Assembly: GCA_048885865.1 (NCBI GenBank)
Contig: JBHLLF010000002.1
Coordinates: 96,001 to 160,000, forward strand
Source: Candidatus Hermodarchaeota archaeon
Lineage (GTDB): Archaea > Asgardarchaeota > Thorarchaeia > Thorarchaeales > Thorarchaeaceae
DNA: 64,000 nucleotides
Direction: 5' to 3'
Shown here: positions 1 to 64,000 of the stretch, piece by piece
How positions within the stretch are numbered: position 1 is the stretch's first letter
Layout of the letters: each line of letters opens with the position of its first letter
Notes under the pieces: generated by a model
Seen by the model: only the letters and a program-made list of their open reading frames with translations
Database searches by the model: none
Told to the model about the DNA's origin: nothing
Translations under genes and position numbers: made by a program

Positions 1-83
1 CGAGTCTCATTTTGTGTCAAATCCAGAGTGCTCATGAGATCATCCCTGAGAGTATCAAGTTGAAGTCCAGAATCCTTCTCCAT
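1..83 (-). CDS. Partial CDS (N-terminus, runs off the window), possibly a TrmB-type HTH regulator
   Basis: Reverse strand reads MEKDSGLQLDTLRDDLMSTLDLTQNETR from ATG at 83 with GGTGTGA just upstream; 'LDLTQNETR' resembles the TrmB N-terminal L-x-L-T-x-x-E pattern. Confidence 0.4.
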   Translation of the reverse strand, partial: MEKDSGLQLDTLRDDLMSTLDLTQNET

Positions 84-166
84 AGATGTCACACCGTGTC
101 GCGACAGCCACATCATTACTTCTTTTAAACATGTTAGATTGGAATTTGAAACTTAGATGTGATGAT

Positions 167-1093
167 ATGGCGACAATAATGTCAATCTTCCCAATAATCA
201 CGACAATAGTGGCAGTAATCTTCGCCTACTTGGTGTTCCAACAATGGAGACGACGAAAGAGAATCTACCAGCTAATCTGGTTCATTTCGTTGGTCATGTT
301 TGCCGTTACAGCGTCCTTTGAGGCGATCTCGGAATTCTTGGGTTGGATTGTCCCGATATACAGGGTTTATCTCGTGCTTTCTGCATCGCAGGTAGCGATC
401 ATGGGAGCTGGAGCGCTCTATTTGATTCTAGCTAAGAATGTCTTCTCCACAAAAGGTCTGCTGGCAATTGATGCAGTCCTTGTTGGAATTGCAGCTTTCT
501 TCTCTTGGATGATGACGCTGAGTTCCATAACCGACTATTCGGCCTTGATGTTCGGAGCAATGGAATACCCCCTAGCAGGGATTGGGACTTATGTCGTTTT
601 GGCGGTCTTGGCGTTTGGACTCGGCAGAAATATGGATTCCAATCGAAAGAAGATGCTTCATGGTCACATCTATATCATTTTTGCAATAACCATGACATTA
701 TGGATGGGTGCTTATGCTGCGGTTGCAGCAGTTGACACCGATGCATTTGTAGCAGGAATTGCAGTTGCAGGTCATGCAATGGCCCAGCATGTAAGGAATT
801 TCTCACCTCTCCTGTCTGTCACAGGTGGCTTTCTCTTGATCGGCGCGGCTTTCTTCTCATTCATCAAGACAAGATTCACCTTCAATCTCTGGATAGCGTT
901 GGGTGGGTTGGCAATTGCCATTGCTGGCTCTATCGCAAGAGGCGGGGCAGAGTTTGGCAACGTATTGTATATTGGAGAAGTAATCGGCGTGTTTCTACTC
1001 ACAAAGGGGTTTGTTGATTCTGACAAAGTGATACGTGAGAGATTCGACCGCATCAAACCTGATGAATCAAAAGAACTCACCGTATCAGACTGA
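167..1093 (+). CDS. Polytopic membrane protein of unknown function (~9-10 TM)
   Basis: ORF 86..1093; ATG 167 (MATIMSIF) is the likelier start; alternating hydrophobic helices. Confidence 0.75.
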   Translation: MATIMSIFPIITTIVAVIFAYLVFQQWRRRKRIYQLIWFISLVMFAVTASFEAISEFLGWIVPIYRVYLVLSASQVAIMGAGALYLILAKNVFSTKGLLAIDAVLVGIAAFFSWMMTLSSITDYSALMFGAMEYPLAGIGTYVVLAVLAFGLGRNMDSNRKKMLHGHIYIIFAITMTLWMGAYAAVAAVDTDAFVAGIAVAGHAMAQHVRNFSPLLSVTGGFLLIGAAFFSFIKTRFTFNLWIALGGLAIAIAGSIARGGAEFGNVLYIGEVIGVFLLTKGFVDSDKVIRERFDRIKPDESKELTVSD

Positions 1094-1263
1094 GAGAGTG
1101 TTGATGAATGAAGAAAAGAAGACAGCCTTCTTTATGTTGCAACTATGGTAATCATTATACTTGCTATCGTTGCTTTCCTTGCTTGACATAATTAGTGAGT
1201 GGTACATACCCGTTGGGTCTTTGCAACGAATGCCACGGATAGATAAAGGCAGGTGCTGAGAAA

Positions 1264-2523
1264 ATGAATGTCGCTGATGCAACCATCGAGTCGGAAAGCT
1301 TGCCAGAAACCACTAGAAAAATCCTCTTCACAGGTGTCCTTACGTTCCTGACGATAACAGCTGCTGCACTTCTTCATGTAAACCAACCCGAATTCATCCT
1401 TGACAGATTCCCAGGCATTTCAAATCTGGAATATTCATTGTTTGACGTGATGTTGTACGCGGCATATCTTATTTTAGGGATAGTCACTGGGGCTCTCTCA
1501 GATAGATGGTCTCGACGCAGAATCTTCGTCCTAGTGGGTGCCTCTGGATCAGTAGTCTTCTACATACTCATGACCACTACATTGTCATATTCGCTGCTAC
1601 TCACCTATAGGTTTCTTCAAGGATCCTTTACGGTGATGTCATGGCAGTCATTCATGACTCTAGCTCTGGATTTCTCAACTGCTCAGAGTCGAGGAAGGCA
1701 TATGGGGATTTTCGGAGCCTTGTTGGCTCTCTCATTTGGCTTCGGCCCAGCTATTGGTGGAATCCTTGCCACTGTAAGTGTCTTCATGCCCTATTACTCT
1801 GCAGCTGCCCTCAATATCCTTGTTCTCCTCCTTGCATTGGTTGGTCTGAGAGACCCTCCTGCAACAAAGAAGCGACCCAGCATTGTCGAAAGCCTGTTGG
1901 TAGCCAAGCGATATCCCAAACTTGCAGTGCCCATCACTTTCAATTTTATAGATAGATTGCACATGGGCTTTATTCTTGTTGCATTGCCCCTTTTCCTTAC
2001 CTCCGTCCTCGGTCTTCCTGAATCACTCAGAGGTTTGGCTCTAGCTATATTTGCAACGCCTTTCATACTGCTTCAATATCCTATGGGAAGACTCTCTGAC
2101 AGATTTGGGCGATATCCGATTCTTATTGCTGGAAGCATTCCTTATGGAATCGTTCTGGCGGCTCTAGGCTTCATTGGCGCAGTAGGCTTTCTCCCACTTC
2201 TTTTCGGACTAATACTCCTGGGCGTATTTTCGGGGATTACAGCTCCATCTGCTCTTGCTTTGGTGGGTGATGCCTCCGATGCTGAGGATTCAGCTATGGC
2301 TATGGGTCTGTTCAATTTCTCCGGAAATGTGGGAGTCACGGTAGGTCCGCTAATCTTCGGATATCTCCTTCTTTTTTCAGACTTCTTTGCAACCTTCATT
2401 GTGGCTGGAGCAATTGAGGTGATCTCACTGGCTGTTGTGATTCTCATCGTTAGGCTTTTGTTCAAGGAGCCTTTGCGGCTAGAGCGACAGGAAATCGTGG
2501 CACAGCCTACTTTAACCAATTGA
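1264..2523 (+). CDS. MFS transporter
   Basis: 419 aa, ~12 TM; motif A-like GALSDRWSRR and GRLSDRFGR. Confidence 0.92.
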   Translation: MNVADATIESESLPETTRKILFTGVLTFLTITAAALLHVNQPEFILDRFPGISNLEYSLFDVMLYAAYLILGIVTGALSDRWSRRRIFVLVGASGSVVFYILMTTTLSYSLLLTYRFLQGSFTVMSWQSFMTLALDFSTAQSRGRHMGIFGALLALSFGFGPAIGGILATVSVFMPYYSAAALNILVLLLALVGLRDPPATKKRPSIVESLLVAKRYPKLAVPITFNFIDRLHMGFILVALPLFLTSVLGLPESLRGLALAIFATPFILLQYPMGRLSDRFGRYPILIAGSIPYGIVLAALGFIGAVGFLPLLFGLILLGVFSGITAPSALALVGDASDAEDSAMAMGLFNFSGNVGVTVGPLIFGYLLLFSDFFATFIVAGAIEVISLAVVILIVRLLFKEPLRLERQEIVAQPTLTN

Positions 2524-2534
2524 GCTGACCATCT

Positions 2535-3050
2535 ATGACAACCAGAATTGTGCTTGCAATGCATGGAATGCCTCCGAAGGATTTCCCAGAAGAGGAGGTT
2601 GTTGAGCTAATCAGGCTTCACCGTATAATTGAGAAAGCAGGAGATCATGCTCCAGCAGAGATGCGAGTCCGGTTCGCTCAACTGGATAGCAGAGTTAGAA
2701 ACTGGGAGCGTACTTCCGAGAACGACCCCTTCTGGGCGTCATCTCTGAACCTGGCTGAAGAGCTTCAAGAAGCAACAGGCTTTGAAGTCATTGCTGGGTT
2801 TAACGAATTCTGTGCACCCAATCTTGACGAAGCTATAGACACAGCTGCTCGTTCAAATGCAGAAAGGGTGGTCATTGTTACGCCTATGATGACTCCTGGT
2901 GGTGAGCATTCTGAAGAGGACATTCCTGAGGCAATATCGGCAGCCAAAAATCGATTTGATGGAGTTGAATTCATCTACGCCTGGCCTTTTCCTAGGTCTG
3001 ATGTAGTGTCTTTCTTGACGAGCCAAATCCAAAAATTCAGTGATGCATAG
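2535..3050 (+). CDS. cbiX: CbiX/SirB-family sirohydrochlorin (cobalto)chelatase
   Basis: N-terminal LAMHG, GFNEFCAPNL, and P-MM-PGGEHSEEDIP, the class II chelatase His motifs. Confidence 0.75.
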   Translation: MTTRIVLAMHGMPPKDFPEEEVVELIRLHRIIEKAGDHAPAEMRVRFAQLDSRVRNWERTSENDPFWASSLNLAEELQEATGFEVIAGFNEFCAPNLDEAIDTAARSNAERVVIVTPMMTPGGEHSEEDIPEAISAAKNRFDGVEFIYAWPFPRSDVVSFLTSQIQKFSDA

Positions 3051-3320
3051 TAACATATTGTGACTCCATTCTGTGACCCTCAATTGTGGCTCCGCTATAT
3101 ATACTGATTCTGAGTGCTAATTCTTGTGAAATATCATGGCTCTAGCAACTAACTCTCGAAAGTCACACGATTTGAAGAAGAAGCGAACTCTGCCTCCTTC
3201 AACAAGGGCAATAGTCCAGGCTTACCTCTATAATAGGTAAGCACCTGTTATGGGGGAATGGTTCGTGCCCTTCAAATATCCTGACGGTTTTGTGCACTCA
3301 TTCAACCGAAAAAAACGAAT

Positions 3321-3344
3321 GGTTTGGTTGCCAAACCTTTATAT
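3321..3344 (+). promoter_or_regulatory. Archaeal TATA box (TTTATAT 3338-3344) abutted by a perfect 7-bp inverted repeat (GGTTTGG-ttg-CCAAACC)
   Basis: Seen directly; lies ~25-30 nt upstream of the structured element. Confidence 0.5.
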
Positions 3345-3369
3345 GGATTTGGCCCGCACATTCAACCAC

Positions 3370-3720
3370 ACATCATCGGCAAGCAACCAGTTCGTGGAGT
3401 ATAGTGGTTGGTCACTGAGTGCCCGCAACTGCGGTCACTTTCGCCCATTAACGGCTTATACTGTGACCAGACATAATCTACGTGAGGCAAATCCAATGGA
3501 TAATGACCCAAACTGTGTTGTGGCCGGTTCAGCTCAAGATGTTGAAGTGCCCTCCCAGGCGGCTGTTAATGGGCGATCCTCGCTCGAAGGAGCATTTACG
3601 GTCAAGAAGGGACCGAGAGGTCCCAAGCCAGTTGTGGTAGATATACCATACTTAGCAAACTCCTATCTCCGTTGTGGCGCTCTCGGGGTCAAATCCCGGG
3701 AGCGCTACAGCTTACATCTG
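3370..3720 (+). ncRNA. Putative structured non-coding RNA, family unrecognised
   Basis: 16-bp stem 3441-3456/3561-3576; hairpins GCTC-GAAG-GAGC (3582-3593), GGGACC-GAGA-GGTCCC (3609-3624), TGTGGTA-GATA-TACCATA (3633-3650) and a 17-bp hairpin with GTCAAAT loop (3671-3711); wobble pairs are G-U on the + strand; upstream TATA and downstream T-rich tract ~3761. Confidence 0.6.
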
Positions 3721-3808
3721 TGAGGTTAAGAGCCATGGTTTCGGAAGCGCCACATTCTGATTTTTCCTTCTCTATTCACGTTGTCCATAATCGACTGAGG
3801 TTCAAGAA

Positions 3809-5293
3809 ATGAGCAGATTAGCAAATGCAATAGGACTCCCAGATGCTAATGAAAAGGTTCTTCGATTAGCAAGGATCTTGATTTTCCTAGGCCCATTGGC
3901 TACATTCACTTTCACTATGTCGACCACCTTCTATCTGATTTTTGTCTCTGAAGCATTGGGTGGCGGCGATTATATCGCAGGCCTTCCCTTGGTAGCAACT
4001 CTTGTAGTCATCCAGATGGCCATTCAATTACTCCTGGACTACCCTACTGGTGCAATTGGAGACTGGATAGGACAGAAGTATATAGTATCATCAGCCACCA
4101 CGTGCTACGCTATTGCGTTTTGGTTAGTTTCACTGGTCACACCAACAACTCCATTCTGGTTCCTAGTCCTCATCTATGTAATTCAGGGCCTTGGCAACTC
4201 TCAGATGAGTGGAGCGCTTAACACATGGTTCGACAATAACTATAGAGTCGCCATGCCAGGTGACTCGGATAGAAAGCAGTATGGTATGTTTTGGGGAAGA
4301 GTCGGAGGAATGATGCAAGTCGTATCAACTGCAGCACTAATCCCTGGTAGCATCTTGGCTGCAGTCTTTGGTCGACCATGGGTATTCCAGCTGCAGGCTG
4401 TATTGGCTCTAGTCCTAACTATTCTCGGCCTCAGATTCATCACGGACTTTCCTGAGGTTCAGGCCGCACGACAACAGCGACCCACCATGAGTGGGTACAC
4501 CAAGATTCTGAAGGATGGTGTGAGCTATCTATGGAGTGAGCCCTTTGTCAAATACATCGTAATCGGATCAATGCTTGCCACCAGCTCGATAATGGTGTGG
4601 GGCAACCTTATCCTGTTCCCCATGTACTTCCTGTACCTTATCACTGACGTTGCTGTTGCATCGTTTCGGACTGTCCTATTCATTCCTGGGATTGCTGCAC
4701 AGGAAAGGTCTGGAGTTTGGTCTAGACGATTTGAACCCAAAATATGGATTCCTAGATTCCGACTTATTCAGACATGCGGGCTCGTGTTCTTCCTCGTCGT
4801 TTCATTCATAATGTTCCTATTTCCGCCTGCTACAAACGGTGGTCCGATGTTCAGCGTCGTTCTGCCTATTGCTAATGTGGAATTAATGCAGATACCAGTA
4901 GGCAACATCTTGCCGGTCGTGTTGCTCTTCTTTTCCTTCACTCTTACTGGCTTTTTTGGAGGATTTGCTGAGATTCTCACACAGAGGCAACTCCTTGATG
5001 CCATTCCAAATCGAATTAGGAACTCAATGTATTCCCTTTCTCCCACCATCGCAACCATATTTGCACTCCCACAGATCTGGTTCTTTGGATGGTTGATACC
5101 TACCATTGGATTTCCATTGACTCTACTGTTATGTGGAATGGTGTCTCTCATCGGTGTGTTACTGATACGCAAAGGTCTTCACCAGCCAAAGCCCGTTCTT
5201 GAAGAGGAGGCTTGGAGCAACAGCCAGCCGGAAGCCCAGGAAGTAATTGAAGAGATAGAAGAAGAGATGGCCCACGAACTGATTGAAGAGTAG
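3809..5293 (+). CDS. MFS transporter (tandem paralog 1)
   Basis: 494 aa multi-TM; DYPTGAIGDWIG motif A-like; acidic C-terminal tail. Confidence 0.88.
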   Translation: MSRLANAIGLPDANEKVLRLARILIFLGPLATFTFTMSTTFYLIFVSEALGGGDYIAGLPLVATLVVIQMAIQLLLDYPTGAIGDWIGQKYIVSSATTCYAIAFWLVSLVTPTTPFWFLVLIYVIQGLGNSQMSGALNTWFDNNYRVAMPGDSDRKQYGMFWGRVGGMMQVVSTAALIPGSILAAVFGRPWVFQLQAVLALVLTILGLRFITDFPEVQAARQQRPTMSGYTKILKDGVSYLWSEPFVKYIVIGSMLATSSIMVWGNLILFPMYFLYLITDVAVASFRTVLFIPGIAAQERSGVWSRRFEPKIWIPRFRLIQTCGLVFFLVVSFIMFLFPPATNGGPMFSVVLPIANVELMQIPVGNILPVVLLFFSFTLTGFFGGFAEILTQRQLLDAIPNRIRNSMYSLSPTIATIFALPQIWFFGWLIPTIGFPLTLLLCGMVSLIGVLLIRKGLHQPKPVLEEEAWSNSQPEAQEVIEEIEEEMAHELIEE

Positions 5294-5375
5294 GCTCATT
5301 GAGACCCCTCCCTTCTCTCTCTTCTAAATTTCTTTAGCATAGGTTTTTATCAACCCAACCCTCTGGTACCTTTTC

Positions 5376-6902
5376 ATGAGTAGGGTAGCGAGGTTATGTG
5401 GATTCAAGGACCCCAACGACAAAGTGGCTAGATTGGCGTGGATCATGGTTACACTTGGTCCCATCATTATCTTCACTCTAGTGATGTCTAGTACCTTCTA
5501 CATGATCTTCGTCGCGGACACACTTGGCGGTGGTCCGGGCATGTTCCTTGAAGGATTAGCTTTTGTTGGAGTCCTGGTAGTAATCCAGATGGTAGTGCAG
5601 ACACTGCTGGACTATCCAACAGGCACGTTGGGAGATATGATAGGTCATCGATTCGTAATCGCGTCAGCTTATCTCATCTATGGAGTCGCCTTTTACATAA
5701 CATCTCTTCTGACACCAACCACGCCCATCTTTATGTTCGTTCTCGTGTATGTCCTATGGGGACTTGCATATTCCCAGGAGAGCGGTGCATGGGACGCCTG
5801 GTTTGACAATAACTACCGAGTGGCAGCTCCTGATGATGTCGAACGAAAGGACTATGGAGTGTTCATGGGGCGGCTGGGGATGATTGCCACAGCACTTTCA
5901 ATGGCGGCATTGATTCCTGGCAGCATCCTAGCAGTTGTCTTCAGTCGAATGTGGGTCTTTCAAGCTTCAGCGATATTATGTGTTGGTACAGCAATTGCTG
6001 TCCTGATGCTTGTCAAGGATTTTCCCGAAGTTCAAGAAATGAGAGATGAGAAACCGTCTGTTCGCGAGTACTTCAGACTCTTGAAAACGGGAGCAAGTTT
6101 CATTGTGGGCGACCCCTTTGTCAAATATGTGATCTTTGGTGGGGTTGTTATCTGGAGCTGCGTCTTCGTATGGGGCGAGCTCATAATATTCCCCTTGTTG
6201 TTCGCGTATCTTGTGACTGATGTTGCTGTTGCCACATTCAGAACCCTGCTGAGAATTCCAGGTATGTTTACCACTGAACGAGCTGGTGTCTGGTCTCAGA
6301 AATTCAAGCCCGAGGAATGGATTCCCAAGTTCAGACTGATTCAGAATTGTGGCTTTGCCTGCTTCCTCATTTTTGCGGCTATCATGTATGTCTTCAATCC
6401 TGTGACTGGACCTGTGACTCTAGTGGATGTAATGGTACCTTTCACGGACTTTGTGATTATGCAGGTACCTCAGGAGTCTCTGCTTCCAACTACTTTGATG
6501 TTCCTGACATTTGTGATTGGCGGGTTCTTCTTTAATGCGGCAGACATTCTGACAATGAGGCTGATGATTGATGTTGTACCTACTAGTATTCGAAACAGTG
6601 TCTACTCGCTGACTCCCACCCTTGCTATAATAGTCGCCATTCCACAGATAGCTTTCTTCGGGGCTTCGATTCAGCATATCGGATTTCCAATTACACTTGC
6701 GATCACAGGTCTCATTTCGTTGGTTGGAGTTCTCATGATTCGAAAAGGCCTTTCATATCCAATTCCTATTACCGAGGAGCGGAAACAGGCTCTGGAACAA
6801 GCTGCTCAAGAACAGCAGGAGACCACAATTGAACAGACGGGCCAAGATTCTAGTATAAATCCCTCAGATGATGCAGTACAAATGCCATCTGGACAAGATT
6901 AA
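5376..6902 (+). CDS. MFS transporter (tandem paralog 2)
   Basis: 508 aa; shares LLDYPTG, WFDNNYRVA, PFVKY, TDVAVA, WIP-FRLIQ-CG blocks with the upstream gene. Confidence 0.88.
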   Translation: MSRVARLCGFKDPNDKVARLAWIMVTLGPIIIFTLVMSSTFYMIFVADTLGGGPGMFLEGLAFVGVLVVIQMVVQTLLDYPTGTLGDMIGHRFVIASAYLIYGVAFYITSLLTPTTPIFMFVLVYVLWGLAYSQESGAWDAWFDNNYRVAAPDDVERKDYGVFMGRLGMIATALSMAALIPGSILAVVFSRMWVFQASAILCVGTAIAVLMLVKDFPEVQEMRDEKPSVREYFRLLKTGASFIVGDPFVKYVIFGGVVIWSCVFVWGELIIFPLLFAYLVTDVAVATFRTLLRIPGMFTTERAGVWSQKFKPEEWIPKFRLIQNCGFACFLIFAAIMYVFNPVTGPVTLVDVMVPFTDFVIMQVPQESLLPTTLMFLTFVIGGFFFNAADILTMRLMIDVVPTSIRNSVYSLTPTLAIIVAIPQIAFFGASIQHIGFPITLAITGLISLVGVLMIRKGLSYPIPITEERKQALEQAAQEQQETTIEQTGQDSSINPSDDAVQMPSGQD

Positions 6903-6964
6903 TACCGCCAAATGTGGATGTTGCATGAAGGCTTACAGCCAGAATATATGAACACGCCAGAGGA

Positions 6965-7714
6965 TTGAATATGTCAGATCGCCCGCAGTTCCTTACGGTC
7001 ACATACTCTGACCGGGGTCTAGATACAATGGGCCATGAGAGAAAGATGGTCCGAGAGAAGGATGTCAAGTTTGATGGCGAGGATGGCTCATTGGAGCTCA
7101 CAGATATCAGACTTGTCTGGATAAAAAAGCCCTCAAGATGGGGTTCCGCGAAGAAATTTGGTGCCCTTGCTGGAGCAGTGGCTGGTGCCGCCCTATTGGA
7201 AGGAATAGGCAGAGAAATGGGTGGAATCGGAGGTAGAGCAGTAAGAAGCATAGGTCGAGGTGTAGGCTTTGCAGCAGTGGGTGCAGCTATTTCGTCATGG
7301 AGTTCTGATTCCTTCTACAACAAGGATGCAAATGGCAACACCGAGAGTCTTGCGATTCCAATACTTGCCATAAGCCAGGCAGCCCAGAGTGGAGATGAAC
7401 TGGTCATCGATCTAACTTCTGGAGGGAATTTGCGCTTTAAATTCAGGCAGAGGCGAGTCATTCCTTCAATCATGGCCAATATCTCATCAGCTCAAAATGC
7501 AGGCAAGTGTCCCTATTGTGGAGCTGGGAATGCATCCGGAGCCAACGCCTGTTCCAAGTGTGGTGCACCCCTTGCAGGCGGCGGCGGTGGTCCAGCAGAA
7601 GGCCACACTGAGAGTGTCACTATCTCCACGGGAGGCGGAGGCTTCTGTACAAACTGCGGTCAGCAATATCCTGCAGGAGCAAAGTTCTGCGGAAGTTGCG
7701 GCCAGAAAGTCTGA
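6965..7714 (+). CDS. Zinc-ribbon protein with glycine-zipper segment
   Basis: Two C-terminal zinc ribbons (CPYC..CSKC; CTNC..CGSC); Gly/Ala-rich hydrophobic segment within a beta-rich N-terminal domain. Confidence 0.75.
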   Translation: MNMSDRPQFLTVTYSDRGLDTMGHERKMVREKDVKFDGEDGSLELTDIRLVWIKKPSRWGSAKKFGALAGAVAGAALLEGIGREMGGIGGRAVRSIGRGVGFAAVGAAISSWSSDSFYNKDANGNTESLAIPILAISQAAQSGDELVIDLTSGGNLRFKFRQRRVIPSIMANISSAQNAGKCPYCGAGNASGANACSKCGAPLAGGGGGPAEGHTESVTISTGGGGFCTNCGQQYPAGAKFCGSCGQKV

Positions 7715-7759
7715 TTTCCGAGGATCTAGCAAGGTCTGGCTTATTCGCCAGACCCTCTC

Positions 7760-8587
7760 TCATCTAAAGAGGTCTTCCTCTTTTGCACGTGGTATGTCCC
7801 TAGCTGTTTCATGTCCTCTATTGTATTTGTAGCCTCTCAATACCACAATTGGCATTCCTTCGTCTGCTTGTCCCATCAAAGGTTCTGCTGCTGAAGCTAT
7901 CTCGTCAATCTGACAGACCATGGACCTTTGCATTGGCTTCCCATAGAGATCGAGCTTTCCTTTGTTATATTTGAACGCACTTATGCCAGCACATCCGAGA
8001 GCAATATTGATTGAGCCTTCTCTCCAAGGTCTGCCCTGTGTGTCAGTTATGATGACCGCCAGTTCGAAACCTGTTTGCTCCTCAAGATTCATCAGAATTG
8101 TAGCAGCACTTGCATCAGGGTCTTTTGGTAGCAAGATGAAGCTATCTGGAGGTGCATTTGATTTGTCTACTCCGCTAAAGTTGCAAATGAGGCCTGATTT
8201 GGTTTCAGTAATCAACACACCTTGGTTCCTTAAGACAACTCGGCTCTCTCTCAATGCCAGTTCGACCTGAACTGGATCGAAGCCATTAGATTCCGCAATC
8301 TCCTCTGCTCTACTAGAAATCTGAACAGAATCACGGTGCACGATTCTGCCTTCTGCCTTCGAGACGATGGAATGAGCTATAACAAGGACATCTCCCGGCT
8401 TCAAAGTAAGTCTGGATTTGCCTAGGCAGTCCAAGATCACAGAGGCTAGATTCATTCCTTTCTCAATCTCAGGGATACCTGGGATGCTAAATATCTGGAT
8501 TCCTAGTTGTGGCAACCTCTCATGTCTCAGAAATTCAGTAGGCATGGTGGCCGAAAAATCTACCTTTGGCCAATATATCTGGCCCAA
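7760..8587 (-). CDS. cofE: Coenzyme F420-0:L-glutamate ligase
   Basis: GDVLVIAHSIVSKAEG, SGVDKSN, LLPKDPDASA, IITDTQGRPWREG, DEIASAA motifs. Confidence 0.92.
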   Translation of the reverse strand: MGQIYWPKVDFSATMPTEFLRHERLPQLGIQIFSIPGIPEIEKGMNLASVILDCLGKSRLTLKPGDVLVIAHSIVSKAEGRIVHRDSVQISSRAEEIAESNGFDPVQVELALRESRVVLRNQGVLITETKSGLICNFSGVDKSNAPPDSFILLPKDPDASAATILMNLEEQTGFELAVIITDTQGRPWREGSINIALGCAGISAFKYNKGKLDLYGKPMQRSMVCQIDEIASAAEPLMGQADEGMPIVVLRGYKYNRGHETARDIPRAKEEDLFR

Positions 8588-8749
8588 ACCTATCCTAGAA
8601 GGGTATTATGACGGGAAAACAATAAATGGGATATAGAGGAACTCCTGAGAGTCAAGAAACACCGTATTGTGCCTTATCTGGGGTTATAAGTCGGTAAGGG
8701 AATGTCAAACCAATATGCTTGAGCACAGCTTTCAACGGAGCGAATTGCC

Positions 8750-10801
8750 ATGAGTTCAAAGGAGAAGAAATCCAAAAAGGCGAAGAAGAAATCTTCCCCT
8801 GGAAAAAAGACTACTACGGATTCAGTCGCTGCTGGAGCCGGAGCAGGGGATATTCGCCAGGGTACCATTGCCAAGTTCATGCGGAAAAGAACTCAGCTAG
8901 TGGGCTTTGAGACTGGTTTAAACAAGCATACCCAATTTGCAATCGAGTTCCTAGATAACGCAATTGACGCAGTGGAAAGCTGGTGGTGGAAGACTGGCAG
9001 ACATCCACGACTTGATGATCAATTGGATCCCAAGTATGTCGAAGAGATTCGAACAAAGCTTGAGGGAACCCTTCATGACTCAATTGCCCTTAGTAAGAAG
9101 CTTGAGAAGGATGTACGAGAGGGCAATGAAGTTGAAATTCCGCCACGACGGAGAGAAACTCTGCAGGACCGCCTTACAGACTTCAGGAAGTTTGTGGTTC
9201 CGTTTCGAGGCATGATTAACAGACGAGAGCCCCTGTGCGTCATTCAACTTACTGAGGTTCAGATGCCTGACCTAGTCCCGCTTGATGATGAAGAGGGATT
9301 CAAAGTCTACGAATTCATATGCTTTGATAATGGAGTAGGCATGGTTTCTTCAGATTTGGAGAAATTTGGAATCTACCTCGCCTCAAGCAAGTCCGAAAAA
9401 CTAAGGCAGACACGAGGCAGTCAGGGATTTGGTGCTCCTTCAGCCTTTAGCGACGCTCAGAATACAACTGGTAAGCCCATATTCACTATATCGAAGCGGT
9501 TCAACGGCAAAGAAGCCACCGTCACCGATTTCTATACAACTACTGCAAACACAAAGGAATATGTAAGTGGCCCAATCGACATGGAGCTTCCGTTTGAGCA
9601 TGGGACCTATATCAAACTCAACTATCTGAATATCCAGTATCGGCGTGGATATGCTGATACCTACTGTGAGATGGCATCATTGCTCAACTCTCACGTGACC
9701 ATTGTTTTCATCGATCCCTACGGGACAGTACACATCTATCCCAGAAGAGTGAAGGACTTTCCTGCTGAGCCGAAGTACGCTCAGCCTCATCCAGCAAGCA
9801 TCCGTATTGGTGAGTTTCAAGACCTACTTAGAGAATCTCCAGAGCCAGATTTGCGAAGCTTCCTAACCAAAGCCTTTGTGAGGTTGAGTGGAAACAAGGC
9901 AAAGACCATTATTGGGAATGCAAACAAGGAATTGCGTAGGCGACATCAGGATACACTAAGCCCTAAGACTCCTACAGACTCGCTCTCAAAGATGGAGATA
10001 GAATTGCTCTACAAGGCATTCTCTGGAGAGGACTACATAGCACCACCAACAGACACAGTAGTCCCAGTTGGAGAAGAGGTATTTGAGCAGACTATCCACA
10101 TGGCTTATGAGCCAGACTTCGCTACAGCAGTTACGAGAAAACCTACCTCTGGAAAAGGCCTCTCTTTTGCTGTTGAGGTGTGTATTGCGTATGGAGGGAG
10201 TATCAAACCCGCAACTTCTGCCCCAATGGTTCTGTGGCGGTTTGTGAACCGTGTTCCAAAGCTCAGAGACAACAGTGACTGCGCAACTTGGAAGGCAACC
10301 ACCTCGGTTAATTGGAAGAACTACAAGGTGCAGACCTTTGACAATGGCATTCCCCGAGGACCCATTATGGTGTTTATTCATGTGGCTGGAGCATACGTTC
10401 ACGTGATGTTCAAGGGACAGAGCAAGCAAGCACTAGCAGAAGATGAGGTGCTGCTACGTGAGATTAAGTTGGCTCTCGAAGATGCAGGTAGAAGATTTAG
10501 ACGCTTCATTACAAGACGTGAAACAGCCAAGCGAAAGGCAAAGCGTGCAGGAATTCTTGCTATGTATGCTGACCAGTTTTCGCAGAGCCTCGCCGCAATC
10601 GCAAATGATGGAAGGAAGAAACCATTGTTTGATGCTGAGATTGTTGCAAGGAAGATTCGTGACTCAATTACCGGGTTTGAAACTGCAGATGACCAAGAGG
10701 AAACTGAAACAGATGCAAGAGGTACTGATCTCGTTGCCGATGTTCCTCTTGGGGATGGCGATGAAGACTTCATTGAAGTATCAGTGGATGGTGGCGATTA
10801 A
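8750..10801 (+). CDS. top6B: DNA topoisomerase VI subunit B (divergent, with insertion in the GHKL domain)
   Basis: GHKL motifs EFLDNAIDA, DNGVGM, TRGSQGFG; PHP motif; RFVNRVP transducer; stop overlaps top6A start. Confidence 0.92.
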   Translation: MSSKEKKSKKAKKKSSPGKKTTTDSVAAGAGAGDIRQGTIAKFMRKRTQLVGFETGLNKHTQFAIEFLDNAIDAVESWWWKTGRHPRLDDQLDPKYVEEIRTKLEGTLHDSIALSKKLEKDVREGNEVEIPPRRRETLQDRLTDFRKFVVPFRGMINRREPLCVIQLTEVQMPDLVPLDDEEGFKVYEFICFDNGVGMVSSDLEKFGIYLASSKSEKLRQTRGSQGFGAPSAFSDAQNTTGKPIFTISKRFNGKEATVTDFYTTTANTKEYVSGPIDMELPFEHGTYIKLNYLNIQYRRGYADTYCEMASLLNSHVTIVFIDPYGTVHIYPRRVKDFPAEPKYAQPHPASIRIGEFQDLLRESPEPDLRSFLTKAFVRLSGNKAKTIIGNANKELRRRHQDTLSPKTPTDSLSKMEIELLYKAFSGEDYIAPPTDTVVPVGEEVFEQTIHMAYEPDFATAVTRKPTSGKGLSFAVEVCIAYGGSIKPATSAPMVLWRFVNRVPKLRDNSDCATWKATTSVNWKNYKVQTFDNGIPRGPIMVFIHVAGAYVHVMFKGQSKQALAEDEVLLREIKLALEDAGRRFRRFITRRETAKRKAKRAGILAMYADQFSQSLAAIANDGRKKPLFDAEIVARKIRDSITGFETADDQEETETDARGTDLVADVPLGDGDEDFIEVSVDGGD

Positions 10802-12954
10802 TGGCTCGCAAAAAGAAGTCCGAGAAGACTGAAACCATCCAAGAAACCCTTGGAGACCTCGTCGAAACCAAGAAGAAGCCAACAAAGAAGACCACGAAGA
10901 AAGCAACCTCCAAGGACTCTAAAAAGCCTGCAAAAGCGGCCGCCAAACCCAAAACCAAGACCAAACGCAAGAAGCCTGCCTCCAAAAAGGAGAAGCCATC
11001 CGAGAAACCCGCAAAGAAGCCTGCCGAAAAACCAGCTGCCGATGTGGCTCTCGAAGAATCTGGACTATCACTGAGGCTCTTGCCTGGTGTAGGTCAGAAA
11101 TTGGAAGAGAGACTCAAAGCCGCAAAGTATGACACAGTTGAGCAGATATCCAAGTCTCGGTCAAAGAGCATGGCAAGTAGGGTTGATGGTCTAAGCTTGT
11201 CAGGCGCCAAGAAACTGATAGATGCGGCAAAAGAATTGCTTAAGGGTGAAGCAAAGGGCGTCGTGATTGAGGAACCTTCGGCTGCCGAGGCCGATGTCGT
11301 TGATGATAGTCCAGAAACTAGACTCAAGCTAACTGATTTGCCCGGAGTTGGTGGAAAACTTGCTAAAGAACTTGAACGTTCCGGCTACAATACAGTGGCA
11401 AGATTGTCACGTTCTAGACCAAGCTCAGTAGCCAAAGTCGTTGACGGGCTAAGTCTAAAGAAGGCAACAACCCTTGTTGATGCTGCTATTGAACTCATCC
11501 GCGAAGCCGAGATGATTGCTATCTCTGAAACCATCGCTCCAAAGCCTGCCCCACCGGATGAGCCAAGGAAGGTGGAGGAACCGCCAGAGGTAAAACCTGA
11601 GAAGAAGGATGAACCAAAGCCTGAGAAGAAGGAACCACCAAAGGAAGCTCCGAAGAAGCCTACGATACCGAAAAAGCCGAAAAAACCTGAAAAGGAACCA
11701 GAAATCGATGTCCCTAAAAAGACAAAAGCGAAGAAGAAGAAGTCTGGTCTCCCCGTTCCCGATGCAGTAAAGGCCCTTGAAAAAGAAATGAAACGGAAGT
11801 GGAAGGCGGCTGAGAAACGCAAGCTCGCAATTGAGGCAGGAGAGCTTCCAGAGGAAGAGATTGAACCTCTGAAAGAAACTGTGGAGGTTGTTGGCCTTAC
11901 TTCTAATCAAACACAAGACACACTCGTGGATGTCGCAATGGAAGTCCTTAATGAGGCCATGTTAACTGGACGACCAGCTTTTGAGATTCCTAGCAGATCA
12001 AGTGATAATATCGTCTGGGATGAAATCAGAGACCTGCTTCTACTGGGGATGAAGACAGTTGCTCGACCCTACCATTCTCTTGCTTCAGTGGTAGATGCCA
12101 CCAGAACCGCAAGGGTCATGGAGATAGTCTTCCAACTCTTGAAGTCCAATCTGCATGCGACTAAACGAGAGGTCTTCTATAGTGATGTCAATCTGTTTCG
12201 TGAGCAAAAGAGGAGTGACAAGATTATCGAGGATGTAGCTTCTATGCTGCACACGACGCGTGACAGCATTCATGTAGTTGCTTCGGCTCGAGGTTCTGCG
12301 ATGGGAAGAGTTGTGATTCGCGATGGTGGTGACACAATTGATCTAACTCGAATGGGAACCGGCGGTTGGGCAATCACTCCCTTCTTGGATCAAGTTGAGA
12401 TTTTAGAGAGCGATGCCGAGTTCATACTGCTCTCTGAGAAAGATGCAGCAGTTATGCGATTGGCAGAGGCAAAGTATTGGAATAGGCAGCCATGCATAGT
12501 ATTGACAGGAAAAGGTTCAGGTGACATTGCAACTCGTGCCTTCCTACGTATGCTGGTGAAGGAACTGGAGATTCCCGCGTTCGCCTTAGTCGACTCAGAT
12601 CCTTATGGGCATTACATATACTCCGTCTTTCTGCGAGGTAGCAAGAGACTAAGCTATGAGTCTCCCTTCATTGCCACTCCTGAGTTGAAGCTTCTAGGCG
12701 TCCTGAGTCGTGACCTTGAGGAATATAACATTCCAAAATCTGTCAGGATACCAATGGAGCCAACTGACATCAAACGTGTCAGGGACATGCTCAACGAACC
12801 ATTCGTGCAGGCAAACAAAGCATGGGTGAAAGACCTGAAACTCATGTTAAAGCTCAAGGAGAAAGCAGAGATTCAGGCATTCGCGAGCCACAGCTTCGAG
12901 TACCTCACTGATGACTATTTGCCTCGCAAGCTAGAAACAGGGGATTGGATTTAA
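10801..12954 (+). CDS. top6A: DNA topoisomerase VI subunit A (Spo11 family) with a ~360-aa N-terminal extension (Lys-rich, 2x HhH, Pro/Glu/Lys linker)
   Basis: KREVFY catalytic Tyr, SEKDA and DSDPYG Toprim motifs, KAEIQAF C-terminal motif. Confidence 0.93.
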   Translation: MARKKKSEKTETIQETLGDLVETKKKPTKKTTKKATSKDSKKPAKAAAKPKTKTKRKKPASKKEKPSEKPAKKPAEKPAADVALEESGLSLRLLPGVGQKLEERLKAAKYDTVEQISKSRSKSMASRVDGLSLSGAKKLIDAAKELLKGEAKGVVIEEPSAAEADVVDDSPETRLKLTDLPGVGGKLAKELERSGYNTVARLSRSRPSSVAKVVDGLSLKKATTLVDAAIELIREAEMIAISETIAPKPAPPDEPRKVEEPPEVKPEKKDEPKPEKKEPPKEAPKKPTIPKKPKKPEKEPEIDVPKKTKAKKKKSGLPVPDAVKALEKEMKRKWKAAEKRKLAIEAGELPEEEIEPLKETVEVVGLTSNQTQDTLVDVAMEVLNEAMLTGRPAFEIPSRSSDNIVWDEIRDLLLLGMKTVARPYHSLASVVDATRTARVMEIVFQLLKSNLHATKREVFYSDVNLFREQKRSDKIIEDVASMLHTTRDSIHVVASARGSAMGRVVIRDGGDTIDLTRMGTGGWAITPFLDQVEILESDAEFILLSEKDAAVMRLAEAKYWNRQPCIVLTGKGSGDIATRAFLRMLVKELEIPAFALVDSDPYGHYIYSVFLRGSKRLSYESPFIATPELKLLGVLSRDLEEYNIPKSVRIPMEPTDIKRVRDMLNEPFVQANKAWVKDLKLMLKLKEKAEIQAFASHSFEYLTDDYLPRKLETGDWI

Positions 12955-13029
12955 TTTCTAGCTTACTCATCAGTTCCCATTTGAAAAAAGGCATAAGGGA
13001 CAATATCATGGCGAAGCCACATCACTATA

Positions 13030-13962
13030 GTGAATTATGGAGGAATCTTGTTGGTTGTGTCAGACATTGGCATAGAAGTCATTGATGGTCATGCTCATTT
13101 CATCACTTACAACACTGTTAAGGAGTGGTTCTCAGACCCGGAGGTTCTCGAAAGAGCTAGACAACGAGTCAGCTTTCAAACAGACATGCAGGAGTTCACT
13201 CTGCCCGATGAGCCCTGGGACACTGGGGAGCTTTGGATAAAAGAGCTTGACAAGTATGGAATCTCAGCTATAGGCATGATGATCGGTCCTGAGAGTTGGA
13301 ACGAGTTTCTTGCTGCACGCAACAAGCATCCTGGTCGATTCATGGGATACGCAAATGTCAATCCTGCTTTGGAAGATGCTGTTGAAACCGTTAAGCGTGC
13401 GGGAAGAGATGGCTTCCAGGGCATTAAGCTATATCCAAGTGCGTGGAACTTCCATGTTTACGATGATCGCGTCTATCCGATCTACGAGGAGGCTCTCCGG
13501 CAGAAACTACTGGTTATTCTTCATTTTGGAATTACGATTGGCAATCAAGCTAATCTTCGATACGGAAATCCTCTTGATATTCAGAAGCCTGCACAAGACT
13601 TTCCTGAACTCAACTTCATGATTGCTCATTTTGGAGCTGGCTTCTTTCGAGAGGTACTGATGCTGTTTTATCAGACACATAATGTAGTTGTTGACTCAAG
13701 TGGCAGTAATATGTGGATGACTTATCTTCCATATGACCTGACTATAACAAAGATTTACGAAAAGGCGATGAAAGCCGGAGGATCCTGCAGAATTGTATTT
13801 GGAACTGACTCTTCGTTCTTCCCTAGAGGATTTCGTTATAACATCCTGGAGGAGCAGTATAATGCAGTCAAGTCCCTCTGTCCCCAATTATGTTACACAG
13901 AAGAAGATGTGGATTTGATATTTCGCGGAAACATATTGCGACTTACAGGTTTCAAACCATAG
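13030..13962 (+). CDS. Amidohydrolase family protein (Amidohydro_2, TIM barrel)
   Basis: IDGHAH, GIKLYP, ILHFG, IAHFG, FGTDS metal motifs. Confidence 0.88.
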   Translation: MNYGGILLVVSDIGIEVIDGHAHFITYNTVKEWFSDPEVLERARQRVSFQTDMQEFTLPDEPWDTGELWIKELDKYGISAIGMMIGPESWNEFLAARNKHPGRFMGYANVNPALEDAVETVKRAGRDGFQGIKLYPSAWNFHVYDDRVYPIYEEALRQKLLVILHFGITIGNQANLRYGNPLDIQKPAQDFPELNFMIAHFGAGFFREVLMLFYQTHNVVVDSSGSNMWMTYLPYDLTITKIYEKAMKAGGSCRIVFGTDSSFFPRGFRYNILEEQYNAVKSLCPQLCYTEEDVDLIFRGNILRLTGFKP

Positions 13963-15195
13963 CTAGGCCTTTCGAATCTTCTTATCTAGGCCTTTGAGCC
14001 TCTTGCTGTCCTCGCCCTCTCGATATCTTTGCGCAGCTTCTTGATACTTTGTGAGTGCCTTTCGTGTCTGACCAGCCTTTACTAGTTCATCCCCCTCATC
14101 CTCAAGGACCTTCCCCCATTCAACATAGCAGTCACGGACCTTTTCCGAGCACTTCGCTCTCTTCTTGGCATCTGTTGAAAACATGTATAATTCTCTGGCC
14201 TTTCGGAATTGAACAATCGCCCATTCGTACTCATTTGATTTTCTATGATTCTCAGCCTGTTCAAAGTGATCGTTGGCCATCGCATCGTAGCCTTCATCGA
14301 TCATCTTGGTGGCATCGGCAATAGCTTTCTCATTGGCAGCTCTCTCAAAGAGCTTCTTAGCCATCTCAAATGTTTCAATTGCAGGCTCGAATTCTTTAGC
14401 TTCCAGTTTCCTAAAACCGTCTTCCATTCTTGCTTTGCCCATCGCTTCGTAGACATAGCCGGGATACTCAAACCCGTCACCAGATATGGAGAAACCACAA
14501 TTAGGACACTCCGGTGTATCAAGCTCAGGCATTGGAGTCGTCACTGCAATCTTCTTGGGCGTTCCAACAACAGTGTCAATGAAATCCTTTGAGGTTACGC
14601 CTCTCCCGCCAGGGAACAGGTGAGTGACTGCATCTCTCGTAGGATTGTCTTTACCTTCAGGAAACAGATGGTCAAAGACCTCTACCGGGTGGACTTCCAT
14701 CTCTTCCGACATTACTCGAGGTGGTGAAACCTCTTTGAATGGCATTCCTACCTTTATCTCGGGGTCCATCCCCTCAACTTCCCAGCTCAAATCAGAGCTA
14801 CTTCCTGCGGTTTCTTCAGGTACACTATCAGGAACTGGCTCTGGCGCAGCTGCTTCTTCGGTGGTTGATTCAACCAGCTTCTCATCAACTTCCCAGGACA
14901 GGTCTTCATTAGTGGATTTCGGTGCCGCTGATGGTGGAGCTTCTTCTACTACCGGCGCATCAACATCTGGGAGCTCAGTGTCTGGCAAGATTTCTAGCTC
15001 TGCGGGGGGCTCGCCAAGGTCTGGAACGTCATCGAGTTCAGAAACCTCTGGTAGAACATCCTTGCTTGCTTCTGAGGTCGTAGGTACATGTCCATTTGGT
15101 AGTCTGTTTCCACAACCCATACAGAAGGTTGAGCCCCTACGACTGCGTCTTCCACATTCCGGACATTCGACACTTCCTTCCATAATTCTACCCAC
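13963..15195 (-). CDS. Zinc-ribbon, acidic low-complexity and TPR/SNAP-like helical repeat protein
   Basis: CPECG..CMGCG N-terminus, Pro/Glu-rich middle, CPNCG, then A-x-x-x-F/Y-x-x-A helical repeats. Confidence 0.75.
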   Translation of the reverse strand: MGRIMEGSVECPECGRRSRRGSTFCMGCGNRLPNGHVPTTSEASKDVLPEVSELDDVPDLGEPPAELEILPDTELPDVDAPVVEEAPPSAAPKSTNEDLSWEVDEKLVESTTEEAAAPEPVPDSVPEETAGSSSDLSWEVEGMDPEIKVGMPFKEVSPPRVMSEEMEVHPVEVFDHLFPEGKDNPTRDAVTHLFPGGRGVTSKDFIDTVVGTPKKIAVTTPMPELDTPECPNCGFSISGDGFEYPGYVYEAMGKARMEDGFRKLEAKEFEPAIETFEMAKKLFERAANEKAIADATKMIDEGYDAMANDHFEQAENHRKSNEYEWAIVQFRKARELYMFSTDAKKRAKCSEKVRDCYVEWGKVLEDEGDELVKAGQTRKALTKYQEAAQRYREGEDSKRLKGLDKKIRKA

Positions 15196-15289
15196 TGAGT
15201 CTTTATCCTACAGATTTGCGCAGTCAAGTCTGTTTTGACACTGTTGGGGTATCGCCAGTCCATATGAACAATCCTCGTACGGTTCAGGG

Positions 15290-15919
15290 TCAAACGTACA
15301 ATAGCCAATATGTAGGCAATGTAATCAAGATTCCAACCAAGACGCCCGCGATGGCTTGGGCTAGACTATGCTGTTTGAGCACAGTCCGTGACCAGATAAC
15401 TGCAGTCCAAAGAATAATGATAGGCCACGCAATCCATCCATACACAATAAGAAGTGCCGTCCCAGGGCCGCCAACACCAGCCCCATGTACCGACACCTTG
15501 GACTTGAGCGTGGTAATCATAATTCCAGAAGTAACAGTAAAATAGGCAGCTGAAAGCGTAGCGAGAATGAGACATTCAGCAAGTGAGAAGATTACATACA
15601 CTATACCATAGCATAGGAGAGAGAATACGAAAAACCTAGCCCTGGTTTCTCGTGAAGAAACATCCAGATCAACATGACCTCGCCAAGCAGATAGAATGAT
15701 TGGCACAATTGGAAGAACAACCATACCAGGAATGAGAATAAGAATGGCTGTTGTGGAATTGAGCACGGGACCAAGGCCTATTGGCGAAGAATACACCATA
15801 ATTAACCCGACATAAAGGTTGATGAGGGGTGCCGGCGTCAGTCTTGAGATTACTCTTGCAACCTGAACGCCGGCTCCAGCAATGTCAAGGCTCTCGTCGT
15901 TGTATCTCAGCGTACTCAT
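15290..15919 (-). CDS. PAP2-like membrane protein
   Basis: ~6 TM; KVSVH and WSRTVLKQHSLAQAIAG resemble the PAP2 C2/C3 motifs. Confidence 0.7.
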   Translation of the reverse strand: MSTLRYNDESLDIAGAGVQVARVISRLTPAPLINLYVGLIMVYSSPIGLGPVLNSTTAILILIPGMVVLPIVPIILSAWRGHVDLDVSSRETRARFFVFSLLCYGIVYVIFSLAECLILATLSAAYFTVTSGIMITTLKSKVSVHGAGVGGPGTALLIVYGWIAWPIIILWTAVIWSRTVLKQHSLAQAIAGVLVGILITLPTYWLLYV

Positions 15920-16013
15920 TGGTGAGGTTTAGTCCAATAGTCACCATCTTCAATGTTTTCATCCGCTGTTTTCACGAGGAATATCTCCTCTCTTAGTGAT
16001 ACATCATTCGTGC

Positions 16014-18488
16014 TCAGTCATCATCTCTCAATTCAGGTTTGAGTGTATATGCCTTCTCCAGAGCATTTTGTCCCTCTTTCTCACGACCCAACTTAATAAG
16101 AAGGTCACCCAAGCCCTTCCAGCCATCCGCAAACTCCGGGTCCATCTCAATAGATTTTCGGAAGTGCTTCTCAGCGTCTGCAGGGTTTGGTGAGTATGTA
16201 AGGACAGTCCCCCAACTCTCATAGATTGTAGGCTTGTCAGGTTCCATCTCAAGTGCTTTACGAATGTGTTCTTCGCCTTCCTTCCATCTACCTGCTCTTG
16301 CTTTTGTTTCTGCTAGTGCAAGCTGAGCTTGGAACAGGTTGGGATTTTCCTGCCGAATCTCCTCGAAGGTACGGATCGCTTTATCATATTCTTCCTTCTC
16401 AATGGCAATCATTCCCATTCCAAACTTCCATAGGAAATGGTGAGGAATCATTTTCCTGAGTTCCTGCATGGCAATATGAGCTTCATCGAAATCTTTCTTC
16501 TCAGCTTTTTTGGTTCCATAGTTGAAGAGGGCAAAGGGATCCGTGGGTCTTGTATGTCCGGACCTCTTCCTTTCAAGGACCAACTCCAATCCTCTCTTTG
16601 AGTTTGGGTCATCTGGCTTAATCTCAATTGCCTTCCGCATCATCTCTTCTGCTTCATCAAGCCGTCCCTGTTGTAGATACACCTCGCCACGAGCCCCCCA
16701 AGCCCAAGCGAATTCGGGATCTATTTCCACTGCACGTATATAGGCACTCTCGGCCAAATCAAGATGACTGGTTCTCAAGGCCGTCTGGCCAAGCATATAC
16801 CACCCCTCACTGTTGTCGGGTGCAATCTCAGTCAATCGCTTGTATGTTTGTCTTGCCTCTCCGTATCTATCTGATTTCCAATATGCAACACCAAGATTAC
16901 TCCAGGCCTTCTCATATTCTGGGTCTTTAGAGATTGACTCGTTTAGCGCTTCAATAGCCTCATCATAGCGATCTTCTTCAGCTAGGAGCCCCCCAAGCGT
17001 ATTCCACTCCTTGGAGGATAAGGAATCAATGTCGAGAGCTTTGCGAATTGCATCGATTGCATCATTCCTTCGATTGAGATTGAGAAAGGATATCCCCATG
17101 TTATACCAGGCTTCTGCAAATCGAGGTCTTGATTCCACAACTCTACGGTATGTATCGATCGCTGTTCTGTAATCTCCAGCTTCACGGAGGCGTTCAGCCT
17201 CCTTGTATAACTCCTTTATTTCAGGTGGATGGAATAAGCGTTCAACAACAGCAGCCATAGCCTTTCCCAAAATCTCGGGTGGAATGTCAGAATCAGATCC
17301 CGTGATTTGATTAACTAGTACCTGCAATTCAGGTTTGAGTTGCAAGGCACGACCCAAAGCGCTCAATGACTCCTCTCGCTCTCCACTCCTTCTGAGAGAT
17401 AATGAAAGGTTCATCCATGCTTCAGCAAGCTCTGGTGCTAATTGAGTAGCACGACGTGAAGCCTGAATTGCCTCTTGTATATCTGTATCACTTTCAGCGA
17501 GTGACCCTAGAAGAAGAACAGCAATATTATTCCAAGCAGCGGCATTGCTATCTCTGAGAGTAACTTCTCTTTGAAACGCGTCAAACGCACCTTGGAAATC
17601 GGTTTGCGCAATGCGAACATTGCCAAGATGAAACCAGGCATAGGGATACGCGTCATCAATCTCAAGCACTCTTTGGAGTGAATTCTCAGCAGTATTGCTT
17701 TCGCCACGATCTATCGCCCATAGAGCAACCCTCATCCAGTGTTCTGGCTTATTCGTTTTCTGCGCAAGCTTCTCAACCTCCTCGAACTCTAGAGGAGAGA
17801 TAAATCTACGAGAGAGTAGGAGTGCACCCCGATGCTTCTCCGCAATCATGGATTCGCGATAAGTACCAGGCATGCTATCAACAAACCACGATAACCCACC
17901 AAGCCTGAGAAATTCCTTTGTCGATTGGTACTGCTGCTCAAGTTCCTTCATACTCTTGAACATTCGACCTGAGTATCCTCTATCAAGAGCATCACCAGCC
18001 TCAGTTTCTCGACCTGTTTTTGAGTATATAGATGCCAGGTTAATCCAAGCTGGTTCGTAGGAGGGATCAATCTGAACTGCCCTGTCAAAAGCTTTCTCAG
18101 CTTCCACCATATCATCGGCACTAGAATGAACCACTCCCAATGCATGCCATACCTCTGCTGAGTCTGGAAGATGACCGACACCGCGCTCGAGCATCTTCTT
18201 TGCATCAATGACCCCATCAGTAAATAATGTGGCAAAGGCAAGATTGATCCATGCCTCTGGCATAGTAATGCCATCAGGAAGTTCTGTCGATTTAGTCAAA
18301 GATTCCTTTGCTTTTTCGTATTCTCCAAGTTCTGCCTGAACGACACCCAGGTTGTACCATGATAAAGCTACAGTATTGTCAAGGTCTACAGCTTTCTGGA
18401 GGTCTACCTCTGCACCCTTCAGGTCTCTGCGGTCTGCCTTCGATATTCCGTCAATTAGAAGTTGTACTATCTCATCAAGTAAGCCCAT
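16014..18488 (-). CDS. Large tetratricopeptide repeat protein
   Basis: Many 34-aa repeats (AWYNLG, AWSNLG, AWMNL...); ORF extends to 18545, ATG 18488 is the likelier start. Confidence 0.92.
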   Translation of the reverse strand: MGLLDEIVQLLIDGISKADRRDLKGAEVDLQKAVDLDNTVALSWYNLGVVQAELGEYEKAKESLTKSTELPDGITMPEAWINLAFATLFTDGVIDAKKMLERGVGHLPDSAEVWHALGVVHSSADDMVEAEKAFDRAVQIDPSYEPAWINLASIYSKTGRETEAGDALDRGYSGRMFKSMKELEQQYQSTKEFLRLGGLSWFVDSMPGTYRESMIAEKHRGALLLSRRFISPLEFEEVEKLAQKTNKPEHWMRVALWAIDRGESNTAENSLQRVLEIDDAYPYAWFHLGNVRIAQTDFQGAFDAFQREVTLRDSNAAAWNNIAVLLLGSLAESDTDIQEAIQASRRATQLAPELAEAWMNLSLSLRRSGEREESLSALGRALQLKPELQVLVNQITGSDSDIPPEILGKAMAAVVERLFHPPEIKELYKEAERLREAGDYRTAIDTYRRVVESRPRFAEAWYNMGISFLNLNRRNDAIDAIRKALDIDSLSSKEWNTLGGLLAEEDRYDEAIEALNESISKDPEYEKAWSNLGVAYWKSDRYGEARQTYKRLTEIAPDNSEGWYMLGQTALRTSHLDLAESAYIRAVEIDPEFAWAWGARGEVYLQQGRLDEAEEMMRKAIEIKPDDPNSKRGLELVLERKRSGHTRPTDPFALFNYGTKKAEKKDFDEAHIAMQELRKMIPHHFLWKFGMGMIAIEKEEYDKAIRTFEEIRQENPNLFQAQLALAETKARAGRWKEGEEHIRKALEMEPDKPTIYESWGTVLTYSPNPADAEKHFRKSIEMDPEFADGWKGLGDLLIKLGREKEGQNALEKAYTLKPELRDDD

Positions 18489-18705
18489 CACTTTTCCCCA
18501 GAGTTTTGGGGGTGAAAGGCTGTAATAAATCCATATTGCTCTCATTCAACATATCTTTCGTGTCATAATCAATAAAATTGAACGGGTTCTCTCCAGATTG
18601 ATATGTCTTAATTGGAAGGGGCTTGTCACGACAACCCTTATTTTCTCCTAACAACAGGATTTGACGGTAAGGGATACTGAGAAACTCCTTTGGATGGTAA
18701 GAACT

Positions 18706-19014
18706 ATGACAGCTGTTCCAAAACGCGAAGTCTTCGAACGCATTATCCAAAATATAACAAGCAAGTTCCCAGATGTCTATGCAGCTCTGTTTATCAGTCC
18801 CGAGGGATTTCCAATCAACTCATGGGGGGTTTCTCTGGAGAGAGCTGAGGAGATATCCGCATTACTTAGTGCACTGATTGGAAAGACAAAGGAAATAATC
18901 CGCCAAGTGAAACAGGGCGGCGACATGCAGTTCATCCAAATCCAATCAAGTTTGGGCGGAATCCGCATAGCCCCGATGGAGGAGTTCATTCTCGTCACTA
19001 TGACTAGGTCATAA
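18706..19014 (+). CDS. Roadblock/LC7 domain protein
   Basis: ~100 aa; AALFISPEGFPI..S, EISALLSAL, terminal beta strands typical of Roadblock. Confidence 0.8.
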   Translation: MTAVPKREVFERIIQNITSKFPDVYAALFISPEGFPINSWGVSLERAEEISALLSALIGKTKEIIRQVKQGGDMQFIQIQSSLGGIRIAPMEEFILVTMTRS

Positions 19015-19084
19015 TTAGAGTACAATGTTACTCTGATGAAGAAGTTAATTAATAAGCGCACATCTTGTCTATCTGTGCACGCCC

Positions 19085-20011
19085 ATGTCTGCAGAATCCT
19101 TCAAGATATCAGATTTATCAAAATTCTATGGTCCAACTCTTGCGTTGGATAAAGTCACTGTTACAGCTCCTAAGAAAGCAGTAGGTTTGCTTGGCCCAAA
19201 CGGCGCTGGGAAGACTACACTTATTCGCATTTTGATGGGAATAATTCGGCACTCTTCGGGCTCAGGAACTGTTTTAGGATATGACTTCTGTGACTCAATC
19301 CAGGATATTAGGGATCACGTTGGATATTCCCCAGAGTTCACGCCAATGATTCCTGATGTAAGTGCTATGAAGTATGTTACCTTCATGGGGAAGCTATCAG
19401 GTCTTGCCTCTGTGGAGGCTGCGCAGCGAGCTCATGATACTTTGCATTATGTTGGCTTAGCTGAAGAGCGCTATCGACCGCTGCGCGAATTTAGCACTGG
19501 CATGATGCAAAAGTGCAAGCTCGCAGCGGCACTGGTTCATGATCCTGATCTGGTCATTCTGGATGAACCAACCGATGGACTTGACCCAACTGGCCGCCAG
19601 AATATGCTAGACCTGATTGAACGCTTGTACAAAGATGAAGGCAAGAGTCTAATCGTTTCATCTCATCTATTGTTTGATGTTGAGAAAGTATGCGACTGGG
19701 TCATGGTTTTGGGAAGAGGTCAGCTGGTGACAAGCGGCGACATGAGTAGCCTACTGGCTGACACCTCTGGGGCATTACGATTGAAGATAACTGGAGATTC
19801 TGAGTCATTCTCACGAAAACTAACCGCCAAGGGGCTAGAGGTTGAGGTGGATGGGCCCTTTATTGATGTGAAAAGGGGAAATGGCACCGAGATGACTATT
19901 CTTGAGGAAGTCAATAGAGACCCAACAGTGAGTCTTCGATATCTAGGGAGTAGAACGCGAACACTTGAAGATGTATTCATCTCGATTGTAGAGGGGAGGG
20001 AGCTCGGATGA
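19085..20011 (+). CDS. ABC transporter ATP-binding protein
   Basis: GPNGAGKT, FSTGM signature, ILDEP, SSH. Confidence 0.95.
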   Translation: MSAESFKISDLSKFYGPTLALDKVTVTAPKKAVGLLGPNGAGKTTLIRILMGIIRHSSGSGTVLGYDFCDSIQDIRDHVGYSPEFTPMIPDVSAMKYVTFMGKLSGLASVEAAQRAHDTLHYVGLAEERYRPLREFSTGMMQKCKLAAALVHDPDLVILDEPTDGLDPTGRQNMLDLIERLYKDEGKSLIVSSHLLFDVEKVCDWVMVLGRGQLVTSGDMSSLLADTSGALRLKITGDSESFSRKLTAKGLEVEVDGPFIDVKRGNGTEMTILEEVNRDPTVSLRYLGSRTRTLEDVFISIVEGRELG

Positions 20012-20985
20012 GTGGAGAAACATCTACCGAAGACACCTATATTCAGAAATTTGGCTTTAGGCGATTCACGGGTGTACGTCAGAATCGTTTGTATCGAATA
20101 ATCTCCGTAGCATGGTTTAATCTCATTGAAGCAATAAGACGCTCAGGATTCACCAAGATGCTTCTTGTATTCATGTTCTTCTCCATCCTGATTCAGGATG
20201 TTCTCATCATTGTCATTTCGTGGTTCCTTCCCTTCATTGGTGATCCGATGACAATCAATGATCTTTTTAGAGATGCATATGCTGACTCGGTTCTTGGCAT
20301 GGTTTCACTTGTCAACCGAATCACTGTTCTCGATTTCGGATTCATGCCATTCAATATATCATCTGTTGGAATCAGCTTCATCTGGCTACTACTTATGGCC
20401 ATTGTTGGAGGGGGTCTAATTGCAGATGATAGACTCCATCAAACAACGGAGGTGTACTTCTCAAGAATATCAAGACTTGAGTATGTAATTGGGAAGCTCA
20501 TGAGTCTAATTCTTTTCTCAACAATTGTGGTCGTGCTTCCTTCCATCATTCAGTACTTCCTCCTCTCCTACGGTCTTGAAACAGACCTTCTCGTCAACAT
20601 TGACTTGATGTTCTGGGGCATCGGGTTTACACTTTTGGCCGCGTTTTTGCTCAGTCTAATAATTCTGGCGATGTCTAGCTTCACAAAACGACGAGCTGTT
20701 GCAACACTCACGTTCTTCATTGCTGCTATTGTTATGTCGAGCTTCTACAGCGCAATTGGTTTCGGTCAAAGCGAATCTATGATTCTGCTGCTAGACTTTG
20801 TTGGCGCTATTGCGCTTCTAGGTGCCATGGCACTAGGATACGATTCGCTCGATATTAATGGCCGGGATATTTTCTTTAGCAATGGAATAGGAATAGAAGG
20901 GCCAATGGTTCTTGCTGTGGTTCTGCTGGTTCTTGTGCTTGGCATTATATCTCTAATGCTCACTTTGTTTCGGAGGGATAGCTAA
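20008..20985 (+). CDS. ABC-2 type permease
   Basis: Multi-TM; GGGLIADDR..YFSRISR.EYVIGK motif. Confidence 0.85.
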   Translation: MSGETSTEDTYIQKFGFRRFTGVRQNRLYRIISVAWFNLIEAIRRSGFTKMLLVFMFFSILIQDVLIIVISWFLPFIGDPMTINDLFRDAYADSVLGMVSLVNRITVLDFGFMPFNISSVGISFIWLLLMAIVGGGLIADDRLHQTTEVYFSRISRLEYVIGKLMSLILFSTIVVVLPSIIQYFLLSYGLETDLLVNIDLMFWGIGFTLLAAFLLSLIILAMSSFTKRRAVATLTFFIAAIVMSSFYSAIGFGQSESMILLLDFVGAIALLGAMALGYDSLDINGRDIFFSNGIGIEGPMVLAVVLLVLVLGIISLMLTLFRRDS

Positions 20986-21929
20986 TGTTCATCATAGATA
21001 TCGATGAAGCGTCCAAGCAATATGGCGAGGTCGTGGCTATCAGTCGATTCAACATGTCGGTCAAAGGTGGTTCAATCACAGGATTCGTTGGACCCAATGG
21101 TGCAGGAAAAACGACGACAATTCGCGTTATCACTGGACTGACAAAGCCGGACAGTGGTACAGTTAGTGTATATGGCGAGGATCCCTTCGACAATGTTGGC
21201 ATTAAGGAACGGATAGGGTACGTTTCTGAATATGATGATCTATATTCGTGGGCTACTGTACGAGATTCAGTCAAGATGCTAGCAAATATCAGCACACCAC
21301 GCAAAGCCGGCATCAATGAAGCTGTTGACAAGGCTATTTCGGATGTTGGGATGGCGAAGTTTGCAGATAGGAAGGTTTCGGCTCTCTCCAAGGGAATGAA
21401 GCAGAGAACCAAGATTGCAGCTGCACTGACTCACAAACCTTCTCTGCTAGTATTGGATGAACCTCTTAGTGGACTTGATCCACTGGGTCGTAGGAGAATC
21501 ATGAATCTCCTCAGACGACTCAATAGTGAGGAAGATGTCACGATTCTTATTTCGAGTCATGTTCTTGAAGAGCTCGAGCACCTAGCAAACAGGATTACTC
21601 TCATCCACAGAGGTCAGACAGTTGCAGAAGGAGACCCTGATCGAATCAGGAAGCTCCTGTACCAATACCCGCACGAGATTCAGTTCAAGTCGCTGACAGA
21701 AGATATGAAAAGAATTGCCAGTGGGCTTGTGAAGATTGAGGGGTTGGTTAAGTCGCTTACATTCATCGAGCAGACTACAGATCTGCTTGAATGTCGAGTA
21801 GTAACACCTCAGCCTGAGCAGTTCTATGATGAGCTCATTCGATTGGCTGTCGAGCAAAAGGCACCCATTATCCAATTGGACAGTCTATCTGAGAGTGTGG
21901 AAAGCCTGTTTGAATTCCTAGTATCATGA
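20985..21929 (+). CDS. ABC transporter ATP-binding protein
   Basis: GPNGAGKT, LSKGM, VLDEP, SSH. Confidence 0.95.
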   Translation: MFIIDIDEASKQYGEVVAISRFNMSVKGGSITGFVGPNGAGKTTTIRVITGLTKPDSGTVSVYGEDPFDNVGIKERIGYVSEYDDLYSWATVRDSVKMLANISTPRKAGINEAVDKAISDVGMAKFADRKVSALSKGMKQRTKIAAALTHKPSLLVLDEPLSGLDPLGRRRIMNLLRRLNSEEDVTILISSHVLEELEHLANRITLIHRGQTVAEGDPDRIRKLLYQYPHEIQFKSLTEDMKRIASGLVKIEGLVKSLTFIEQTTDLLECRVVTPQPEQFYDELIRLAVEQKAPIIQLDSLSESVESLFEFLVS

Positions 21930-21930
21930 G

Positions 21931-22728
21931 GTGATAGAGATGTCAACAGAAGCAACACAAACTATGGCTCAGGAAAATAATGAACTCTCTGCACCTCTGA
22001 AGACGATAATCCGAGGCGTTTACCTTGTGAAACTGTTCCTGACTTCTTTCGTAAAGAGCAGAAAGAGTCAGGTCTTGATAATTCTGGGTTTATTACCAGT
22101 TCTGGTAATGATTGCATGGGATGTACCATCCCCTGCTCGATTCTTCTTCCGTGACTTTGTGCAGACCCTGTATATCTCTTTGCTCATTCCATTATCAGGA
22201 CTGCTTCTTGGAACTGCAGCATTGTCTGATGAGATTGAGTCTCATACAATCGTACAGCTTGTAACTAGGCCCATTAGAAGGATTGAGATACTCATTTGGC
22301 GATACATTGCAACAGTCATAGCAGGTATAATAATCTCCATTATAGTCACCTCTGGATTCTATCTGTCGGTAGTAGTTTCAGAAGAGATTCCACTGGAGAT
22401 GTTGACAGGTTTCTGGTTTGTATGCGCCGTCTGCAATGCTGTCTATTGTGCAATATTCATGCTATTAGGCATAGCTCTAAAGAGGCCTCTTGTCTGGGGA
22501 GTAGTAATTACACTCTACGAGCAACTTCTCGGTGTGGTGGCAATTTTCTTTGAGGGCGCGGTGTTCTCTCTTTCGGGACACATACTGAACTATGGTCAGC
22601 TCTTCGTGGACTATAGCTACAGCATCCCAAATTGGCCGCCACTTAATTCTGGCTCGATTCTTCTCGTGATAGTGCTCGTTTGCATTGCGCTATCTGCAAT
22701 TCTATTCAGGCGAAAAGACCTCGCATAA
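21931..22728 (+). CDS. ABC-2 type permease
   Basis: 6 TM; EIESHTIVQLVTRPIRR motif. Confidence 0.87.
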   Translation: MIEMSTEATQTMAQENNELSAPLKTIIRGVYLVKLFLTSFVKSRKSQVLIILGLLPVLVMIAWDVPSPARFFFRDFVQTLYISLLIPLSGLLLGTAALSDEIESHTIVQLVTRPIRRIEILIWRYIATVIAGIIISIIVTSGFYLSVVVSEEIPLEMLTGFWFVCAVCNAVYCAIFMLLGIALKRPLVWGVVITLYEQLLGVVAIFFEGAVFSLSGHILNYGQLFVDYSYSIPNWPPLNSGSILLVIVLVCIALSAILFRRKDLA

Positions 22729-22866
22729 TCTCGCTAATGCTTAATATTCGGTCACTCGGCAGTCCAACTAGTGCCATTTTTATATCTAGCAATGCGACAA
22801 GAGGATGACCATGTGCTTGGCATTATATGCGCGGATGGACGCCAGGCATAGAGGGAGGTCCTCAGG

Positions 22867-23910
22867 ATGTCACCAAGAAAGAAGGCAGATGAAGAAGAAA
22901 CCGTAGATTATGAGGATTTCGAGGAAGACGAAATCGATGATGAATTTGTCGAGCTTGGCACCGAAGGAGAGTCAGGATTAGATGTCACTGATCTCCCGGG
23001 CGTAGGGCCAGCAATCGCAAAGCGCTTGTCCGAGGCTGGTTATAGGAGCGTTGAGGCAATTGCCGTAGCATCTCCATCTGAGCTTGCTGCAGCAGGGTCA
23101 ATTGGCGAAACAACATCTACAAAGATCATAAAGGCAGCACGCGAAATGCTCGATATTGGCTTTGAAACAGCAGACCTTCTTCTTGAAAGGCGAAGGACAG
23201 CGGGACGAATAAGCACCGGCTCTGCTGCACTTGACGAACTCTTCGGGGGAGGACTTGAAACCCAAAGCATTACAGAGATGTACGGTTCATTCAGATCTGG
23301 GAAGACACAAATGGCACATCAGCTGTGTGTCATGGTTCAAAGGCCCCAAAGCGATGGCGGATTGGATGCCACAGCCATTTATGTCGATACAGAGGGCACC
23401 TTCAGACCTGAGCGTCTTGTAGACATGGCTGAAGCTTATAGCATGGATAAGAAGAAGGTCCTGAAGAATGTTGTTTGGGCTCGCGCCTACAACTCTGACC
23501 ATCAAATCCTTCTATGCGACCAAGCAATGGAGATGGCACCCGAGAAGAATGCCCGGCTCCTGGTTGTTGACTCTGTTACAAGCCATTTCAGGGCCGAGTA
23601 CACAGGAAGAGGAACACTTGCCGCCAGACAGCAGAAGCTGAACAAGCATTTGCATCATCTCCAACGAGGTGCTGAGATTAACAACATGGCTGTCTATATC
23701 ACGAATCAAGTAATGGCACGACCAGATGCTTTCTTCGGAGACCCTACTGCTCCAGTTGGGGGTCATGTGCTTGCGCATGTTCCCCAGACGCGGTGTTATC
23801 TGCGAAAGTCAAAGGGAGAGAGGAGAATCTGCAGACTTGTAGACTCACCCAATCTTCCAGAGGGTGAAGCGGTCTTCACTGTCACAAAGGACGGAATACG
23901 CGACGTCTAA
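22867..23910 (+). CDS. radA: DNA repair and recombination protein RadA
   Basis: HhH N-domain, GFETA polymerisation motif, GSFRSGKTQ Walker [20 protein letters not shown]; upstream TTTTTATAT and GGAGG. Confidence 0.97.
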
Positions 23911-23949
23911 TTATCCTGCTTGGAGTTCCAGTTGAGGTGGAAACCCACC

Positions 23950-25296
23950 TCATCCGAACTCAGCGGACTCGATAATCTCTAAGACTGAATCATTCCAACT
24001 CTCAAGTCCTGAGGGGCTAGAAGGATAGGTGTCGTAGACCTTTGATATCTTCTTCATGAGGCCAGCTGCTTTTTGGAGGTCTTTGAGAAGACTAATCCTG
24101 CTTATGCCTCTTCCAAATCTACGAATCTTGTCTATGATTCCAAGTGAGATGCCATCTCCTCGGTTTGCAGCCATAAGATCTCCGGCCTCAAGGATTCTCT
24201 TCTGGAACCCGAAATCCATGTCTTCATCAGAAACCGACTGCAGTAGCCGACGAAAGATTTCCAGCGAGGCCAGCCTTTTGCCAAAATCGGTCAGGTATCT
24301 CATGTTGTAATGCCAGAGTCCCCATGCACTGAGGTCTTTCCTAGCTATTGCCCTCTTTGCCACTTCCCCTACTATTATGCCAGCGCGCATTCCTGCTCCA
24401 ATCCCTCCCCCATGTATGGGGTTGACCTGGGCTGCGGCATCACCGACAAACGCAATTCCATTCGCAACTAAACTCTTCAGTGGTCTTCTGACAGGCACTG
24501 CTCCTCCTGCAGATTCAATGACTTGACTCCCTATCAATAAAGGGTATTTCTTCTTAAAATTCAGGAAATGAGCTTTCGGTGAGCCTCGACCTGAGCCTCC
24601 CGTAATCCCTGTCCCCGCATTGACCTCCTGCGGCCCCTTCGGGAAGATCCACGCATAGCCTCCTGGGGCCACCTTCCCTCCCAACAGTACACGAGCAACC
24701 TCTGGTTCCGCAAGGGGCATCTTGAGCTTCAGTATTTCTCTGTAGCAGAGTGCAACATCTTCCTTAGCAATTGTCTTCTCTACAAGCGGGTGGTCAATTT
24801 TATTCCGAATAGCTCCAGCGAAACCACTCGCATCAATTACAAGCTTAGCATTGACCTGCTTCTCCTCACCCTCGCTCTTATACTCCACGCCAGTTACGGC
24901 ATCTTTGACAACTATCGGTCCGCCAACACGAGTTTCAGGCCGAAAAGATACGCCTGCATCAATGGCTTCACGCAGAAGCCGCTGGCCAAAATTCAGTCTG
25001 TTAACAGTCCACCCATCAAACTCAGTCCAGCCTCTGACCTTGAGTTCATTATTCATGCTTGGCGGATATACATCTGCTCCCGAAATGGAGCTTGAAATCT
25101 CATCATCACTGGGAAACTCAATTCCTGTGTCCTCGAAATGCGATTTACTAATCTCATCGCCACAGACCTTCTGACCCACCTCTGAATGTGCCTTCTTATC
25201 TAGGAGAAGTGTCTTCAGTCCCATTTCTGCGCATCTTCTCGCGGCAACACATCCTGCTGAACCAGCACCAACTACAACAACATCGGGTCTTCTCAA
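23950..25296 (-). CDS. Geranylgeranyl reductase family (digeranylgeranylglycerophospholipid reductase-like)
   Basis: GAGSAG FAD motif, KVCGD, PGGYAWIFPKG, VGDAA..VNPIHGGGI. Confidence 0.9.
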   Translation of the reverse strand: MRRPDVVVVGAGSAGCVAARRCAEMGLKTLLLDKKAHSEVGQKVCGDEISKSHFEDTGIEFPSDDEISSSISGADVYPPSMNNELKVRGWTEFDGWTVNRLNFGQRLLREAIDAGVSFRPETRVGGPIVVKDAVTGVEYKSEGEEKQVNAKLVIDASGFAGAIRNKIDHPLVEKTIAKEDVALCYREILKLKMPLAEPEVARVLLGGKVAPGGYAWIFPKGPQEVNAGTGITGGSGRGSPKAHFLNFKKKYPLLIGSQVIESAGGAVPVRRPLKSLVANGIAFVGDAAAQVNPIHGGGIGAGMRAGIIVGEVAKRAIARKDLSAWGLWHYNMRYLTDFGKRLASLEIFRRLLQSVSDEDMDFGFQKRILEAGDLMAANRGDGISLGIIDKIRRFGRGISRISLLKDLQKAAGLMKKISKVYDTYPSSPSGLESWNDSVLEIIESAEFG

Positions 25297-25355
25297 CGTC
25301 TTTCGAAATTTGAGAACCGCATTTGAATATAAAGACGCCGTCGTTTTGGGAGCGG

Positions 25356-25892
25356 TTAGAGATGCTTGAACTCGATTATCACAATGGATACTATCACAAT
25401 GCCCACAATTAGAACAAGCAAAGGCGGCATCCAGTTGATGAACTCAATGAAGTAGCCTATGAGAACAGGTAAGGTCAATGGACTCTGAGCGAGGATTGCG
25501 AGGACAAAGAGTAGTCCTGATGCAGCAAAGATAGGATAGAAGACCGGACCGCCGCTGATAACAAGTAGAAGCGTGATAACTCCCAATCTGCTCTTCACTG
25601 GGTCCAGTAGAGGCAGTGGAATTGTTTCGTCATCATCAAACAGGAAATAGTAGCTGATGAGTAATGTCGGCATCTTGATTCTAATGAGCTCCAAAACCTG
25701 TATTCCAAGTTGCACCGACAATAGGAAGGTCGTATGGATCACCATGTATCCTAGCACAAGTGCTGTGAGTAGCGGCAACTCGATGGCAAGAATCTGATAG
25801 CTTTCCACCAATCCAACAAAGACTAGGAAATTAATGACGAGCAGAATTATATGACCGATAGCACCTGTCAAAACCTTTCTGCTTGTCACCAT
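25356..25892 (-). CDS. Membrane protein of unknown function
   Basis: 178 aa, 4-5 hydrophobic helices. Confidence 0.75.
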   Translation of the reverse strand: MVTSRKVLTGAIGHIILLVINFLVFVGLVESYQILAIELPLLTALVLGYMVIHTTFLLSVQLGIQVLELIRIKMPTLLISYYFLFDDDETIPLPLLDPVKSRLGVITLLLVISGGPVFYPIFAASGLLFVLAILAQSPLTLPVLIGYFIEFINWMPPLLVLIVGIVIVSIVIIEFKHL

Positions 25893-25917
25893 TCCTGCTC
25901 AGTCCAAGTGAATCGAA

Positions 25918-26508
25918 CTAGACTCCCAGTTTAAATGGTTTGCTTGGTCCATCGGATGCCATGGGTCCCAGTTGGCGTTGCTTTTCGATGGCACGTGTGA
26001 CAAGCTCAGTGAACAGCTCATTGATATTCTCACCAGTCTTGGCACTGGTTTCATAGTGTAGAACATCAAGCCATTGCTGAATCATCTGGCCCGCAGCTGG
26101 AGGTACTAGCCTATCCTGTCTGTCAATCTTGTTGGCTACTACAGAAACAACCGCATTGGGACAGACCGTTATGAACTTGGTGAACCACTCACCTACATCA
26201 AGGAATGTCTGCGGCCTCGTGACATCATACACAATTATTGCCATGGTTGCACCAGCCATATACCTGCGTCTGAGTTCGTTGTATGTTGGCTGGCCTGCAA
26301 GATCCCACAGGACCACTCTGGCAGTGACTCTGTTGCCGTCTGGCATCGTCACTTCCACCGTCTTGAGGGCAAAAGTAGTGCCAATGGTAGCGATATATCT
26401 CTCACTGAAGGAGCCCTCGGTGTACTGTTTGATGCAGGAGGTCTTTCCAACCGCACCGTCGCCAAGAGCAACTAGCTTAAACATGTGAGAGATTTGCTCG
26501 GTGGACAC
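25918..26508 (-). CDS. Rab-like small GTPase
   Basis: G1 GDGAVGKT, G2 YIATIG, G3 WDLAGQ, G4 NKID, G5 ETSAK; no C-terminal Cys. Confidence 0.93.
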   Translation of the reverse strand: MSTEQISHMFKLVALGDGAVGKTSCIKQYTEGSFSERYIATIGTTFALKTVEVTMPDGNRVTARVVLWDLAGQPTYNELRRRYMAGATMAIIVYDVTRPQTFLDVGEWFTKFITVCPNAVVSVVANKIDRQDRLVPPAAGQMIQQWLDVLHYETSAKTGENINELFTELVTRAIEKQRQLGPMASDGPSKPFKLGV

Positions 26509-26685
26509 GGTTCTTACGTCCTGAAATACACTACCCAGTCAATCTGACTCGGAATGGTATTTAATAGTTCTCGGAATGTCCTCGTAGTATCAAGGCTATC
26601 CATTGAGGAGAGATAAACATCCGACAAACCCTTTTCTAGAGCCCAAACATGTAGCAACCAACAACACAAGCAGGGAGTATGCAAA

Positions 26686-27402
26686 ATGGCTGAGCAGTTC
26701 CTAAGTCGCCTCCAAGATATTGAGAAGGCCATTGCGGGCCTAGATGACACTTTGAAGCGTATGGTGACAATTCTAGCGAATATGGATGAGATTCGTTCTG
26801 ATATCAGACTTACCAAAGACGAACTCCTAGACGCTATCAAAGCAATGCCTGCTCCAAGTTCAGACTCTGGAGGCAACTTGGATCACGTTGCTGATCTTGT
26901 CAAAGGTCAATTTGACCAGATTGCTACATTCATCGGGGAAGCGGTTGAAGCCATGAAAGATGATATAGTAGATGCAATGAAGCGGATCCAGGCAGCTGCA
27001 CCACCCGCTGTTGTCACTGCACCAGCACCAGCTCCAACTGCTGTTCCCGCTCCAGCTGCACCAGCACCAGCTCCTGAACCTGAGATTGTCGTAACTCAAC
27101 CTACACCAGCGCCAGTTACCGTGACAGTTCCAGCTGATAAAGCCATGATGATAGCTGATGAGCTAGACAACATCGTCGCAAGTCTGAAGATGGGCTGTAA
27201 AGCAGGGGATGTTCTTGACCAGATGGACGACTCAAAAGCTAATATTCTGAAATTTGTTGAGAGCGATCCGGTCATGATAAAGATCGATCAGTGGAAGGGA
27301 ATAGTGGGAGCATATCCTAAGAGGAAGGAGCTGCAGGCACGAGATATCCTCAAGATTAAGAAGGGGATACGAGCAGAAATTCCCAAATATCGCCCCGCAT
27401 AA
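26686..27402 (+). CDS. Coiled-coil protein with Pro/Ala linker and small helical C-terminal domain
   Basis: N-terminal heptad pattern; APAPAP linker; GGGAG upstream of ATG. Confidence 0.75.
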   Translation: MAEQFLSRLQDIEKAIAGLDDTLKRMVTILANMDEIRSDIRLTKDELLDAIKAMPAPSSDSGGNLDHVADLVKGQFDQIATFIGEAVEAMKDDIVDAMKRIQAAAPPAVVTAPAPAPTAVPAPAAPAPAPEPEIVVTQPTPAPVTVTVPADKAMMIADELDNIVASLKMGCKAGDVLDQMDDSKANILKFVESDPVMIKIDQWKGIVGAYPKRKELQARDILKIKKGIRAEIPKYRPA

Positions 27403-27458
27403 GAAGAATCAGAAATCTTGGAACCAGTCCAAGTCTGAGTGTTATTTTGAACTATGAG

Positions 27459-27629
27459 CTATTCCTTTAGGAACCTCTTGATAATTCCCTCTACAAGTTT
27501 CAAATGTTCATCATCCAGAATCGATATCTTTGAGCGTATCCAGTCTATTCGTAATTTCTTATCAACTAGAACCTGTCTACCCTTGTGCGCTACAGCTTTT
27601 CCAGAGGGTCTAGGTGATGTTTTGACCAT
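27459..27629 (-). CDS. Small basic hypothetical protein
   Basis: MVKTSPRP...LKLVEGIIKRFLKE; fills the gap between neighbours; ORF extends to 27668. Confidence 0.45.
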   Translation of the reverse strand: MVKTSPRPSGKAVAHKGRQVLVDKKLRIDWIRSKISILDDEHLKLVEGIIKRFLKE

Positions 27630-27743
27630 AAAGGTTGCTATGACTATTCGAAAATAAGTAAATTCCACATGGATAAGTGACAGACCACTTTGCTAAAGAG
27701 GGTTAAAAGCTAGGATAATCTTGTCCAATTCTAGTTTGAAAAC

Positions 27744-29669
27744 ATGGAGAGCTTGCTTGGTTTGGTTGATATTCAACTTATACTAGTTGACGCCAAGGGA
27801 AACCAGAAACTTAGCCGAGTTAATAGTGAGCATGTTAGCCTTTCTTGGCGAAACATACAAGAAATTGATCTATCTCCACTCGCAGGGAATAATGACCTCA
27901 AAGAAATTCATCTTGGAGAGAATCACATAGGTACAATTGACCTATCTCCTCTATCAGATTGTCCAAACCTGCGAGTTCTTGACCTATTTGGAAACAAGCT
28001 ACAAGCTATAGATCTTAGTTCGCTTGCTTCATGTAGGAGCCTTGAGATTCTAAGACTCAGTTGGAACCAATTGAGCCGAATAGACTTGATGCAGATCAAA
28101 TCGTGCAGGAGTCTTCAAGTTCTAGACCTTTACAATAACAAAATCAAGAGTGTTGATCTATCTCCTCTTAGCTCACTCAATAATCTTAGAGAACTCCGCC
28201 TGAATGAAAACCAACTTCGCAATATTGACTTGGGACCTATACGAGTCCTCGAGTCTCTGGAAGAATTGGATTTGAGTTGGAACCAGATACGGGAACTCGA
28301 TACTTCTCCGCTGAAGCACTGTTTAAATCTGCGAACGTTAGATCTGCAGGGAAATCGGCTCGCTGGCATCGACCTTGGTCCATTGGGATTCTGTCAGAAG
28401 CTCGAAAGACTTCGCCTCTACCGAAATCTAATCAGAGGAATTGACTTGCGCCCCCTCTCTCATTGTATCAGTCTTTCAGAACTGCATTTAAGCTGGAATC
28501 AACTTGAGGCCATCGATTTGACCCCCATTGGAGCGTGTAGGAATCTGGAAGAGCTGCATTTGGACGAGAATCATCTGTCAGAAATAGATCTTGAACCTCT
28601 GGTCACATGTCACAGCTTGCAGGCTCTCCATCTGAATGGAAATCGGTTGGAACACGTGGACCTCACCTCCCTTTCTTCAGGTACCTGTCTACGAGAAATC
28701 GGCCTGAGTCATAATGCATTGCAGAAAATAGACCTCTCACCTCTCAGCTCATGCACTACAATTGAGAAGCTCGGTCTCAATAACAATCGACTCGAGAGCA
28801 TTGATCTCAAATCACTTGGAGGTCGAAGTGCTCACGGGAAAATTGACCTATACAATAATGACTTGAAGACAATTGACCTGAGTCCTTTGCTTTCGCTTGA
28901 TTATTGGACTGATGTCAACCTTGACTTGCCAGTCACAGTCACGGTGGATCCAATATTCTCTGGAGAGGATCTCAATCTCAAGCTCTCGCCTGACAGAGAT
29001 TGGAATATTCAGTGGCATGACTACCAATCGAAAATTGAGGTGGAAGGATGGGATTCGCTAAAAGCGACAGTGATTGAATATCTTGGGAGACTGGAAGGTC
29101 GCCACAAATTAGCAGGTCAGAGGAGCTTTTTGGAGGCTCTGGGCATTCCTGAGTTCAATGGTTTCGATGGCGACTTGATTCCTATCATTGAGTCTATAGA
29201 TGATATTGAGGGTTTCAGCCAACTCATTGACAATTTATACCGGATCATGGTTGAACGCCTGCGCGATCAAGTTGCATCCAAGGGAAACACCGTTCTGCTT
29301 GACGTCGAAAGGATGCGCAAAGGGATGGCAGCTGTATTAATCACTGACATTGCCAAGCGTCGCAGAGAGGAGATTCTTGAAACAGCGGTGCAAATCTCGG
29401 ATGGAATGGTGGACCTAGAGCCCCTTCTCCTCACTGCATATGGCTTTGCGATATTGACGAAATTGAAGATGCCCCTTGAAATCTCCACATGGGATTTGGA
29501 GAAGGTTCAGAAGGAATTGAGCTATATCGACCTTTCCTTCAAGACAGCGAGAGAGAAAGTGAGCGACTATCCAGTCACCACTTCTGAGGTTATGAGGCAT
29601 TATCTAAAACGAGTTTATGCCGAATCGCTGAAGCAAACACCACGAAGAGCTAAAGGGGTTTCGGAGTAA
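27744..29669 (+). CDS. Leucine-rich repeat protein
   Basis: About 16 tandem 22-aa repeats IDLSPLxxCxxLxxLxLxxNxLxx, followed by a helical C-terminal domain. Confidence 0.93.
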   Translation: MESLLGLVDIQLILVDAKGNQKLSRVNSEHVSLSWRNIQEIDLSPLAGNNDLKEIHLGENHIGTIDLSPLSDCPNLRVLDLFGNKLQAIDLSSLASCRSLEILRLSWNQLSRIDLMQIKSCRSLQVLDLYNNKIKSVDLSPLSSLNNLRELRLNENQLRNIDLGPIRVLESLEELDLSWNQIRELDTSPLKHCLNLRTLDLQGNRLAGIDLGPLGFCQKLERLRLYRNLIRGIDLRPLSHCISLSELHLSWNQLEAIDLTPIGACRNLEELHLDENHLSEIDLEPLVTCHSLQALHLNGNRLEHVDLTSLSSGTCLREIGLSHNALQKIDLSPLSSCTTIEKLGLNNNRLESIDLKSLGGRSAHGKIDLYNNDLKTIDLSPLLSLDYWTDVNLDLPVTVTVDPIFSGEDLNLKLSPDRDWNIQWHDYQSKIEVEGWDSLKATVIEYLGRLEGRHKLAGQRSFLEALGIPEFNGFDGDLIPIIESIDDIEGFSQLIDNLYRIMVERLRDQVASKGNTVLLDVERMRKGMAAVLITDIAKRRREEILETAVQISDGMVDLEPLLLTAYGFAILTKLKMPLEISTWDLEKVQKELSYIDLSFKTAREKVSDYPVTTSEVMRHYLKRVYAESLKQTPRRAKGVSE

Positions 29670-29680
29670 ACTGCATGGCA

Positions 29681-29941
29681 TTACCATCGTTTTCTTGTTC
29701 TGCTTCTTCGTGTTCGAGTCCATGCCTTTTTCATATGATGCGCCCGGTGTCGCGCCTGAGATGAAAACACTTGCAGGTTATTTGAGCGGTTATCCCCTCT
29801 AATCTTGTTCTTATGATGAATTACTTCATTCGAACGAAGTCGTCGGCCCAACTTCTTCTCAGCAACCCACCTGTGTACTAGCCTACCAGAATCCTTGAAA
29901 CGGAGATACCCATTGCTATCTTTGTATGTCTTTCTGCCCAT
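29681..29941 (-). CDS. Small HNH endonuclease
   Basis: VHRWVAEKKLGR...VIHHKNKIRGDNRSNNL, HNH_3-like; Arg-rich tail. Confidence 0.85.
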   Translation of the reverse strand: MGRKTYKDSNGYLRFKDSGRLVHRWVAEKKLGRRLRSNEVIHHKNKIRGDNRSNNLQVFSSQARHRAHHMKKAWTRTRRSRTRKRW

Positions 29942-30039
29942 GTGATAGGATTATCAACATACCTAATAGTTATTGTCAATCTGAGAACAGGTGGAGAGGG
30001 CAGTCAAAATGCTTTAGTAGAGTTGTGTCAAAAAGCAAT

Positions 30040-30118
30040 GTGGTGGGTTGCTAGCAGGGATCTGGTATTTTGCTATCAAAGATACCACACCCAACGAAGC
30101 CTTGCTGGCTCTCACCAC
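30040..30118 (+). ncRNA. Long imperfect hairpin (putative small RNA or cis element)
   Basis: Three stacked helices of 8, 10 and 9 bp with G-U pairs on the + strand and an asymmetric internal loop. Confidence 0.4.
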
Positions 30119-30180
30119 TTTGAGCTATATACCCTCACCTAGCTACAAGTTAATCCTACATTGGCAATTTAAAGCCCTCA

Positions 30181-30582
30181 CTAGCCGGGAGCACTGTCAG
30201 CAAGATGCTTCATCGTTGCTAGAACTCGAATCACGTCACTAGTACTCACTACGCCGATAATCGAATCCCCTTCTATAACGGGAAGACACCTCACACCTGC
30301 CTGATTCATTACAGCTATGGTCTGACCTAAATCAGCATCTGGACTTATCGTAATGACAGGACTTGTCATAACATCCTCGACAGTGAGTGAACCATATGCA
30401 TCGTCCGAGAGCAGCCGTGCACCGATAATCTCTTTCCTTGTTACCATGCCTGCTAGGACATCCCCCTTCGTTACAATGAGACTGCCTATATCCTCAGCTG
30501 CCATAAGCTTCGCCGCTTCTTTTACCGGTGTTTCAGCCTCTGATGTGACAATCAGAGACGTCATGAAGTCTCGGACGCGCAC
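30181..30582 (-). CDS. CBS domain pair protein
   Basis: VRDFMT..., IGSLIV..GMVT, VEDVMTSPV.., LPVIE..GVVS. Confidence 0.92.
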   Translation of the reverse strand: MRVRDFMTSLIVTSEAETPVKEAAKLMAAEDIGSLIVTKGDVLAGMVTRKEIIGARLLSDDAYGSLTVEDVMTSPVITISPDADLGQTIAVMNQAGVRCLPVIEGDSIIGVVSTSDVIRVLATMKHLADSAPG

Positions 30583-30616
30583 CTTTGTTCCTCCTTTGCA
30601 GTATGTGTTGAATGAG

Positions 30617-31216
30617 TTACATCTCCGAGCTCTTCTTCTCGGCTCGGGTCTGTCTCAAGACGAGCTTAGCTAGCTTGTCAAATACGTCAGTGACAGCAGC
30701 TCCTGTTTTTGCGCTCGTTTCATAGTAATCAGCTTGAAACCAGTCACGTAGCATCAACCCAGGTTCTACGGGAACTATTCTACTATCCAATAGGTCAACC
30801 TTGTTGGCTGCAATCACAACAGCCGCATTAGGACACGTTTCACGAAATGATTCGAACCAGTTGTTCATAGCCATGAATGTTTCAGGACGTGTCACATCAT
30901 ATGCAATTATAGCTCCGGATGAACCCTTCATAAACTGTCTACGCAACTCTCGATAAGTGGTCTGACCCCCCATATCCCAGACTATCAATCGTACTTGTCT
31001 GGTCTGGCCCTCATCATCAGTCACGCTAACATCCTTAGAGGCAAAGGTGGTTCCAATGGTCTGCTTATAGTCCTCGTCAAACGAGTTCTCAGTGAACCTT
31101 CTAATTAGTGAAGTCTTGCCGACGGCGGCCTCACCCAGGAGAACTACTCGGAACTTAAACTCATCAGACGAGTCGTCTGAGGAGTCTGCTGCTGAGGGTG
31201 TTGGACCTTCCGTCAT
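30617..31216 (-). CDS. Rab-like small GTPase
   Basis: GEAAVGKT, YKQTIG, WDMGGQ, NKVD, ETSAK. Confidence 0.93.
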   Translation of the reverse strand: MTEGPTPSAADSSDDSSDEFKFRVVLLGEAAVGKTSLIRRFTENSFDEDYKQTIGTTFASKDVSVTDDEGQTRQVRLIVWDMGGQTTYRELRRQFMKGSSGAIIAYDVTRPETFMAMNNWFESFRETCPNAAVVIAANKVDLLDSRIVPVEPGLMLRDWFQADYYETSAKTGAAVTDVFDKLAKLVLRQTRAEKKSSEM

Positions 31217-31323
31217 TCATTGGTGCCCCTTTTCAGGGTGCGCTCTGCACCTGATGCCAGAATCTGTCTGCTAGTTCTTATATCTTTTCTGCGGGCAGTA
31301 GCTGAGTGGTCTAATTGACCCCG

Positions 31324-32988
31324 CTACCATTTGCCATCCCTTGGAAGGAATATCTCAAAGGCCAAAGTGGGAGTACCCAGCTCAAGATTGGCGAGAACTT
31401 CTGGAGATACCTCACCAAACAAGCCAATTGGTTCCCCATCCAGTAGAATGTCTGCACTTCTTCCCTCGATGAAGGTCGGATCCTCTCTTCTTCTATAGGC
31501 AAACCGGCCATCCAATCCCAAGTTCCTTAGGAGGAATCCAATATCAGTTGCCATATTTGTGATGTTGACAGCTGTGTCTGTAACAAGTCCACACACAGAT
31601 GGGATTTGCTGTATTCGAGTTTCCATCATCTCATCAGGAATAGCAACATCTCCAACCTCGAAGATTTTCTGTGGATATTCCGCATGCTGATTTTGAGCAG
31701 CAAAGCCAAGAGCAATTGGGAGAAGTGAGTTCCTCAGAACTGAATAATCCCTGCTTTTGGGATTACCAGTGACAACCAATGGTCGGTCTCTGAGCACCTT
31801 CTTATTCAATAGTTCTGGCGAACTCATGATGTAACTCATAATCTCTTGATATCCTACTCCAACCATGAGGTCACGGACCTTATTCCTCATTCCAGTCACT
31901 GGCTTCGCTTTGCCGGTAGTCATCGTCTGTGGCATGGCGGGTACTATTCTATCGAAACCATAGCCAATTGCTATATCTTCAATGATATCGACAGGGTGCA
32001 AGACATCAACTCTGTAACTCGGTATTTGAACCTCAAATTGTCCGCCCTTTCGGAGTTTCGTATCGTATCCGGCCCTGCTCAGTGCATCAATGATCTCGTC
32101 TTTATCAAGACCTAATCCAGTCAACTGGTTGACCTCATTTATGGATACCATCATGATTTCCGGTGAGAAATTGGGCGTTTCATGCTCGGTGCCGTCAGGA
32201 TAGACAACAGTGAGCGATTCAACTCTACCACCTCTCTCTGCCAGTGAAGCGGTCATGATATTCAGTGCCTGATTGATTGTGGGTAGATGTGTGCCAGTCA
32301 CCTCTACAAAGAGATTGTTTGTTTCGGTAGTTATTCGGCCTAGGTGATTGCTGTTAATGATTGGAGGGAGGCTCAATACCTTTCCCTCGGAATCGTGGAG
32401 CAGAGGCCATTTCTTGAAACCTGAAATGATTGAGCCATAATCAATCCCTTTCTCATGGTCTGAGATGATTGTTGGGCCATCCATCTCAATCTCATAGCCT
32501 AGCGGAACGAACCTGATTTTTTCTGGCCTTTCAGGGCTATAGATTAGAGGGAATTCCATCTCATCGAAAACGTAGAGACCTATGCTGGCCTTCTTTCTGT
32601 TTCTTCCATGAGTCGATGTGAGTGCCTCTTGAAGATGCATATACTCCTTGATCAATTCGTCGCTGGTTTCAACTCCTTTCACAATTGAGCATACAAGATA
32701 TGGTCGTATCTTTGCGAGACCAGGTTTGACAAGTGCCTGAAGCCCCGATTTCTTCACCTTGTAGTCCCGGAGTCCCGAATCAATACGAAGGAATGACCTT
32801 ACAGCCCTTGCAATGCCTTCTGTTGAAAGCATGTCCTGTCTGTCAGGATTTATCTCAATCTCTATGATATTGCCATCAATCTTCTCAACTTCTGCTTTGA
32901 TTAGAAACAAGGCGTCTTCGAGATTCTTAATTGACATCTTCTTCCCGATTAGCCCAAGGAGGTCATCGATTCTGCTTTCCACTATCAT
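31324..32988 (-). CDS. pheT: Phenylalanine--tRNA ligase beta subunit (archaeal type)
   Basis: NPDRQDMLSTEGIAR, SLPPIINS, YRVDVLHPVDIIEDIAIGYG. Confidence 0.96.
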   Translation of the reverse strand: MIVESRIDDLLGLIGKKMSIKNLEDALFLIKAEVEKIDGNIIEIEINPDRQDMLSTEGIARAVRSFLRIDSGLRDYKVKKSGLQALVKPGLAKIRPYLVCSIVKGVETSDELIKEYMHLQEALTSTHGRNRKKASIGLYVFDEMEFPLIYSPERPEKIRFVPLGYEIEMDGPTIISDHEKGIDYGSIISGFKKWPLLHDSEGKVLSLPPIINSNHLGRITTETNNLFVEVTGTHLPTINQALNIMTASLAERGGRVESLTVVYPDGTEHETPNFSPEIMMVSINEVNQLTGLGLDKDEIIDALSRAGYDTKLRKGGQFEVQIPSYRVDVLHPVDIIEDIAIGYGFDRIVPAMPQTMTTGKAKPVTGMRNKVRDLMVGVGYQEIMSYIMSSPELLNKKVLRDRPLVVTGNPKSRDYSVLRNSLLPIALGFAAQNQHAEYPQKIFEVGDVAIPDEMMETRIQQIPSVCGLVTDTAVNITNMATDIGFLLRNLGLDGRFAYRRREDPTFIEGRSADILLDGEPIGLFGEVSPEVLANLELGTPTLAFEIFLPRDGKW

Positions 32989-34506
32989 CTATAGCACCTC
33001 CCGGATGAAGCTGGCCTTTCTTAACCAACCGAGATCCCTGGAGAATAGGTCTCTAATGTCATTGATTCCCATGGCGGCCATATACAGACGTCCAGAGCCT
33101 AAACCCCACGCTAGAACTGTGTCCTTGATTCCAAGAGGATATGTCACCTCGGGTCTGAAGATTCCTGATCCACCAAGCTCAATCCAGCCGAGTTTCTCAT
33201 GCTTGCCAAAGGTTTCCACGCTTGGTTCTGTGAATGGGAACTGGCCTGGCTTGAACTTGAGCTTTTCAACTCCCACAGCATTGCAGATAGATTTCAGATA
33301 TCCTAGGAGATCCCTCAGTGTGAGACCCTTGTCCATGATTATTCCCTCGCACTGATTGAACTCCTGTGCATGCGTTGCACTCAGAGTTTCTGACCTGAAG
33401 TTGCGATCTATTATGAACATCTTCTGAGGGCTCTCTCTATGTTCCCAAAGATATCTCATCGAGACTGGTGTGGTATGAGGGCGAAGACAGAGCCTTGTTG
33501 AAATCTCTTTGCTAAATGGCCAGTCCCATCCCTTCGACCCTGTATCTCCTCCATTCTCATGCACAGCCTTTACGGCACGATAGTATTTGGCGTCCCTGAT
33601 ATCTCCGTGATCATATGGTGATTCAATCCTGAACTGGTCTTGGACTTCACGAGCAACATGATCCTGAGGTACGAACAATGCGTCGTGTGCCCAGAACTCG
33701 GTTTCCACAAAAGGACCATTCCATTCTGTAAATCCTAGTCCAATCATGATCTCTCTCAGCCAATCATTGAACTCAACATATGGATGCTTCTTGCCATAAT
33801 ATGCGTAGGCAGGCTCCAACTCGACATTAAACGGTCTGAACACTTTCCCTTCCCATGTTCGGGCGCTCAGCATTTCTGGTGTCAAATCTATGATGCCGCT
33901 GAATTCTTCGCTAAGCAGCTTCTCTGCTGCTGCTCGTGTTTCTTCAGCAACCTTTGCAAGAAACATCTTTGATGTTTTAGCTGAAATGAGCGATCTTTCT
34001 AAAGCAGTCTTCACGGATGCCTCATACCTTCTTGGGAATCTATGCTCTCCCCTGAGAATCTTCGAAAGCACGCTCTCAATTGGAGTTTCAATACTTTCAG
34101 CATTTGCAGAAAGGACTGTTGTTCCGCTTTCCTTCGATATTGCGAGCCATCCATTCTTTCTTGTCCAGCTCAGAGCAATTCCCTTGGATTCCGGCGATAT
34201 CCCGCTAATAGATATGGCCTCCTCCAACTTGGCTCGTCCGCCAAGCTTCACAACTGCACGAAACAGCCTGACCTCAGGAAGCCCATTCTCTGCATAGTCT
34301 AGCCCCTCCTCCGTGAGGTAGTATGATGCAATCTCTTCCGTATTGAGTTCAATTAGCCCCTTTTGTGAGAGGGAGTTGAAAATTGATACAACCCGCTCTT
34401 CATTTTCGCCAAGTCTTTTGGCGATGATTTTCGATGTTATTCTCTCACTGCTATCGACTAATTGCTCAAGAACTGCTCTTTCTCCTTTTGTCAGCTGCTC
34501 GGTCAT
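32989..34506 (-). CDS. pheS: Phenylalanine--tRNA ligase alpha subunit
   Basis: PQDHVARE.QD, LRPHTT, FPFTEPS, GIFRPE, AWGLG. Confidence 0.97.
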   Translation of the reverse strand: MTEQLTKGERAVLEQLVDSSERITSKIIAKRLGENEERVVSIFNSLSQKGLIELNTEEIASYYLTEEGLDYAENGLPEVRLFRAVVKLGGRAKLEEAISISGISPESKGIALSWTRKNGWLAISKESGTTVLSANAESIETPIESVLSKILRGEHRFPRRYEASVKTALERSLISAKTSKMFLAKVAEETRAAAEKLLSEEFSGIIDLTPEMLSARTWEGKVFRPFNVELEPAYAYYGKKHPYVEFNDWLREIMIGLGFTEWNGPFVETEFWAHDALFVPQDHVAREVQDQFRIESPYDHGDIRDAKYYRAVKAVHENGGDTGSKGWDWPFSKEISTRLCLRPHTTPVSMRYLWEHRESPQKMFIIDRNFRSETLSATHAQEFNQCEGIIMDKGLTLRDLLGYLKSICNAVGVEKLKFKPGQFPFTEPSVETFGKHEKLGWIELGGSGIFRPEVTYPLGIKDTVLAWGLGSGRLYMAAMGINDIRDLFSRDLGWLRKASFIREVL

Positions 34507-34807
34507 ATGTCTATCAAAACTCCTGAGCTTGTATTTTGATGCTTGGAATGACCCGCCTTATACAAACTAAGGTCATAGAAAAAGCAATCCATTGCTATAA
34601 TGATGTAAATTGGCGGTACATCCCTTCTTCACCTATCTACTGCAGGCTCAGTTGTGTCTACCTTTTTAACTTGTCGCCATTGCTTGGGAATGTCTGCTAC
34701 GTAATGTTAAAATACGGACATACATGCGATGACCGTGGCGGTTGCCTGACGGCCACTAGTTCTTATAGAAATCCGTCAATTTAGCAGAGAATAAGAGGTG
34801 AAATAGA

Positions 34808-35887
34808 ATGTCTGCCGAGCGTCAAAAGCTCAAGAGGAAGGTCCAACAGCTCAAGGCACTCCAAGGTAGGCATAGCTCTTTCACCACGCTCTACATCCCA
34901 CCGGCAAAAAGCCTAGTTGATGTTACTGGATTTGTAAAAGCGGAGCTGGCTGGGGCTGACAACATCAAGAGTAAAGCGAACAGAAAGAATGTGCAAGACA
35001 ATCTCACAGCAATTCTGAGTGAGCTCAATATGATCACAGCTATGCCTGAGAATGGCATGGCGTTCTTCTTTGGCATTATGGAAGAAGGTGGCACAACCGA
35101 AGAGATCCGGGAGATAGTCATTCCTCCTGCACCAATCTCACAGTTCACCTACATCTGTGGTCGTGAGTTCATAACCGATGAACTTGAAGAAATGACCCTG
35201 CCCAAGAGCTTAGTCGTCATAACTCTGATTGAGGGCGGAAAGGTTACCATTGGATACCTGCGTGGTAAGCACATGGAACTCGTCCGCGATGAGGACTTCT
35301 ACATCATAGGAAAGACTCGTGCAGGCGGTCAGAGTGCTAAGCGATATTTGCGTATCAGAGAGGAAAAGATGTTGGAGTTCTTCCGACATGTGGGTAGAAT
35401 GCTGAAGGACCTCCTGCTTGATAATATTGACAACGTGGATGCGATTGTGCTTGGCGGTAACACAATAAGATGTCAGGAATTCCTGGAGAAAGGTGACCTA
35501 GACTATCGAATTCGAGAGAAGATTGCAGAAACCATTATTCCAGTAAGCGTCATAGATGAAACCGGACTCTATCAAGCAATGAAAGAGGCATCCCGGCTTC
35601 TCAAGGAAACCGAGATTTATGCTGAGCGTCAGATATGGGATGGATTCATGGAAGCTCTCATGAAGGGGGAGAATGATGTTGCATATGGCGAAAAGGAAGT
35701 GCTGGATGCTCTCAGGGCCGGCCGCGTTGAAACAATAATGGTCACTGAAGATAACACTGACCTCATAGATTCTCTATATAATGAGATTGGTGACTACGGC
35801 TCTGAATTGATGGTATTCTCTGCTCAAACAGAATCAGGTGCACAATTGAAATCATTCGGAGGCGTTGCTGCGCGCCTTCGTTGGTAA
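34808..35887 (+). CDS. prf1: Peptide chain release factor aRF1 (short form)
   Basis: NIKS, YICGREF (YxCxxxF), GGQS, FGGVAARLRW. Confidence 0.9.
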   Translation: MSAERQKLKRKVQQLKALQGRHSSFTTLYIPPAKSLVDVTGFVKAELAGADNIKSKANRKNVQDNLTAILSELNMITAMPENGMAFFFGIMEEGGTTEEIREIVIPPAPISQFTYICGREFITDELEEMTLPKSLVVITLIEGGKVTIGYLRGKHMELVRDEDFYIIGKTRAGGQSAKRYLRIREEKMLEFFRHVGRMLKDLLLDNIDNVDAIVLGGNTIRCQEFLEKGDLDYRIREKIAETIIPVSVIDETGLYQAMKEASRLLKETEIYAERQIWDGFMEALMKGENDVAYGEKEVLDALRAGRVETIMVTEDNTDLIDSLYNEIGDYGSELMVFSAQTESGAQLKSFGGVAARLRW

Positions 35888-35890
35888 TCA

Positions 35891-36304
35891 TTATTCCTTC
35901 GGAATGCGTGGTATTTCACGAAGCATGTCTATATCCTCAGCCCATGCTACAAGCTCTTTGCCCATATTCTCCAAGTACTGAAGGAGAACGACTTGATATT
36001 TGTGCAGATGATGTTGCTCTAGTTTCTTCTGCTTCTCAACAAAATCTCTTACTCTTCTAGGAAGTCCTGCGCTCCATCGCCTGACAGCCATTTCGGCCTT
36101 CCGATCGCCAAGAACCCTCTTAGCCGTCCTCGACCTCCGTTTCAAAACCAGAATGTGTTCAAGAGTCCTCTGAACTGCAATTATGGCTGCGACAAGTTCC
36201 TTTGCATCGGCCTTAAGGCTCTCATTTCGAGTTGTGTAGTATATCTCTTTGATAAGTCGCTTGGCTTTGATCACGTAGTTCAGCAGTTCTATCATCTCTT
36301 GCAT
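35891..36304 (-). CDS. Helical hypothetical protein
   Basis: ORF to 36397; ATG 36304 is preceded by GGAGG; co-oriented downstream of the Cas4-like pair. Confidence 0.7.
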   Translation of the reverse strand: MQEMIELLNYVIKAKRLIKEIYYTTRNESLKADAKELVAAIIAVQRTLEHILVLKRRSRTAKRVLGDRKAEMAVRRWSAGLPRRVRDFVEKQKKLEQHHLHKYQVVLLQYLENMGKELVAWAEDIDMLREIPRIPKE

Positions 36305-36342
36305 GCTTTTAGCCTCCACATCTAGAGAGATTACTCTTTTGC

Positions 36343-37008
36343 CTATGCAGCTGAGCGGTTGCAGATGCCGTTTCTTCCATACGGACAGGCTCTGCACTTC
36401 TCTTTGCTAGGACTGGCCTTCGGTTTTCTCCCCTGATACCAGACCTCATCAAGTTTTGCCAAGGCCTTCAAAACTTGCCTCTGATTGAATCTTCTGCTAT
36501 ATACCATCGCATCTCCACATGACACGCAATCAACCTGATTTTTCCCGATACAATTCTTTGCAGTCCTCTGCGAACAATATACGAGAACCAGCCTTGCACT
36601 GGCACATGAAACTCCAGTTTCCATAAGGGCAAGTGCGTATAGCCCTGCTTGGAAGAGGTCCTCTTCCCTGGGCTTAAGCGGACTATGTTTCATGGGGAAC
36701 TTCCGTTCTATGATGGCATCAAGCACTGGTACCTCTTCCCAATGCAGGACAGCGTTGTCAAACCTACCATTGAACCTGTGTCCCAATGAATAGACTGATT
36801 GTTCACTGAATAGAAAGGACCTTTTGGATTCTGGCTTCCTTCTTAATCTGAGGAACTCTTGAAGTGTCCATCTACTTGTTTCCGCACCTCTTATGCGCCT
36901 TCCACTTGAAAGGAGGATTCCTCCGGAGTTCATATAGATTAAGGCAAAAACGCCTCCAATGAACATGAAAAATAGAATGCCATTTGTGAATGGGTCCATT
37001 TGCATCAT
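36343..37008 (-). CDS. Cas4-like PD-(D/E)xK nuclease, C-terminal part, with N-terminal TM helix
   Basis: GRFD, IERK, QAGLY (QxxxY), C-terminal CRACPYGRNGIC; start overlaps the upstream stop (ATGA). Confidence 0.75.
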   Translation of the reverse strand: MMQMDPFTNGILFFMFIGGVFALIYMNSGGILLSSGRRIRGAETSRWTLQEFLRLRRKPESKRSFLFSEQSVYSLGHRFNGRFDNAVLHWEEVPVLDAIIERKFPMKHSPLKPREEDLFQAGLYALALMETGVSCASARLVLVYCSQRTAKNCIGKNQVDCVSCGDAMVYSRRFNQRQVLKALAKLDEVWYQGRKPKASPSKEKCRACPYGRNGICNRSAA

Positions 37009-37259
37009 CCCACCACCCATAGAACAGCTGCTGCTATAGTTCCAATCAAAATCAATGCTCTAATCAAACGACTGAACGATCGGACAGGTTTTGGATTCAA
37101 CCCCACTTCGCGATGAAGTCGTTCGCCATCTCTACTAGCTTCAGAGGGGCTCTCTCGGCGCATCTGTAGTAATAAGAATCTATGTTCGCAGAGATACTGG
37201 ATGCGAAGTTCAGACACATCTCGATATCGTCCCAATGGGCCCCTCTTAGGATCCTTCAT
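37005..37259 (-). CDS. Cas4-like N-terminal fragment with C-terminal TM helix
   Basis: VSELRIQYLCEHR (first Fe-S Cys) and DGERLH (motif I His), then LILIGTIAAAVLWVVG. Confidence 0.65.
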   Translation of the reverse strand: MKDPKRGPLGRYRDVSELRIQYLCEHRFLLLQMRRESPSEASRDGERLHREVGLNPKPVRSFSRLIRALILIGTIAAAVLWVVG

Positions 37260-37451
37260 CCTTCATCTGATGATTGGTGTCCCATGAGCCCTCAAAAGGG
37301 GCACCGTTTTCGAATTTGGGTGGATAAGAGAATATACATAGGTCTGAGAAGTGTTTTACCTCAATATCGCAATCATAGGAGCTTTACTTATATTCGTGTG
37401 ACGTAAATCCTAGGATGTTAGACTTCACCAGCGGAGTCTGGGGAAACTCGA

Positions 37452-37883
37452 ATGGGTGATATGATGTCTGAAGACTACGATGGAGCTACGGCTGGCAGAG
37501 TTCTCGTTTTTGATGCCAACGAGACTGTAAGGTTTCCAGCACAATTCAAAGACGCCATGGGAACCAATAACGGGTTGATGGTGCTAGTACACAAGGACCG
37601 ACTCATCAAGATCTTCCCGCTCGAAGACAAAGAGGTAAGCTTTCTGTCGGTCGAGATTAAAAAACTTACAAATGACTTCTTAACACAGCTCTCGCAGGTC
37701 TTCAAATCAGCAGGCCTAGTCGATTTGCTATTTTCAACAGGTGTCTGCCTTCGTGGCACAAGATGTTTCTATGAGTGCTACTTCAATCCCGGACAGCTTA
37801 CGAATACTTTGGATGATCTGAGGAACGAACTTGCTGCACTAGAAGGTGTCAGCTATGTCCACATAGAGAATGTTCATTCATGA
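37452..37883 (+). CDS. Putative AbrB/SpoVT-like plus ACT-like regulator
   Basis: FDANETVRFPAQFKDAMG resembles AbrB; the C-terminal beta-alpha-beta-beta-alpha-beta ending LEGVSYVHI resembles ACT. Confidence 0.55.
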   Translation: MGDMMSEDYDGATAGRVLVFDANETVRFPAQFKDAMGTNNGLMVLVHKDRLIKIFPLEDKEVSFLSVEIKKLTNDFLTQLSQVFKSAGLVDLLFSTGVCLRGTRCFYECYFNPGQLTNTLDDLRNELAALEGVSYVHIENVHS

Positions 37884-37910
37884 TTTGAAATGGTGAGTTG
37901 CTGAGGGGAC

Positions 37911-38537
37911 ATGCAGGACATAGTCATAGACCTGATACTCCAGGGCTATCTAGGTTTGTTCATAGTCTGCTTGGCAATCAATCTGATACCGTTTATTAGC
38001 CCCAGCAATATGGTGCTGGCGGCTGTCGCCTATCTATTCATGTTTCCTGGCGAGCGACCCCTTTCTGAGGCCATCATAATTGCGGTTCAAATTGGGATTG
38101 TAGTTGCCCTCGCTGCAACAATATCAAAAGTCATTCTTTACTATGCAATGAGAGGATCACGTGTTGTTCTATCAAAGAGTATGCTAGCGAAGATCGACCT
38201 AGAGCGGGAAAGAGTAGAGAAGTGGGGGGCTATTGCTTTGCTCCTATCAGCCGGTTCTCCAGTGCCTGACGATCCAATCGTAATCTACTGCGGGCTCACT
38301 CAATATAGCGTTCCAAAATTCTTTGCTAGCTATTACATTGGGAAGGTGGCAGTCACCATTCCAGGGGCACTCATTGCATCAGCGGTGAGTTCGCTTTTCG
38401 GTTCAATGCCAAGTATTCTTGGCTCCATCGCATTGACAGCCATTATTCTTGGAATCATTTTCAAACGCAAGTCTGATGAAGGTCCCATTAATCAAGAAAC
38501 CGACACTCCTGAGGAATGGAAGGAAGAGCAGAATTAG
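37911..38537 (+). CDS. DedA/VTT-family membrane protein
   Basis: YLGLF..NLIPF.SP, SPVPDD, KFF...IGK motifs. Confidence 0.8.
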   Translation: MQDIVIDLILQGYLGLFIVCLAINLIPFISPSNMVLAAVAYLFMFPGERPLSEAIIIAVQIGIVVALAATISKVILYYAMRGSRVVLSKSMLAKIDLERERVEKWGAIALLLSAGSPVPDDPIVIYCGLTQYSVPKFFASYYIGKVAVTIPGALIASAVSSLFGSMPSILGSIALTAIILGIIFKRKSDEGPINQETDTPEEWKEEQN

Positions 38538-38595
38538 CAGATGTAGGAACTCTTAAGAGCTTCACAACGATGTAATCCTTCGCTCTGGTGGTAAG

Positions 38596-38991
38596 ATGGC
38601 AGGAAGAAGTACTGCAGAAATCAAGTGTGTGAAATGCAAGAATGTGTACGAGTTCGACGTTATTGATCACATCGACCTCTCGCAAGACCGCGACCTCGTG
38701 AAGAACCTGAAGGCTGGTAAAGCAAACCGTGTTCAATGCCCCAAATGCAAGAAGGTTCAGTATCTTGATCGGAGTCTAGTCATTAATTTTGAGCCAGAGA
38801 ATCTCATTGTCGTTTATGATCCCGCAGCAAAGAGGAAAGCAGTTCGGGAGGAACATGAGCGAGAATATCAGAACGTGATTGGATTCAATGAGATTCTAGA
38901 AGAGGTTGGAGAAGAAACCGAATTCAAGGTCATCTCCAAAATCGATGAGCTAAAGGGACTCGTGGTTGAATACATGAAAGCTTATGAATAG
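38596..38991 (+). CDS. CpXC-like zinc-binding protein
   Basis: CVKC...CPKC with CpXC-like spacing. Confidence 0.7.
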   Translation: MAGRSTAEIKCVKCKNVYEFDVIDHIDLSQDRDLVKNLKAGKANRVQCPKCKKVQYLDRSLVINFEPENLIVVYDPAAKRKAVREEHEREYQNVIGFNEILEEVGEETEFKVISKIDELKGLVVEYMKAYE

Positions 38992-38999
38992 AATAATGA

Positions 39000-40076
39000 C
39001 TAAAGTTTCCTCTTTCCAAGCAGAAACTCCTCAACCCATCTCTCAGCTCTATACATGGTTGTAGGTGTGGGAGGCATCTTGAATCCATAGGCAGAGATCG
39101 ATTTCAGTGCTCCACCAATCTCTCTCTTGAGGGCTAATTTCGCACCGCGGATTGCATCCATTAGGATGGGTCCTGCATTTGGGCCATCAGTGACTTCCAT
39201 TCTGATATCAATCTTAATCGGTGCGCCTCCAAACTGGCGGCCATGTATATAGAAGTACGACTCCCTGCTGTTGTCCATGAATGGAACGAAATCTGAAGAG
39301 CCAGCCACGAGAGGAGCGTCATAAGGTAGGTCTTGACTGATTGCACTGCTCTTTACTCCTCGCTTCCTCATACGACCTCGATAATGCGAATCCAGTGACT
39401 CAGCTCCTCCGCCTACATCCAACTGATAGCTTTTATCTACACGAACTCCGCGAGCCACAAGAAGCTGGAGCAAGTTCCTATGAAGCACAGTTGAGCCAAG
39501 CTGGTCTTGAAGATCGTCTCCAATCAGAGGCAGTCCTTTCTCTTCGAATTTGTTGCTCCATTCTTGGTCAGAGGCTATCGGTATTGGAGCGCCATTAATG
39601 AATGCACATCCAGCTTCAAGACTGGCTCCAGCATAGAACTTTGTTGCTTCCTCGGCAGACCCTGGCAAGAGGTTGATGACGACCTCTGCCCCTGAGTCAC
39701 GAAGAATCTTGACAACATCCGAGTCGGATTCGCTGGAAACCGTGATCAATGCTCGAAGCATATCATCTACTCCATCGTGAACAGGACCTTTCTCTACTTT
39801 CACGCCGGTCCTAGGAACATCCGCAAATCGAATAACATTGTTGGGGTTGGCAAAGATTGCATCTGCTAGGTCTACGCCTACCTTTCCTTCAGCCACATCA
39901 AAAGCCGCCACGAAATTGATGTCTCTTACATGAAAACCAGCAAAATCTGGATGGCTAAGACCTACTAGGTCGTCGTTAGCTTTTGTATCTTTATAGTATT
40001 CCACGCCCTGGATTAGGGCGCTCGCGCAGTTGCCTACACCCACTATTGCTACATTTATCCCATTCATGCTATACAC
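39000..40076 (-). CDS. ino1: myo-Inositol-1-phosphate synthase
   Basis: VAIVGVGNCASALIQG, AAFDV..KVG.DL, IGDD, YQL.VGG, AYGFK.PP. Confidence 0.9.
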   Translation of the reverse strand: MYSMNGINVAIVGVGNCASALIQGVEYYKDTKANDDLVGLSHPDFAGFHVRDINFVAAFDVAEGKVGVDLADAIFANPNNVIRFADVPRTGVKVEKGPVHDGVDDMLRALITVSSESDSDVVKILRDSGAEVVINLLPGSAEEATKFYAGASLEAGCAFINGAPIPIASDQEWSNKFEEKGLPLIGDDLQDQLGSTVLHRNLLQLLVARGVRVDKSYQLDVGGGAESLDSHYRGRMRKRGVKSSAISQDLPYDAPLVAGSSDFVPFMDNSRESYFYIHGRQFGGAPIKIDIRMEVTDGPNAGPILMDAIRGAKLALKREIGGALKSISAYGFKMPPTPTTMYRAERWVEEFLLGKRKL

Positions 40077-40184
40077 CTCTGACTACACAGTATAGGCTCG
40101 GGACCGCATTCCCATGGTATACTTTTAAAGTTTTATGACCATATAATAGTGCGTTAATGAGACGTATGAGACCTCGGGGTGGTT

Positions 40185-40460
40185 TCGTCCAGAAGAAATG
40201 CTTATGTTGCTAGGACGCATACTTTCTGGTCGGACGTCTGGCTGAAGCCTGTTGCTCCTCACACATGCAGAAGAGTGTGTGACCGGATTCAACGTCTTTC
40301 CGAATGTCCTCCTGTAGGGAGATTCGGCTCTCACCCAGTGTTCAGAGAACGGCGTTGTATCACGTGGTTTGGAGCACCACTTACTCACGTTCAAATTGAG
40401 AGGGTGGACCTCAAATGCCCAGATGGGCACCAAGTCTTTGGCTCTGGCCAGCGTCCCCCT
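40185..40460 (+). ncRNA. Putative multi-stem non-coding RNA, family unrecognised
   Basis: Closing helix 40232-40249/40440-40456 enclosing at least five hairpins; G-U pairs favour the + strand; AT-rich TATA-like tract 40123-40148 upstream. Confidence 0.55.
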
Positions 40461-40485
40461 ATTCTTCAGGAATCTATTTCTCAGC

Positions 40486-41646
40486 TCAGAGACTCTCAGC
40501 CAATAGATCTACAATATCAGCGACTCCAATTGAGCTTCCTTCCTGACTTGCTCCCGCATCTAGGTTGCTTACGCAGAAGGGACATGCAGAAGCAATGAGG
40601 TCAGCTCCTGTTTCAATTGCCTGCCTAACCCTATCTGACGCTATTCGTTTGGAGAGATCTGAATCATATGAACGTACACCTCCACCTGCGCCACAACATA
40701 GTGCTGCTTCTCTCGTGGATTCCATCTCTACTAACTCTATCCCCGGAATATCAGAGAGAATCTCCCGCGGTGCATCATAAATTCTGAATTCTCTGCCAAG
40801 ATGACAGGGATCATGGTATGTGACTATCCTTTTCCGTCCAGGTCCTCGAAAGCTCAAATCTCCGTTTCTTATAAGTTCAGCCGCATACTCCACAATATGT
40901 ATCACTTGAGGAAGATCAATACCGAAGCGCTTTGGGAAATCCGACTTGAGTGTTTTTAGGCATCCAGGGCAAGATACAACAATACGCTCAGCTCCTGCCA
41001 CTTCAAATGCTCTTTTGATTCGTTCAGCATTCTCCTTAGCTTCCTCCACTCTGCCAGTCCTAATCATGATAGACCCACAGCATGGTTCTTCCCCAAGCAC
41101 CCCGAAGTCTTCCGCAGCTGCACTCAATATCTTCACAGTTGAGATGGCGATGTTTGGAAGTTTCATCCCTGCGGTACATCCCGTGTAGTAAATCGTAGAT
41201 GCCTTGGCTGGGACATCAAATCCGACCTCCCCTACCCAGTTTCTCCTGATGCTGTTGTCATCCTCATAGGGATTCAGATATTTCAGAATCCGTTCTGCAA
41301 TGGCATCCCTTGATTCATTTGGTGCATCACTCAGAACTTGACGGACCTGTTCGAGAGTCTGCTTGGGATCGAATTCAGCTGCGCAAATCTCTGTGCAATT
41401 TCCACATAGCATGCATGTGAAAATCGATTCGACATTTTCTGCAGTCTTCTCCAGCCTTCCATCGAGGAGCGCCTGTGCAACCTGGATTCTCCCTCTCATG
41501 AAGCTGGTTTCGAAACCACTTGAGTTCCTCCAGACTGGACATACGCCCTCGAAGCCTATAGATTCCAAGACGGCATTTCGACAGATGCCACACCTTCTGC
41601 ACTGAGCCAAGTTCTCAAGGAGGTCATCTATGTCTGCTCCGACCAA
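40486..41646 (-). CDS. GlcF/HdrD-like Fe-S protein (2x[4Fe-4S] plus two CCG domains)
   Basis: CRRCGIC, CMLCGNCTEIC, CCGS, YHDPCHLGR, CCGAGGG. Confidence 0.92.
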   Translation of the reverse strand: MVGADIDDLLENLAQCRRCGICRNAVLESIGFEGVCPVWRNSSGFETSFMRGRIQVAQALLDGRLEKTAENVESIFTCMLCGNCTEICAAEFDPKQTLEQVRQVLSDAPNESRDAIAERILKYLNPYEDDNSIRRNWVGEVGFDVPAKASTIYYTGCTAGMKLPNIAISTVKILSAAAEDFGVLGEEPCCGSIMIRTGRVEEAKENAERIKRAFEVAGAERIVVSCPGCLKTLKSDFPKRFGIDLPQVIHIVEYAAELIRNGDLSFRGPGRKRIVTYHDPCHLGREFRIYDAPREILSDIPGIELVEMESTREAALCCGAGGGVRSYDSDLSKRIASDRVRQAIETGADLIASACPFCVSNLDAGASQEGSSIGVADIVDLLAESL

Positions 41647-41649
41647 CTC

Positions 41650-43056
41650 TCAAATACCTCCTAAGACACCTGGATTCATTATCCCCTTGGGATCGAGCGA
41701 TGCTTTCAGAGACTTCACAAGTCCAAGGTATCTGTCCATCTCCTCAACGCCATCACTCCAATAAGGTGCTAGCTTGAAAGGAACTGCACCAGTCTTGAAT
41801 AGGCGGCGAGCTAGCTCTCCGTGTGCTTCACGCGCCCTCTGCGCTTCATCCCTATCTTGTGGATCATAGAATAGCTGTGGATAGAAATTGTAGCTAGCAT
41901 GTCCCGATTGGAAACCTGCAGTGTGACCTAGAATGTTATATTCCTCCATTACGGACCAGAACTCTTCGATAGTCCTGTGCCAATTTGATGGTGTTTGATG
42001 GTGATACAATATTCGCCAATGCCACCTATGGACATAGGAAGCTCGAACTAGAATCCTCATTCTATTCTTCCACTCACCTTCTGGCAATTCCTTGATGCCA
42101 ATTTCATAGCCACCAGTGCTTTCGCATAGTTTCCTAGTCATCTCAATGTCACTTTGGAGTTGGTCCTTTCGTAATGATCCAAGAACAAGAGAAACTGTGT
42201 ATTTTGGCCAATCATATTTGGGAATTCCAAATTCCTCTCCTATCATTTCGAGGAATAAATCGAGAATGTGACCTTCATAGATGACTGCCCAGAGAGAGCC
42301 AACATCATTTTGCTTTAGCTCAATTAGGAAATGCTCAGCCTGGCCTGCGTCGTCAAAGCCAAAAGTATTGTAGTCGAACTGATGCATCCGCTTGTGGGTC
42401 TTGAGTGATACTTTCGTGATGATGCCAAAACTGCCTAAGGAACCAATAAAGAGCCCAGTAAGGTCTGGACCAAACGAATATCGCAGGAAAGGTCCTGGTG
42501 CATTTGGATTAGCCTCAGATCCAGTCTGAATGATGCGGCCATCCGATAGCACCACCTCCAATCCTAGGACAAATTCTGCAATGCATCCGAATTTCGATGA
42601 TCCAAATCCCGCTCCGTTTACAGCAACATTTCCTGCGACTGTCGCCGAAAGTGATGAGCCAGGGTAGAATGGAACCCACAGGTCATCCGGCTTGAGAAAA
42701 CTGTCAAGCATGCCGTATGTGACACCCGCTCCAACGGTAACTGAACGAAGTTCTTTGTACAGAATAATATTGTTCAATCGCATCATTTCTATGACAAGTC
42801 CGCCATCTTTGGGAATAACTTCTCCTTGAAGGCTAGAACCGCCTGATCTCGGTATAACCGGGATTTGATTCTTGTTTGCAATCCTCATGATTTGCGCAAC
42901 TTCATCGGTATTTCCAGGACGGACCACAGCTCCTGGCATCACAGGGTCATAGCTAGTTGATGCTGAAACAGAATATGCAATTAGCACATCTTTTCTAGTC
43001 GATACATACTCCTTTCCTACAATCTTCTCCAATTCAATGATAACTTTAGGATCCAT
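41650..43056 (-). CDS. GlcD/D-lactate-dehydrogenase-like FAD-binding oxidoreductase
   Basis: PRSGGSSL, ATVAGNVA.NG.G, GSLGSFGIIT, LDPKGIMNPG. Confidence 0.9.
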   Translation of the reverse strand: MDPKVIIELEKIVGKEYVSTRKDVLIAYSVSASTSYDPVMPGAVVRPGNTDEVAQIMRIANKNQIPVIPRSGGSSLQGEVIPKDGGLVIEMMRLNNIILYKELRSVTVGAGVTYGMLDSFLKPDDLWVPFYPGSSLSATVAGNVAVNGAGFGSSKFGCIAEFVLGLEVVLSDGRIIQTGSEANPNAPGPFLRYSFGPDLTGLFIGSLGSFGIITKVSLKTHKRMHQFDYNTFGFDDAGQAEHFLIELKQNDVGSLWAVIYEGHILDLFLEMIGEEFGIPKYDWPKYTVSLVLGSLRKDQLQSDIEMTRKLCESTGGYEIGIKELPEGEWKNRMRILVRASYVHRWHWRILYHHQTPSNWHRTIEEFWSVMEEYNILGHTAGFQSGHASYNFYPQLFYDPQDRDEAQRAREAHGELARRLFKTGAVPFKLAPYWSDGVEEMDRYLGLVKSLKASLDPKGIMNPGVLGGI

Positions 43057-43149
43057 TTTATCACCTCCGCGTACCTGAGCGAATCATAAAATGCACTGAA
43101 TCATCATCAAGTCGCTCGTGGTTTTTTGGGCCGCTTTTATAGATGCTGC

Positions 43150-43800
43150 TTATTTTCTGACATCATTAACAATATCAAGAAACATCTTGACATTTTCAGT
43201 GATGACTTCATAGCGGCCATCCTTTATTGCCTTCTTATCAGTAATGGCGCTACCTACACCTAACGCAAAAGCCCCTGCTTCCAGCAATGGACGTGCCGTT
43301 TCTAAATTGACGCCCCCTGTGGGTACTAGCGGAATCTGGGGAAGAGGTGCTCTCACAGCCTTGATGTACTCGGCTCCTCCAAGATTTCCACATGGAAAAA
43401 TCTTGACTGCATCGGATCCAAGATTATACGCATCAAGAATCTCTGTTGGTGTCAGCGCGCCAGGAATGCAAGGCTTGGAGTGTTTCTTTGTTGCTTCGAT
43501 AAGCTCCCTTGAGTATCCCGGACTTACAATGAATTCGCTGCCTGCAGCCACTGCATCGTCAACCATCTTGGCGTTGAGAACCGTTCCGGTACCAATCAGA
43601 ACCTTGTCACCTAGTTCATCAGTGAGCTGTCGGACTACATCGGTTGCTCCCGGAACACTGAAGGTGACTTCAATGATTCTCACTCCACCCTTGAGGAATG
43701 CATCTGCGACCTTCATTGCAGTTTCAGAAGAATCGACGCGGATTATTGGAATAAGTCCAGTCCTCTGTATCAACTCTAGAGCTTTCTCTTTTTCCCACAT
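43150..43800 (-). CDS. eda: KDPG/KHG aldolase
   Basis: IEVT, GTGTV, FIVSP, PGALTPTEI, KIFP (Schiff-base Lys), PTGGV. Confidence 0.92.
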   Translation of the reverse strand: MWEKEKALELIQRTGLIPIIRVDSSETAMKVADAFLKGGVRIIEVTFSVPGATDVVRQLTDELGDKVLIGTGTVLNAKMVDDAVAAGSEFIVSPGYSRELIEATKKHSKPCIPGALTPTEILDAYNLGSDAVKIFPCGNLGGAEYIKAVRAPLPQIPLVPTGGVNLETARPLLEAGAFALGVGSAITDKKAIKDGRYEVITENVKMFLDIVNDVRK

Positions 43801-43810
43801 GACTTCAACC

Positions 43811-44806
43811 CTACCTATCTATCCTGAGGCCGCGTTCACGTCCTTTGATGAGCTTCTCAACTTCTTCCTTGTATACGAAGGCCAGGTCTCCAGGCACGGA
43901 GTGTTTCAATGCTGAAAATGCAGAGCCAAAGTCCACAGCTTTCTGAAGGTCGTTCAGAATGAGGTAGCCGTAGATGAAACCTGCGCTGCATGAGTCGCCT
44001 CCTCCAAGTCGATCTATCACTTCAACATCATATACGGGGCTTTTGTAGACTTTACCATCAGAATACGCGAATACTGACCATTTGTTTGTAAGAACGGTGG
44101 GAGTTTCTCGAATCGTGATTACAACCACTTCAAATCCGAATTTCTCAGTCAGCTTCTTGGCGACGTCTTCGTAGTCCTTACCCTCAATACCATAGACCAC
44201 CTTCGTGTCCTCTTCTGTGGTAATCAATATGTCAATGTACTCTGAGGCTGGCTCAGTAAACTCTCTCGCCTCTTCTGGTGTCCATAGCTTGCCTCGATAG
44301 TTTACATCGTATGAAACCTTGCAGCCCTTTTCTTTAGCTATCGTCAAAACTTCCGTAGTGGCATCTGCGCATGAGGCACTCAATGCAGGAGTGATGCCGC
44401 TGGTGTGGAATAGCTTTGTGCCATCAAGTATCTTGTTCCATGGAACCTCTCTAGGCATGATCTTGCTTATTGCGGACTCCTTCCTATCGTAGATGACTCG
44501 ATTTGTCCTAGGAGCCGCTCCAAATTCAACGAAGTAGACGCCGCAGCGACTATCTGGATCCCAGAGAATATGGGATGTATCAACACCATGCTCTCTAGCC
44601 TGGTTTCGGATGAAATGGCCAATGGAGTTGTCACCGAGCTTCGTTACATAGGCTGAGCTGAGCTCAAGACGGGAACATGCCACAGCCACATTCATCTCAG
44701 CTCCCCCTGCATGAGCGTTGAAGCTGTGAGTCTGTTCAAATCTCATAAAGTTGGGAGGTGATAGTCGGAGCATGACCTCTCCAAAGGTGACTACATCATA
44801 TCCCAT
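43811..44806 (-). CDS. kdgK: 2-Keto-3-deoxygluconate kinase (PfkB family)
   Basis: FGEVMLRLSP, GGAEMNVA, YDRK.SA, DVNYR.KLW, DRLGGGDS. Confidence 0.88.
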   Translation of the reverse strand: MGYDVVTFGEVMLRLSPPNFMRFEQTHSFNAHAGGAEMNVAVACSRLELSSAYVTKLGDNSIGHFIRNQAREHGVDTSHILWDPDSRCGVYFVEFGAAPRTNRVIYDRKESAISKIMPREVPWNKILDGTKLFHTSGITPALSASCADATTEVLTIAKEKGCKVSYDVNYRGKLWTPEEAREFTEPASEYIDILITTEEDTKVVYGIEGKDYEDVAKKLTEKFGFEVVVITIRETPTVLTNKWSVFAYSDGKVYKSPVYDVEVIDRLGGGDSCSAGFIYGYLILNDLQKAVDFGSAFSALKHSVPGDLAFVYKEEVEKLIKGRERGLRIDR

Positions 44807-44885
44807 TGAATCACACTCTTTGGTCGATTAAACAAGAAGAGAAGGAATGGTCTGAGAGTTAAATCTGCCGTAAGTAGGATGATGC

Positions 44886-47231
44886 TTAAGTGCTAGGCCT
44901 GAACTCCGTTCGTGCAATTACCTCATCCTGAACAAATGGGTCAAGTTCAATGAAGTAAGCACTGTAACCTGCAACGCGTACGATGAGATCCCTATGTTGC
45001 AGGGGATTCACTTTCGCATCCTCCAATGTTTCCTTGTCCACGACATTGAACTGTACATGCAGTCCTCCAAGCTTGAAATATCCGTCAATTAGACTGATGA
45101 ATTTCTTTCTGCTAGAAGTGGATTCGAAGTAATCCGGAGTGAACTTCATGTTGTAGAGTGTTCCATTGTAGCAAAGCCTGTGGTCCAGTCGCGCCACGGA
45201 GTTCATAGCAGCAGTTGGCCCATGAACGTCGCGATTCTGAGTTGGCGACACGCCGTCAGAAATCATCTTTCCAGCTTTTCTGCCATCTGGAGTTGCTCCA
45301 AGAACCTCGCCTTGAGGTATATACATAGAAACTGAGAATAGTGCACCATGATACGGACCATTTCGCGTTGTCATCCTTTTCTGAATTGAATTACAGAAGG
45401 CTCTGCCTGTGTCACGAGCTAAGAAGTCTACTCGCTCAATGTCATTTCCGTATTTATCAGGATCGTTCTCAAGACGAATTCTGAATTCTTCTTTACCTTC
45501 ATAATCGTTCTCTAGCATCTGAAGCATCTGGTCCATCGAGATTTCAGTTGACTCGAATACGTATTTCCTTACCATCGAAAGCGAGTCGGCTACAATCGCA
45601 ACGCCGGTGCCCATTATGCCTCCGGAGTTATACTTCGCTCCTCCTTCCTGCATTGTCTTTCCAATTTCCAAGCAACCCTGAAGGAGTGATGAGATGAAGG
45701 GTGTAGGTTTTTCGCTTGAGAGAATACCTGCCGCTACTCTATCCGCCCTCGTGAGGAGGTCGATGGCGTGATCAAGCTGTTTCTCATAAGCTTGCCAGAG
45801 TTCATCAAATGATTTGAAGTCCCTTGGGTCACCAGTCAAGAGACCTACCATTTCTCCAGTACCCGGGTCTCTACCGTTATTGAGGGTTATCTCTAGAATC
45901 TTTGGCAAATTGACATAGCCGATATTCTGCCTTGGATCTGACTTTCCAGCTATGATAGGCTCTACGCATCCAAGGATGGAATAGTCATGGATTTCGGAGG
46001 GATCCGTTCCCTTATCCTTCATTAGTGGGATTATAATCTCATCATTGAATAGGCCCGGCATACCTAGTCCTTTGGAGATGACATCAACAACCTTGAGTTT
46101 GAATCTCTCTGGTGTCCCCTTATGCCACCTAAATGAAATGGTGGGCTGAGTAACTCTTGTGTTTCCAGTGGCCTCAAGAATGAGTTCTGTTAAGTCATTA
46201 CATGCATCATCACCATTGGAGTCCTGACCGCCAATGGTAAGATTCTGAAACATAGGAAATCCTGCAAAAGCTACGCTATAGTATTCATTGCGGAGCTTGA
46301 TTACAGAGGCGAATTTTATCCACAACATCTCTAGGAGCTCGATGGCTGTTTCCTTGTTTATCAGACCTGACGCAATATCCTTGCTGTAGAAGGGATACAT
46401 GTATTGGTCGAATCTTCCAGTTGATACAGAATGGCCATTCGACTCCAATTGCACTAGCAAATGAATGAACCAAAATGACTGTAGCGCCTCATGAAATGAA
46501 GTGGCTGGCTTGGCAGGCACTCTTCTACATATCTCTGCCATTTGCTCAAGTTCTTTCCTGCGTTCTGGTTCATTTGTATCTGCAGCCATTTGCTCTGCCA
46601 AGTCTGCATATCGATTGGCGAACCCAATAACTCCTGCTATTGAAATTTCAACAGCCTCATAGAATTCCTGTTTGTCCTTGTCCTTTGTCTTGGCCTGAAG
46701 GCTAGCAGCTTCACTGGCCATCGCTTCAAGCCCTTCAGATAGAACACGTTCGTAGTCTGGAATGAAGTGGCCAATTCCAGTACCTGGCGCTCCAATAGTG
46801 AACAATCCAGCTTTAGATGCACGCTGTGAATCCGCAGGCATTTCTTCCCGAGCGATTTCAGCTGTGCTTTTCCCTTTCCAATATTCAAAGACATCTCTGA
46901 GTGTCTTTTTGTCGGATTCTTCTATCTCAAAACGTTCAGTTCGTCGCTTGTTGAATCGGTCAAGCTCGTCATAAATCCAAGTCCAACTATATTCTGGGAA
47001 GATCTGACAGGAGCGAGGAGTGGGTCCCATGTTTGCCACAATGACCTCTTCTGGCTCAATTCGTAGAGTCATATTATCTAGGACGAATGAAAATGCCTTT
47101 GCCATTCTAATCTTAGCTGGCTCATCTTCATGCGATTTGAGATACTCTGTGAAAAGCCTCGCTCTCTCTGAGGATATAGTTGGCTGAGCATCTAACATGC
47201 GGTCGCGCAAGCGACTGGTCCGAGAGTTCAT
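44886..47231 (-). CDS. Glycyl radical enzyme, PFL2/diol-dehydratase-like
   Basis: GCVEP active-site Cys motif, RVAGYS glycyl loop, ESNGHS, GRFDQY; ORF extends to 47249. Confidence 0.95.
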   Translation of the reverse strand: MNSRTSRLRDRMLDAQPTISSERARLFTEYLKSHEDEPAKIRMAKAFSFVLDNMTLRIEPEEVIVANMGPTPRSCQIFPEYSWTWIYDELDRFNKRRTERFEIEESDKKTLRDVFEYWKGKSTAEIAREEMPADSQRASKAGLFTIGAPGTGIGHFIPDYERVLSEGLEAMASEAASLQAKTKDKDKQEFYEAVEISIAGVIGFANRYADLAEQMAADTNEPERRKELEQMAEICRRVPAKPATSFHEALQSFWFIHLLVQLESNGHSVSTGRFDQYMYPFYSKDIASGLINKETAIELLEMLWIKFASVIKLRNEYYSVAFAGFPMFQNLTIGGQDSNGDDACNDLTELILEATGNTRVTQPTISFRWHKGTPERFKLKVVDVISKGLGMPGLFNDEIIIPLMKDKGTDPSEIHDYSILGCVEPIIAGKSDPRQNIGYVNLPKILEITLNNGRDPGTGEMVGLLTGDPRDFKSFDELWQAYEKQLDHAIDLLTRADRVAAGILSSEKPTPFISSLLQGCLEIGKTMQEGGAKYNSGGIMGTGVAIVADSLSMVRKYVFESTEISMDQMLQMLENDYEGKEEFRIRLENDPDKYGNDIERVDFLARDTGRAFCNSIQKRMTTRNGPYHGALFSVSMYIPQGEVLGATPDGRKAGKMISDGVSPTQNRDVHGPTAAMNSVARLDHRLCYNGTLYNMKFTPDYFESTSSRKKFISLIDGYFKLGGLHVQFNVVDKETLEDAKVNPLQHRDLIVRVAGYSAYFIELDPFVQDEVIARTEFRPST

Positions 47232-47287
47232 CGTCAAATATACTAGCACGATAGCTATTTACTCTTCCCCTAGCGCCAAAATTCGAG

Positions 47288-48448
47288 CTATCGAAGGAGC
47301 TTCGGCAAATATGTATCAAGTCTCTGGATGGCATCTTCAATCGTTTCAGTAGACATGGCATAGCAGATACGAAGGAACCCTTCACCATAATGGCCAAAAG
47401 CTGAACCATGAACTGTGACAACACCGGTGTCCTCTACAAGCTTAACTGCCAGGTCTAATGACTTGATTCCGAATGCGCTAACATCAGGGAAGACATAGAA
47501 CGCGCCCCCAGGCGGAGCTAATTCAACTCCCTCAATTGCATTCAATCCCTTTGTTATGATATCTCGTCGCTTTCTGAATGTGTCAGTCATTATCTTCACA
47601 GAGTCCTGTGGTCCACTTACAGCTGCTTGTGCAGCTTTTTGTGAGATTGAGGTAGGCATCGATAACACATGTTCCTGAAGTTTGACCATATTCTCTATTA
47701 TCTCTGCGGGACCAGTTGCGAAGCCAATTCTCCATCCTGTCATTGCGTAGGTCTTTGAGAACGAGAAGAGTGAGACTGTTCTTTCCTTCATTCCAGGTAG
47801 CGATCCAATGAAGAGCGGCTTTTCATCGTTCCATCTAAACTTCTCATACGCACCATCCGCTAGGACATACAAATCATGCTCGATTGCGATTTCAGCGATT
47901 CTCTTGAGTTCGTTTCTCGGAATGGTTCCCCCAGTAGGATTGTTGGGGAAATTGAGAACCAGCAGCTTAGTCTTGTCAGTAATCAATTCCAGGAGGTCGT
48001 CAGCTTTGAAGGAAAAACCCAGCTCTCTCTTAAGCTGAATTGGAACCCCTATTCCACCACACATTGCGATATGTGCAGCATGGCTTACAAATCCAGGGTC
48101 TGGATAGATTACCTCATCTCCTGAATCGACAATGACAAGATTAGAGAGCAATAGGGAGCCCATGCCTCCTGCAGTGCAGATAATCTCTGTGACAGGGTCA
48201 GCGTCTATGCCATTATCTCGCTTAAGCTTCTCTGCAAATGCTTCGCGGACTTCAGGTAAGCCAGCATTGTGGGTATACTTCGTGTACCCGTCTGCAATTG
48301 CCTGATATGCGGCATCCTTGATGTACTGTGGAGTATCGAAATCAGGCATACCGACTGTCATATCAAGTGCATTCTCTCTACCCATTGCCATTCTGAACAT
48401 CTTTCGAATCTCGCTGGCCACAATGATTTCATTTCTCTTCGCGAGCAT
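47288..48448 (-). CDS. PLP-dependent aminotransferase class I/II
   Basis: GMPDF, NFPNNPTG, SFSKTYAMTGWRIG. Confidence 0.93.
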   Translation of the reverse strand: MLAKRNEIIVASEIRKMFRMAMGRENALDMTVGMPDFDTPQYIKDAAYQAIADGYTKYTHNAGLPEVREAFAEKLKRDNGIDADPVTEIICTAGGMGSLLLSNLVIVDSGDEVIYPDPGFVSHAAHIAMCGGIGVPIQLKRELGFSFKADDLLELITDKTKLLVLNFPNNPTGGTIPRNELKRIAEIAIEHDLYVLADGAYEKFRWNDEKPLFIGSLPGMKERTVSLFSFSKTYAMTGWRIGFATGPAEIIENMVKLQEHVLSMPTSISQKAAQAAVSGPQDSVKIMTDTFRKRRDIITKGLNAIEGVELAPPGGAFYVFPDVSAFGIKSLDLAVKLVEDTGVVTVHGSAFGHYGEGFLRICYAMSTETIEDAIQRLDTYLPKLLR

Positions 48449-48597
48449 TACTAGTCCCTGATGGTGGCGGAGTCCACCTGCTTTATATAATGTGCCAATT
48501 GGACCACCTGATTATCTGAGGTTAATGTCCTCAATGCATAGGAGATTTAAGACGCCATTAGGAAACATAGCCAAGGATGACCATAGGAGAACAATAA

Positions 48598-49266
48598 ATG
48601 ATTGACAAACGACAAGCAATAATCGATCGTTGCATGAAGCTCTATGTGGCGGCATTCTCAGATGCGGCTGATGAGGTTGGCATCGGTCGAGTATGCATGG
48701 ATAGTGGCATAGTTCCTTTGACAAAGAATGTGAGAATGGCTGGATTTGCACGAACCGGTAGAATGGTCCGTTCGCCATCTCAGCAGCCTTATGACGAGAA
48801 GCAACTCGATCATCTAATGAGCTTGTCGACAGACGCCGAGCCTGGAGACCTTTTGGTCATCGACTCTGGAGGAGCGAAGGATTGCTCAGTATGGGGCCAA
48901 GTGTTGACAAAGATAGGCATCCCTCGGGGCATTCAAGGTGCTGTGGTCGATGGCACATCACGAGACATTGTAGATATTGACGAGGTTGGGTTTACGGTAT
49001 TTGCCCGAGGACGTCATCCAGGCACTATGAGAGGTCGACTTGATGTTGAATCCGTAAACCAACAGATAGTGTGCGGCGGAGTCATTGTGAATCCGGGCGA
49101 TCTTATCTTTGCGGATGGAGACGGAGTTGTAGTGATTCCTCAGGACAAGATTGAGGAGGTCCTAAAGCACGCTGAGGGAGTAGTTGATACTGACAACTGG
49201 TGGTCAGAGAAGCTTGATGATGGCGAGGACCCTCATGAGCTTCACAAGGAACGGCCTATTCCCTAG
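48598..49266 (+). CDS. RraA/HMG-aldolase family protein
   Basis: PGDLLVID, WGQVLT, VVDGTSRD, VNPGDLIFADGDGVVVIP. Confidence 0.9.
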   Translation: MIDKRQAIIDRCMKLYVAAFSDAADEVGIGRVCMDSGIVPLTKNVRMAGFARTGRMVRSPSQQPYDEKQLDHLMSLSTDAEPGDLLVIDSGGAKDCSVWGQVLTKIGIPRGIQGAVVDGTSRDIVDIDEVGFTVFARGRHPGTMRGRLDVESVNQQIVCGGVIVNPGDLIFADGDGVVVIPQDKIEEVLKHAEGVVDTDNWWSEKLDDGEDPHELHKERPIP

Positions 49267-50393
49267 AAATTGAGGGGATACCTTCCCCTCTTCTCGGCAT
49301 AGTCATACATCTCAAGAATCTTCTCTGGAGTAGAATCCGGCTGTATGTTGTGGGCTGGAGCTAGAATATAGCCTCCACCCGGTGCGAGTGCTTTCAAGCG
49401 CGTATCTATCTCGCTCCTGAGGTCATCAGAAGTGCCTCTCTCAGACATAGCCCGTTGAAGGTCAACTCCGCCATGAAAGGTTAGTCTGTCACCGTATTTC
49501 TCTTTTAGAATAGCAGAGTCCATTCCCTTTGCAAGAGGCTGAATCGGATTCAGAATATCCACATCAACCTCCAATAGGTCATTAATCATCGGCTCTACTG
49601 CTCCGCAGCTGTGATACAGAATTTTGACGTGAGGAGCTCTCTTGTGGATGTCACCATAGATTTTCTTGTGCCGAGGTTTTACGAGCTTCTTGTACATCCG
49701 AGGACTCATAATCAGACCATCTTGATGCCCGAGGTCGTCACCTACTTGTACAATGTCCAGATACTCTCCTGCTTCATCCAAAAGGACTCTATTCATATCG
49801 AGTGCCAACTCCATTGCTTTGTCCATCATTGCTTCCGCAAGCTTTGTGCGTTGGCCCAGATCAATCAAGAACTTGTCAAATCCGCGCATATAGTGCTCAC
49901 ATATCTCAAAGACTCCCCATGGCCCGCCCACCATCCCAACCACTGCATAGTCAGTTTTATCATGGAGGTACTTCGCCCACTCAACAACGCCTTCCATTCG
50001 TGAAGAATCATCAGCATCCGGCCACGGATACTCCTCGACTTGTTCCACTTCTGTGAACTCAGCCCATGGGAAATAGGTCACTTCCCAGTAGAGGCCGATG
50101 TATTTTCCGCGAAAGCCATATTCTGTGTCGGTAGAGCCATCAGGATAGGTCCTCATCTTGAAACTTGAAGATGGATTCATGTACACACGTCGGAAGTCTA
50201 CATGAAGTCTACGCAGCATTTCCTCAGAGATTTTCCATGCTTCCATTATACCCCATTCTTGATCCTCCTTGGCAGTTATGCCTAGGTGATCTCGCAAGTT
50301 GCGGTACGCAGCCGACGTTGTCCAATAGTCGATTGGCACCCTATCTGGCTCCTCATGGTTAACAGCTTTGTGGAATCTCTCTCGTGAACTCAT
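49263..50393 (-). CDS. UroD/MtaA-CmuA family protein (putative methylcorrinoid methyltransferase)
   Basis: PDRVP, GDDLG, ILYHSCG, LNPIQ, GGYILAPAHNI. Confidence 0.85.
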   Translation of the reverse strand: MSSRERFHKAVNHEEPDRVPIDYWTTSAAYRNLRDHLGITAKEDQEWGIMEAWKISEEMLRRLHVDFRRVYMNPSSSFKMRTYPDGSTDTEYGFRGKYIGLYWEVTYFPWAEFTEVEQVEEYPWPDADDSSRMEGVVEWAKYLHDKTDYAVVGMVGGPWGVFEICEHYMRGFDKFLIDLGQRTKLAEAMMDKAMELALDMNRVLLDEAGEYLDIVQVGDDLGHQDGLIMSPRMYKKLVKPRHKKIYGDIHKRAPHVKILYHSCGAVEPMINDLLEVDVDILNPIQPLAKGMDSAILKEKYGDRLTFHGGVDLQRAMSERGTSDDLRSEIDTRLKALAPGGGYILAPAHNIQPDSTPEKILEMYDYAEKRGRYPLNF

Positions 50394-50527
50394 TCTTGAT
50401 TGACACTCCTGAGAATGTGCTAATTCCGCTTGTGGGATTTAACTCCGCCTTAAGATGCAACCGCTAATTAAACCTTCAGCGGAAATGTTTATGTAGTTCG
50501 CAGCGTCAGGGCGTCTTCTTAGGGAGA

Positions 50528-51601
50528 TTGGCCAAATTGGGAAAAATGAAGGCTGGGATTCTTTACGGACCTAGGGATCTCAGGGTTGAGGAACTTGATA
50601 TTCCAAGCCTCAAACCTGGTTGGGTCTTGATCAAGGTGCGAGCAGCTGGAATTTGTGGAAGCGATTTACATCTGTACAAAGAGAAGACATTCATTCCAAT
50701 ATCATCTGTGATTGGTGAAGGAATCTATGTTCCAGGTCATGAGCTTGCAGGTGAAATTCAGGAGCTAGGCGAGGGTGTCACTGACCTTCAGGTTGGCGAC
50801 AGAGTGGTTGTTGAGCCCACAGTCAACTGTGGCAAGTGTGATTGGTGTAGAACCGGTCTGTATAATTTATGTGAGAATTCAGGACTAATCGGGTTTTACT
50901 ACATTGGTGGACTAGCTGAGTTTGTTGTAGCCCCAGCAGAGAAGTGCTTCAAGATTTCAGAGAAAACCTCGTTTGAAGAAGCGGCTATGATGGACTGCGC
51001 TGCAGTTGCCGAACGGGCCATCCGACGCGCTAAGGTATCTAACGAAGACAGAGTGGCCATCCTAGGTTCTGGGACCATCGGTCTCTTTGCAACTCAGGGT
51101 GTTCTAGCAGCTGGAGCCCGAGAGGTCTTTGTCACTGGCACACACAAATTTCAGATTGAGGCTGCGAAACGCTTTGGAGCAGCCGCTGCTATTAACGCAA
51201 GGACTGAAAACGTGGTTGAGAAAATAATGGAATTAACTTCTGGAAAGGGGGTGGATAAGGTCATTGAGGCAGTTGGAGGAGAAGCACCTGTCTTGGATGA
51301 GGGCGTCACCATTCTTAGGAGGCGCGGCATTATTGTTGCGACTGGCATCTTCTTGAATCCAGTGCCTATCAATATGTTCAGCCTCATTACCAAAGAAGTC
51401 ACACTAACGGGCGCGTGGGGATATGCATATTGGACCCATCTAAAGGAATTCGCTGTGTCCTTAGAGTTATTGGAATCAGGGAAAATCGATGCTAAGTCCT
51501 TGATTACTCACAAATTCCCACTCGAAAAGGCATCAGAAGCTTTTGATATCGCTTTGGATAAGAAGAAATCACAGTCTATCAAGGTCCAGATTACCTTCTA
51601 A
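50528..51601 (+). CDS. Zn-dependent alcohol/polyol dehydrogenase (MDR)
   Basis: GICGSD, GHE, CGKCDWC..C structural Zn site, GSGTIG. Confidence 0.93.
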   Translation: MAKLGKMKAGILYGPRDLRVEELDIPSLKPGWVLIKVRAAGICGSDLHLYKEKTFIPISSVIGEGIYVPGHELAGEIQELGEGVTDLQVGDRVVVEPTVNCGKCDWCRTGLYNLCENSGLIGFYYIGGLAEFVVAPAEKCFKISEKTSFEEAAMMDCAAVAERAIRRAKVSNEDRVAILGSGTIGLFATQGVLAAGAREVFVTGTHKFQIEAAKRFGAAAAINARTENVVEKIMELTSGKGVDKVIEAVGGEAPVLDEGVTILRRRGIIVATGIFLNPVPINMFSLITKEVTLTGAWGYAYWTHLKEFAVSLELLESGKIDAKSLITHKFPLEKASEAFDIALDKKKSQSIKVQITF

Positions 51602-51621
51602 TCGAAAAATCATGAACTAAG

Positions 51622-52140
51622 GTGAAAGAGTTGTCTGACGAATTAAGCTGGGAGCTATGCAACGAACTTGTTGCAGGAGAGATAGCCACTAGATGCTTGA
51701 TTGTTTCCTATTTCGTTCACAGATTGCCTAGGAAGTATGGCGAAGAGATCCTGGAAGACATCAAGCAGGCTAACTATGATGCTGGATATGTGGCAGGAAA
51801 GAATGCAGCCAAGGCAGTTGGCAAGAATGACCTCAAGACTCTTGGTGAGCTATTTGGGGGCACGAAAGTCTTCAATCCAGAAATAATTGGACTTACTGAG
51901 GATAGGGCAGTTATTCATTGGCGTAGATGTCCAGTCCCAACTCTCGTTGCTACATTCGAAGAGATGGGCTTGACTGAAGATTATCTAGCGACCGTCTGTC
52001 CAATACTCGAGCTATTTGACAATGGATTCGTTGAGGGTTGGAATCCTGAGCTAGAAGCCCAGAATCCTACAGAGGTTGGAGAAACACATCTGCAAAAGGG
52101 TGGCGATTTCTGTACAGTTGTGATTGCCAAGAAGAGCTGA
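51622..52140 (+). CDS. ATC-hydrolase/V4R-like protein
   Basis: RCP...C...D.GF..GWNP....GGDFC pattern. Confidence 0.7.
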   Translation: MKELSDELSWELCNELVAGEIATRCLIVSYFVHRLPRKYGEEILEDIKQANYDAGYVAGKNAAKAVGKNDLKTLGELFGGTKVFNPEIIGLTEDRAVIHWRRCPVPTLVATFEEMGLTEDYLATVCPILELFDNGFVEGWNPELEAQNPTEVGETHLQKGGDFCTVVIAKKS

Positions 52141-52181
52141 ATTGAAGTCAGAGATTCTGGCTGTTAGTGGATTTATTAATT

Positions 52182-52952
52182 TCATCCCCCAGGGGTGTCA
52201 ACATCCTTGTACCACTTCTTTGATGTCCCAACTCTAGCTCTCATCTTCCAAGATCTGCCTTTTGGCTTGTCCTCAATGCTCTGAAGAAGCTCTTCTATTC
52301 GAGAACTTGCAACCTCCTTTTCTTGATTATCGAGAACAGTGAACTCACGCATCAATGATGCGACCTTTTTCAGGTTGGTAGTAACTGTATAATAGAACCC
52401 CCATTCCTTGGAGAGTATCTCAGCTATGTAGCCAGCATTGATGGTGTTCTCATCAGTATCGCCAATTTCGTGAGCTAAAATCAGCATGGTGGTGTCGATA
52501 ATGTCCTTCTCGCTAATCTTCACAATCTGCATCTTCTGAAGTAGCAATTCTGCAAGAGGAACGGTAGGACTATCAATTTCTAATCTCTTCTTATATTCGA
52601 TCTTATGACACATCTCTAGTCGATCAAGAAAGACATCTATATGTCGCCCATCAGAGTTGTTTATGAAAATCATTCTGCCTCCCAATGCAAAGCTAAAAGA
52701 GAGCAATCTTCGAGAGTAGTTTTGGCCTTCGAAGAACTTCTCTATTTTGGATGACTGTTTCTCATAGGCGACATAATCTATGTCAGTGATGAACCTACCC
52801 ATTTTCTCATGCAGATACGCATATTCTGGGCTGTGAAGTCGAATTGCTATTGCCCCCATGAGTCTAAGAATGATTCCTTGTTTGTTCGCCTCCTCGATGA
52901 TTCTAAGAGCTTCGTCAACAAACACTTGGTGATTTCCTTTCTCTCCTTCCAT
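52182..52952 (-). CDS. Nucleotidyltransferase-fold protein
   Basis: RLMGAIA...TDIDYV (GG..DxD-like), IDVF, LLLQKMQI..KD..D; ORF extends to 52976. Confidence 0.7.
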   Translation of the reverse strand: MEGEKGNHQVFVDEALRIIEEANKQGIILRLMGAIAIRLHSPEYAYLHEKMGRFITDIDYVAYEKQSSKIEKFFEGQNYSRRLLSFSFALGGRMIFINNSDGRHIDVFLDRLEMCHKIEYKKRLEIDSPTVPLAELLLQKMQIVKISEKDIIDTTMLILAHEIGDTDENTINAGYIAEILSKEWGFYYTVTTNLKKVASLMREFTVLDNQEKEVASSRIEELLQSIEDKPKGRSWKMRARVGTSKKWYKDVDTPGG

Positions 52953-53042
52953 GTACAACACTTCGAGGAATAGCAAATTCCTGGCTTGAATTCTGTAACG
53001 TTTAAATATCTATTTCGGCCGCTGGCTTTGCGAGGTTTAATC

Positions 53043-53993
53043 TTGACCCGCATCTTCTTCTCCTGTGATGCTCACGGAAGCGTTCCGGTCCTTCGCAAGA
53101 TGGTGAAAGTCCACGAGGCCTACAATTGCGATGTTGTCATGATGTGTGGTGACCTCACCGGAAAGGCAGTTGTGCCTATCGTTGAGGAGAAGCCAGGCGT
53201 CTGGTGGTCATCACCGTGGGGACGAAAGGAAACATACAAGTCCGAGAAGGACCTTCAAAGGGCTAAAGACATCTATGAGAAACGCGGCTTCTATTGGTTC
53301 TTCTCAAATGAGTCGGAACTAGAAGAGCTTCAAGATTCGCCAGAGAAAGTCAAATCCCTTTTTCAGAAGCTGATGCTTGAGCGAATGGAGTTTTGGATTA
53401 ATCTCATTGAGGAGAAAGTTCCTAATGACATAATGGTCATAGTGAGTCCTGGAAACGATGATGCAAAGGATATTGATGAGCTCATTATGAAAAGCAGTCG
53501 GATTACGCAGTCTATCGAAAAAGTTGTTGATCTTGACGATAGACATCAGATGATCTCCTGTGAATGGGTGAATTCAACGCCTTGGGATACTCCGCGTGAG
53601 TGTCCTGAGGATGAGTTAATGGTCAAGCTGGAGACGGAATTTGGTCGAATCAGCACACATGAGAATCTAGTCTGCAACTTCCATGCCCCTCCGTATGGGA
53701 CACTGATAGATCTTGCACCAAAACTGGATGACAAGCAACAGGTTAAGGTCCGATATGGAGCTCCTGAAATGGTGCCTGTTGGAAGCAAAAGCGTCCGCGA
53801 AACCTTCGAGAGATACCAGCCTCTCCTAGGTCTTCACGGACATATCCATGAATCAGTAGGTATGGAACACATTGGTCGTACACTCTGCGTCAATCCAGGC
53901 TCCGCATACACGCAGGGTATGTTGAATGCATTTGTAATTGATCTGCCTAGGAAGCCAGAAGAAGAGGTGGTAGCGGTCAGTGTGACAGCTTAG
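53043..53993 (+). CDS. Metallophosphoesterase (Icc-like)
   Basis: DAHG, GDLTGK, PGNDD, HAPP, HGHIHE; TTG 53043 follows GAGGT. Confidence 0.88.
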   Translation: MTRIFFSCDAHGSVPVLRKMVKVHEAYNCDVVMMCGDLTGKAVVPIVEEKPGVWWSSPWGRKETYKSEKDLQRAKDIYEKRGFYWFFSNESELEELQDSPEKVKSLFQKLMLERMEFWINLIEEKVPNDIMVIVSPGNDDAKDIDELIMKSSRITQSIEKVVDLDDRHQMISCEWVNSTPWDTPRECPEDELMVKLETEFGRISTHENLVCNFHAPPYGTLIDLAPKLDDKQQVKVRYGAPEMVPVGSKSVRETFERYQPLLGLHGHIHESVGMEHIGRTLCVNPGSAYTQGMLNAFVIDLPRKPEEEVVAVSVTA

Positions 53994-54010
53994 CGTATTT
54001 TGGTGGGTGA

Positions 54011-54709
54011 TTGAAGATGTCCATTGATAGTGGCGAAAGAAGGCGTGCAAAGGGGAAAGCCAAGAGGTCGCAACCAGGTGAAGTTGATACTGATGATTTA
54101 CGAAAAGCAATCTACCACATTGACGCCTATCGGTCGCACATCTTCTACAATCTCAGTTTCGTAGAAAAGATGGTGGAGCAGGGAACCCTTGGGCGCATAT
54201 TTGGAGAAAACTGGAAGAAGCTGAGTAGAAGACTCATTAGAATGGCACGTGGTCCCACATCAAATCCCCATACTCTTCGTCTTGCACGGTATCAGTCGTA
54301 TACCGAAGCATTCTGGCAGATAGCAATACCTATTGTCTTCATCTTGCTGATAGTTGGCCTCATCGCACCGGATATTCCATTTATCAGTACGATTGCCCCA
54401 TATGTAATGATTGTTGCATTTTCTGCAATGATAATTGGACTTCTCGGAAGATCTCTAATTGGAGCGCGCATTGCGAAGAGTATCGATGAATACTTTAAGA
54501 ATAATCCCGAGGCGCAGCAACTTCGAGTTGAAGAATTGAAATCAGTAGTCCAATTGTTAATCAATGAACTGCGACGTGCACTGCATCAATTGAAAGAAGA
54601 GCCTGATGAACATCTGGTTGGAATTGGGCTTTTAGACTATAATCACATCGAAGTCGTGAAAGAGCCCAGGCCCTGGCGGAAATACTACCTAGTGAAGGTT
54701 ACGTTCTGA
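54011..54709 (+). CDS. Two-TM hypothetical membrane protein
   Basis: Central hydrophobic hairpin with soluble flanks. Confidence 0.7.
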   Translation: MKMSIDSGERRRAKGKAKRSQPGEVDTDDLRKAIYHIDAYRSHIFYNLSFVEKMVEQGTLGRIFGENWKKLSRRLIRMARGPTSNPHTLRLARYQSYTEAFWQIAIPIVFILLIVGLIAPDIPFISTIAPYVMIVAFSAMIIGLLGRSLIGARIAKSIDEYFKNNPEAQQLRVEELKSVVQLLINELRRALHQLKEEPDEHLVGIGLLDYNHIEVVKEPRPWRKYYLVKVTF

Positions 54710-54884
54710 AGTCTACCTATATCTCATGCTTGGAAATTCTAAGGACAACTGATGAACTTTAAACATAGTAGTCTACTCATTAAACAAAAACGGGAACTCT
54801 TATTACACAGAACACCTCCATTAGCGATTCATCTTCTCTGATTTAAGTTCGGAGGAGGTTAAAAGAAATAGAGGGAGAGATTAG

Positions 54885-56465
54885 ATGTCACAAGAAGTAC
54901 TCTTTCTAAGGCCAACCTCAGGGCTGACCAAGTATTTCGGTACATGGACCTCTCTGTTCGCAATTATTGGTGCAAGTCTAGGAACGTATCAATGGCTATT
55001 TGTTGGTATTCTACAGGATCTCTACCCGGGTATCAATGCCGGCATGACATGGGGAATAGGTATGTTCTTCATGCTCCTGTATACCCTCATGATGACACTC
55101 CTGTCTATGGCCATGCCTCGTTCTTCAGGCCTATACCAAATCTCTGCAAGAGGATTTAATCCAGTTGCGGGGACAATTGCGGTTTGGCGTGGTATAATAG
55201 CCAATCCCATCATCAAGACAAGTGAGTTCTACCTCTTTCTTGTATTCCTGGGCGCTGCATTCGCTCAGTGGGGCGCAGTTACGAATAATGCCGCAATGCA
55301 AGGACTCGGGGCTACCTTCTCCACACAGGAGCCGATGGTACTTGTTTTTGTTTCAATTCTATTAATGGCGTTATTCTCAGTAATTGCATACTTAGGGCCA
55401 TTACTCAAGATGGAACCCAGGATACAGATGGCGGGAGGGGTCTTCTCCACAATTGGATGGTTAATGGCGCTCTTCGTTCTCCTTGGTACTCCAACAACTG
55501 CTGTCCAGGGCCGCTGGGATGCAGTTTGGGGTGCAGGAGCGTATACAGAGGTGCAAACAGTGGCCGCTGCTGCAGGGTATGCAGCACCGGTGTTTAGTAT
55601 AGAAATGACACTGTTGGCAACGGTGTGGCCTATAGGCCTAACGTGGCCATATCTTATCCTGCTTTATGGTGGAGAGGTATCAGATCCAGCAAAGAACCTA
55701 GTGCTGACTCAGCTTCTGGGTGGGCTAATTCTTGCTGGATTGTTAACAGCAGGTGCTGGACTATTCCAAGGGGTCTTTGGGACCTTCTCAAGTGAATATG
55801 GCGTGGCAGCAGCATCAGGCAACTTGACGCAAACAGGTGTCTTCCAAGGAGGCTTAGGGACATTCACTGCGGTGTTAGCTGCAAATCCGTTTATCTCTGG
55901 ATGGATATTACTTTCACCAGTAGTCATCGGACTTACAGCAACTCCAATAAATATGGCGTGGGTCACGAGAGGATTCTTCCAGGCTTCACTCGACAGAATG
56001 ATGCCATCCGTCTTCGGCAGGCTCTCGAAGTATCACACACCAACCTATGCAATCCTATACTACTTCCTATTTGGTGCTCCGTTTGCATTTGCCTACGCAA
56101 ATCCAGGGCTAAGTGGCTTCCTGGCCGTAGTCACTTCGCTAGTGGGATTGTGGGGCATCGAGATGCTATTCCAGTCAATGGCTGCGTTACAATTGCCCTT
56201 CATACGGCGGCCGTTATATGAAGGGAGTATAAGAGCGCAACCTGAGATCGGCGGATTTGCCTTGGTATCGTTACTTGGCGTAATCATATTGCCAGTATCG
56301 TTATTCCTATTGATTGGCTTCTTCCAAGGGGCAGCATTTCTGTCGATCGTCTCGATGTGCGTCCAATATGGATTCTCGGCGTTATGGTTTGTGTATTTTG
56401 CACGGCGGTTACAGAAGCAGAATATAGACCTCGATGCAATATACACGTCATTATCACCTGAGTAA
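54885..56465 (+). CDS. APC-family amino acid/amine permease
   Basis: LFLRPTSGL, AMPRSSG.Y, R..F..S.DRMMP..F, TP. Confidence 0.9.
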   Translation: MSQEVLFLRPTSGLTKYFGTWTSLFAIIGASLGTYQWLFVGILQDLYPGINAGMTWGIGMFFMLLYTLMMTLLSMAMPRSSGLYQISARGFNPVAGTIAVWRGIIANPIIKTSEFYLFLVFLGAAFAQWGAVTNNAAMQGLGATFSTQEPMVLVFVSILLMALFSVIAYLGPLLKMEPRIQMAGGVFSTIGWLMALFVLLGTPTTAVQGRWDAVWGAGAYTEVQTVAAAAGYAAPVFSIEMTLLATVWPIGLTWPYLILLYGGEVSDPAKNLVLTQLLGGLILAGLLTAGAGLFQGVFGTFSSEYGVAAASGNLTQTGVFQGGLGTFTAVLAANPFISGWILLSPVVIGLTATPINMAWVTRGFFQASLDRMMPSVFGRLSKYHTPTYAILYYFLFGAPFAFAYANPGLSGFLAVVTSLVGLWGIEMLFQSMAALQLPFIRRPLYEGSIRAQPEIGGFALVSLLGVIILPVSLFLLIGFFQGAAFLSIVSMCVQYGFSALWFVYFARRLQKQNIDLDAIYTSLSPE

Positions 56466-56505
56466 ATCCACCATAGCCTGAGGACTAACAACCCTCGGGC
56501 ATCCC

Positions 56506-56518
56506 CTTCTTTTTTTTT
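56506..56518 (+). terminator. Oligo-T archaeal terminator
   Basis: TTCTTTTTTTTT run ~45 nt after the permease stop. Confidence 0.55.
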
Positions 56519-56691
56519 GAATTGAATCTTCATGAATATAATATAAGTTAAATCCCAGCGACTATCAGTCGTTTAAGAAGAACGACTAGAGATATAAGAC
56601 CCACAGACAATAAGCGAGGTTGCGTGAAGCGTTCAAGCAGCTCACAATTCTGTGTATTCATGCTTGTATCATATACAGGAGGAGAAATGAC

Positions 56692-57342
56692 ATGAGTCCC
56701 GATATATTCGAGGATTTGGAAAAAGCCGTCATTGAAGGAGATTCTGAGCAATGCGAGGATCTCGCAAAGAAATCATTGGAGCAAAACATACCTCCCCTTG
56801 ACGCTATCACCAATGGACTTGCAAAAGGCGTGAAATCTGTTGGAGACAAGTTCAGCAAAGGGGAAGTCTTTCTGGTTGAGCTAATCATGGCTGGAGATGC
56901 CATGAAAGCTGGCATGTCTGTCTTACTACCAGAAATAAAAGCATCCAAGGCTGAGATGAAGACGCTTGGAAAGGTCATACTTGGTACTGTGGCGGGTGAT
57001 ATCCATAGCATCGGCAAGGATATTGTCGCTACACTTCTAGAAGCAGAGGGTTTTGAAGTGATTAACGTTGGTGAGGATATTGCCTCTGAGGTATTCGTTG
57101 AGAAGGTGAAGGAACACTCACCCGACATATTAGGACTGTCTTCTCTATTGACAGCTACAATGCCAGCGCAAAAGGAAGTTATCGAAAAGCTAGTTGAAGC
57201 TGGATTGAAGGATAAAGTGAAGGTCATTATTGGAGGGGCGCCCACAACCAATGAGTGGGCAGTCGAAATAGGGGCTAATGGCTGGGCGGGAGATGCAGTT
57301 AGTGCAGTTGAACTAGTGAAGCAGCTGGTAGGCGAGAATTGA
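56692..57342 (+). CDS. Corrinoid protein (MttC/MtbC-like)
   Basis: GDIHSIGK (DxHxxG), SSLLT.T, IGGAP; ATG 56692 follows GGAGGAG. Confidence 0.95.
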   Translation: MSPDIFEDLEKAVIEGDSEQCEDLAKKSLEQNIPPLDAITNGLAKGVKSVGDKFSKGEVFLVELIMAGDAMKAGMSVLLPEIKASKAEMKTLGKVILGTVAGDIHSIGKDIVATLLEAEGFEVINVGEDIASEVFVEKVKEHSPDILGLSSLLTATMPAQKEVIEKLVEAGLKDKVKVIIGGAPTTNEWAVEIGANGWAGDAVSAVELVKQLVGEN

Positions 57343-57359
57343 ACTAGAGGTGATATTGC

Positions 57360-58799
57360 ATGTTTAATTTACTAGGTAGAAACGAAATAGCCGACATCCA
57401 TGTAGCAGCCATGGAGGTTCTTGAAAATGTTGGAGTAATGGTTCAACATGATAAGGCACTGAAACTACTCGGGGATGCAGGAGCAGATGTAGATAAGAAG
57501 TCCAAAGTGGTGAAAATCCCTGAGAGCCTGTTGCAGGATGCTCTGCAGAAATCGCCTGGAAGGCATTTGATGGCATCGCGGAATCCGAAGTACGATTTTG
57601 TGATTGGAGATGGAGCGTCATATTATACGAATGCATTTGGAGCTCATTATACTATAGACTTGGAAACGGGTGAACGAAGACTATCTACACTGAAGGATCT
57701 AGAGGAGTTCACACTTCTTGCAGATTACTTCGCAACTGTAGACTACATCAAGCCAAACATCCTTCCACAAGATGTGTCTAAAACCATCTGGGAACAAGAA
57801 ATGGCTTTGGCTATGTTCAAAAGTGCTGAGAAGCATCTAAGCTTAGTCGCATTAACTCCTCAGGGGTGGAGAGATGTGATTAGAATGTCAATGATTGTGG
57901 CTGGGGGTGAGGAGGAGTTCATCAAGAATCCATCCTTTATTGATACAGGATTCAATAATGTTCCCCCCCTCAAGTATACGCCAGAAATCATTGATATGAT
58001 CCTGGAATGCGCGAAATACAAGATACCATTTGACATCAGTACTGGTGCCCTCGCTAGCGCCAGTGCTCCAGTTACGCTAGCAGGAACAATAGTGCAGGGG
58101 ATAGTTGAGAACCACGTAATTGTAGTCCTAACTCAGCTTGTGGGACCTGGTACACCCATTATGTGGGGGTCCTGCGCAACCATTCTTGACCAACGATATG
58201 GGACCGCAGCCTATGGGTCGCCTGAGAATGGACTAATTCACGCGGCGTTTTCCCAGATGGCTCGATTCTATGGCATTCCCTACTACGGTGCGGCTGGAGT
58301 CATTGACTCAAAGATTCCTGATCATCAGGCCGTATATGAGAACACCATCAATGTACTAGTTGCAACCCTTGCTGGCGCTGATGTTGTACACGACGCAGTA
58401 TACGGAATAGTTGAAGCTGGAGTGACTGCTAGCTATGAGTTGTTCGGAATAAGCAATGAAATCTGTGGAGCCATAAAGCGAATCGCAAAAGGTATGAGAG
58501 TGACAAAGGAGACCCTTGCTGCTGATCTTATTGCAGCAGTGGGACATGAAAAGAACTATCTCAATACCCCAGAAGCATTGAGATTTACAAAGAAGCATCT
58601 ACTAGAGGAACAATGGCAGCCTGTTTTGACTGAACGGGCTTCCAGACCGGAATGGGAAAAGAGAGGTTCGAAAGACATGTTCCAGAGGGCAAAGGAACAA
58701 GTCAAGGAGATTCTCTCCAGTCATGAGGTTGAACCTCTGGGCAAAGATGTGGAAGCAGAAATGCGGAAGATTATAGACAAGAGATCTAAAGGAAAATAG
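57360..58799 (+). CDS. mttB: Trimethylamine methyltransferase (MttB) superfamily protein, pyrrolysine-free
   Basis: IH...EVLE.VG, APVTLAG, GSPE, DSK.PD.QA.YE; no in-frame TAG. Confidence 0.9.
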   Translation: MFNLLGRNEIADIHVAAMEVLENVGVMVQHDKALKLLGDAGADVDKKSKVVKIPESLLQDALQKSPGRHLMASRNPKYDFVIGDGASYYTNAFGAHYTIDLETGERRLSTLKDLEEFTLLADYFATVDYIKPNILPQDVSKTIWEQEMALAMFKSAEKHLSLVALTPQGWRDVIRMSMIVAGGEEEFIKNPSFIDTGFNNVPPLKYTPEIIDMILECAKYKIPFDISTGALASASAPVTLAGTIVQGIVENHVIVVLTQLVGPGTPIMWGSCATILDQRYGTAAYGSPENGLIHAAFSQMARFYGIPYYGAAGVIDSKIPDHQAVYENTINVLVATLAGADVVHDAVYGIVEAGVTASYELFGISNEICGAIKRIAKGMRVTKETLAADLIAAVGHEKNYLNTPEALRFTKKHLLEEQWQPVLTERASRPEWEKRGSKDMFQRAKEQVKEILSSHEVEPLGKDVEAEMRKIIDKRSKGK

Positions 58800-58821
58800 A
58801 AGGAACGAAGGAGTGTTAGAG

Positions 58822-59292
58822 ATGGAGGAACCCTCAGCGGACGATGTCAGAAAAGTCGGTATGTCTACAGTGGCTGCTGCGCATACTGTATATGTTGAAA
58901 CAGTGAGAAGGCAATTCGGTGAGAAAGGGCTTGAGGCACTTGGCGAGGCAAATCGTCTTCATGGCATAGAACTGGGAGAGGATGGTGTCAAGAGCGGAGG
59001 ACTCAGAAAAGGTGATCTAAGGTCTATTTACGAGTTCTTTGCTGCCGCTCATCCTTTCTTTGGATTTGAACTAGAGATATCTGACATTTCGGATACTTTA
59101 CTTGACCTCAAAGTCACTGCGTGTCCATGGATTGACACATTTCGAACAAAGGGTGCCAATGAAGACATCTGTCACTGGGTATGCAAGATTGACGAAGGCA
59201 TCGCGCAAGCAGTTGACTCAGACCTCAGCATGACCATTCCTCTTTGCATGATGCGTGGAGATAACTATTGCATCTATAGATGGCAGAAGTAG
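58822..59292 (+). CDS. ATC-hydrolase/V4R-like protein
   Basis: ACPW...C..C.ID.G.......CMMRGD.YC pattern; ORF from GTG 58813. Confidence 0.75.
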   Translation: MEEPSADDVRKVGMSTVAAAHTVYVETVRRQFGEKGLEALGEANRLHGIELGEDGVKSGGLRKGDLRSIYEFFAAAHPFFGFELEISDISDTLLDLKVTACPWIDTFRTKGANEDICHWVCKIDEGIAQAVDSDLSMTIPLCMMRGDNYCIYRWQK

Positions 59293-59465
59293 ACAGCTAC
59301 CCCTTTCAAAGGAATGCTGGAACACCTAAGAGGCAAATGTGAATCTACATCCACTCCTTTTGGACCTTTAACATGGTTTAAACCGGAGTGCTTAATTAAC
59401 CCCGGACCACACTCCTTCGTTAAATCACGGATAGTGAGGTCCGTCCTCAGACTGGAGGTCCTAAT

Positions 59466-60851
59466 ATGGTTGATGTGAAGAAGATAACGGAGCTTCTCGT
59501 CGATGTGGTTGGCTCAGACCGAGTTACCGATAGGGACTTCGATATTATCCCCTATAGCAGAGACCTTAGTCCTGCAAAGCAGAAGAAGCCGAGCCACGTA
59601 GTGATGCCAGAAACCCGTGAAGAAATTCAGGGCATTCTGAAGATTGCCAATGACATTGATGTTCCAGTATATGTCAGGGGCGGCGGCACCTCACACTGGG
59701 ATGCCTTTCTCCCTCAGGTATCTGGTCCAAGTATTATGTTAGACCTGGGAAGGATGAACAAGATTCTTGACATAAATGAGAGGGATCTTGTGGCGACTGT
59801 CCAACCCAACTGTACCTGGGCCAAGTTGGATCAGGAACTACGTGACAAAGGTCTAACCTATCTTTGCAGTGAAGCTGGCGGTCCTGCCATGACTATTGGC
59901 GGCTCAGTGATGAAAGCCGGAGGAGGTCCACATTCCACTGCAAAGTTCGGATTCCATGGGAATCAAGATGTGATAACTCTCGAAATGGTCATGCCAAATG
60001 GTGATGTTGTGGAAACAGGCAGTGCCGCTTGGCCTAGTGCAGGTAAGTTTGAACGGCAATGCCTGGGCCCAGACCTGGCTGGGATGTTCATAGGCGCAGA
60101 GGGAATTCTTGGAATCTGCACTGAACTAACTCTGCGAATTCGTCCCGCGGTTGATATTAGTGAGCGGTTGACTGCGGTCATGCCAACGCTTGATGAAGTG
60201 ATTGAGTTCGGCCATTTCATCAATCAGCATGTGGGGGATGAGTTTTTGCAGGGGATATACCTGTGGGTGGATCCTACTGCTCCTGATGTGTTCTTTCTGA
60301 TGATGGATATCTTTGGCTATGAGCAAGAGATTGTCGCACATCGCAAGAAACGAATTGAGGATAAGATTAAGGAGCTGGGCGGTGAGATTGGAGACCGTGC
60401 CCCTGCAGATGACTATTATGGTCGGATTCTTACAGGGCTCACTGATTTGTTCAAAACTGGTGTTTGGCACTTCTTTGGCTCAGGCTCTTTGAGAATAGAT
60501 GATATCTCATTTCTTTACAAGGTCTGGAGGGAGGAGGTTATCGAGAAGAGAGGATACACAAAGGCTGGATTTGGTGGACAGGTCCTGCCGAGGCGATGGC
60601 TGGCCTTCATGGTAACTAACTACAAAGAGCCTGAAGAATGGGATGAGCTTGTCAAGATGTGTGATGAGATAGATGAAATGGTGCTGGCTGGGCCAGTGGT
60701 TCCTTATGGAATAGGCGGGCGAGACGGGCTTCGTCAATTTGTAGCTGCACGTGACACTGGCTATTATCGCTTGCTGAAGACTTTGAAGCGAACACTAGAT
60801 CCCAAGAATATCCTGCAACGTGGCATATTCATACCGGAGGAGGAGTTCTGA
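59466..60851 (+). CDS. GlcD-like FAD-binding oxidoreductase
   Basis: VRGGGTS, TIGGSV..GGG, GAEGILGICT, LDPKNILQRG. Confidence 0.9.
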   Translation: MVDVKKITELLVDVVGSDRVTDRDFDIIPYSRDLSPAKQKKPSHVVMPETREEIQGILKIANDIDVPVYVRGGGTSHWDAFLPQVSGPSIMLDLGRMNKILDINERDLVATVQPNCTWAKLDQELRDKGLTYLCSEAGGPAMTIGGSVMKAGGGPHSTAKFGFHGNQDVITLEMVMPNGDVVETGSAAWPSAGKFERQCLGPDLAGMFIGAEGILGICTELTLRIRPAVDISERLTAVMPTLDEVIEFGHFINQHVGDEFLQGIYLWVDPTAPDVFFLMMDIFGYEQEIVAHRKKRIEDKIKELGGEIGDRAPADDYYGRILTGLTDLFKTGVWHFFGSGSLRIDDISFLYKVWREEVIEKRGYTKAGFGGQVLPRRWLAFMVTNYKEPEEWDELVKMCDEIDEMVLAGPVVPYGIGGRDGLRQFVAARDTGYYRLLKTLKRTLDPKNILQRGIFIPEEEF

Positions 60852-62045
60852 ATGAGAATCGAGGACTACAAGGATATGATCTATGCATGCGGTAGATGCA
60901 ATCTGTGTCATGGGGCAGATTTCGATGAGCGATGTCCTGAACTCTTCACCCAATATTGGGAATCGTCGACTCTGAGAGGCCGGATGGCCATTGCTAGTGG
61001 CATTCTGGAGGGGAAGCTTGACTATTCTGAGGAGATGGCTGAACGAATTTTCGGTTGCTTCATGTGTGGCCGTTGTCAAGAGGAATGCAAGAAGGCGGCA
61101 GATATCAATACAATTGATATTACGAAGGCCATGAGAGCTGATTTCGTGGAAAAGGGGATCAAGATTCCCGAAGCCGGAGCAAAGATGGCTGATACCGTTG
61201 TGGATAGTGGGAATATCTTTGCTGATCCGCCAGCTGAGCACACAAAGTGGGCTGAGGGCCTGAAATTCACAAATGATGCCAAAACCCTGTTCTATCCGGG
61301 ATGTTTAGCCAGTCATCGATTCAAGGAGAAGACCAGAATACTTGTGCAAACATTGCAGGCCGCGGGATACGAACTCAACTTCCTAGGAGAGAAACAGAGA
61401 TGCTGTGGGACGCCCTATTGGATAACTGGCAAAGACTCCGAAGCAAAAAGCAATGCAGAAGATTTCGTCAATATGCTTACCGAGCTAGGGATACGAGAAA
61501 TAATCACTCCCTGTCCCAGCTGCTTTCGAGCTCTTGATGAGGAATATCCAAAGTTGCTGGGAAAAGAGGTTCCATTCCGAGTGAGGCATACTAGCCAGGT
61601 CCTTCAGGAGATTGTGGAAGGAAAGAAACTCAAGTTCAAAGTTCCAATTGATAAGAAAGTGACCTACCATGACCCATGTGAAATTGGAAGACTCCGGGGA
61701 ATATACGATCCTGGACGCACTGTCCTCAATGCGCTACCCGGCGTCGAGCTAATTGAGATGGGGCGAAATCGCGAGGAAGCATTTTGCTGCGGCGGAGGTG
61801 GAGGAGTCAAAATCATGTACGAGGACCATTCCAATAAGGTCGCAGAGGAACGCATCGGCGATTTCATCGAGACCAATGCTGACCTACTCACAACAATCTG
61901 TCCGGCATGCGAGATGAATCTCACCCATGGTACTTACGCGGCTGATATTGAAGCAAGAGTCTTGGATGTTGCAGAACTTGTAGCTGTTGCAGCCGGCATT
62001 GTAGATAGGGAGATACTTGAGCCTGACTATTTCCCTGAGGACTAA
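60852..62045 (+). CDS. GlcF/HdrD-like Fe-S protein
   Basis: CGRCNLC, CFMCGRCQEEC, CCG, YHDPCEIGR, CCGGGGG. Confidence 0.92.
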   Translation: MRIEDYKDMIYACGRCNLCHGADFDERCPELFTQYWESSTLRGRMAIASGILEGKLDYSEEMAERIFGCFMCGRCQEECKKAADINTIDITKAMRADFVEKGIKIPEAGAKMADTVVDSGNIFADPPAEHTKWAEGLKFTNDAKTLFYPGCLASHRFKEKTRILVQTLQAAGYELNFLGEKQRCCGTPYWITGKDSEAKSNAEDFVNMLTELGIREIITPCPSCFRALDEEYPKLLGKEVPFRVRHTSQVLQEIVEGKKLKFKVPIDKKVTYHDPCEIGRLRGIYDPGRTVLNALPGVELIEMGRNREEAFCCGGGGGVKIMYEDHSNKVAEERIGDFIETNADLLTTICPACEMNLTHGTYAADIEARVLDVAELVAVAAGIVDREILEPDYFPED

Positions 62046-62053
62046 CTATTGGT

Positions 62054-62344
62054 CTATCCCCCAACTGCAGCAATCATGAATACAATGAGGTCTCCTCGCG
62101 AGAGCTTTGTTTTCTCTCCCTGATGTGCTACCATGTTTTTACCATTCACAATGACAATTGCATCTCTTCGCAGCTTGCCGCTGCCCTTCTCTTCAAGGTA
62201 TGGCTCGAATCTCTCCCCATAAGATTCTCGAAGGTCGTCAATCAGGTCTCTGACAGTAGCTCCGTCTTGAGTTTCAAAGCTGAATTTGTCATGTTCATGT
62301 GACTTGAGCCCCTTATTCATGAGTTTGACAAAGACCTCTGTCAT
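62054..62344 (-). CDS. MoaD/ThiS/SAMP-family ubiquitin-like sulfur carrier
   Basis: TVRDLI..L, IVIVNG, L..GD.I.F..AVGG with C-terminal GG. Confidence 0.88.
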   Translation of the reverse strand: MTEVFVKLMNKGLKSHEHDKFSFETQDGATVRDLIDDLRESYGERFEPYLEEKGSGKLRRDAIVIVNGKNMVAHQGEKTKLSRGDLIVFMIAAVGG

Positions 62345-62555
62345 GGCATACACTTCCTTAACATTCAAGTCAAAATAGCCAAAGTTTAAGTTAAGTATGA
62401 CGGAACAGTCTCTAAGCATGAGGGCATATTAAGCCACCACAAGTGTTTTCAGGCGGTAGCTCTCGTGCCTACACAAGAGTGATATACCCTAAGCAGGGCT
62501 GAATGAAACATCAAACAGGGAACTTGCCATCACCGGCAAAAGAAGGCTGGTCTAA

Positions 62556-63341
62556 TTGACTGAAACGAATGGACACCGACTAACATTGAAAGAGTGGCTT
62601 GCTGCGCACGCACGTACTGAACCTGTACATTATAGGAAAATTGCTGAGGCTCTTGGTCGTGATGCCGCTTCAGTTTCTGCATCGCTATCTATTGAGAGAA
62701 AACAAGCCGAGGAGGACAATAGACCACCCTATTTCGTTAGAATTCGACCTGGCCTATATCAGTATAATGACCTCTGTGAGGGTGCTGTTGATGAGGACCT
62801 AATAAGAGAGGTTCGTGATCGTGCAGAAGAGTTCAACCTAGCTACCCGCAGAGAGATGCGACAGAGGATTGCTAATCTTGACATCCATGGGTTTGAAGAG
62901 CTAGCGAAGATCATTCTACTGAACATCAGGGCCAGAGTCGAGAAATCTGAAGTTATCAGGCGCTACAACAACACTATTGTCATGACCACATCTTGGCGAG
63001 ACGATGGAGGGAGGTCTCCTGTTGTTGTATATGCGAGGAAATGTCGTCTTGACGAGAAGATAGAACGTGATACAATACTTGAGATCCGTGGCGCTCTCCC
63101 GACCTTCAAGGCCAATCAGGGAGTTCTAATATCGAATGGGATTGTTACCCCTGAGGGGAAGGACGAGGCTCTAGGCTATGCAGGTGCTGATGTGAAGGTT
63201 TCAGTACCTCCTGTCCACCTGATGGACATTGAGATATGCCTTAACATTCTTCTAGAGAGCCGCACCGGCGTGAGAGAGAGAAAAGTCGAGGTTCTTATCC
63301 CGGACGATGAGTTTTGGGAACGTCTATCCACAGAAGAGTAG
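62556..63341 (+). CDS. Winged-HTH (HARE-HTH-like) plus Mrr-like domain protein
   Basis: PVHYRKIAE..SVSASLS..YFVR.RPGLY; FEEL...LL, GAL....A.QGVLIS, VHLMD. Confidence 0.72.
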   Translation: MTETNGHRLTLKEWLAAHARTEPVHYRKIAEALGRDAASVSASLSIERKQAEEDNRPPYFVRIRPGLYQYNDLCEGAVDEDLIREVRDRAEEFNLATRREMRQRIANLDIHGFEELAKIILLNIRARVEKSEVIRRYNNTIVMTTSWRDDGGRSPVVVYARKCRLDEKIERDTILEIRGALPTFKANQGVLISNGIVTPEGKDEALGYAGADVKVSVPPVHLMDIEICLNILLESRTGVRERKVEVLIPDDEFWERLSTEE

Positions 63342-63590
63342 CGTTCCAATCATGAGTCAACACGCATTCGACTCAGGCCGTCATTTACATCCAAGTTCTA
63401 CATTAGTCGATGGGATAATACTCAATTCATTGTATAGGTATTGTATTAAATCGCAAAATGTTAACTTTTTCATAAAGTAGCGCACGAAAGGCGCGCCTTA
63501 AGGTTTTAATAGAGGAAATGCGTTACTTCTGGCTCATCACGGAGAGAGATTCACAATTCACCGTGAGAGAGAAATTTGGAGAAGAACGCA

Positions 63591-64000
63591 ATGGGCGAGG
63601 AACAAAAACTCCTATTCGTGCGTGAAAGCTCCGGCCTAGTAAAGGAAGTAGGTACGGGCTTTGCCCTGCTTCTTCCAATTGCACTAACTCTTGGACCTTG
63701 GTTCCACTACTTCGGGCCTCAGGTTTCATCATGGTATCCAGGTGCGCATCTAGTTCCGATGTATGCCATCGGCGCAGGAATCGTCTTCTTTGAAGCAATT
63801 GCATTGATGTGCCTAATGCTTGCGATGCCACGATCTGGTGCCTCCTACCACTTCACTGGTAGAGGTCTCAGTCCAATTTTTGGTGTGATGGAAGGTTGGC
63901 GGTCCGTAATTACCAATCCTGTATTTAGAGGGACAGGTAGCTTCTTCGCGGTACAGATCTTCGCAGGCGGTCTCGTAGTTGTTGGTACAGCAACCGGCAA
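63591..64000 (+). CDS. APC-family permease (partial, runs off the window)
   Basis: My translation: MGEEQKLLFVRESSGLVKEVG...YPGAH...AMPRSGASY...RGLSP; paralog of 54885..56465; absent from the ORF track. Confidence 0.88.
   Translation, partial: MGEEQKLLFVRESSGLVKEVGTGFALLLPIALTLGPWFHYFGPQVSSWYPGAHLVPMYAIGAGIVFFEAIALMCLMLAMPRSGASYHFTGRGLSPIFGVMEGWRSVITNPVFRGTGSFFAVQIFAGGLVVVGTATG

Follow-up and report, generated by a model that had tools for sequence, protein, structure and literature searches.

Eliminases among the glycyl-radical enzymes (GREs) convert a -CH(OH)-CH(X)- unit into -CO-CH2- (PMC13450708), and the best solved relative of the GRE analyzed here is the B12-independent glycerol dehydratase of Clostridium butyricum (1r8w/1r9d; 690.8 bits to 1r8w, end-to-end alignment). 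The two share fold families, the radical Gly, the Cys, the Glu of CxE and the equivalents of His164 and His281/Ser282, but the GRE carries Phe for Tyr339, Arg-(Gln/Pro/Ala)-Asn for Trp445-His446-Asp447, Phe for Tyr640, Val for Ser642 and APGTG for NYYYNG. It also differs in its archaeal host, the lack of an adjacent activase and its kdgK and eda neighbors, which stand in place of 1,3-propanediol genes. The propanediol dehydratase of Roseburia inulinivorans (5i2a) has the catalytic set in common with our enzyme, as well as Phe and Val at the two positions that set it apart from glycerol dehydratase, whereas its Trp-His-Asp, Tyr640, an insertion and a microcompartment locus are all absent from the archaeal enzyme.

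Closest in logic is the "radical glycolysis" of Escherichia coli YbiW/PflD, in which a GRE turns anhydroglucitol- or anhydromannitol-6-phosphate into a deoxy-keto sugar derivative, 1-deoxyfructose-6-phosphate, that a neighboring aldolase cleaves to central metabolites (PMC13450708). YbiW/PflD is bacterial, belongs to another clade (494–518 bits vs 691 for glycerol dehydratase), is paired with an FSA-type aldolase and acts after phosphorylation, whereas the Thorarchaeia cluster combines an Eda aldolase with a KDG-type kinase. In semi-phosphorylative Entner-Doudoroff and uronate pathways, a gluconate, mannonate or altronate dehydratase is followed by KdgK and finally KdgA/Eda. The adjacent KdgK and Eda homologs are a shared feature, but searches that went beyond the cluster found neither UxaC nor a dehydratase of the IlvD/EDD, enolase, UxuA or UxaA type, the neighboring position is held by the GRE, and no glucose dehydrogenase was identified. 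According to a review (PMC13450708), no archaeal PFL-like GRE has a characterized function, and the only structurally studied one, Archaeoglobus fulgidus PflD (2f3o), is of debated function; it is distant from the Thorarchaeia enzyme (450.7 bits). We found no description of a GRE-kdgK-eda cluster in the searched literature.

Locus organization and the glycyl-radical enzyme

The window, a 64,000-nucleotide stretch of a Thorarchaeia MAG (87% complete), carries six co-oriented genes on the minus strand (Table 1). Their frames lie where an earlier note on this DNA had placed them, and Pfam and NCBIfam models confirmed each family. KdgK and Eda look canonical, their nearest solved relatives being the Thermotoga maritima KDG kinase (2afb, 276.7 bits) and, among natural proteins, KDPG aldolase (1vlw/1wa3). 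KdgK scores 311.9 bits against the NCBIfam KDG/KDGal kinase model, below its cut-off of 440, and Eda is the sole copy, as PF01081 has one match in the whole genome. The aminotransferase (AT) is closest to the solved aromatic and aspartate aminotransferases of Pyrococcus horikoshii (320 bits), and the FAD oxidase to D-lactate dehydrogenase, glycolate oxidase and LctD; its partner is the Fe-S/CCG subunit, 3 nt away. The RraA-like gene is a conserved neighbor, upstream in most Thorarchaeia loci.

Table 1. Genes, motifs and candidate elements of the locus (window positions)
Feature	Position	Strand	Basis or remark
Class I/II PLP aminotransferase (AT)	47288..48448	-	Pfam Aminotran_1_2, E 4e-68
GRE	44886..47231	-	781 aa from ATG at 47231, where the database ortholog begins; open frame from GTG at 47249
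PfkB-family kinase, most like 2-keto-3-deoxygluconate kinase (KdgK)	43811..44806	-	
Eda-type class I KDPG/KHG aldolase	43150..43800	-	TIGR01182, 201 bits (cut-off 156)
FAD-linked oxidase, D-lactate/glycolate dehydrogenase type	41650..43056	-	Pfam FAD_binding_4
Fe-S subunit, 4Fe-4S dicluster and two CCG domains (GlcF/HdrD-like)	40486..41646	-	Pfam CCG, Fer4_8
RraA-like protein (HMG/CHA-aldolase or oxaloacetate-decarboxylase family)	48598..49266	+	Pfam RraA-like; divergent from AT
Cys loop GCVEP: predicted thiyl-radical Cys and general-base Glu of CxE	45957..45971	-	Aligns to C433, E435 of glycerol dehydratase
DPRQN segment: Arg-x-Asn, candidate anion-binding site	45924..45938	-	Glycerol dehydratase alignment
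GAPGTG-GIGHF segment: H164-equivalent His	46764..46793	-	Glycerol dehydratase alignment
Glycyl-radical motif RVAGYS	44961..44978	-	Alignment and Pfam Gly_radical
Purine-rich block then AGTAAATAG, candidate BRE/TATA	47253..47267	-	22-36 nt upstream of GRE ATG
10-mer CAGATTTAAC, GRE-kdgK spacer	44858..44867	-	52-61 nt upstream of kdgK ATG

The GRE scores 713.6 bits with the PFL-like family of Pfam, 113.9 bits with Gly_radical and 754.7 bits with TIGR01774 (cut-off 678.2), and reaches the cut-off of none of the NCBIfam equivalog models. The motifs GIGHF, ESNGHS and GCVEP and the ALFSVSMY strand are present as first described, and the PFL Cys-Cys pair and the GGD motif are indeed missing. As judged by alignment, the GRE has the catalytic residues of 1,2-eliminases of the diol-dehydratase type: the radical Gly of glycerol dehydratase is retained, and so are its C433, E435, H164, H281 and S282. 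Across 119 orthologs, GCVEP is unchanged and a 12-position pocket signature is invariant. Small residues replace the aromatic NYYYNG loop, shrinking it while leaving the equivalent of H164, the residue that protonates the leaving group in glycerol dehydratase, and the DPRQN segment places an invariant Arg and Asn (middle residue Q, P or A) where neutral-diol enzymes carry Trp and Asp; these pocket changes would fit a larger anionic substrate.

All orthologs, at least 66% identical, come from Thorarchaeia (Asgard archaea); among 1.84 billion representatives, the nearest cluster beyond them shows 43% identity. The GRE does not group with a characterized enzyme. It lies in an isolated clade, at most 43% identical to all other sequences, and is on sequence grounds the founding example of this Thorarchaeia-specific eliminase clade. 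Two weakly supported sister clusters (P0126 and P0121) occur with M20 peptidase, GntR, amino-acid-kinase, Na-solute symporter and opine/hydroxyproline-dehydrogenase-like genes.

Linkage, co-occurrence and loss across Thorarchaeia

GRE, kdgK and eda are adjacent in ∼20 Thorarchaeia loci whose GREs are 69–96% identical. Among 87 genomes from 17 genera, all of this one class, a GRE ortholog and Eda occur together in 59 and are both missing from 24, with GRE alone in two and Eda alone in two. All four mismatches are MAGs of 62–67% completeness, and in three of them the gene lies no more than ∼750 nt from the contig start (the only end to which distance was taken). Presence is mixed inside several genera. 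In one 97% complete genome (G005), the GRE has been excised from AT-kdgK-eda, a stray GRE copy carries three in-frame stops and eda is frameshifted. The linkage of GRE to kdgK-eda is conserved, and the genes co-occur class-wide. Of the two outcomes that the earlier note gave as refuting its idea, clustering with a characterized enzyme of unrelated product and unconserved linkage, neither was observed.

A single operon, as named in the earlier note, is less certain, given conserved promoter-like blocks 5' of both GRE and kdgK and the separability of AT and FAD/Fe-S genes in other genomes. The functional core is GRE-kdgK-eda, and AT and the FAD/Fe-S pair are separable neighbors. AT lies directly upstream of GRE in nearly all loci, and its ortholog is kept without GRE and eda in four genomes (G007, G016, G019 and G020), in an unrelated context in the one case examined (G019). 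In two loci (L023 and L024), the place just downstream of eda lacks the FAD oxidase; L013 is the same contig as L024, and a FAD_binding_4/CCG pair lies upstream on its opposite strand. The conserved surroundings include genes for MttB, a corrinoid protein, a URO-D methyltransferase and APC permeases, and unrelated genes (Ino1, CpXC and VTT) are syntenic across the same loci. Since the sample covers one class and includes such unrelated syntenic genes, common ancestry accounts in part for the conserved order and the co-occurrence.

Across ∼20 Thorarchaeia loci, the AT-GRE spacer keeps the purine-rich/AGTAAATAG block although the sequence around it diverges, and we infer a candidate promoter for a leaderless or short-leader GRE transcript. 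The 10-mer CAGATTTAAC is exact in 17 of 20 loci, with one mismatch in two more, and may serve kdgK-eda as a promoter or operator; its genomic count of 4, vs ∼7 expected, shows no enrichment.

Source of the KdgK substrate

The lack of an IlvD/Edd dehydratase in the window, pointed out in the earlier note, extends genome-wide, as neither IlvD/EDD nor UxuA was found in the 87%-complete genome, and the sole strong match to the enolase superfamily belongs with muconate cycloisomerases/epimerases and not with aldonate dehydratases. Across the class, known KDG-forming dehydratases are very rare (IlvD/EDD in 6/87 genomes, UxaA-type in 1/87, the archaeal gluconate dehydratase family in 1/87) and UxaC is absent (0/87), so that the pathway hole holds at class level.

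The best explanation is a 1,2-eliminase with a new substrate specificity, the GRE forming a three-gene functional module with KdgK and Eda. Our leading reading, held tentatively, is that it makes a 2-keto-3-deoxy acid for these two enzymes by radical elimination, since the -CO-CH2- change is what defines such an acid. Linkage, co-occurrence and the pathway hole favor the radical-entry, Entner-Doudoroff-like route first suggested for this locus. The six genes, however, do not form an inseparable unit, and a full Entner-Doudoroff-type route starting at glucose is not evident, because the neighboring Zn-ADH is of the polyol/threonine-dehydrogenase type, not a glucose dehydrogenase. Dehydration or deamination had both been considered, and the deamination variant is weakened by the persistence of AT without GRE in four genomes.

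The glycyl radical would be installed by a stand-alone activase whose gene lies elsewhere, possibly one of the two TIGR02494 activases of this genome, one of them an orphan. The substrate would be an anionic polyhydroxy compound, probably with a carboxylate; the thiyl radical on the GCVEP Cys would take H from one of its carbinol carbons, with the Glu deprotonating the carbinol hydroxyl and a conserved His protonating the neighboring leaving group. That group would most simply be OH, from an aldonic acid such as gluconate, mannonate or galactonate, although an ether O or an amine is possible. Elimination and return of H would give a 2-keto-3-deoxy acid (KDG or an isomer), which KdgK would phosphorylate and Eda cleave to pyruvate and glyceraldehyde-3-phosphate, the GRE thereby filling the place held elsewhere by IlvD/EDD-, UxuA-, UxaA- or enolase-type dehydratases. 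AT and the FAD/Fe-S 2-hydroxyacid dehydrogenase would be neighbors handling pyruvate or 2-oxo acids, not obligatory partners.

Several observations count against a supply of KdgK and Eda by the GRE. At the pocket positions where glycerol and propanediol dehydratase differ, the GRE has hydrophobic residues (F, F, V and M), an odd match to a polyhydroxy chain. The cluster includes neither an aldose dehydrogenase nor a transporter for sugar acids, nearby permeases being of the APC amino-acid/amine type, and the sister clades (weak support) sit in amino-acid-like contexts. Neighboring genes can be lost jointly regardless of function, a conserved element of its own precedes kdgK, so that transcription separate from GRE is conceivable, and KDG might come via DEH or KduI-type enzymes. 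Aldonate dehydration is easy for non-radical dehydratases, and an oxygen-sensitive radical enzyme is costly and not chemically required, which argues for a harder GRE substrate than a plain aldonate.

Alternatively, though this is rather unlikely, the GRE may be an eliminase for another anionic diol or amino-alcohol, biochemically independent of KdgK and Eda, with adjacency reflecting inherited synteny or shared regulation around pyruvate/2-oxo-acid metabolism. Its substrate might be a C3-C5 dihydroxy acid, a sulfonate or phosphonate (sulfolactate- or DHPS-like), a 2-keto-3-deoxy acid dehydrated at its terminal diol (Weimberg-like) or a post-aldolase product. The hydrophobic pocket, which resembles propanediol dehydratase at two specificity positions (F and V) and has gained an Arg, agrees with this, as do the separate promoter-like elements of GRE and kdgK, the region-wide synteny that includes unrelated genes, and the neighboring genes, all of which act on 2-oxo/2-hydroxy acids (AT, the D-lactate/glycolate-type dehydrogenase and the RraA-like aldolase/decarboxylase). 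Also in its favor, the top NCBIfam equivalog is sulfopropanediol dehydratase HpfG, though far under its cut-off (633 vs 1000). On the other side, the sulfonate-binding Arg/Gln/Arg triad of C-S lyases (PMC13450708) is not in place, the H164-equivalent His being kept and position 640 being Phe. Independence is further opposed by GRE/Eda co-occurrence over 17 genera, with mixed presence within genera and mismatches confined to four low-completeness MAGs, by the decay of both GRE and eda in G005 once GRE had left the cluster, and by class-wide dehydratase searches that found no other KdgK substrate source.

It is improbable that the GRE and adjacent AT act on a hydroxylated amino or imino acid by HypD/HpyG-like chemistry, with the Arg binding the alpha-carboxylate, in a pathway that may follow quaternary amine demethylation by the nearby MttB/corrinoid/URO-D system. 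GREs that dehydrate N-methyl-hydroxyproline are known from bacteria (PMC13450708), and the position of AT immediately 5' of GRE, the contexts of the weakly supported sister clusters and the conserved methyltransferase and APC permease genes point this way. AT without GRE in four genomes shows, however, that AT is not dedicated to it, the H281/S282 pair of diol dehydratases is kept, and the GRE scores 690 bits with glycerol dehydratase vs 496 with HypD, 494 with HpyG and 463 with HpzG (HypD NCBIfam model: 597, cut-off 1100); the strictly co-occurring kdgK-eda would also be left without a role.

Thor- and Hermodarchaeota GREs have been interpreted as alkyl- or benzylsuccinate synthases of anaerobic hydrocarbon activation (PMC8163825), and one ortholog (P0032) bears the source name "Benzylsuccinate synthase alpha subunit", but this is very improbable here, given the invariant eliminase-class CxE Glu and His, the scores of the solved X-succinate synthases TutD (313 bits) and MasD (296) vs 691 for glycerol dehydratase, and ∼20 syntenic loci in which the neighbors are kdgK and eda and genes for a small subunit or beta-oxidation are missing. 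A pyruvate or 2-ketoacid formate-lyase, suggested by PFL-like Pfam membership and many automatic "formate C-acetyltransferase" annotations, can be practically dismissed, as the Cys-Cys pair is absent, TIGR01255 gives 160 bits (cut-off 994) and E. coli PFL 153 vs 691 for glycerol dehydratase.

If the GRE does supply KdgK and Eda, the cluster would constitute an undescribed radical entry into the keto-deoxy sugar acid pathway.

Affiliation and active site of the glycyl-radical enzyme

The glycyl-radical enzyme (GRE) of the cluster is a member of the PFL-like superfamily, combining a barrel domain (PFL-like PF02901, 713.6 bits) with a C-terminal glycine-radical domain (Gly_radical PF01228, 113.9 bits) that carries the RVxG motif as RVAGYS (residues 758–763 of the 787-aa frame). 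Its start is most likely the ATG at 47231, giving the 781 aa of the database form P0001. All motifs quoted in the earlier note were found in the protein, and a check of its whole length agreed that it has neither a Cys-Cys pair nor GGD, the latter a motif of the choline TMA-lyase CutC. The only NCBIfam model passed was the broad PFL2/glycerol-dehydratase subfamily (754.7 bits vs a cut-off of 678.2); no NCBIfam equivalog cut-off was reached, all scores lying far below. Of the solved structures, B12-independent glycerol dehydratase (1r8w) is closest at 690.8 bits; 9rco, labelled only “glycyl radical protein”, and propanediol dehydratase follow.

Glycerol dehydratase and the GRE share the radical Gly, the catalytic Cys, the CxE Glu, the His acting as proton donor to the leaving group, and the His-Ser pair in ESNGHS; GCVEP aligns with C433/E435 of that enzyme and is invariant in 119 orthologs. 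In contrast, Tyr339 and Tyr640 are replaced by Phe, Ser642 by Val, Trp445-His446-Asp447 by Arg-Gln-Asn, and the aromatic NYYYNG loop before the His by APGTG. Tyr339, Asp447, Tyr640, and the Trp-His-Asp segment are pocket residues in the glycerol dehydratase structure 1r9d. A 12-position pocket signature is invariant across the 119 full-length orthologs except for the middle residue of Arg-x-Asn (Gln, Pro, or Ala). With Arg and Asn gained and Asp lost, the pocket may take an anionic substrate, and the smaller loop points to a bulkier one.

A single catalytic Cys in a Cys-x-Glu motif defines the 1,2-eliminase class (PMC13450708), and by this definition the GRE is a predicted 1,2-eliminase and not a formate-lyase, decarboxylase, or succinate synthase. 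Several named identities were rejected. With Phe, Asn, and Phe at 339, 447, and 640 and Arg-x-Asn in the Trp-His-Asp segment, the GRE is not B12-independent glycerol dehydratase; it shares Phe339 and Val642 with propanediol dehydratase but lacks the Trp-His-Asp and Tyr640. NCBIfam scores fell short for the sulfopropanediol dehydratases HpfG and HpsG (633 and 570 bits, cut-offs 1000), hydroxyproline dehydratase HypD (596.6 vs 1100), CutC (555.6 vs 1050, with GGD missing), and PflD-type enzymes (603 vs 1109).

Three further GREs in the same genome are 33–37% identical to the cluster GRE, and all database matches of at least 66% identity can therefore be treated as orthologs; they were found solely in Thorarchaeia. 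Among 1.84 billion representatives at 50% identity, the GRE heads its own cluster, the next best protein being 43% identical. In a tree, a long stem (0.5 substitutions per site) leads to its clade, whose sisters are bacterial, uncharacterised, and placed with weak support. The GRE thus does not cluster with a characterised enzyme; clustering with one whose product is unrelated to KdgK/Eda would have refuted the reading of the earlier note. Equivalog cut-offs of NCBIfam were reached by 0 of 9 representatives near the clade. Where other clusters share an Arg-x-Asn segment, the neighbour is an FGGY kinase or ABC sugar permease, though on short contigs. Two bacterial sister clusters have their loci in the table: one holds the tandem GREs, and the other is next to a gene of the amino-acid-kinase family, a Na-solute symporter, and opine/hydroxyproline-dehydrogenase-like genes.

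Gene order, activation, and candidate promoters

The window is part of contig C2 of a 3.58 Mb MAG (87% complete) whose close protein relatives all carry Thorarchaeota or Promethearchaeota names. ORF calls reproduced exactly the six co-oriented genes of the earlier note, with successive spacers of 38–56, 79, 10, 93, and 3 nt.

Coordinates of the gene cluster, its upstream elements, and related loci (window positions unless a genome, contig, or locus handle is given; G000, the window's own genome)
Feature	Location	Strand	Description
Six-gene cluster	40486–48448	(-)	In order: class I/II aminotransferase (AT), PFL-like GRE, PfkB kinase (kdgK), Eda-type aldolase (eda), FAD_binding_4 oxidase, 4Fe-4S/CCG protein
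GRE upstream element	47253–47267	(-)	Purine-rich block then AGTAAATAG, 22–36 nt before the ATG
kdgK upstream element	44858–44867	(-)	10-mer CAGATTTAAC, 52–61 nt before kdgK
A/T-rich box	44826–44835		TTGTTTAATC
Gap downstream of the Fe-S subunit	40077–40485		409 nt, no called gene
Amine-type island	48598–59292		RraA-like aldolase/decarboxylase, divergent URO-D/MtaA-like methyltransferase, polyol-type Zn-ADH, two ATC-hydrolase-like genes, metallophosphoesterase, APC permease, corrinoid protein, MttB-family methyltransferase
Orphan activase	G000:C32:21963–22826 (L118:6916–7869)		No GRE beside it; flanked by genes for GNAT acetyltransferases and an MFS transporter
ilvC	G000:C7:94928–95851 (L119:6905–7921)		Ketol-acid reductoisomerase, above cut-off, alone among unrelated genes
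Stray GRE of genome G005	L036:10001–12331		
AT-kdgK-eda of genome G005	L112:6806–9696		
Kinase insert of genome G077	L113:5219–8650		1143-aa multi-PAS histidine kinase between GRE and kdgK
Bacterial sister-cluster loci	L108:5018–11732; L111:1–11367		One with two tandem GREs and two activases by GntR, EamA, and M20 peptidase

Three loci fetched by exact protein (GRE identity 77%, 72%, and 72%) and ∼20 loci of species genomes show the order AT-GRE-PfkB-Eda. The pair of FAD oxidase and CCG subunit usually lies downstream, sometimes with SCP2 and a further FAD gene in between, and is not directly 3′ of eda in two loci, one of which has an opposite-strand pair upstream. URO-D, RraA-like, and ATC-hydrolase-like genes are mostly found upstream of the cluster across the ∼20 loci. 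Because unrelated genes (Ino1, CpXC, and VTT) are likewise syntenic across the compared loci, gene-order conservation by itself counts for little in this lineage. As to the linkage on which the earlier note had relied, the GRE-kdgK-eda order held in ∼20 loci, whereas the AT and the FAD/CCG pair proved separable. The insertion in G077 was seen in one genus. The amine-type island flanks the cluster, and its gene set recurs in four loci (L017, L018, L023, and L032).

Two conserved spacer elements look like archaeal promoter or operator elements. In an alignment of spacers, the block upstream of the GRE is followed by a conserved AGTAA(A/T); it is BRE/TATA-like and would give the GRE a leaderless or short-leader transcript apart from the AT. 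The 10-mer stands unchanged in the GRE-kdgK spacer of 17 out of 20 Thorarchaeia loci while the rest of the spacer diverges, which makes it a candidate promoter or operator of kdgK-eda, and the nearby A/T-rich box resembles an inverted copy of it. As a regulon motif the 10-mer was rejected, with no enrichment genome-wide. Given these promoter-like elements, the AT, GRE, kdgK-eda, and FAD-CCG may be separate transcription units.

Two radical-SAM activases in the genome match TIGR02494 above cut-off (321 and 297 bits). Neither adjoins the cluster GRE: one is convergent with another GRE, and the other, an orphan, is the likely trans-activator of the three GREs that have no activase of their own. 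Activation of the cluster GRE in trans is plausible.

A kinase/aldolase pair and its co-occurrence with the GRE

The PfkB kinase (PF00294, 141 bits) has the KDG kinase (KDGK) of T. maritima as its best solved relative (276.7 bits), and the YDR and NYR segments, which we take to be carboxylate-binding, are conserved in the alignment of the two. It scores 311.9 bits against the NCBIfam KDG/KDGal kinase model, below the curated cut-off of 440, so its substrate may not be exactly KDG. The aldolase is by sequence an Eda-type KDPG/KHG aldolase: it passes TIGR01182 (201 bits vs 156), its best natural solved relative is the T. maritima KDPG aldolase, and alignment with that enzyme shows K-(I/L)-FP, E-(V/I)-TF, PTGGV, and GVGSA conserved, the Schiff-base Lys and phosphate-loop segments being kept.

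This is the only Eda copy in the genome, in which, at 87% completeness, neither an IlvD/EDD nor a UxuA match was found. The genome has a single strong enolase-superfamily member, a muconate-cycloisomerase/epimerase type of protein encoded beside an acetyltransferase. A semi-phosphorylative Entner-Doudoroff pathway of the known kind, with glucose dehydrogenase and gluconate dehydratase ahead of KdgK and the aldolase, is not supported: no known gluconate dehydratase family was found. Nor do its solved relatives, threonine or polyol dehydrogenases, support a glucose dehydrogenase role for the neighbouring Zn-ADH, although Pfam Glu_dehyd_C passes its cut-off.

We extended the dehydratase search to 87 Thorarchaeia species genomes (17 genera) for IlvD/EDD, UxaA, UxaC, and the archaeal gluconate/galactonate dehydratase family; these were present in 6, 1, 0, and 1 of the 87 genomes, respectively. 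With them nearly absent, ∼60 genomes keep a KDG-kinase/KDPG-aldolase pair without a recognised substrate supplier among these families, and in those genomes the predicted eliminase stands beside the pair (adjacency viewed in ∼20 loci). In the window's genus, IlvD/EDD was matched in one MAG, G071, which also carries the sole gluconate-dehydratase-family match of the class; with 510 contigs and ∼6% contamination, it may owe both matches to foreign contigs. No dehydratase that the GRE might have displaced was seen near the closest KdgK homologs outside Thorarchaeia (Ranarchaeia and Chloroflexota, ∼60% identity).

A GRE ortholog and Eda were each present in 61 of the 87 genomes, together in 59 and both absent in 24. 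The four mismatches (G069, G006, G070, and G080) are 62–67% complete genomes, and in three of them the gene lies at most ∼750 nt from a contig start. Presence is mixed within five genera (g2, g6, g9, g10, and g13), so losses or gains of GRE and Eda have occurred repeatedly and jointly. This co-occurrence is stronger evidence than gene order for a GRE-Eda link; related genomes are not independent, and neighbouring genes go together whatever their function.

Natural variants separate the AT from this unit. In G005 (97% complete), AT, PfkB, and Eda are adjacent with no GRE between them; the sole GRE ortholog, on another contig, has three in-frame stops (Gln, Gln, and Arg codons in the window), and near residue 180 the eda reading frame breaks in two. 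Its AT and PfkB (57% and 75% identity) are more diverged than in other genera. The arrangement looks like a decaying cassette, with MAG errors possible. Four other genomes (G007, G016, G019, and G020) have an AT ortholog at normal identity and neither a GRE ortholog nor Eda; the one context viewed, in G019, is unrelated. Together, G005 and these genomes indicate GRE-kdgK-eda as the functional core, with the AT a separable neighbour.

Proposed role, alternatives, and significance

The chemistry of the GRE class would turn -CH(OH)-CH(X)- into -CO-CH2-, a change that would yield a 2-keto-3-deoxy acid from a 2,3-dihydroxy (or 3-O-/3-N-substituted) acid. On the strength of this match, we rate as most likely the reading already proposed in the earlier note, that the GRE supplies KdgK/Eda, and hold it tentatively, at a little short of an even chance. 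More tentative still, though a serious possibility, is the specific form in which the GRE would be a sugar-acid dehydratase, or a ring-opening or deaminating eliminase of anhydro- or amino-aldonates, making KDG for the Asgard kinase/aldolase pair. We do not commit to gluconate as the substrate, because dehydration of a plain aldonate needs no radical, the specificity positions of the GRE are hydrophobic, and the nearby transporters are of APC type. Chemically, a blocked aldonate (anhydro-, amino-, or other) or a phosphorylated one would be the more sensible substrate. The bacterial YbiW/PflD route, in which a GRE is followed by an aldolase, offers the closest parallel in logic; kdgK or eda occurred near the closest GRE homologs (38–42% identity) in 0 of 56 bacterial loci.

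That the GRE is instead an eliminase for some other anionic diol, independent of KdgK/Eda, is compatible with the pocket and at odds with the paired presence of GRE and Eda; we consider it unlikely. Improbable is a partnership with the AT on a hydroxy-amino acid, perhaps after demethylation by the nearby MttB genes, given that the AT is separable from the core of the cluster.

As the main role, the missing dihydroxy-acid dehydratase of branched-chain amino-acid synthesis was set aside. The window's genome does have ilvC and no ilvD, but ilvC is solitary there and restricted to 2 of 17 genera, against a widespread GRE ortholog, and GRE orthologs coexist with IlvD/EDD in four genomes (G074, G076, G077, and G078). 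Across the class, ilvC was found in two genera and IlvD/EDD in four, three of them without ilvC; the overlap is a single MAG of genus g1.

A succinate synthase, the reading given to Asgard GREs in PMC8163825 and in one source annotation in databases, is very improbable: the solved TutD and MasD score 313 and 296 bits vs 691 for glycerol dehydratase, the GRE has the catalytic Glu after the Cys that Bss/Ass/Mas enzymes lack, and no beta/gamma small-subunit genes are among the called genes of syntenic loci. A pyruvate formate-lyase can be dismissed almost entirely, with no CC dipeptide and 159.8 bits against TIGR01255 (cut-off 994).

According to a June 2026 review (PMC13450708), PFL-like GREs of known function are all bacterial, no archaeal one has a characterised function, and entire archaeal clades are unassigned. 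Full-text literature searches found neither a GRE connected with KDPG aldolase nor an Entner-Doudoroff-type route described for Thorarchaeota. What appears new here are the pocket and the pathway context of a predicted GRE 1,2-eliminase. Asgard GREs have so far been read as hydrocarbon-activating succinate synthases or pyruvate formate-lyases, and this clade, abundant in sediment Thorarchaeia (∼60 of 87 species genomes), offers a clear and testable set of genomic partners.

If the coupling fails, what is left is an uncharacterised eliminase clade whose anion-type pocket is unusual and whose present annotations are wrong. If the KDG-forming reading is true, no archaeal PFL-like GRE would have been functionally assigned before this one; it would also be the first radical enzyme to stand in for IlvD/EDD-, enolase-, or UxuA-type dehydratases, and would open a radical route into the lower part of an Entner-Doudoroff-type pathway. 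Should the coupling hold, the eliminase class would gain a new reaction type, a classical dehydratase would have undergone non-orthologous replacement by a radical enzyme, and models of Asgard carbon flow in anoxic sediments would shift from hydrocarbons or formate to the use of sugar acids and related carbohydrates.
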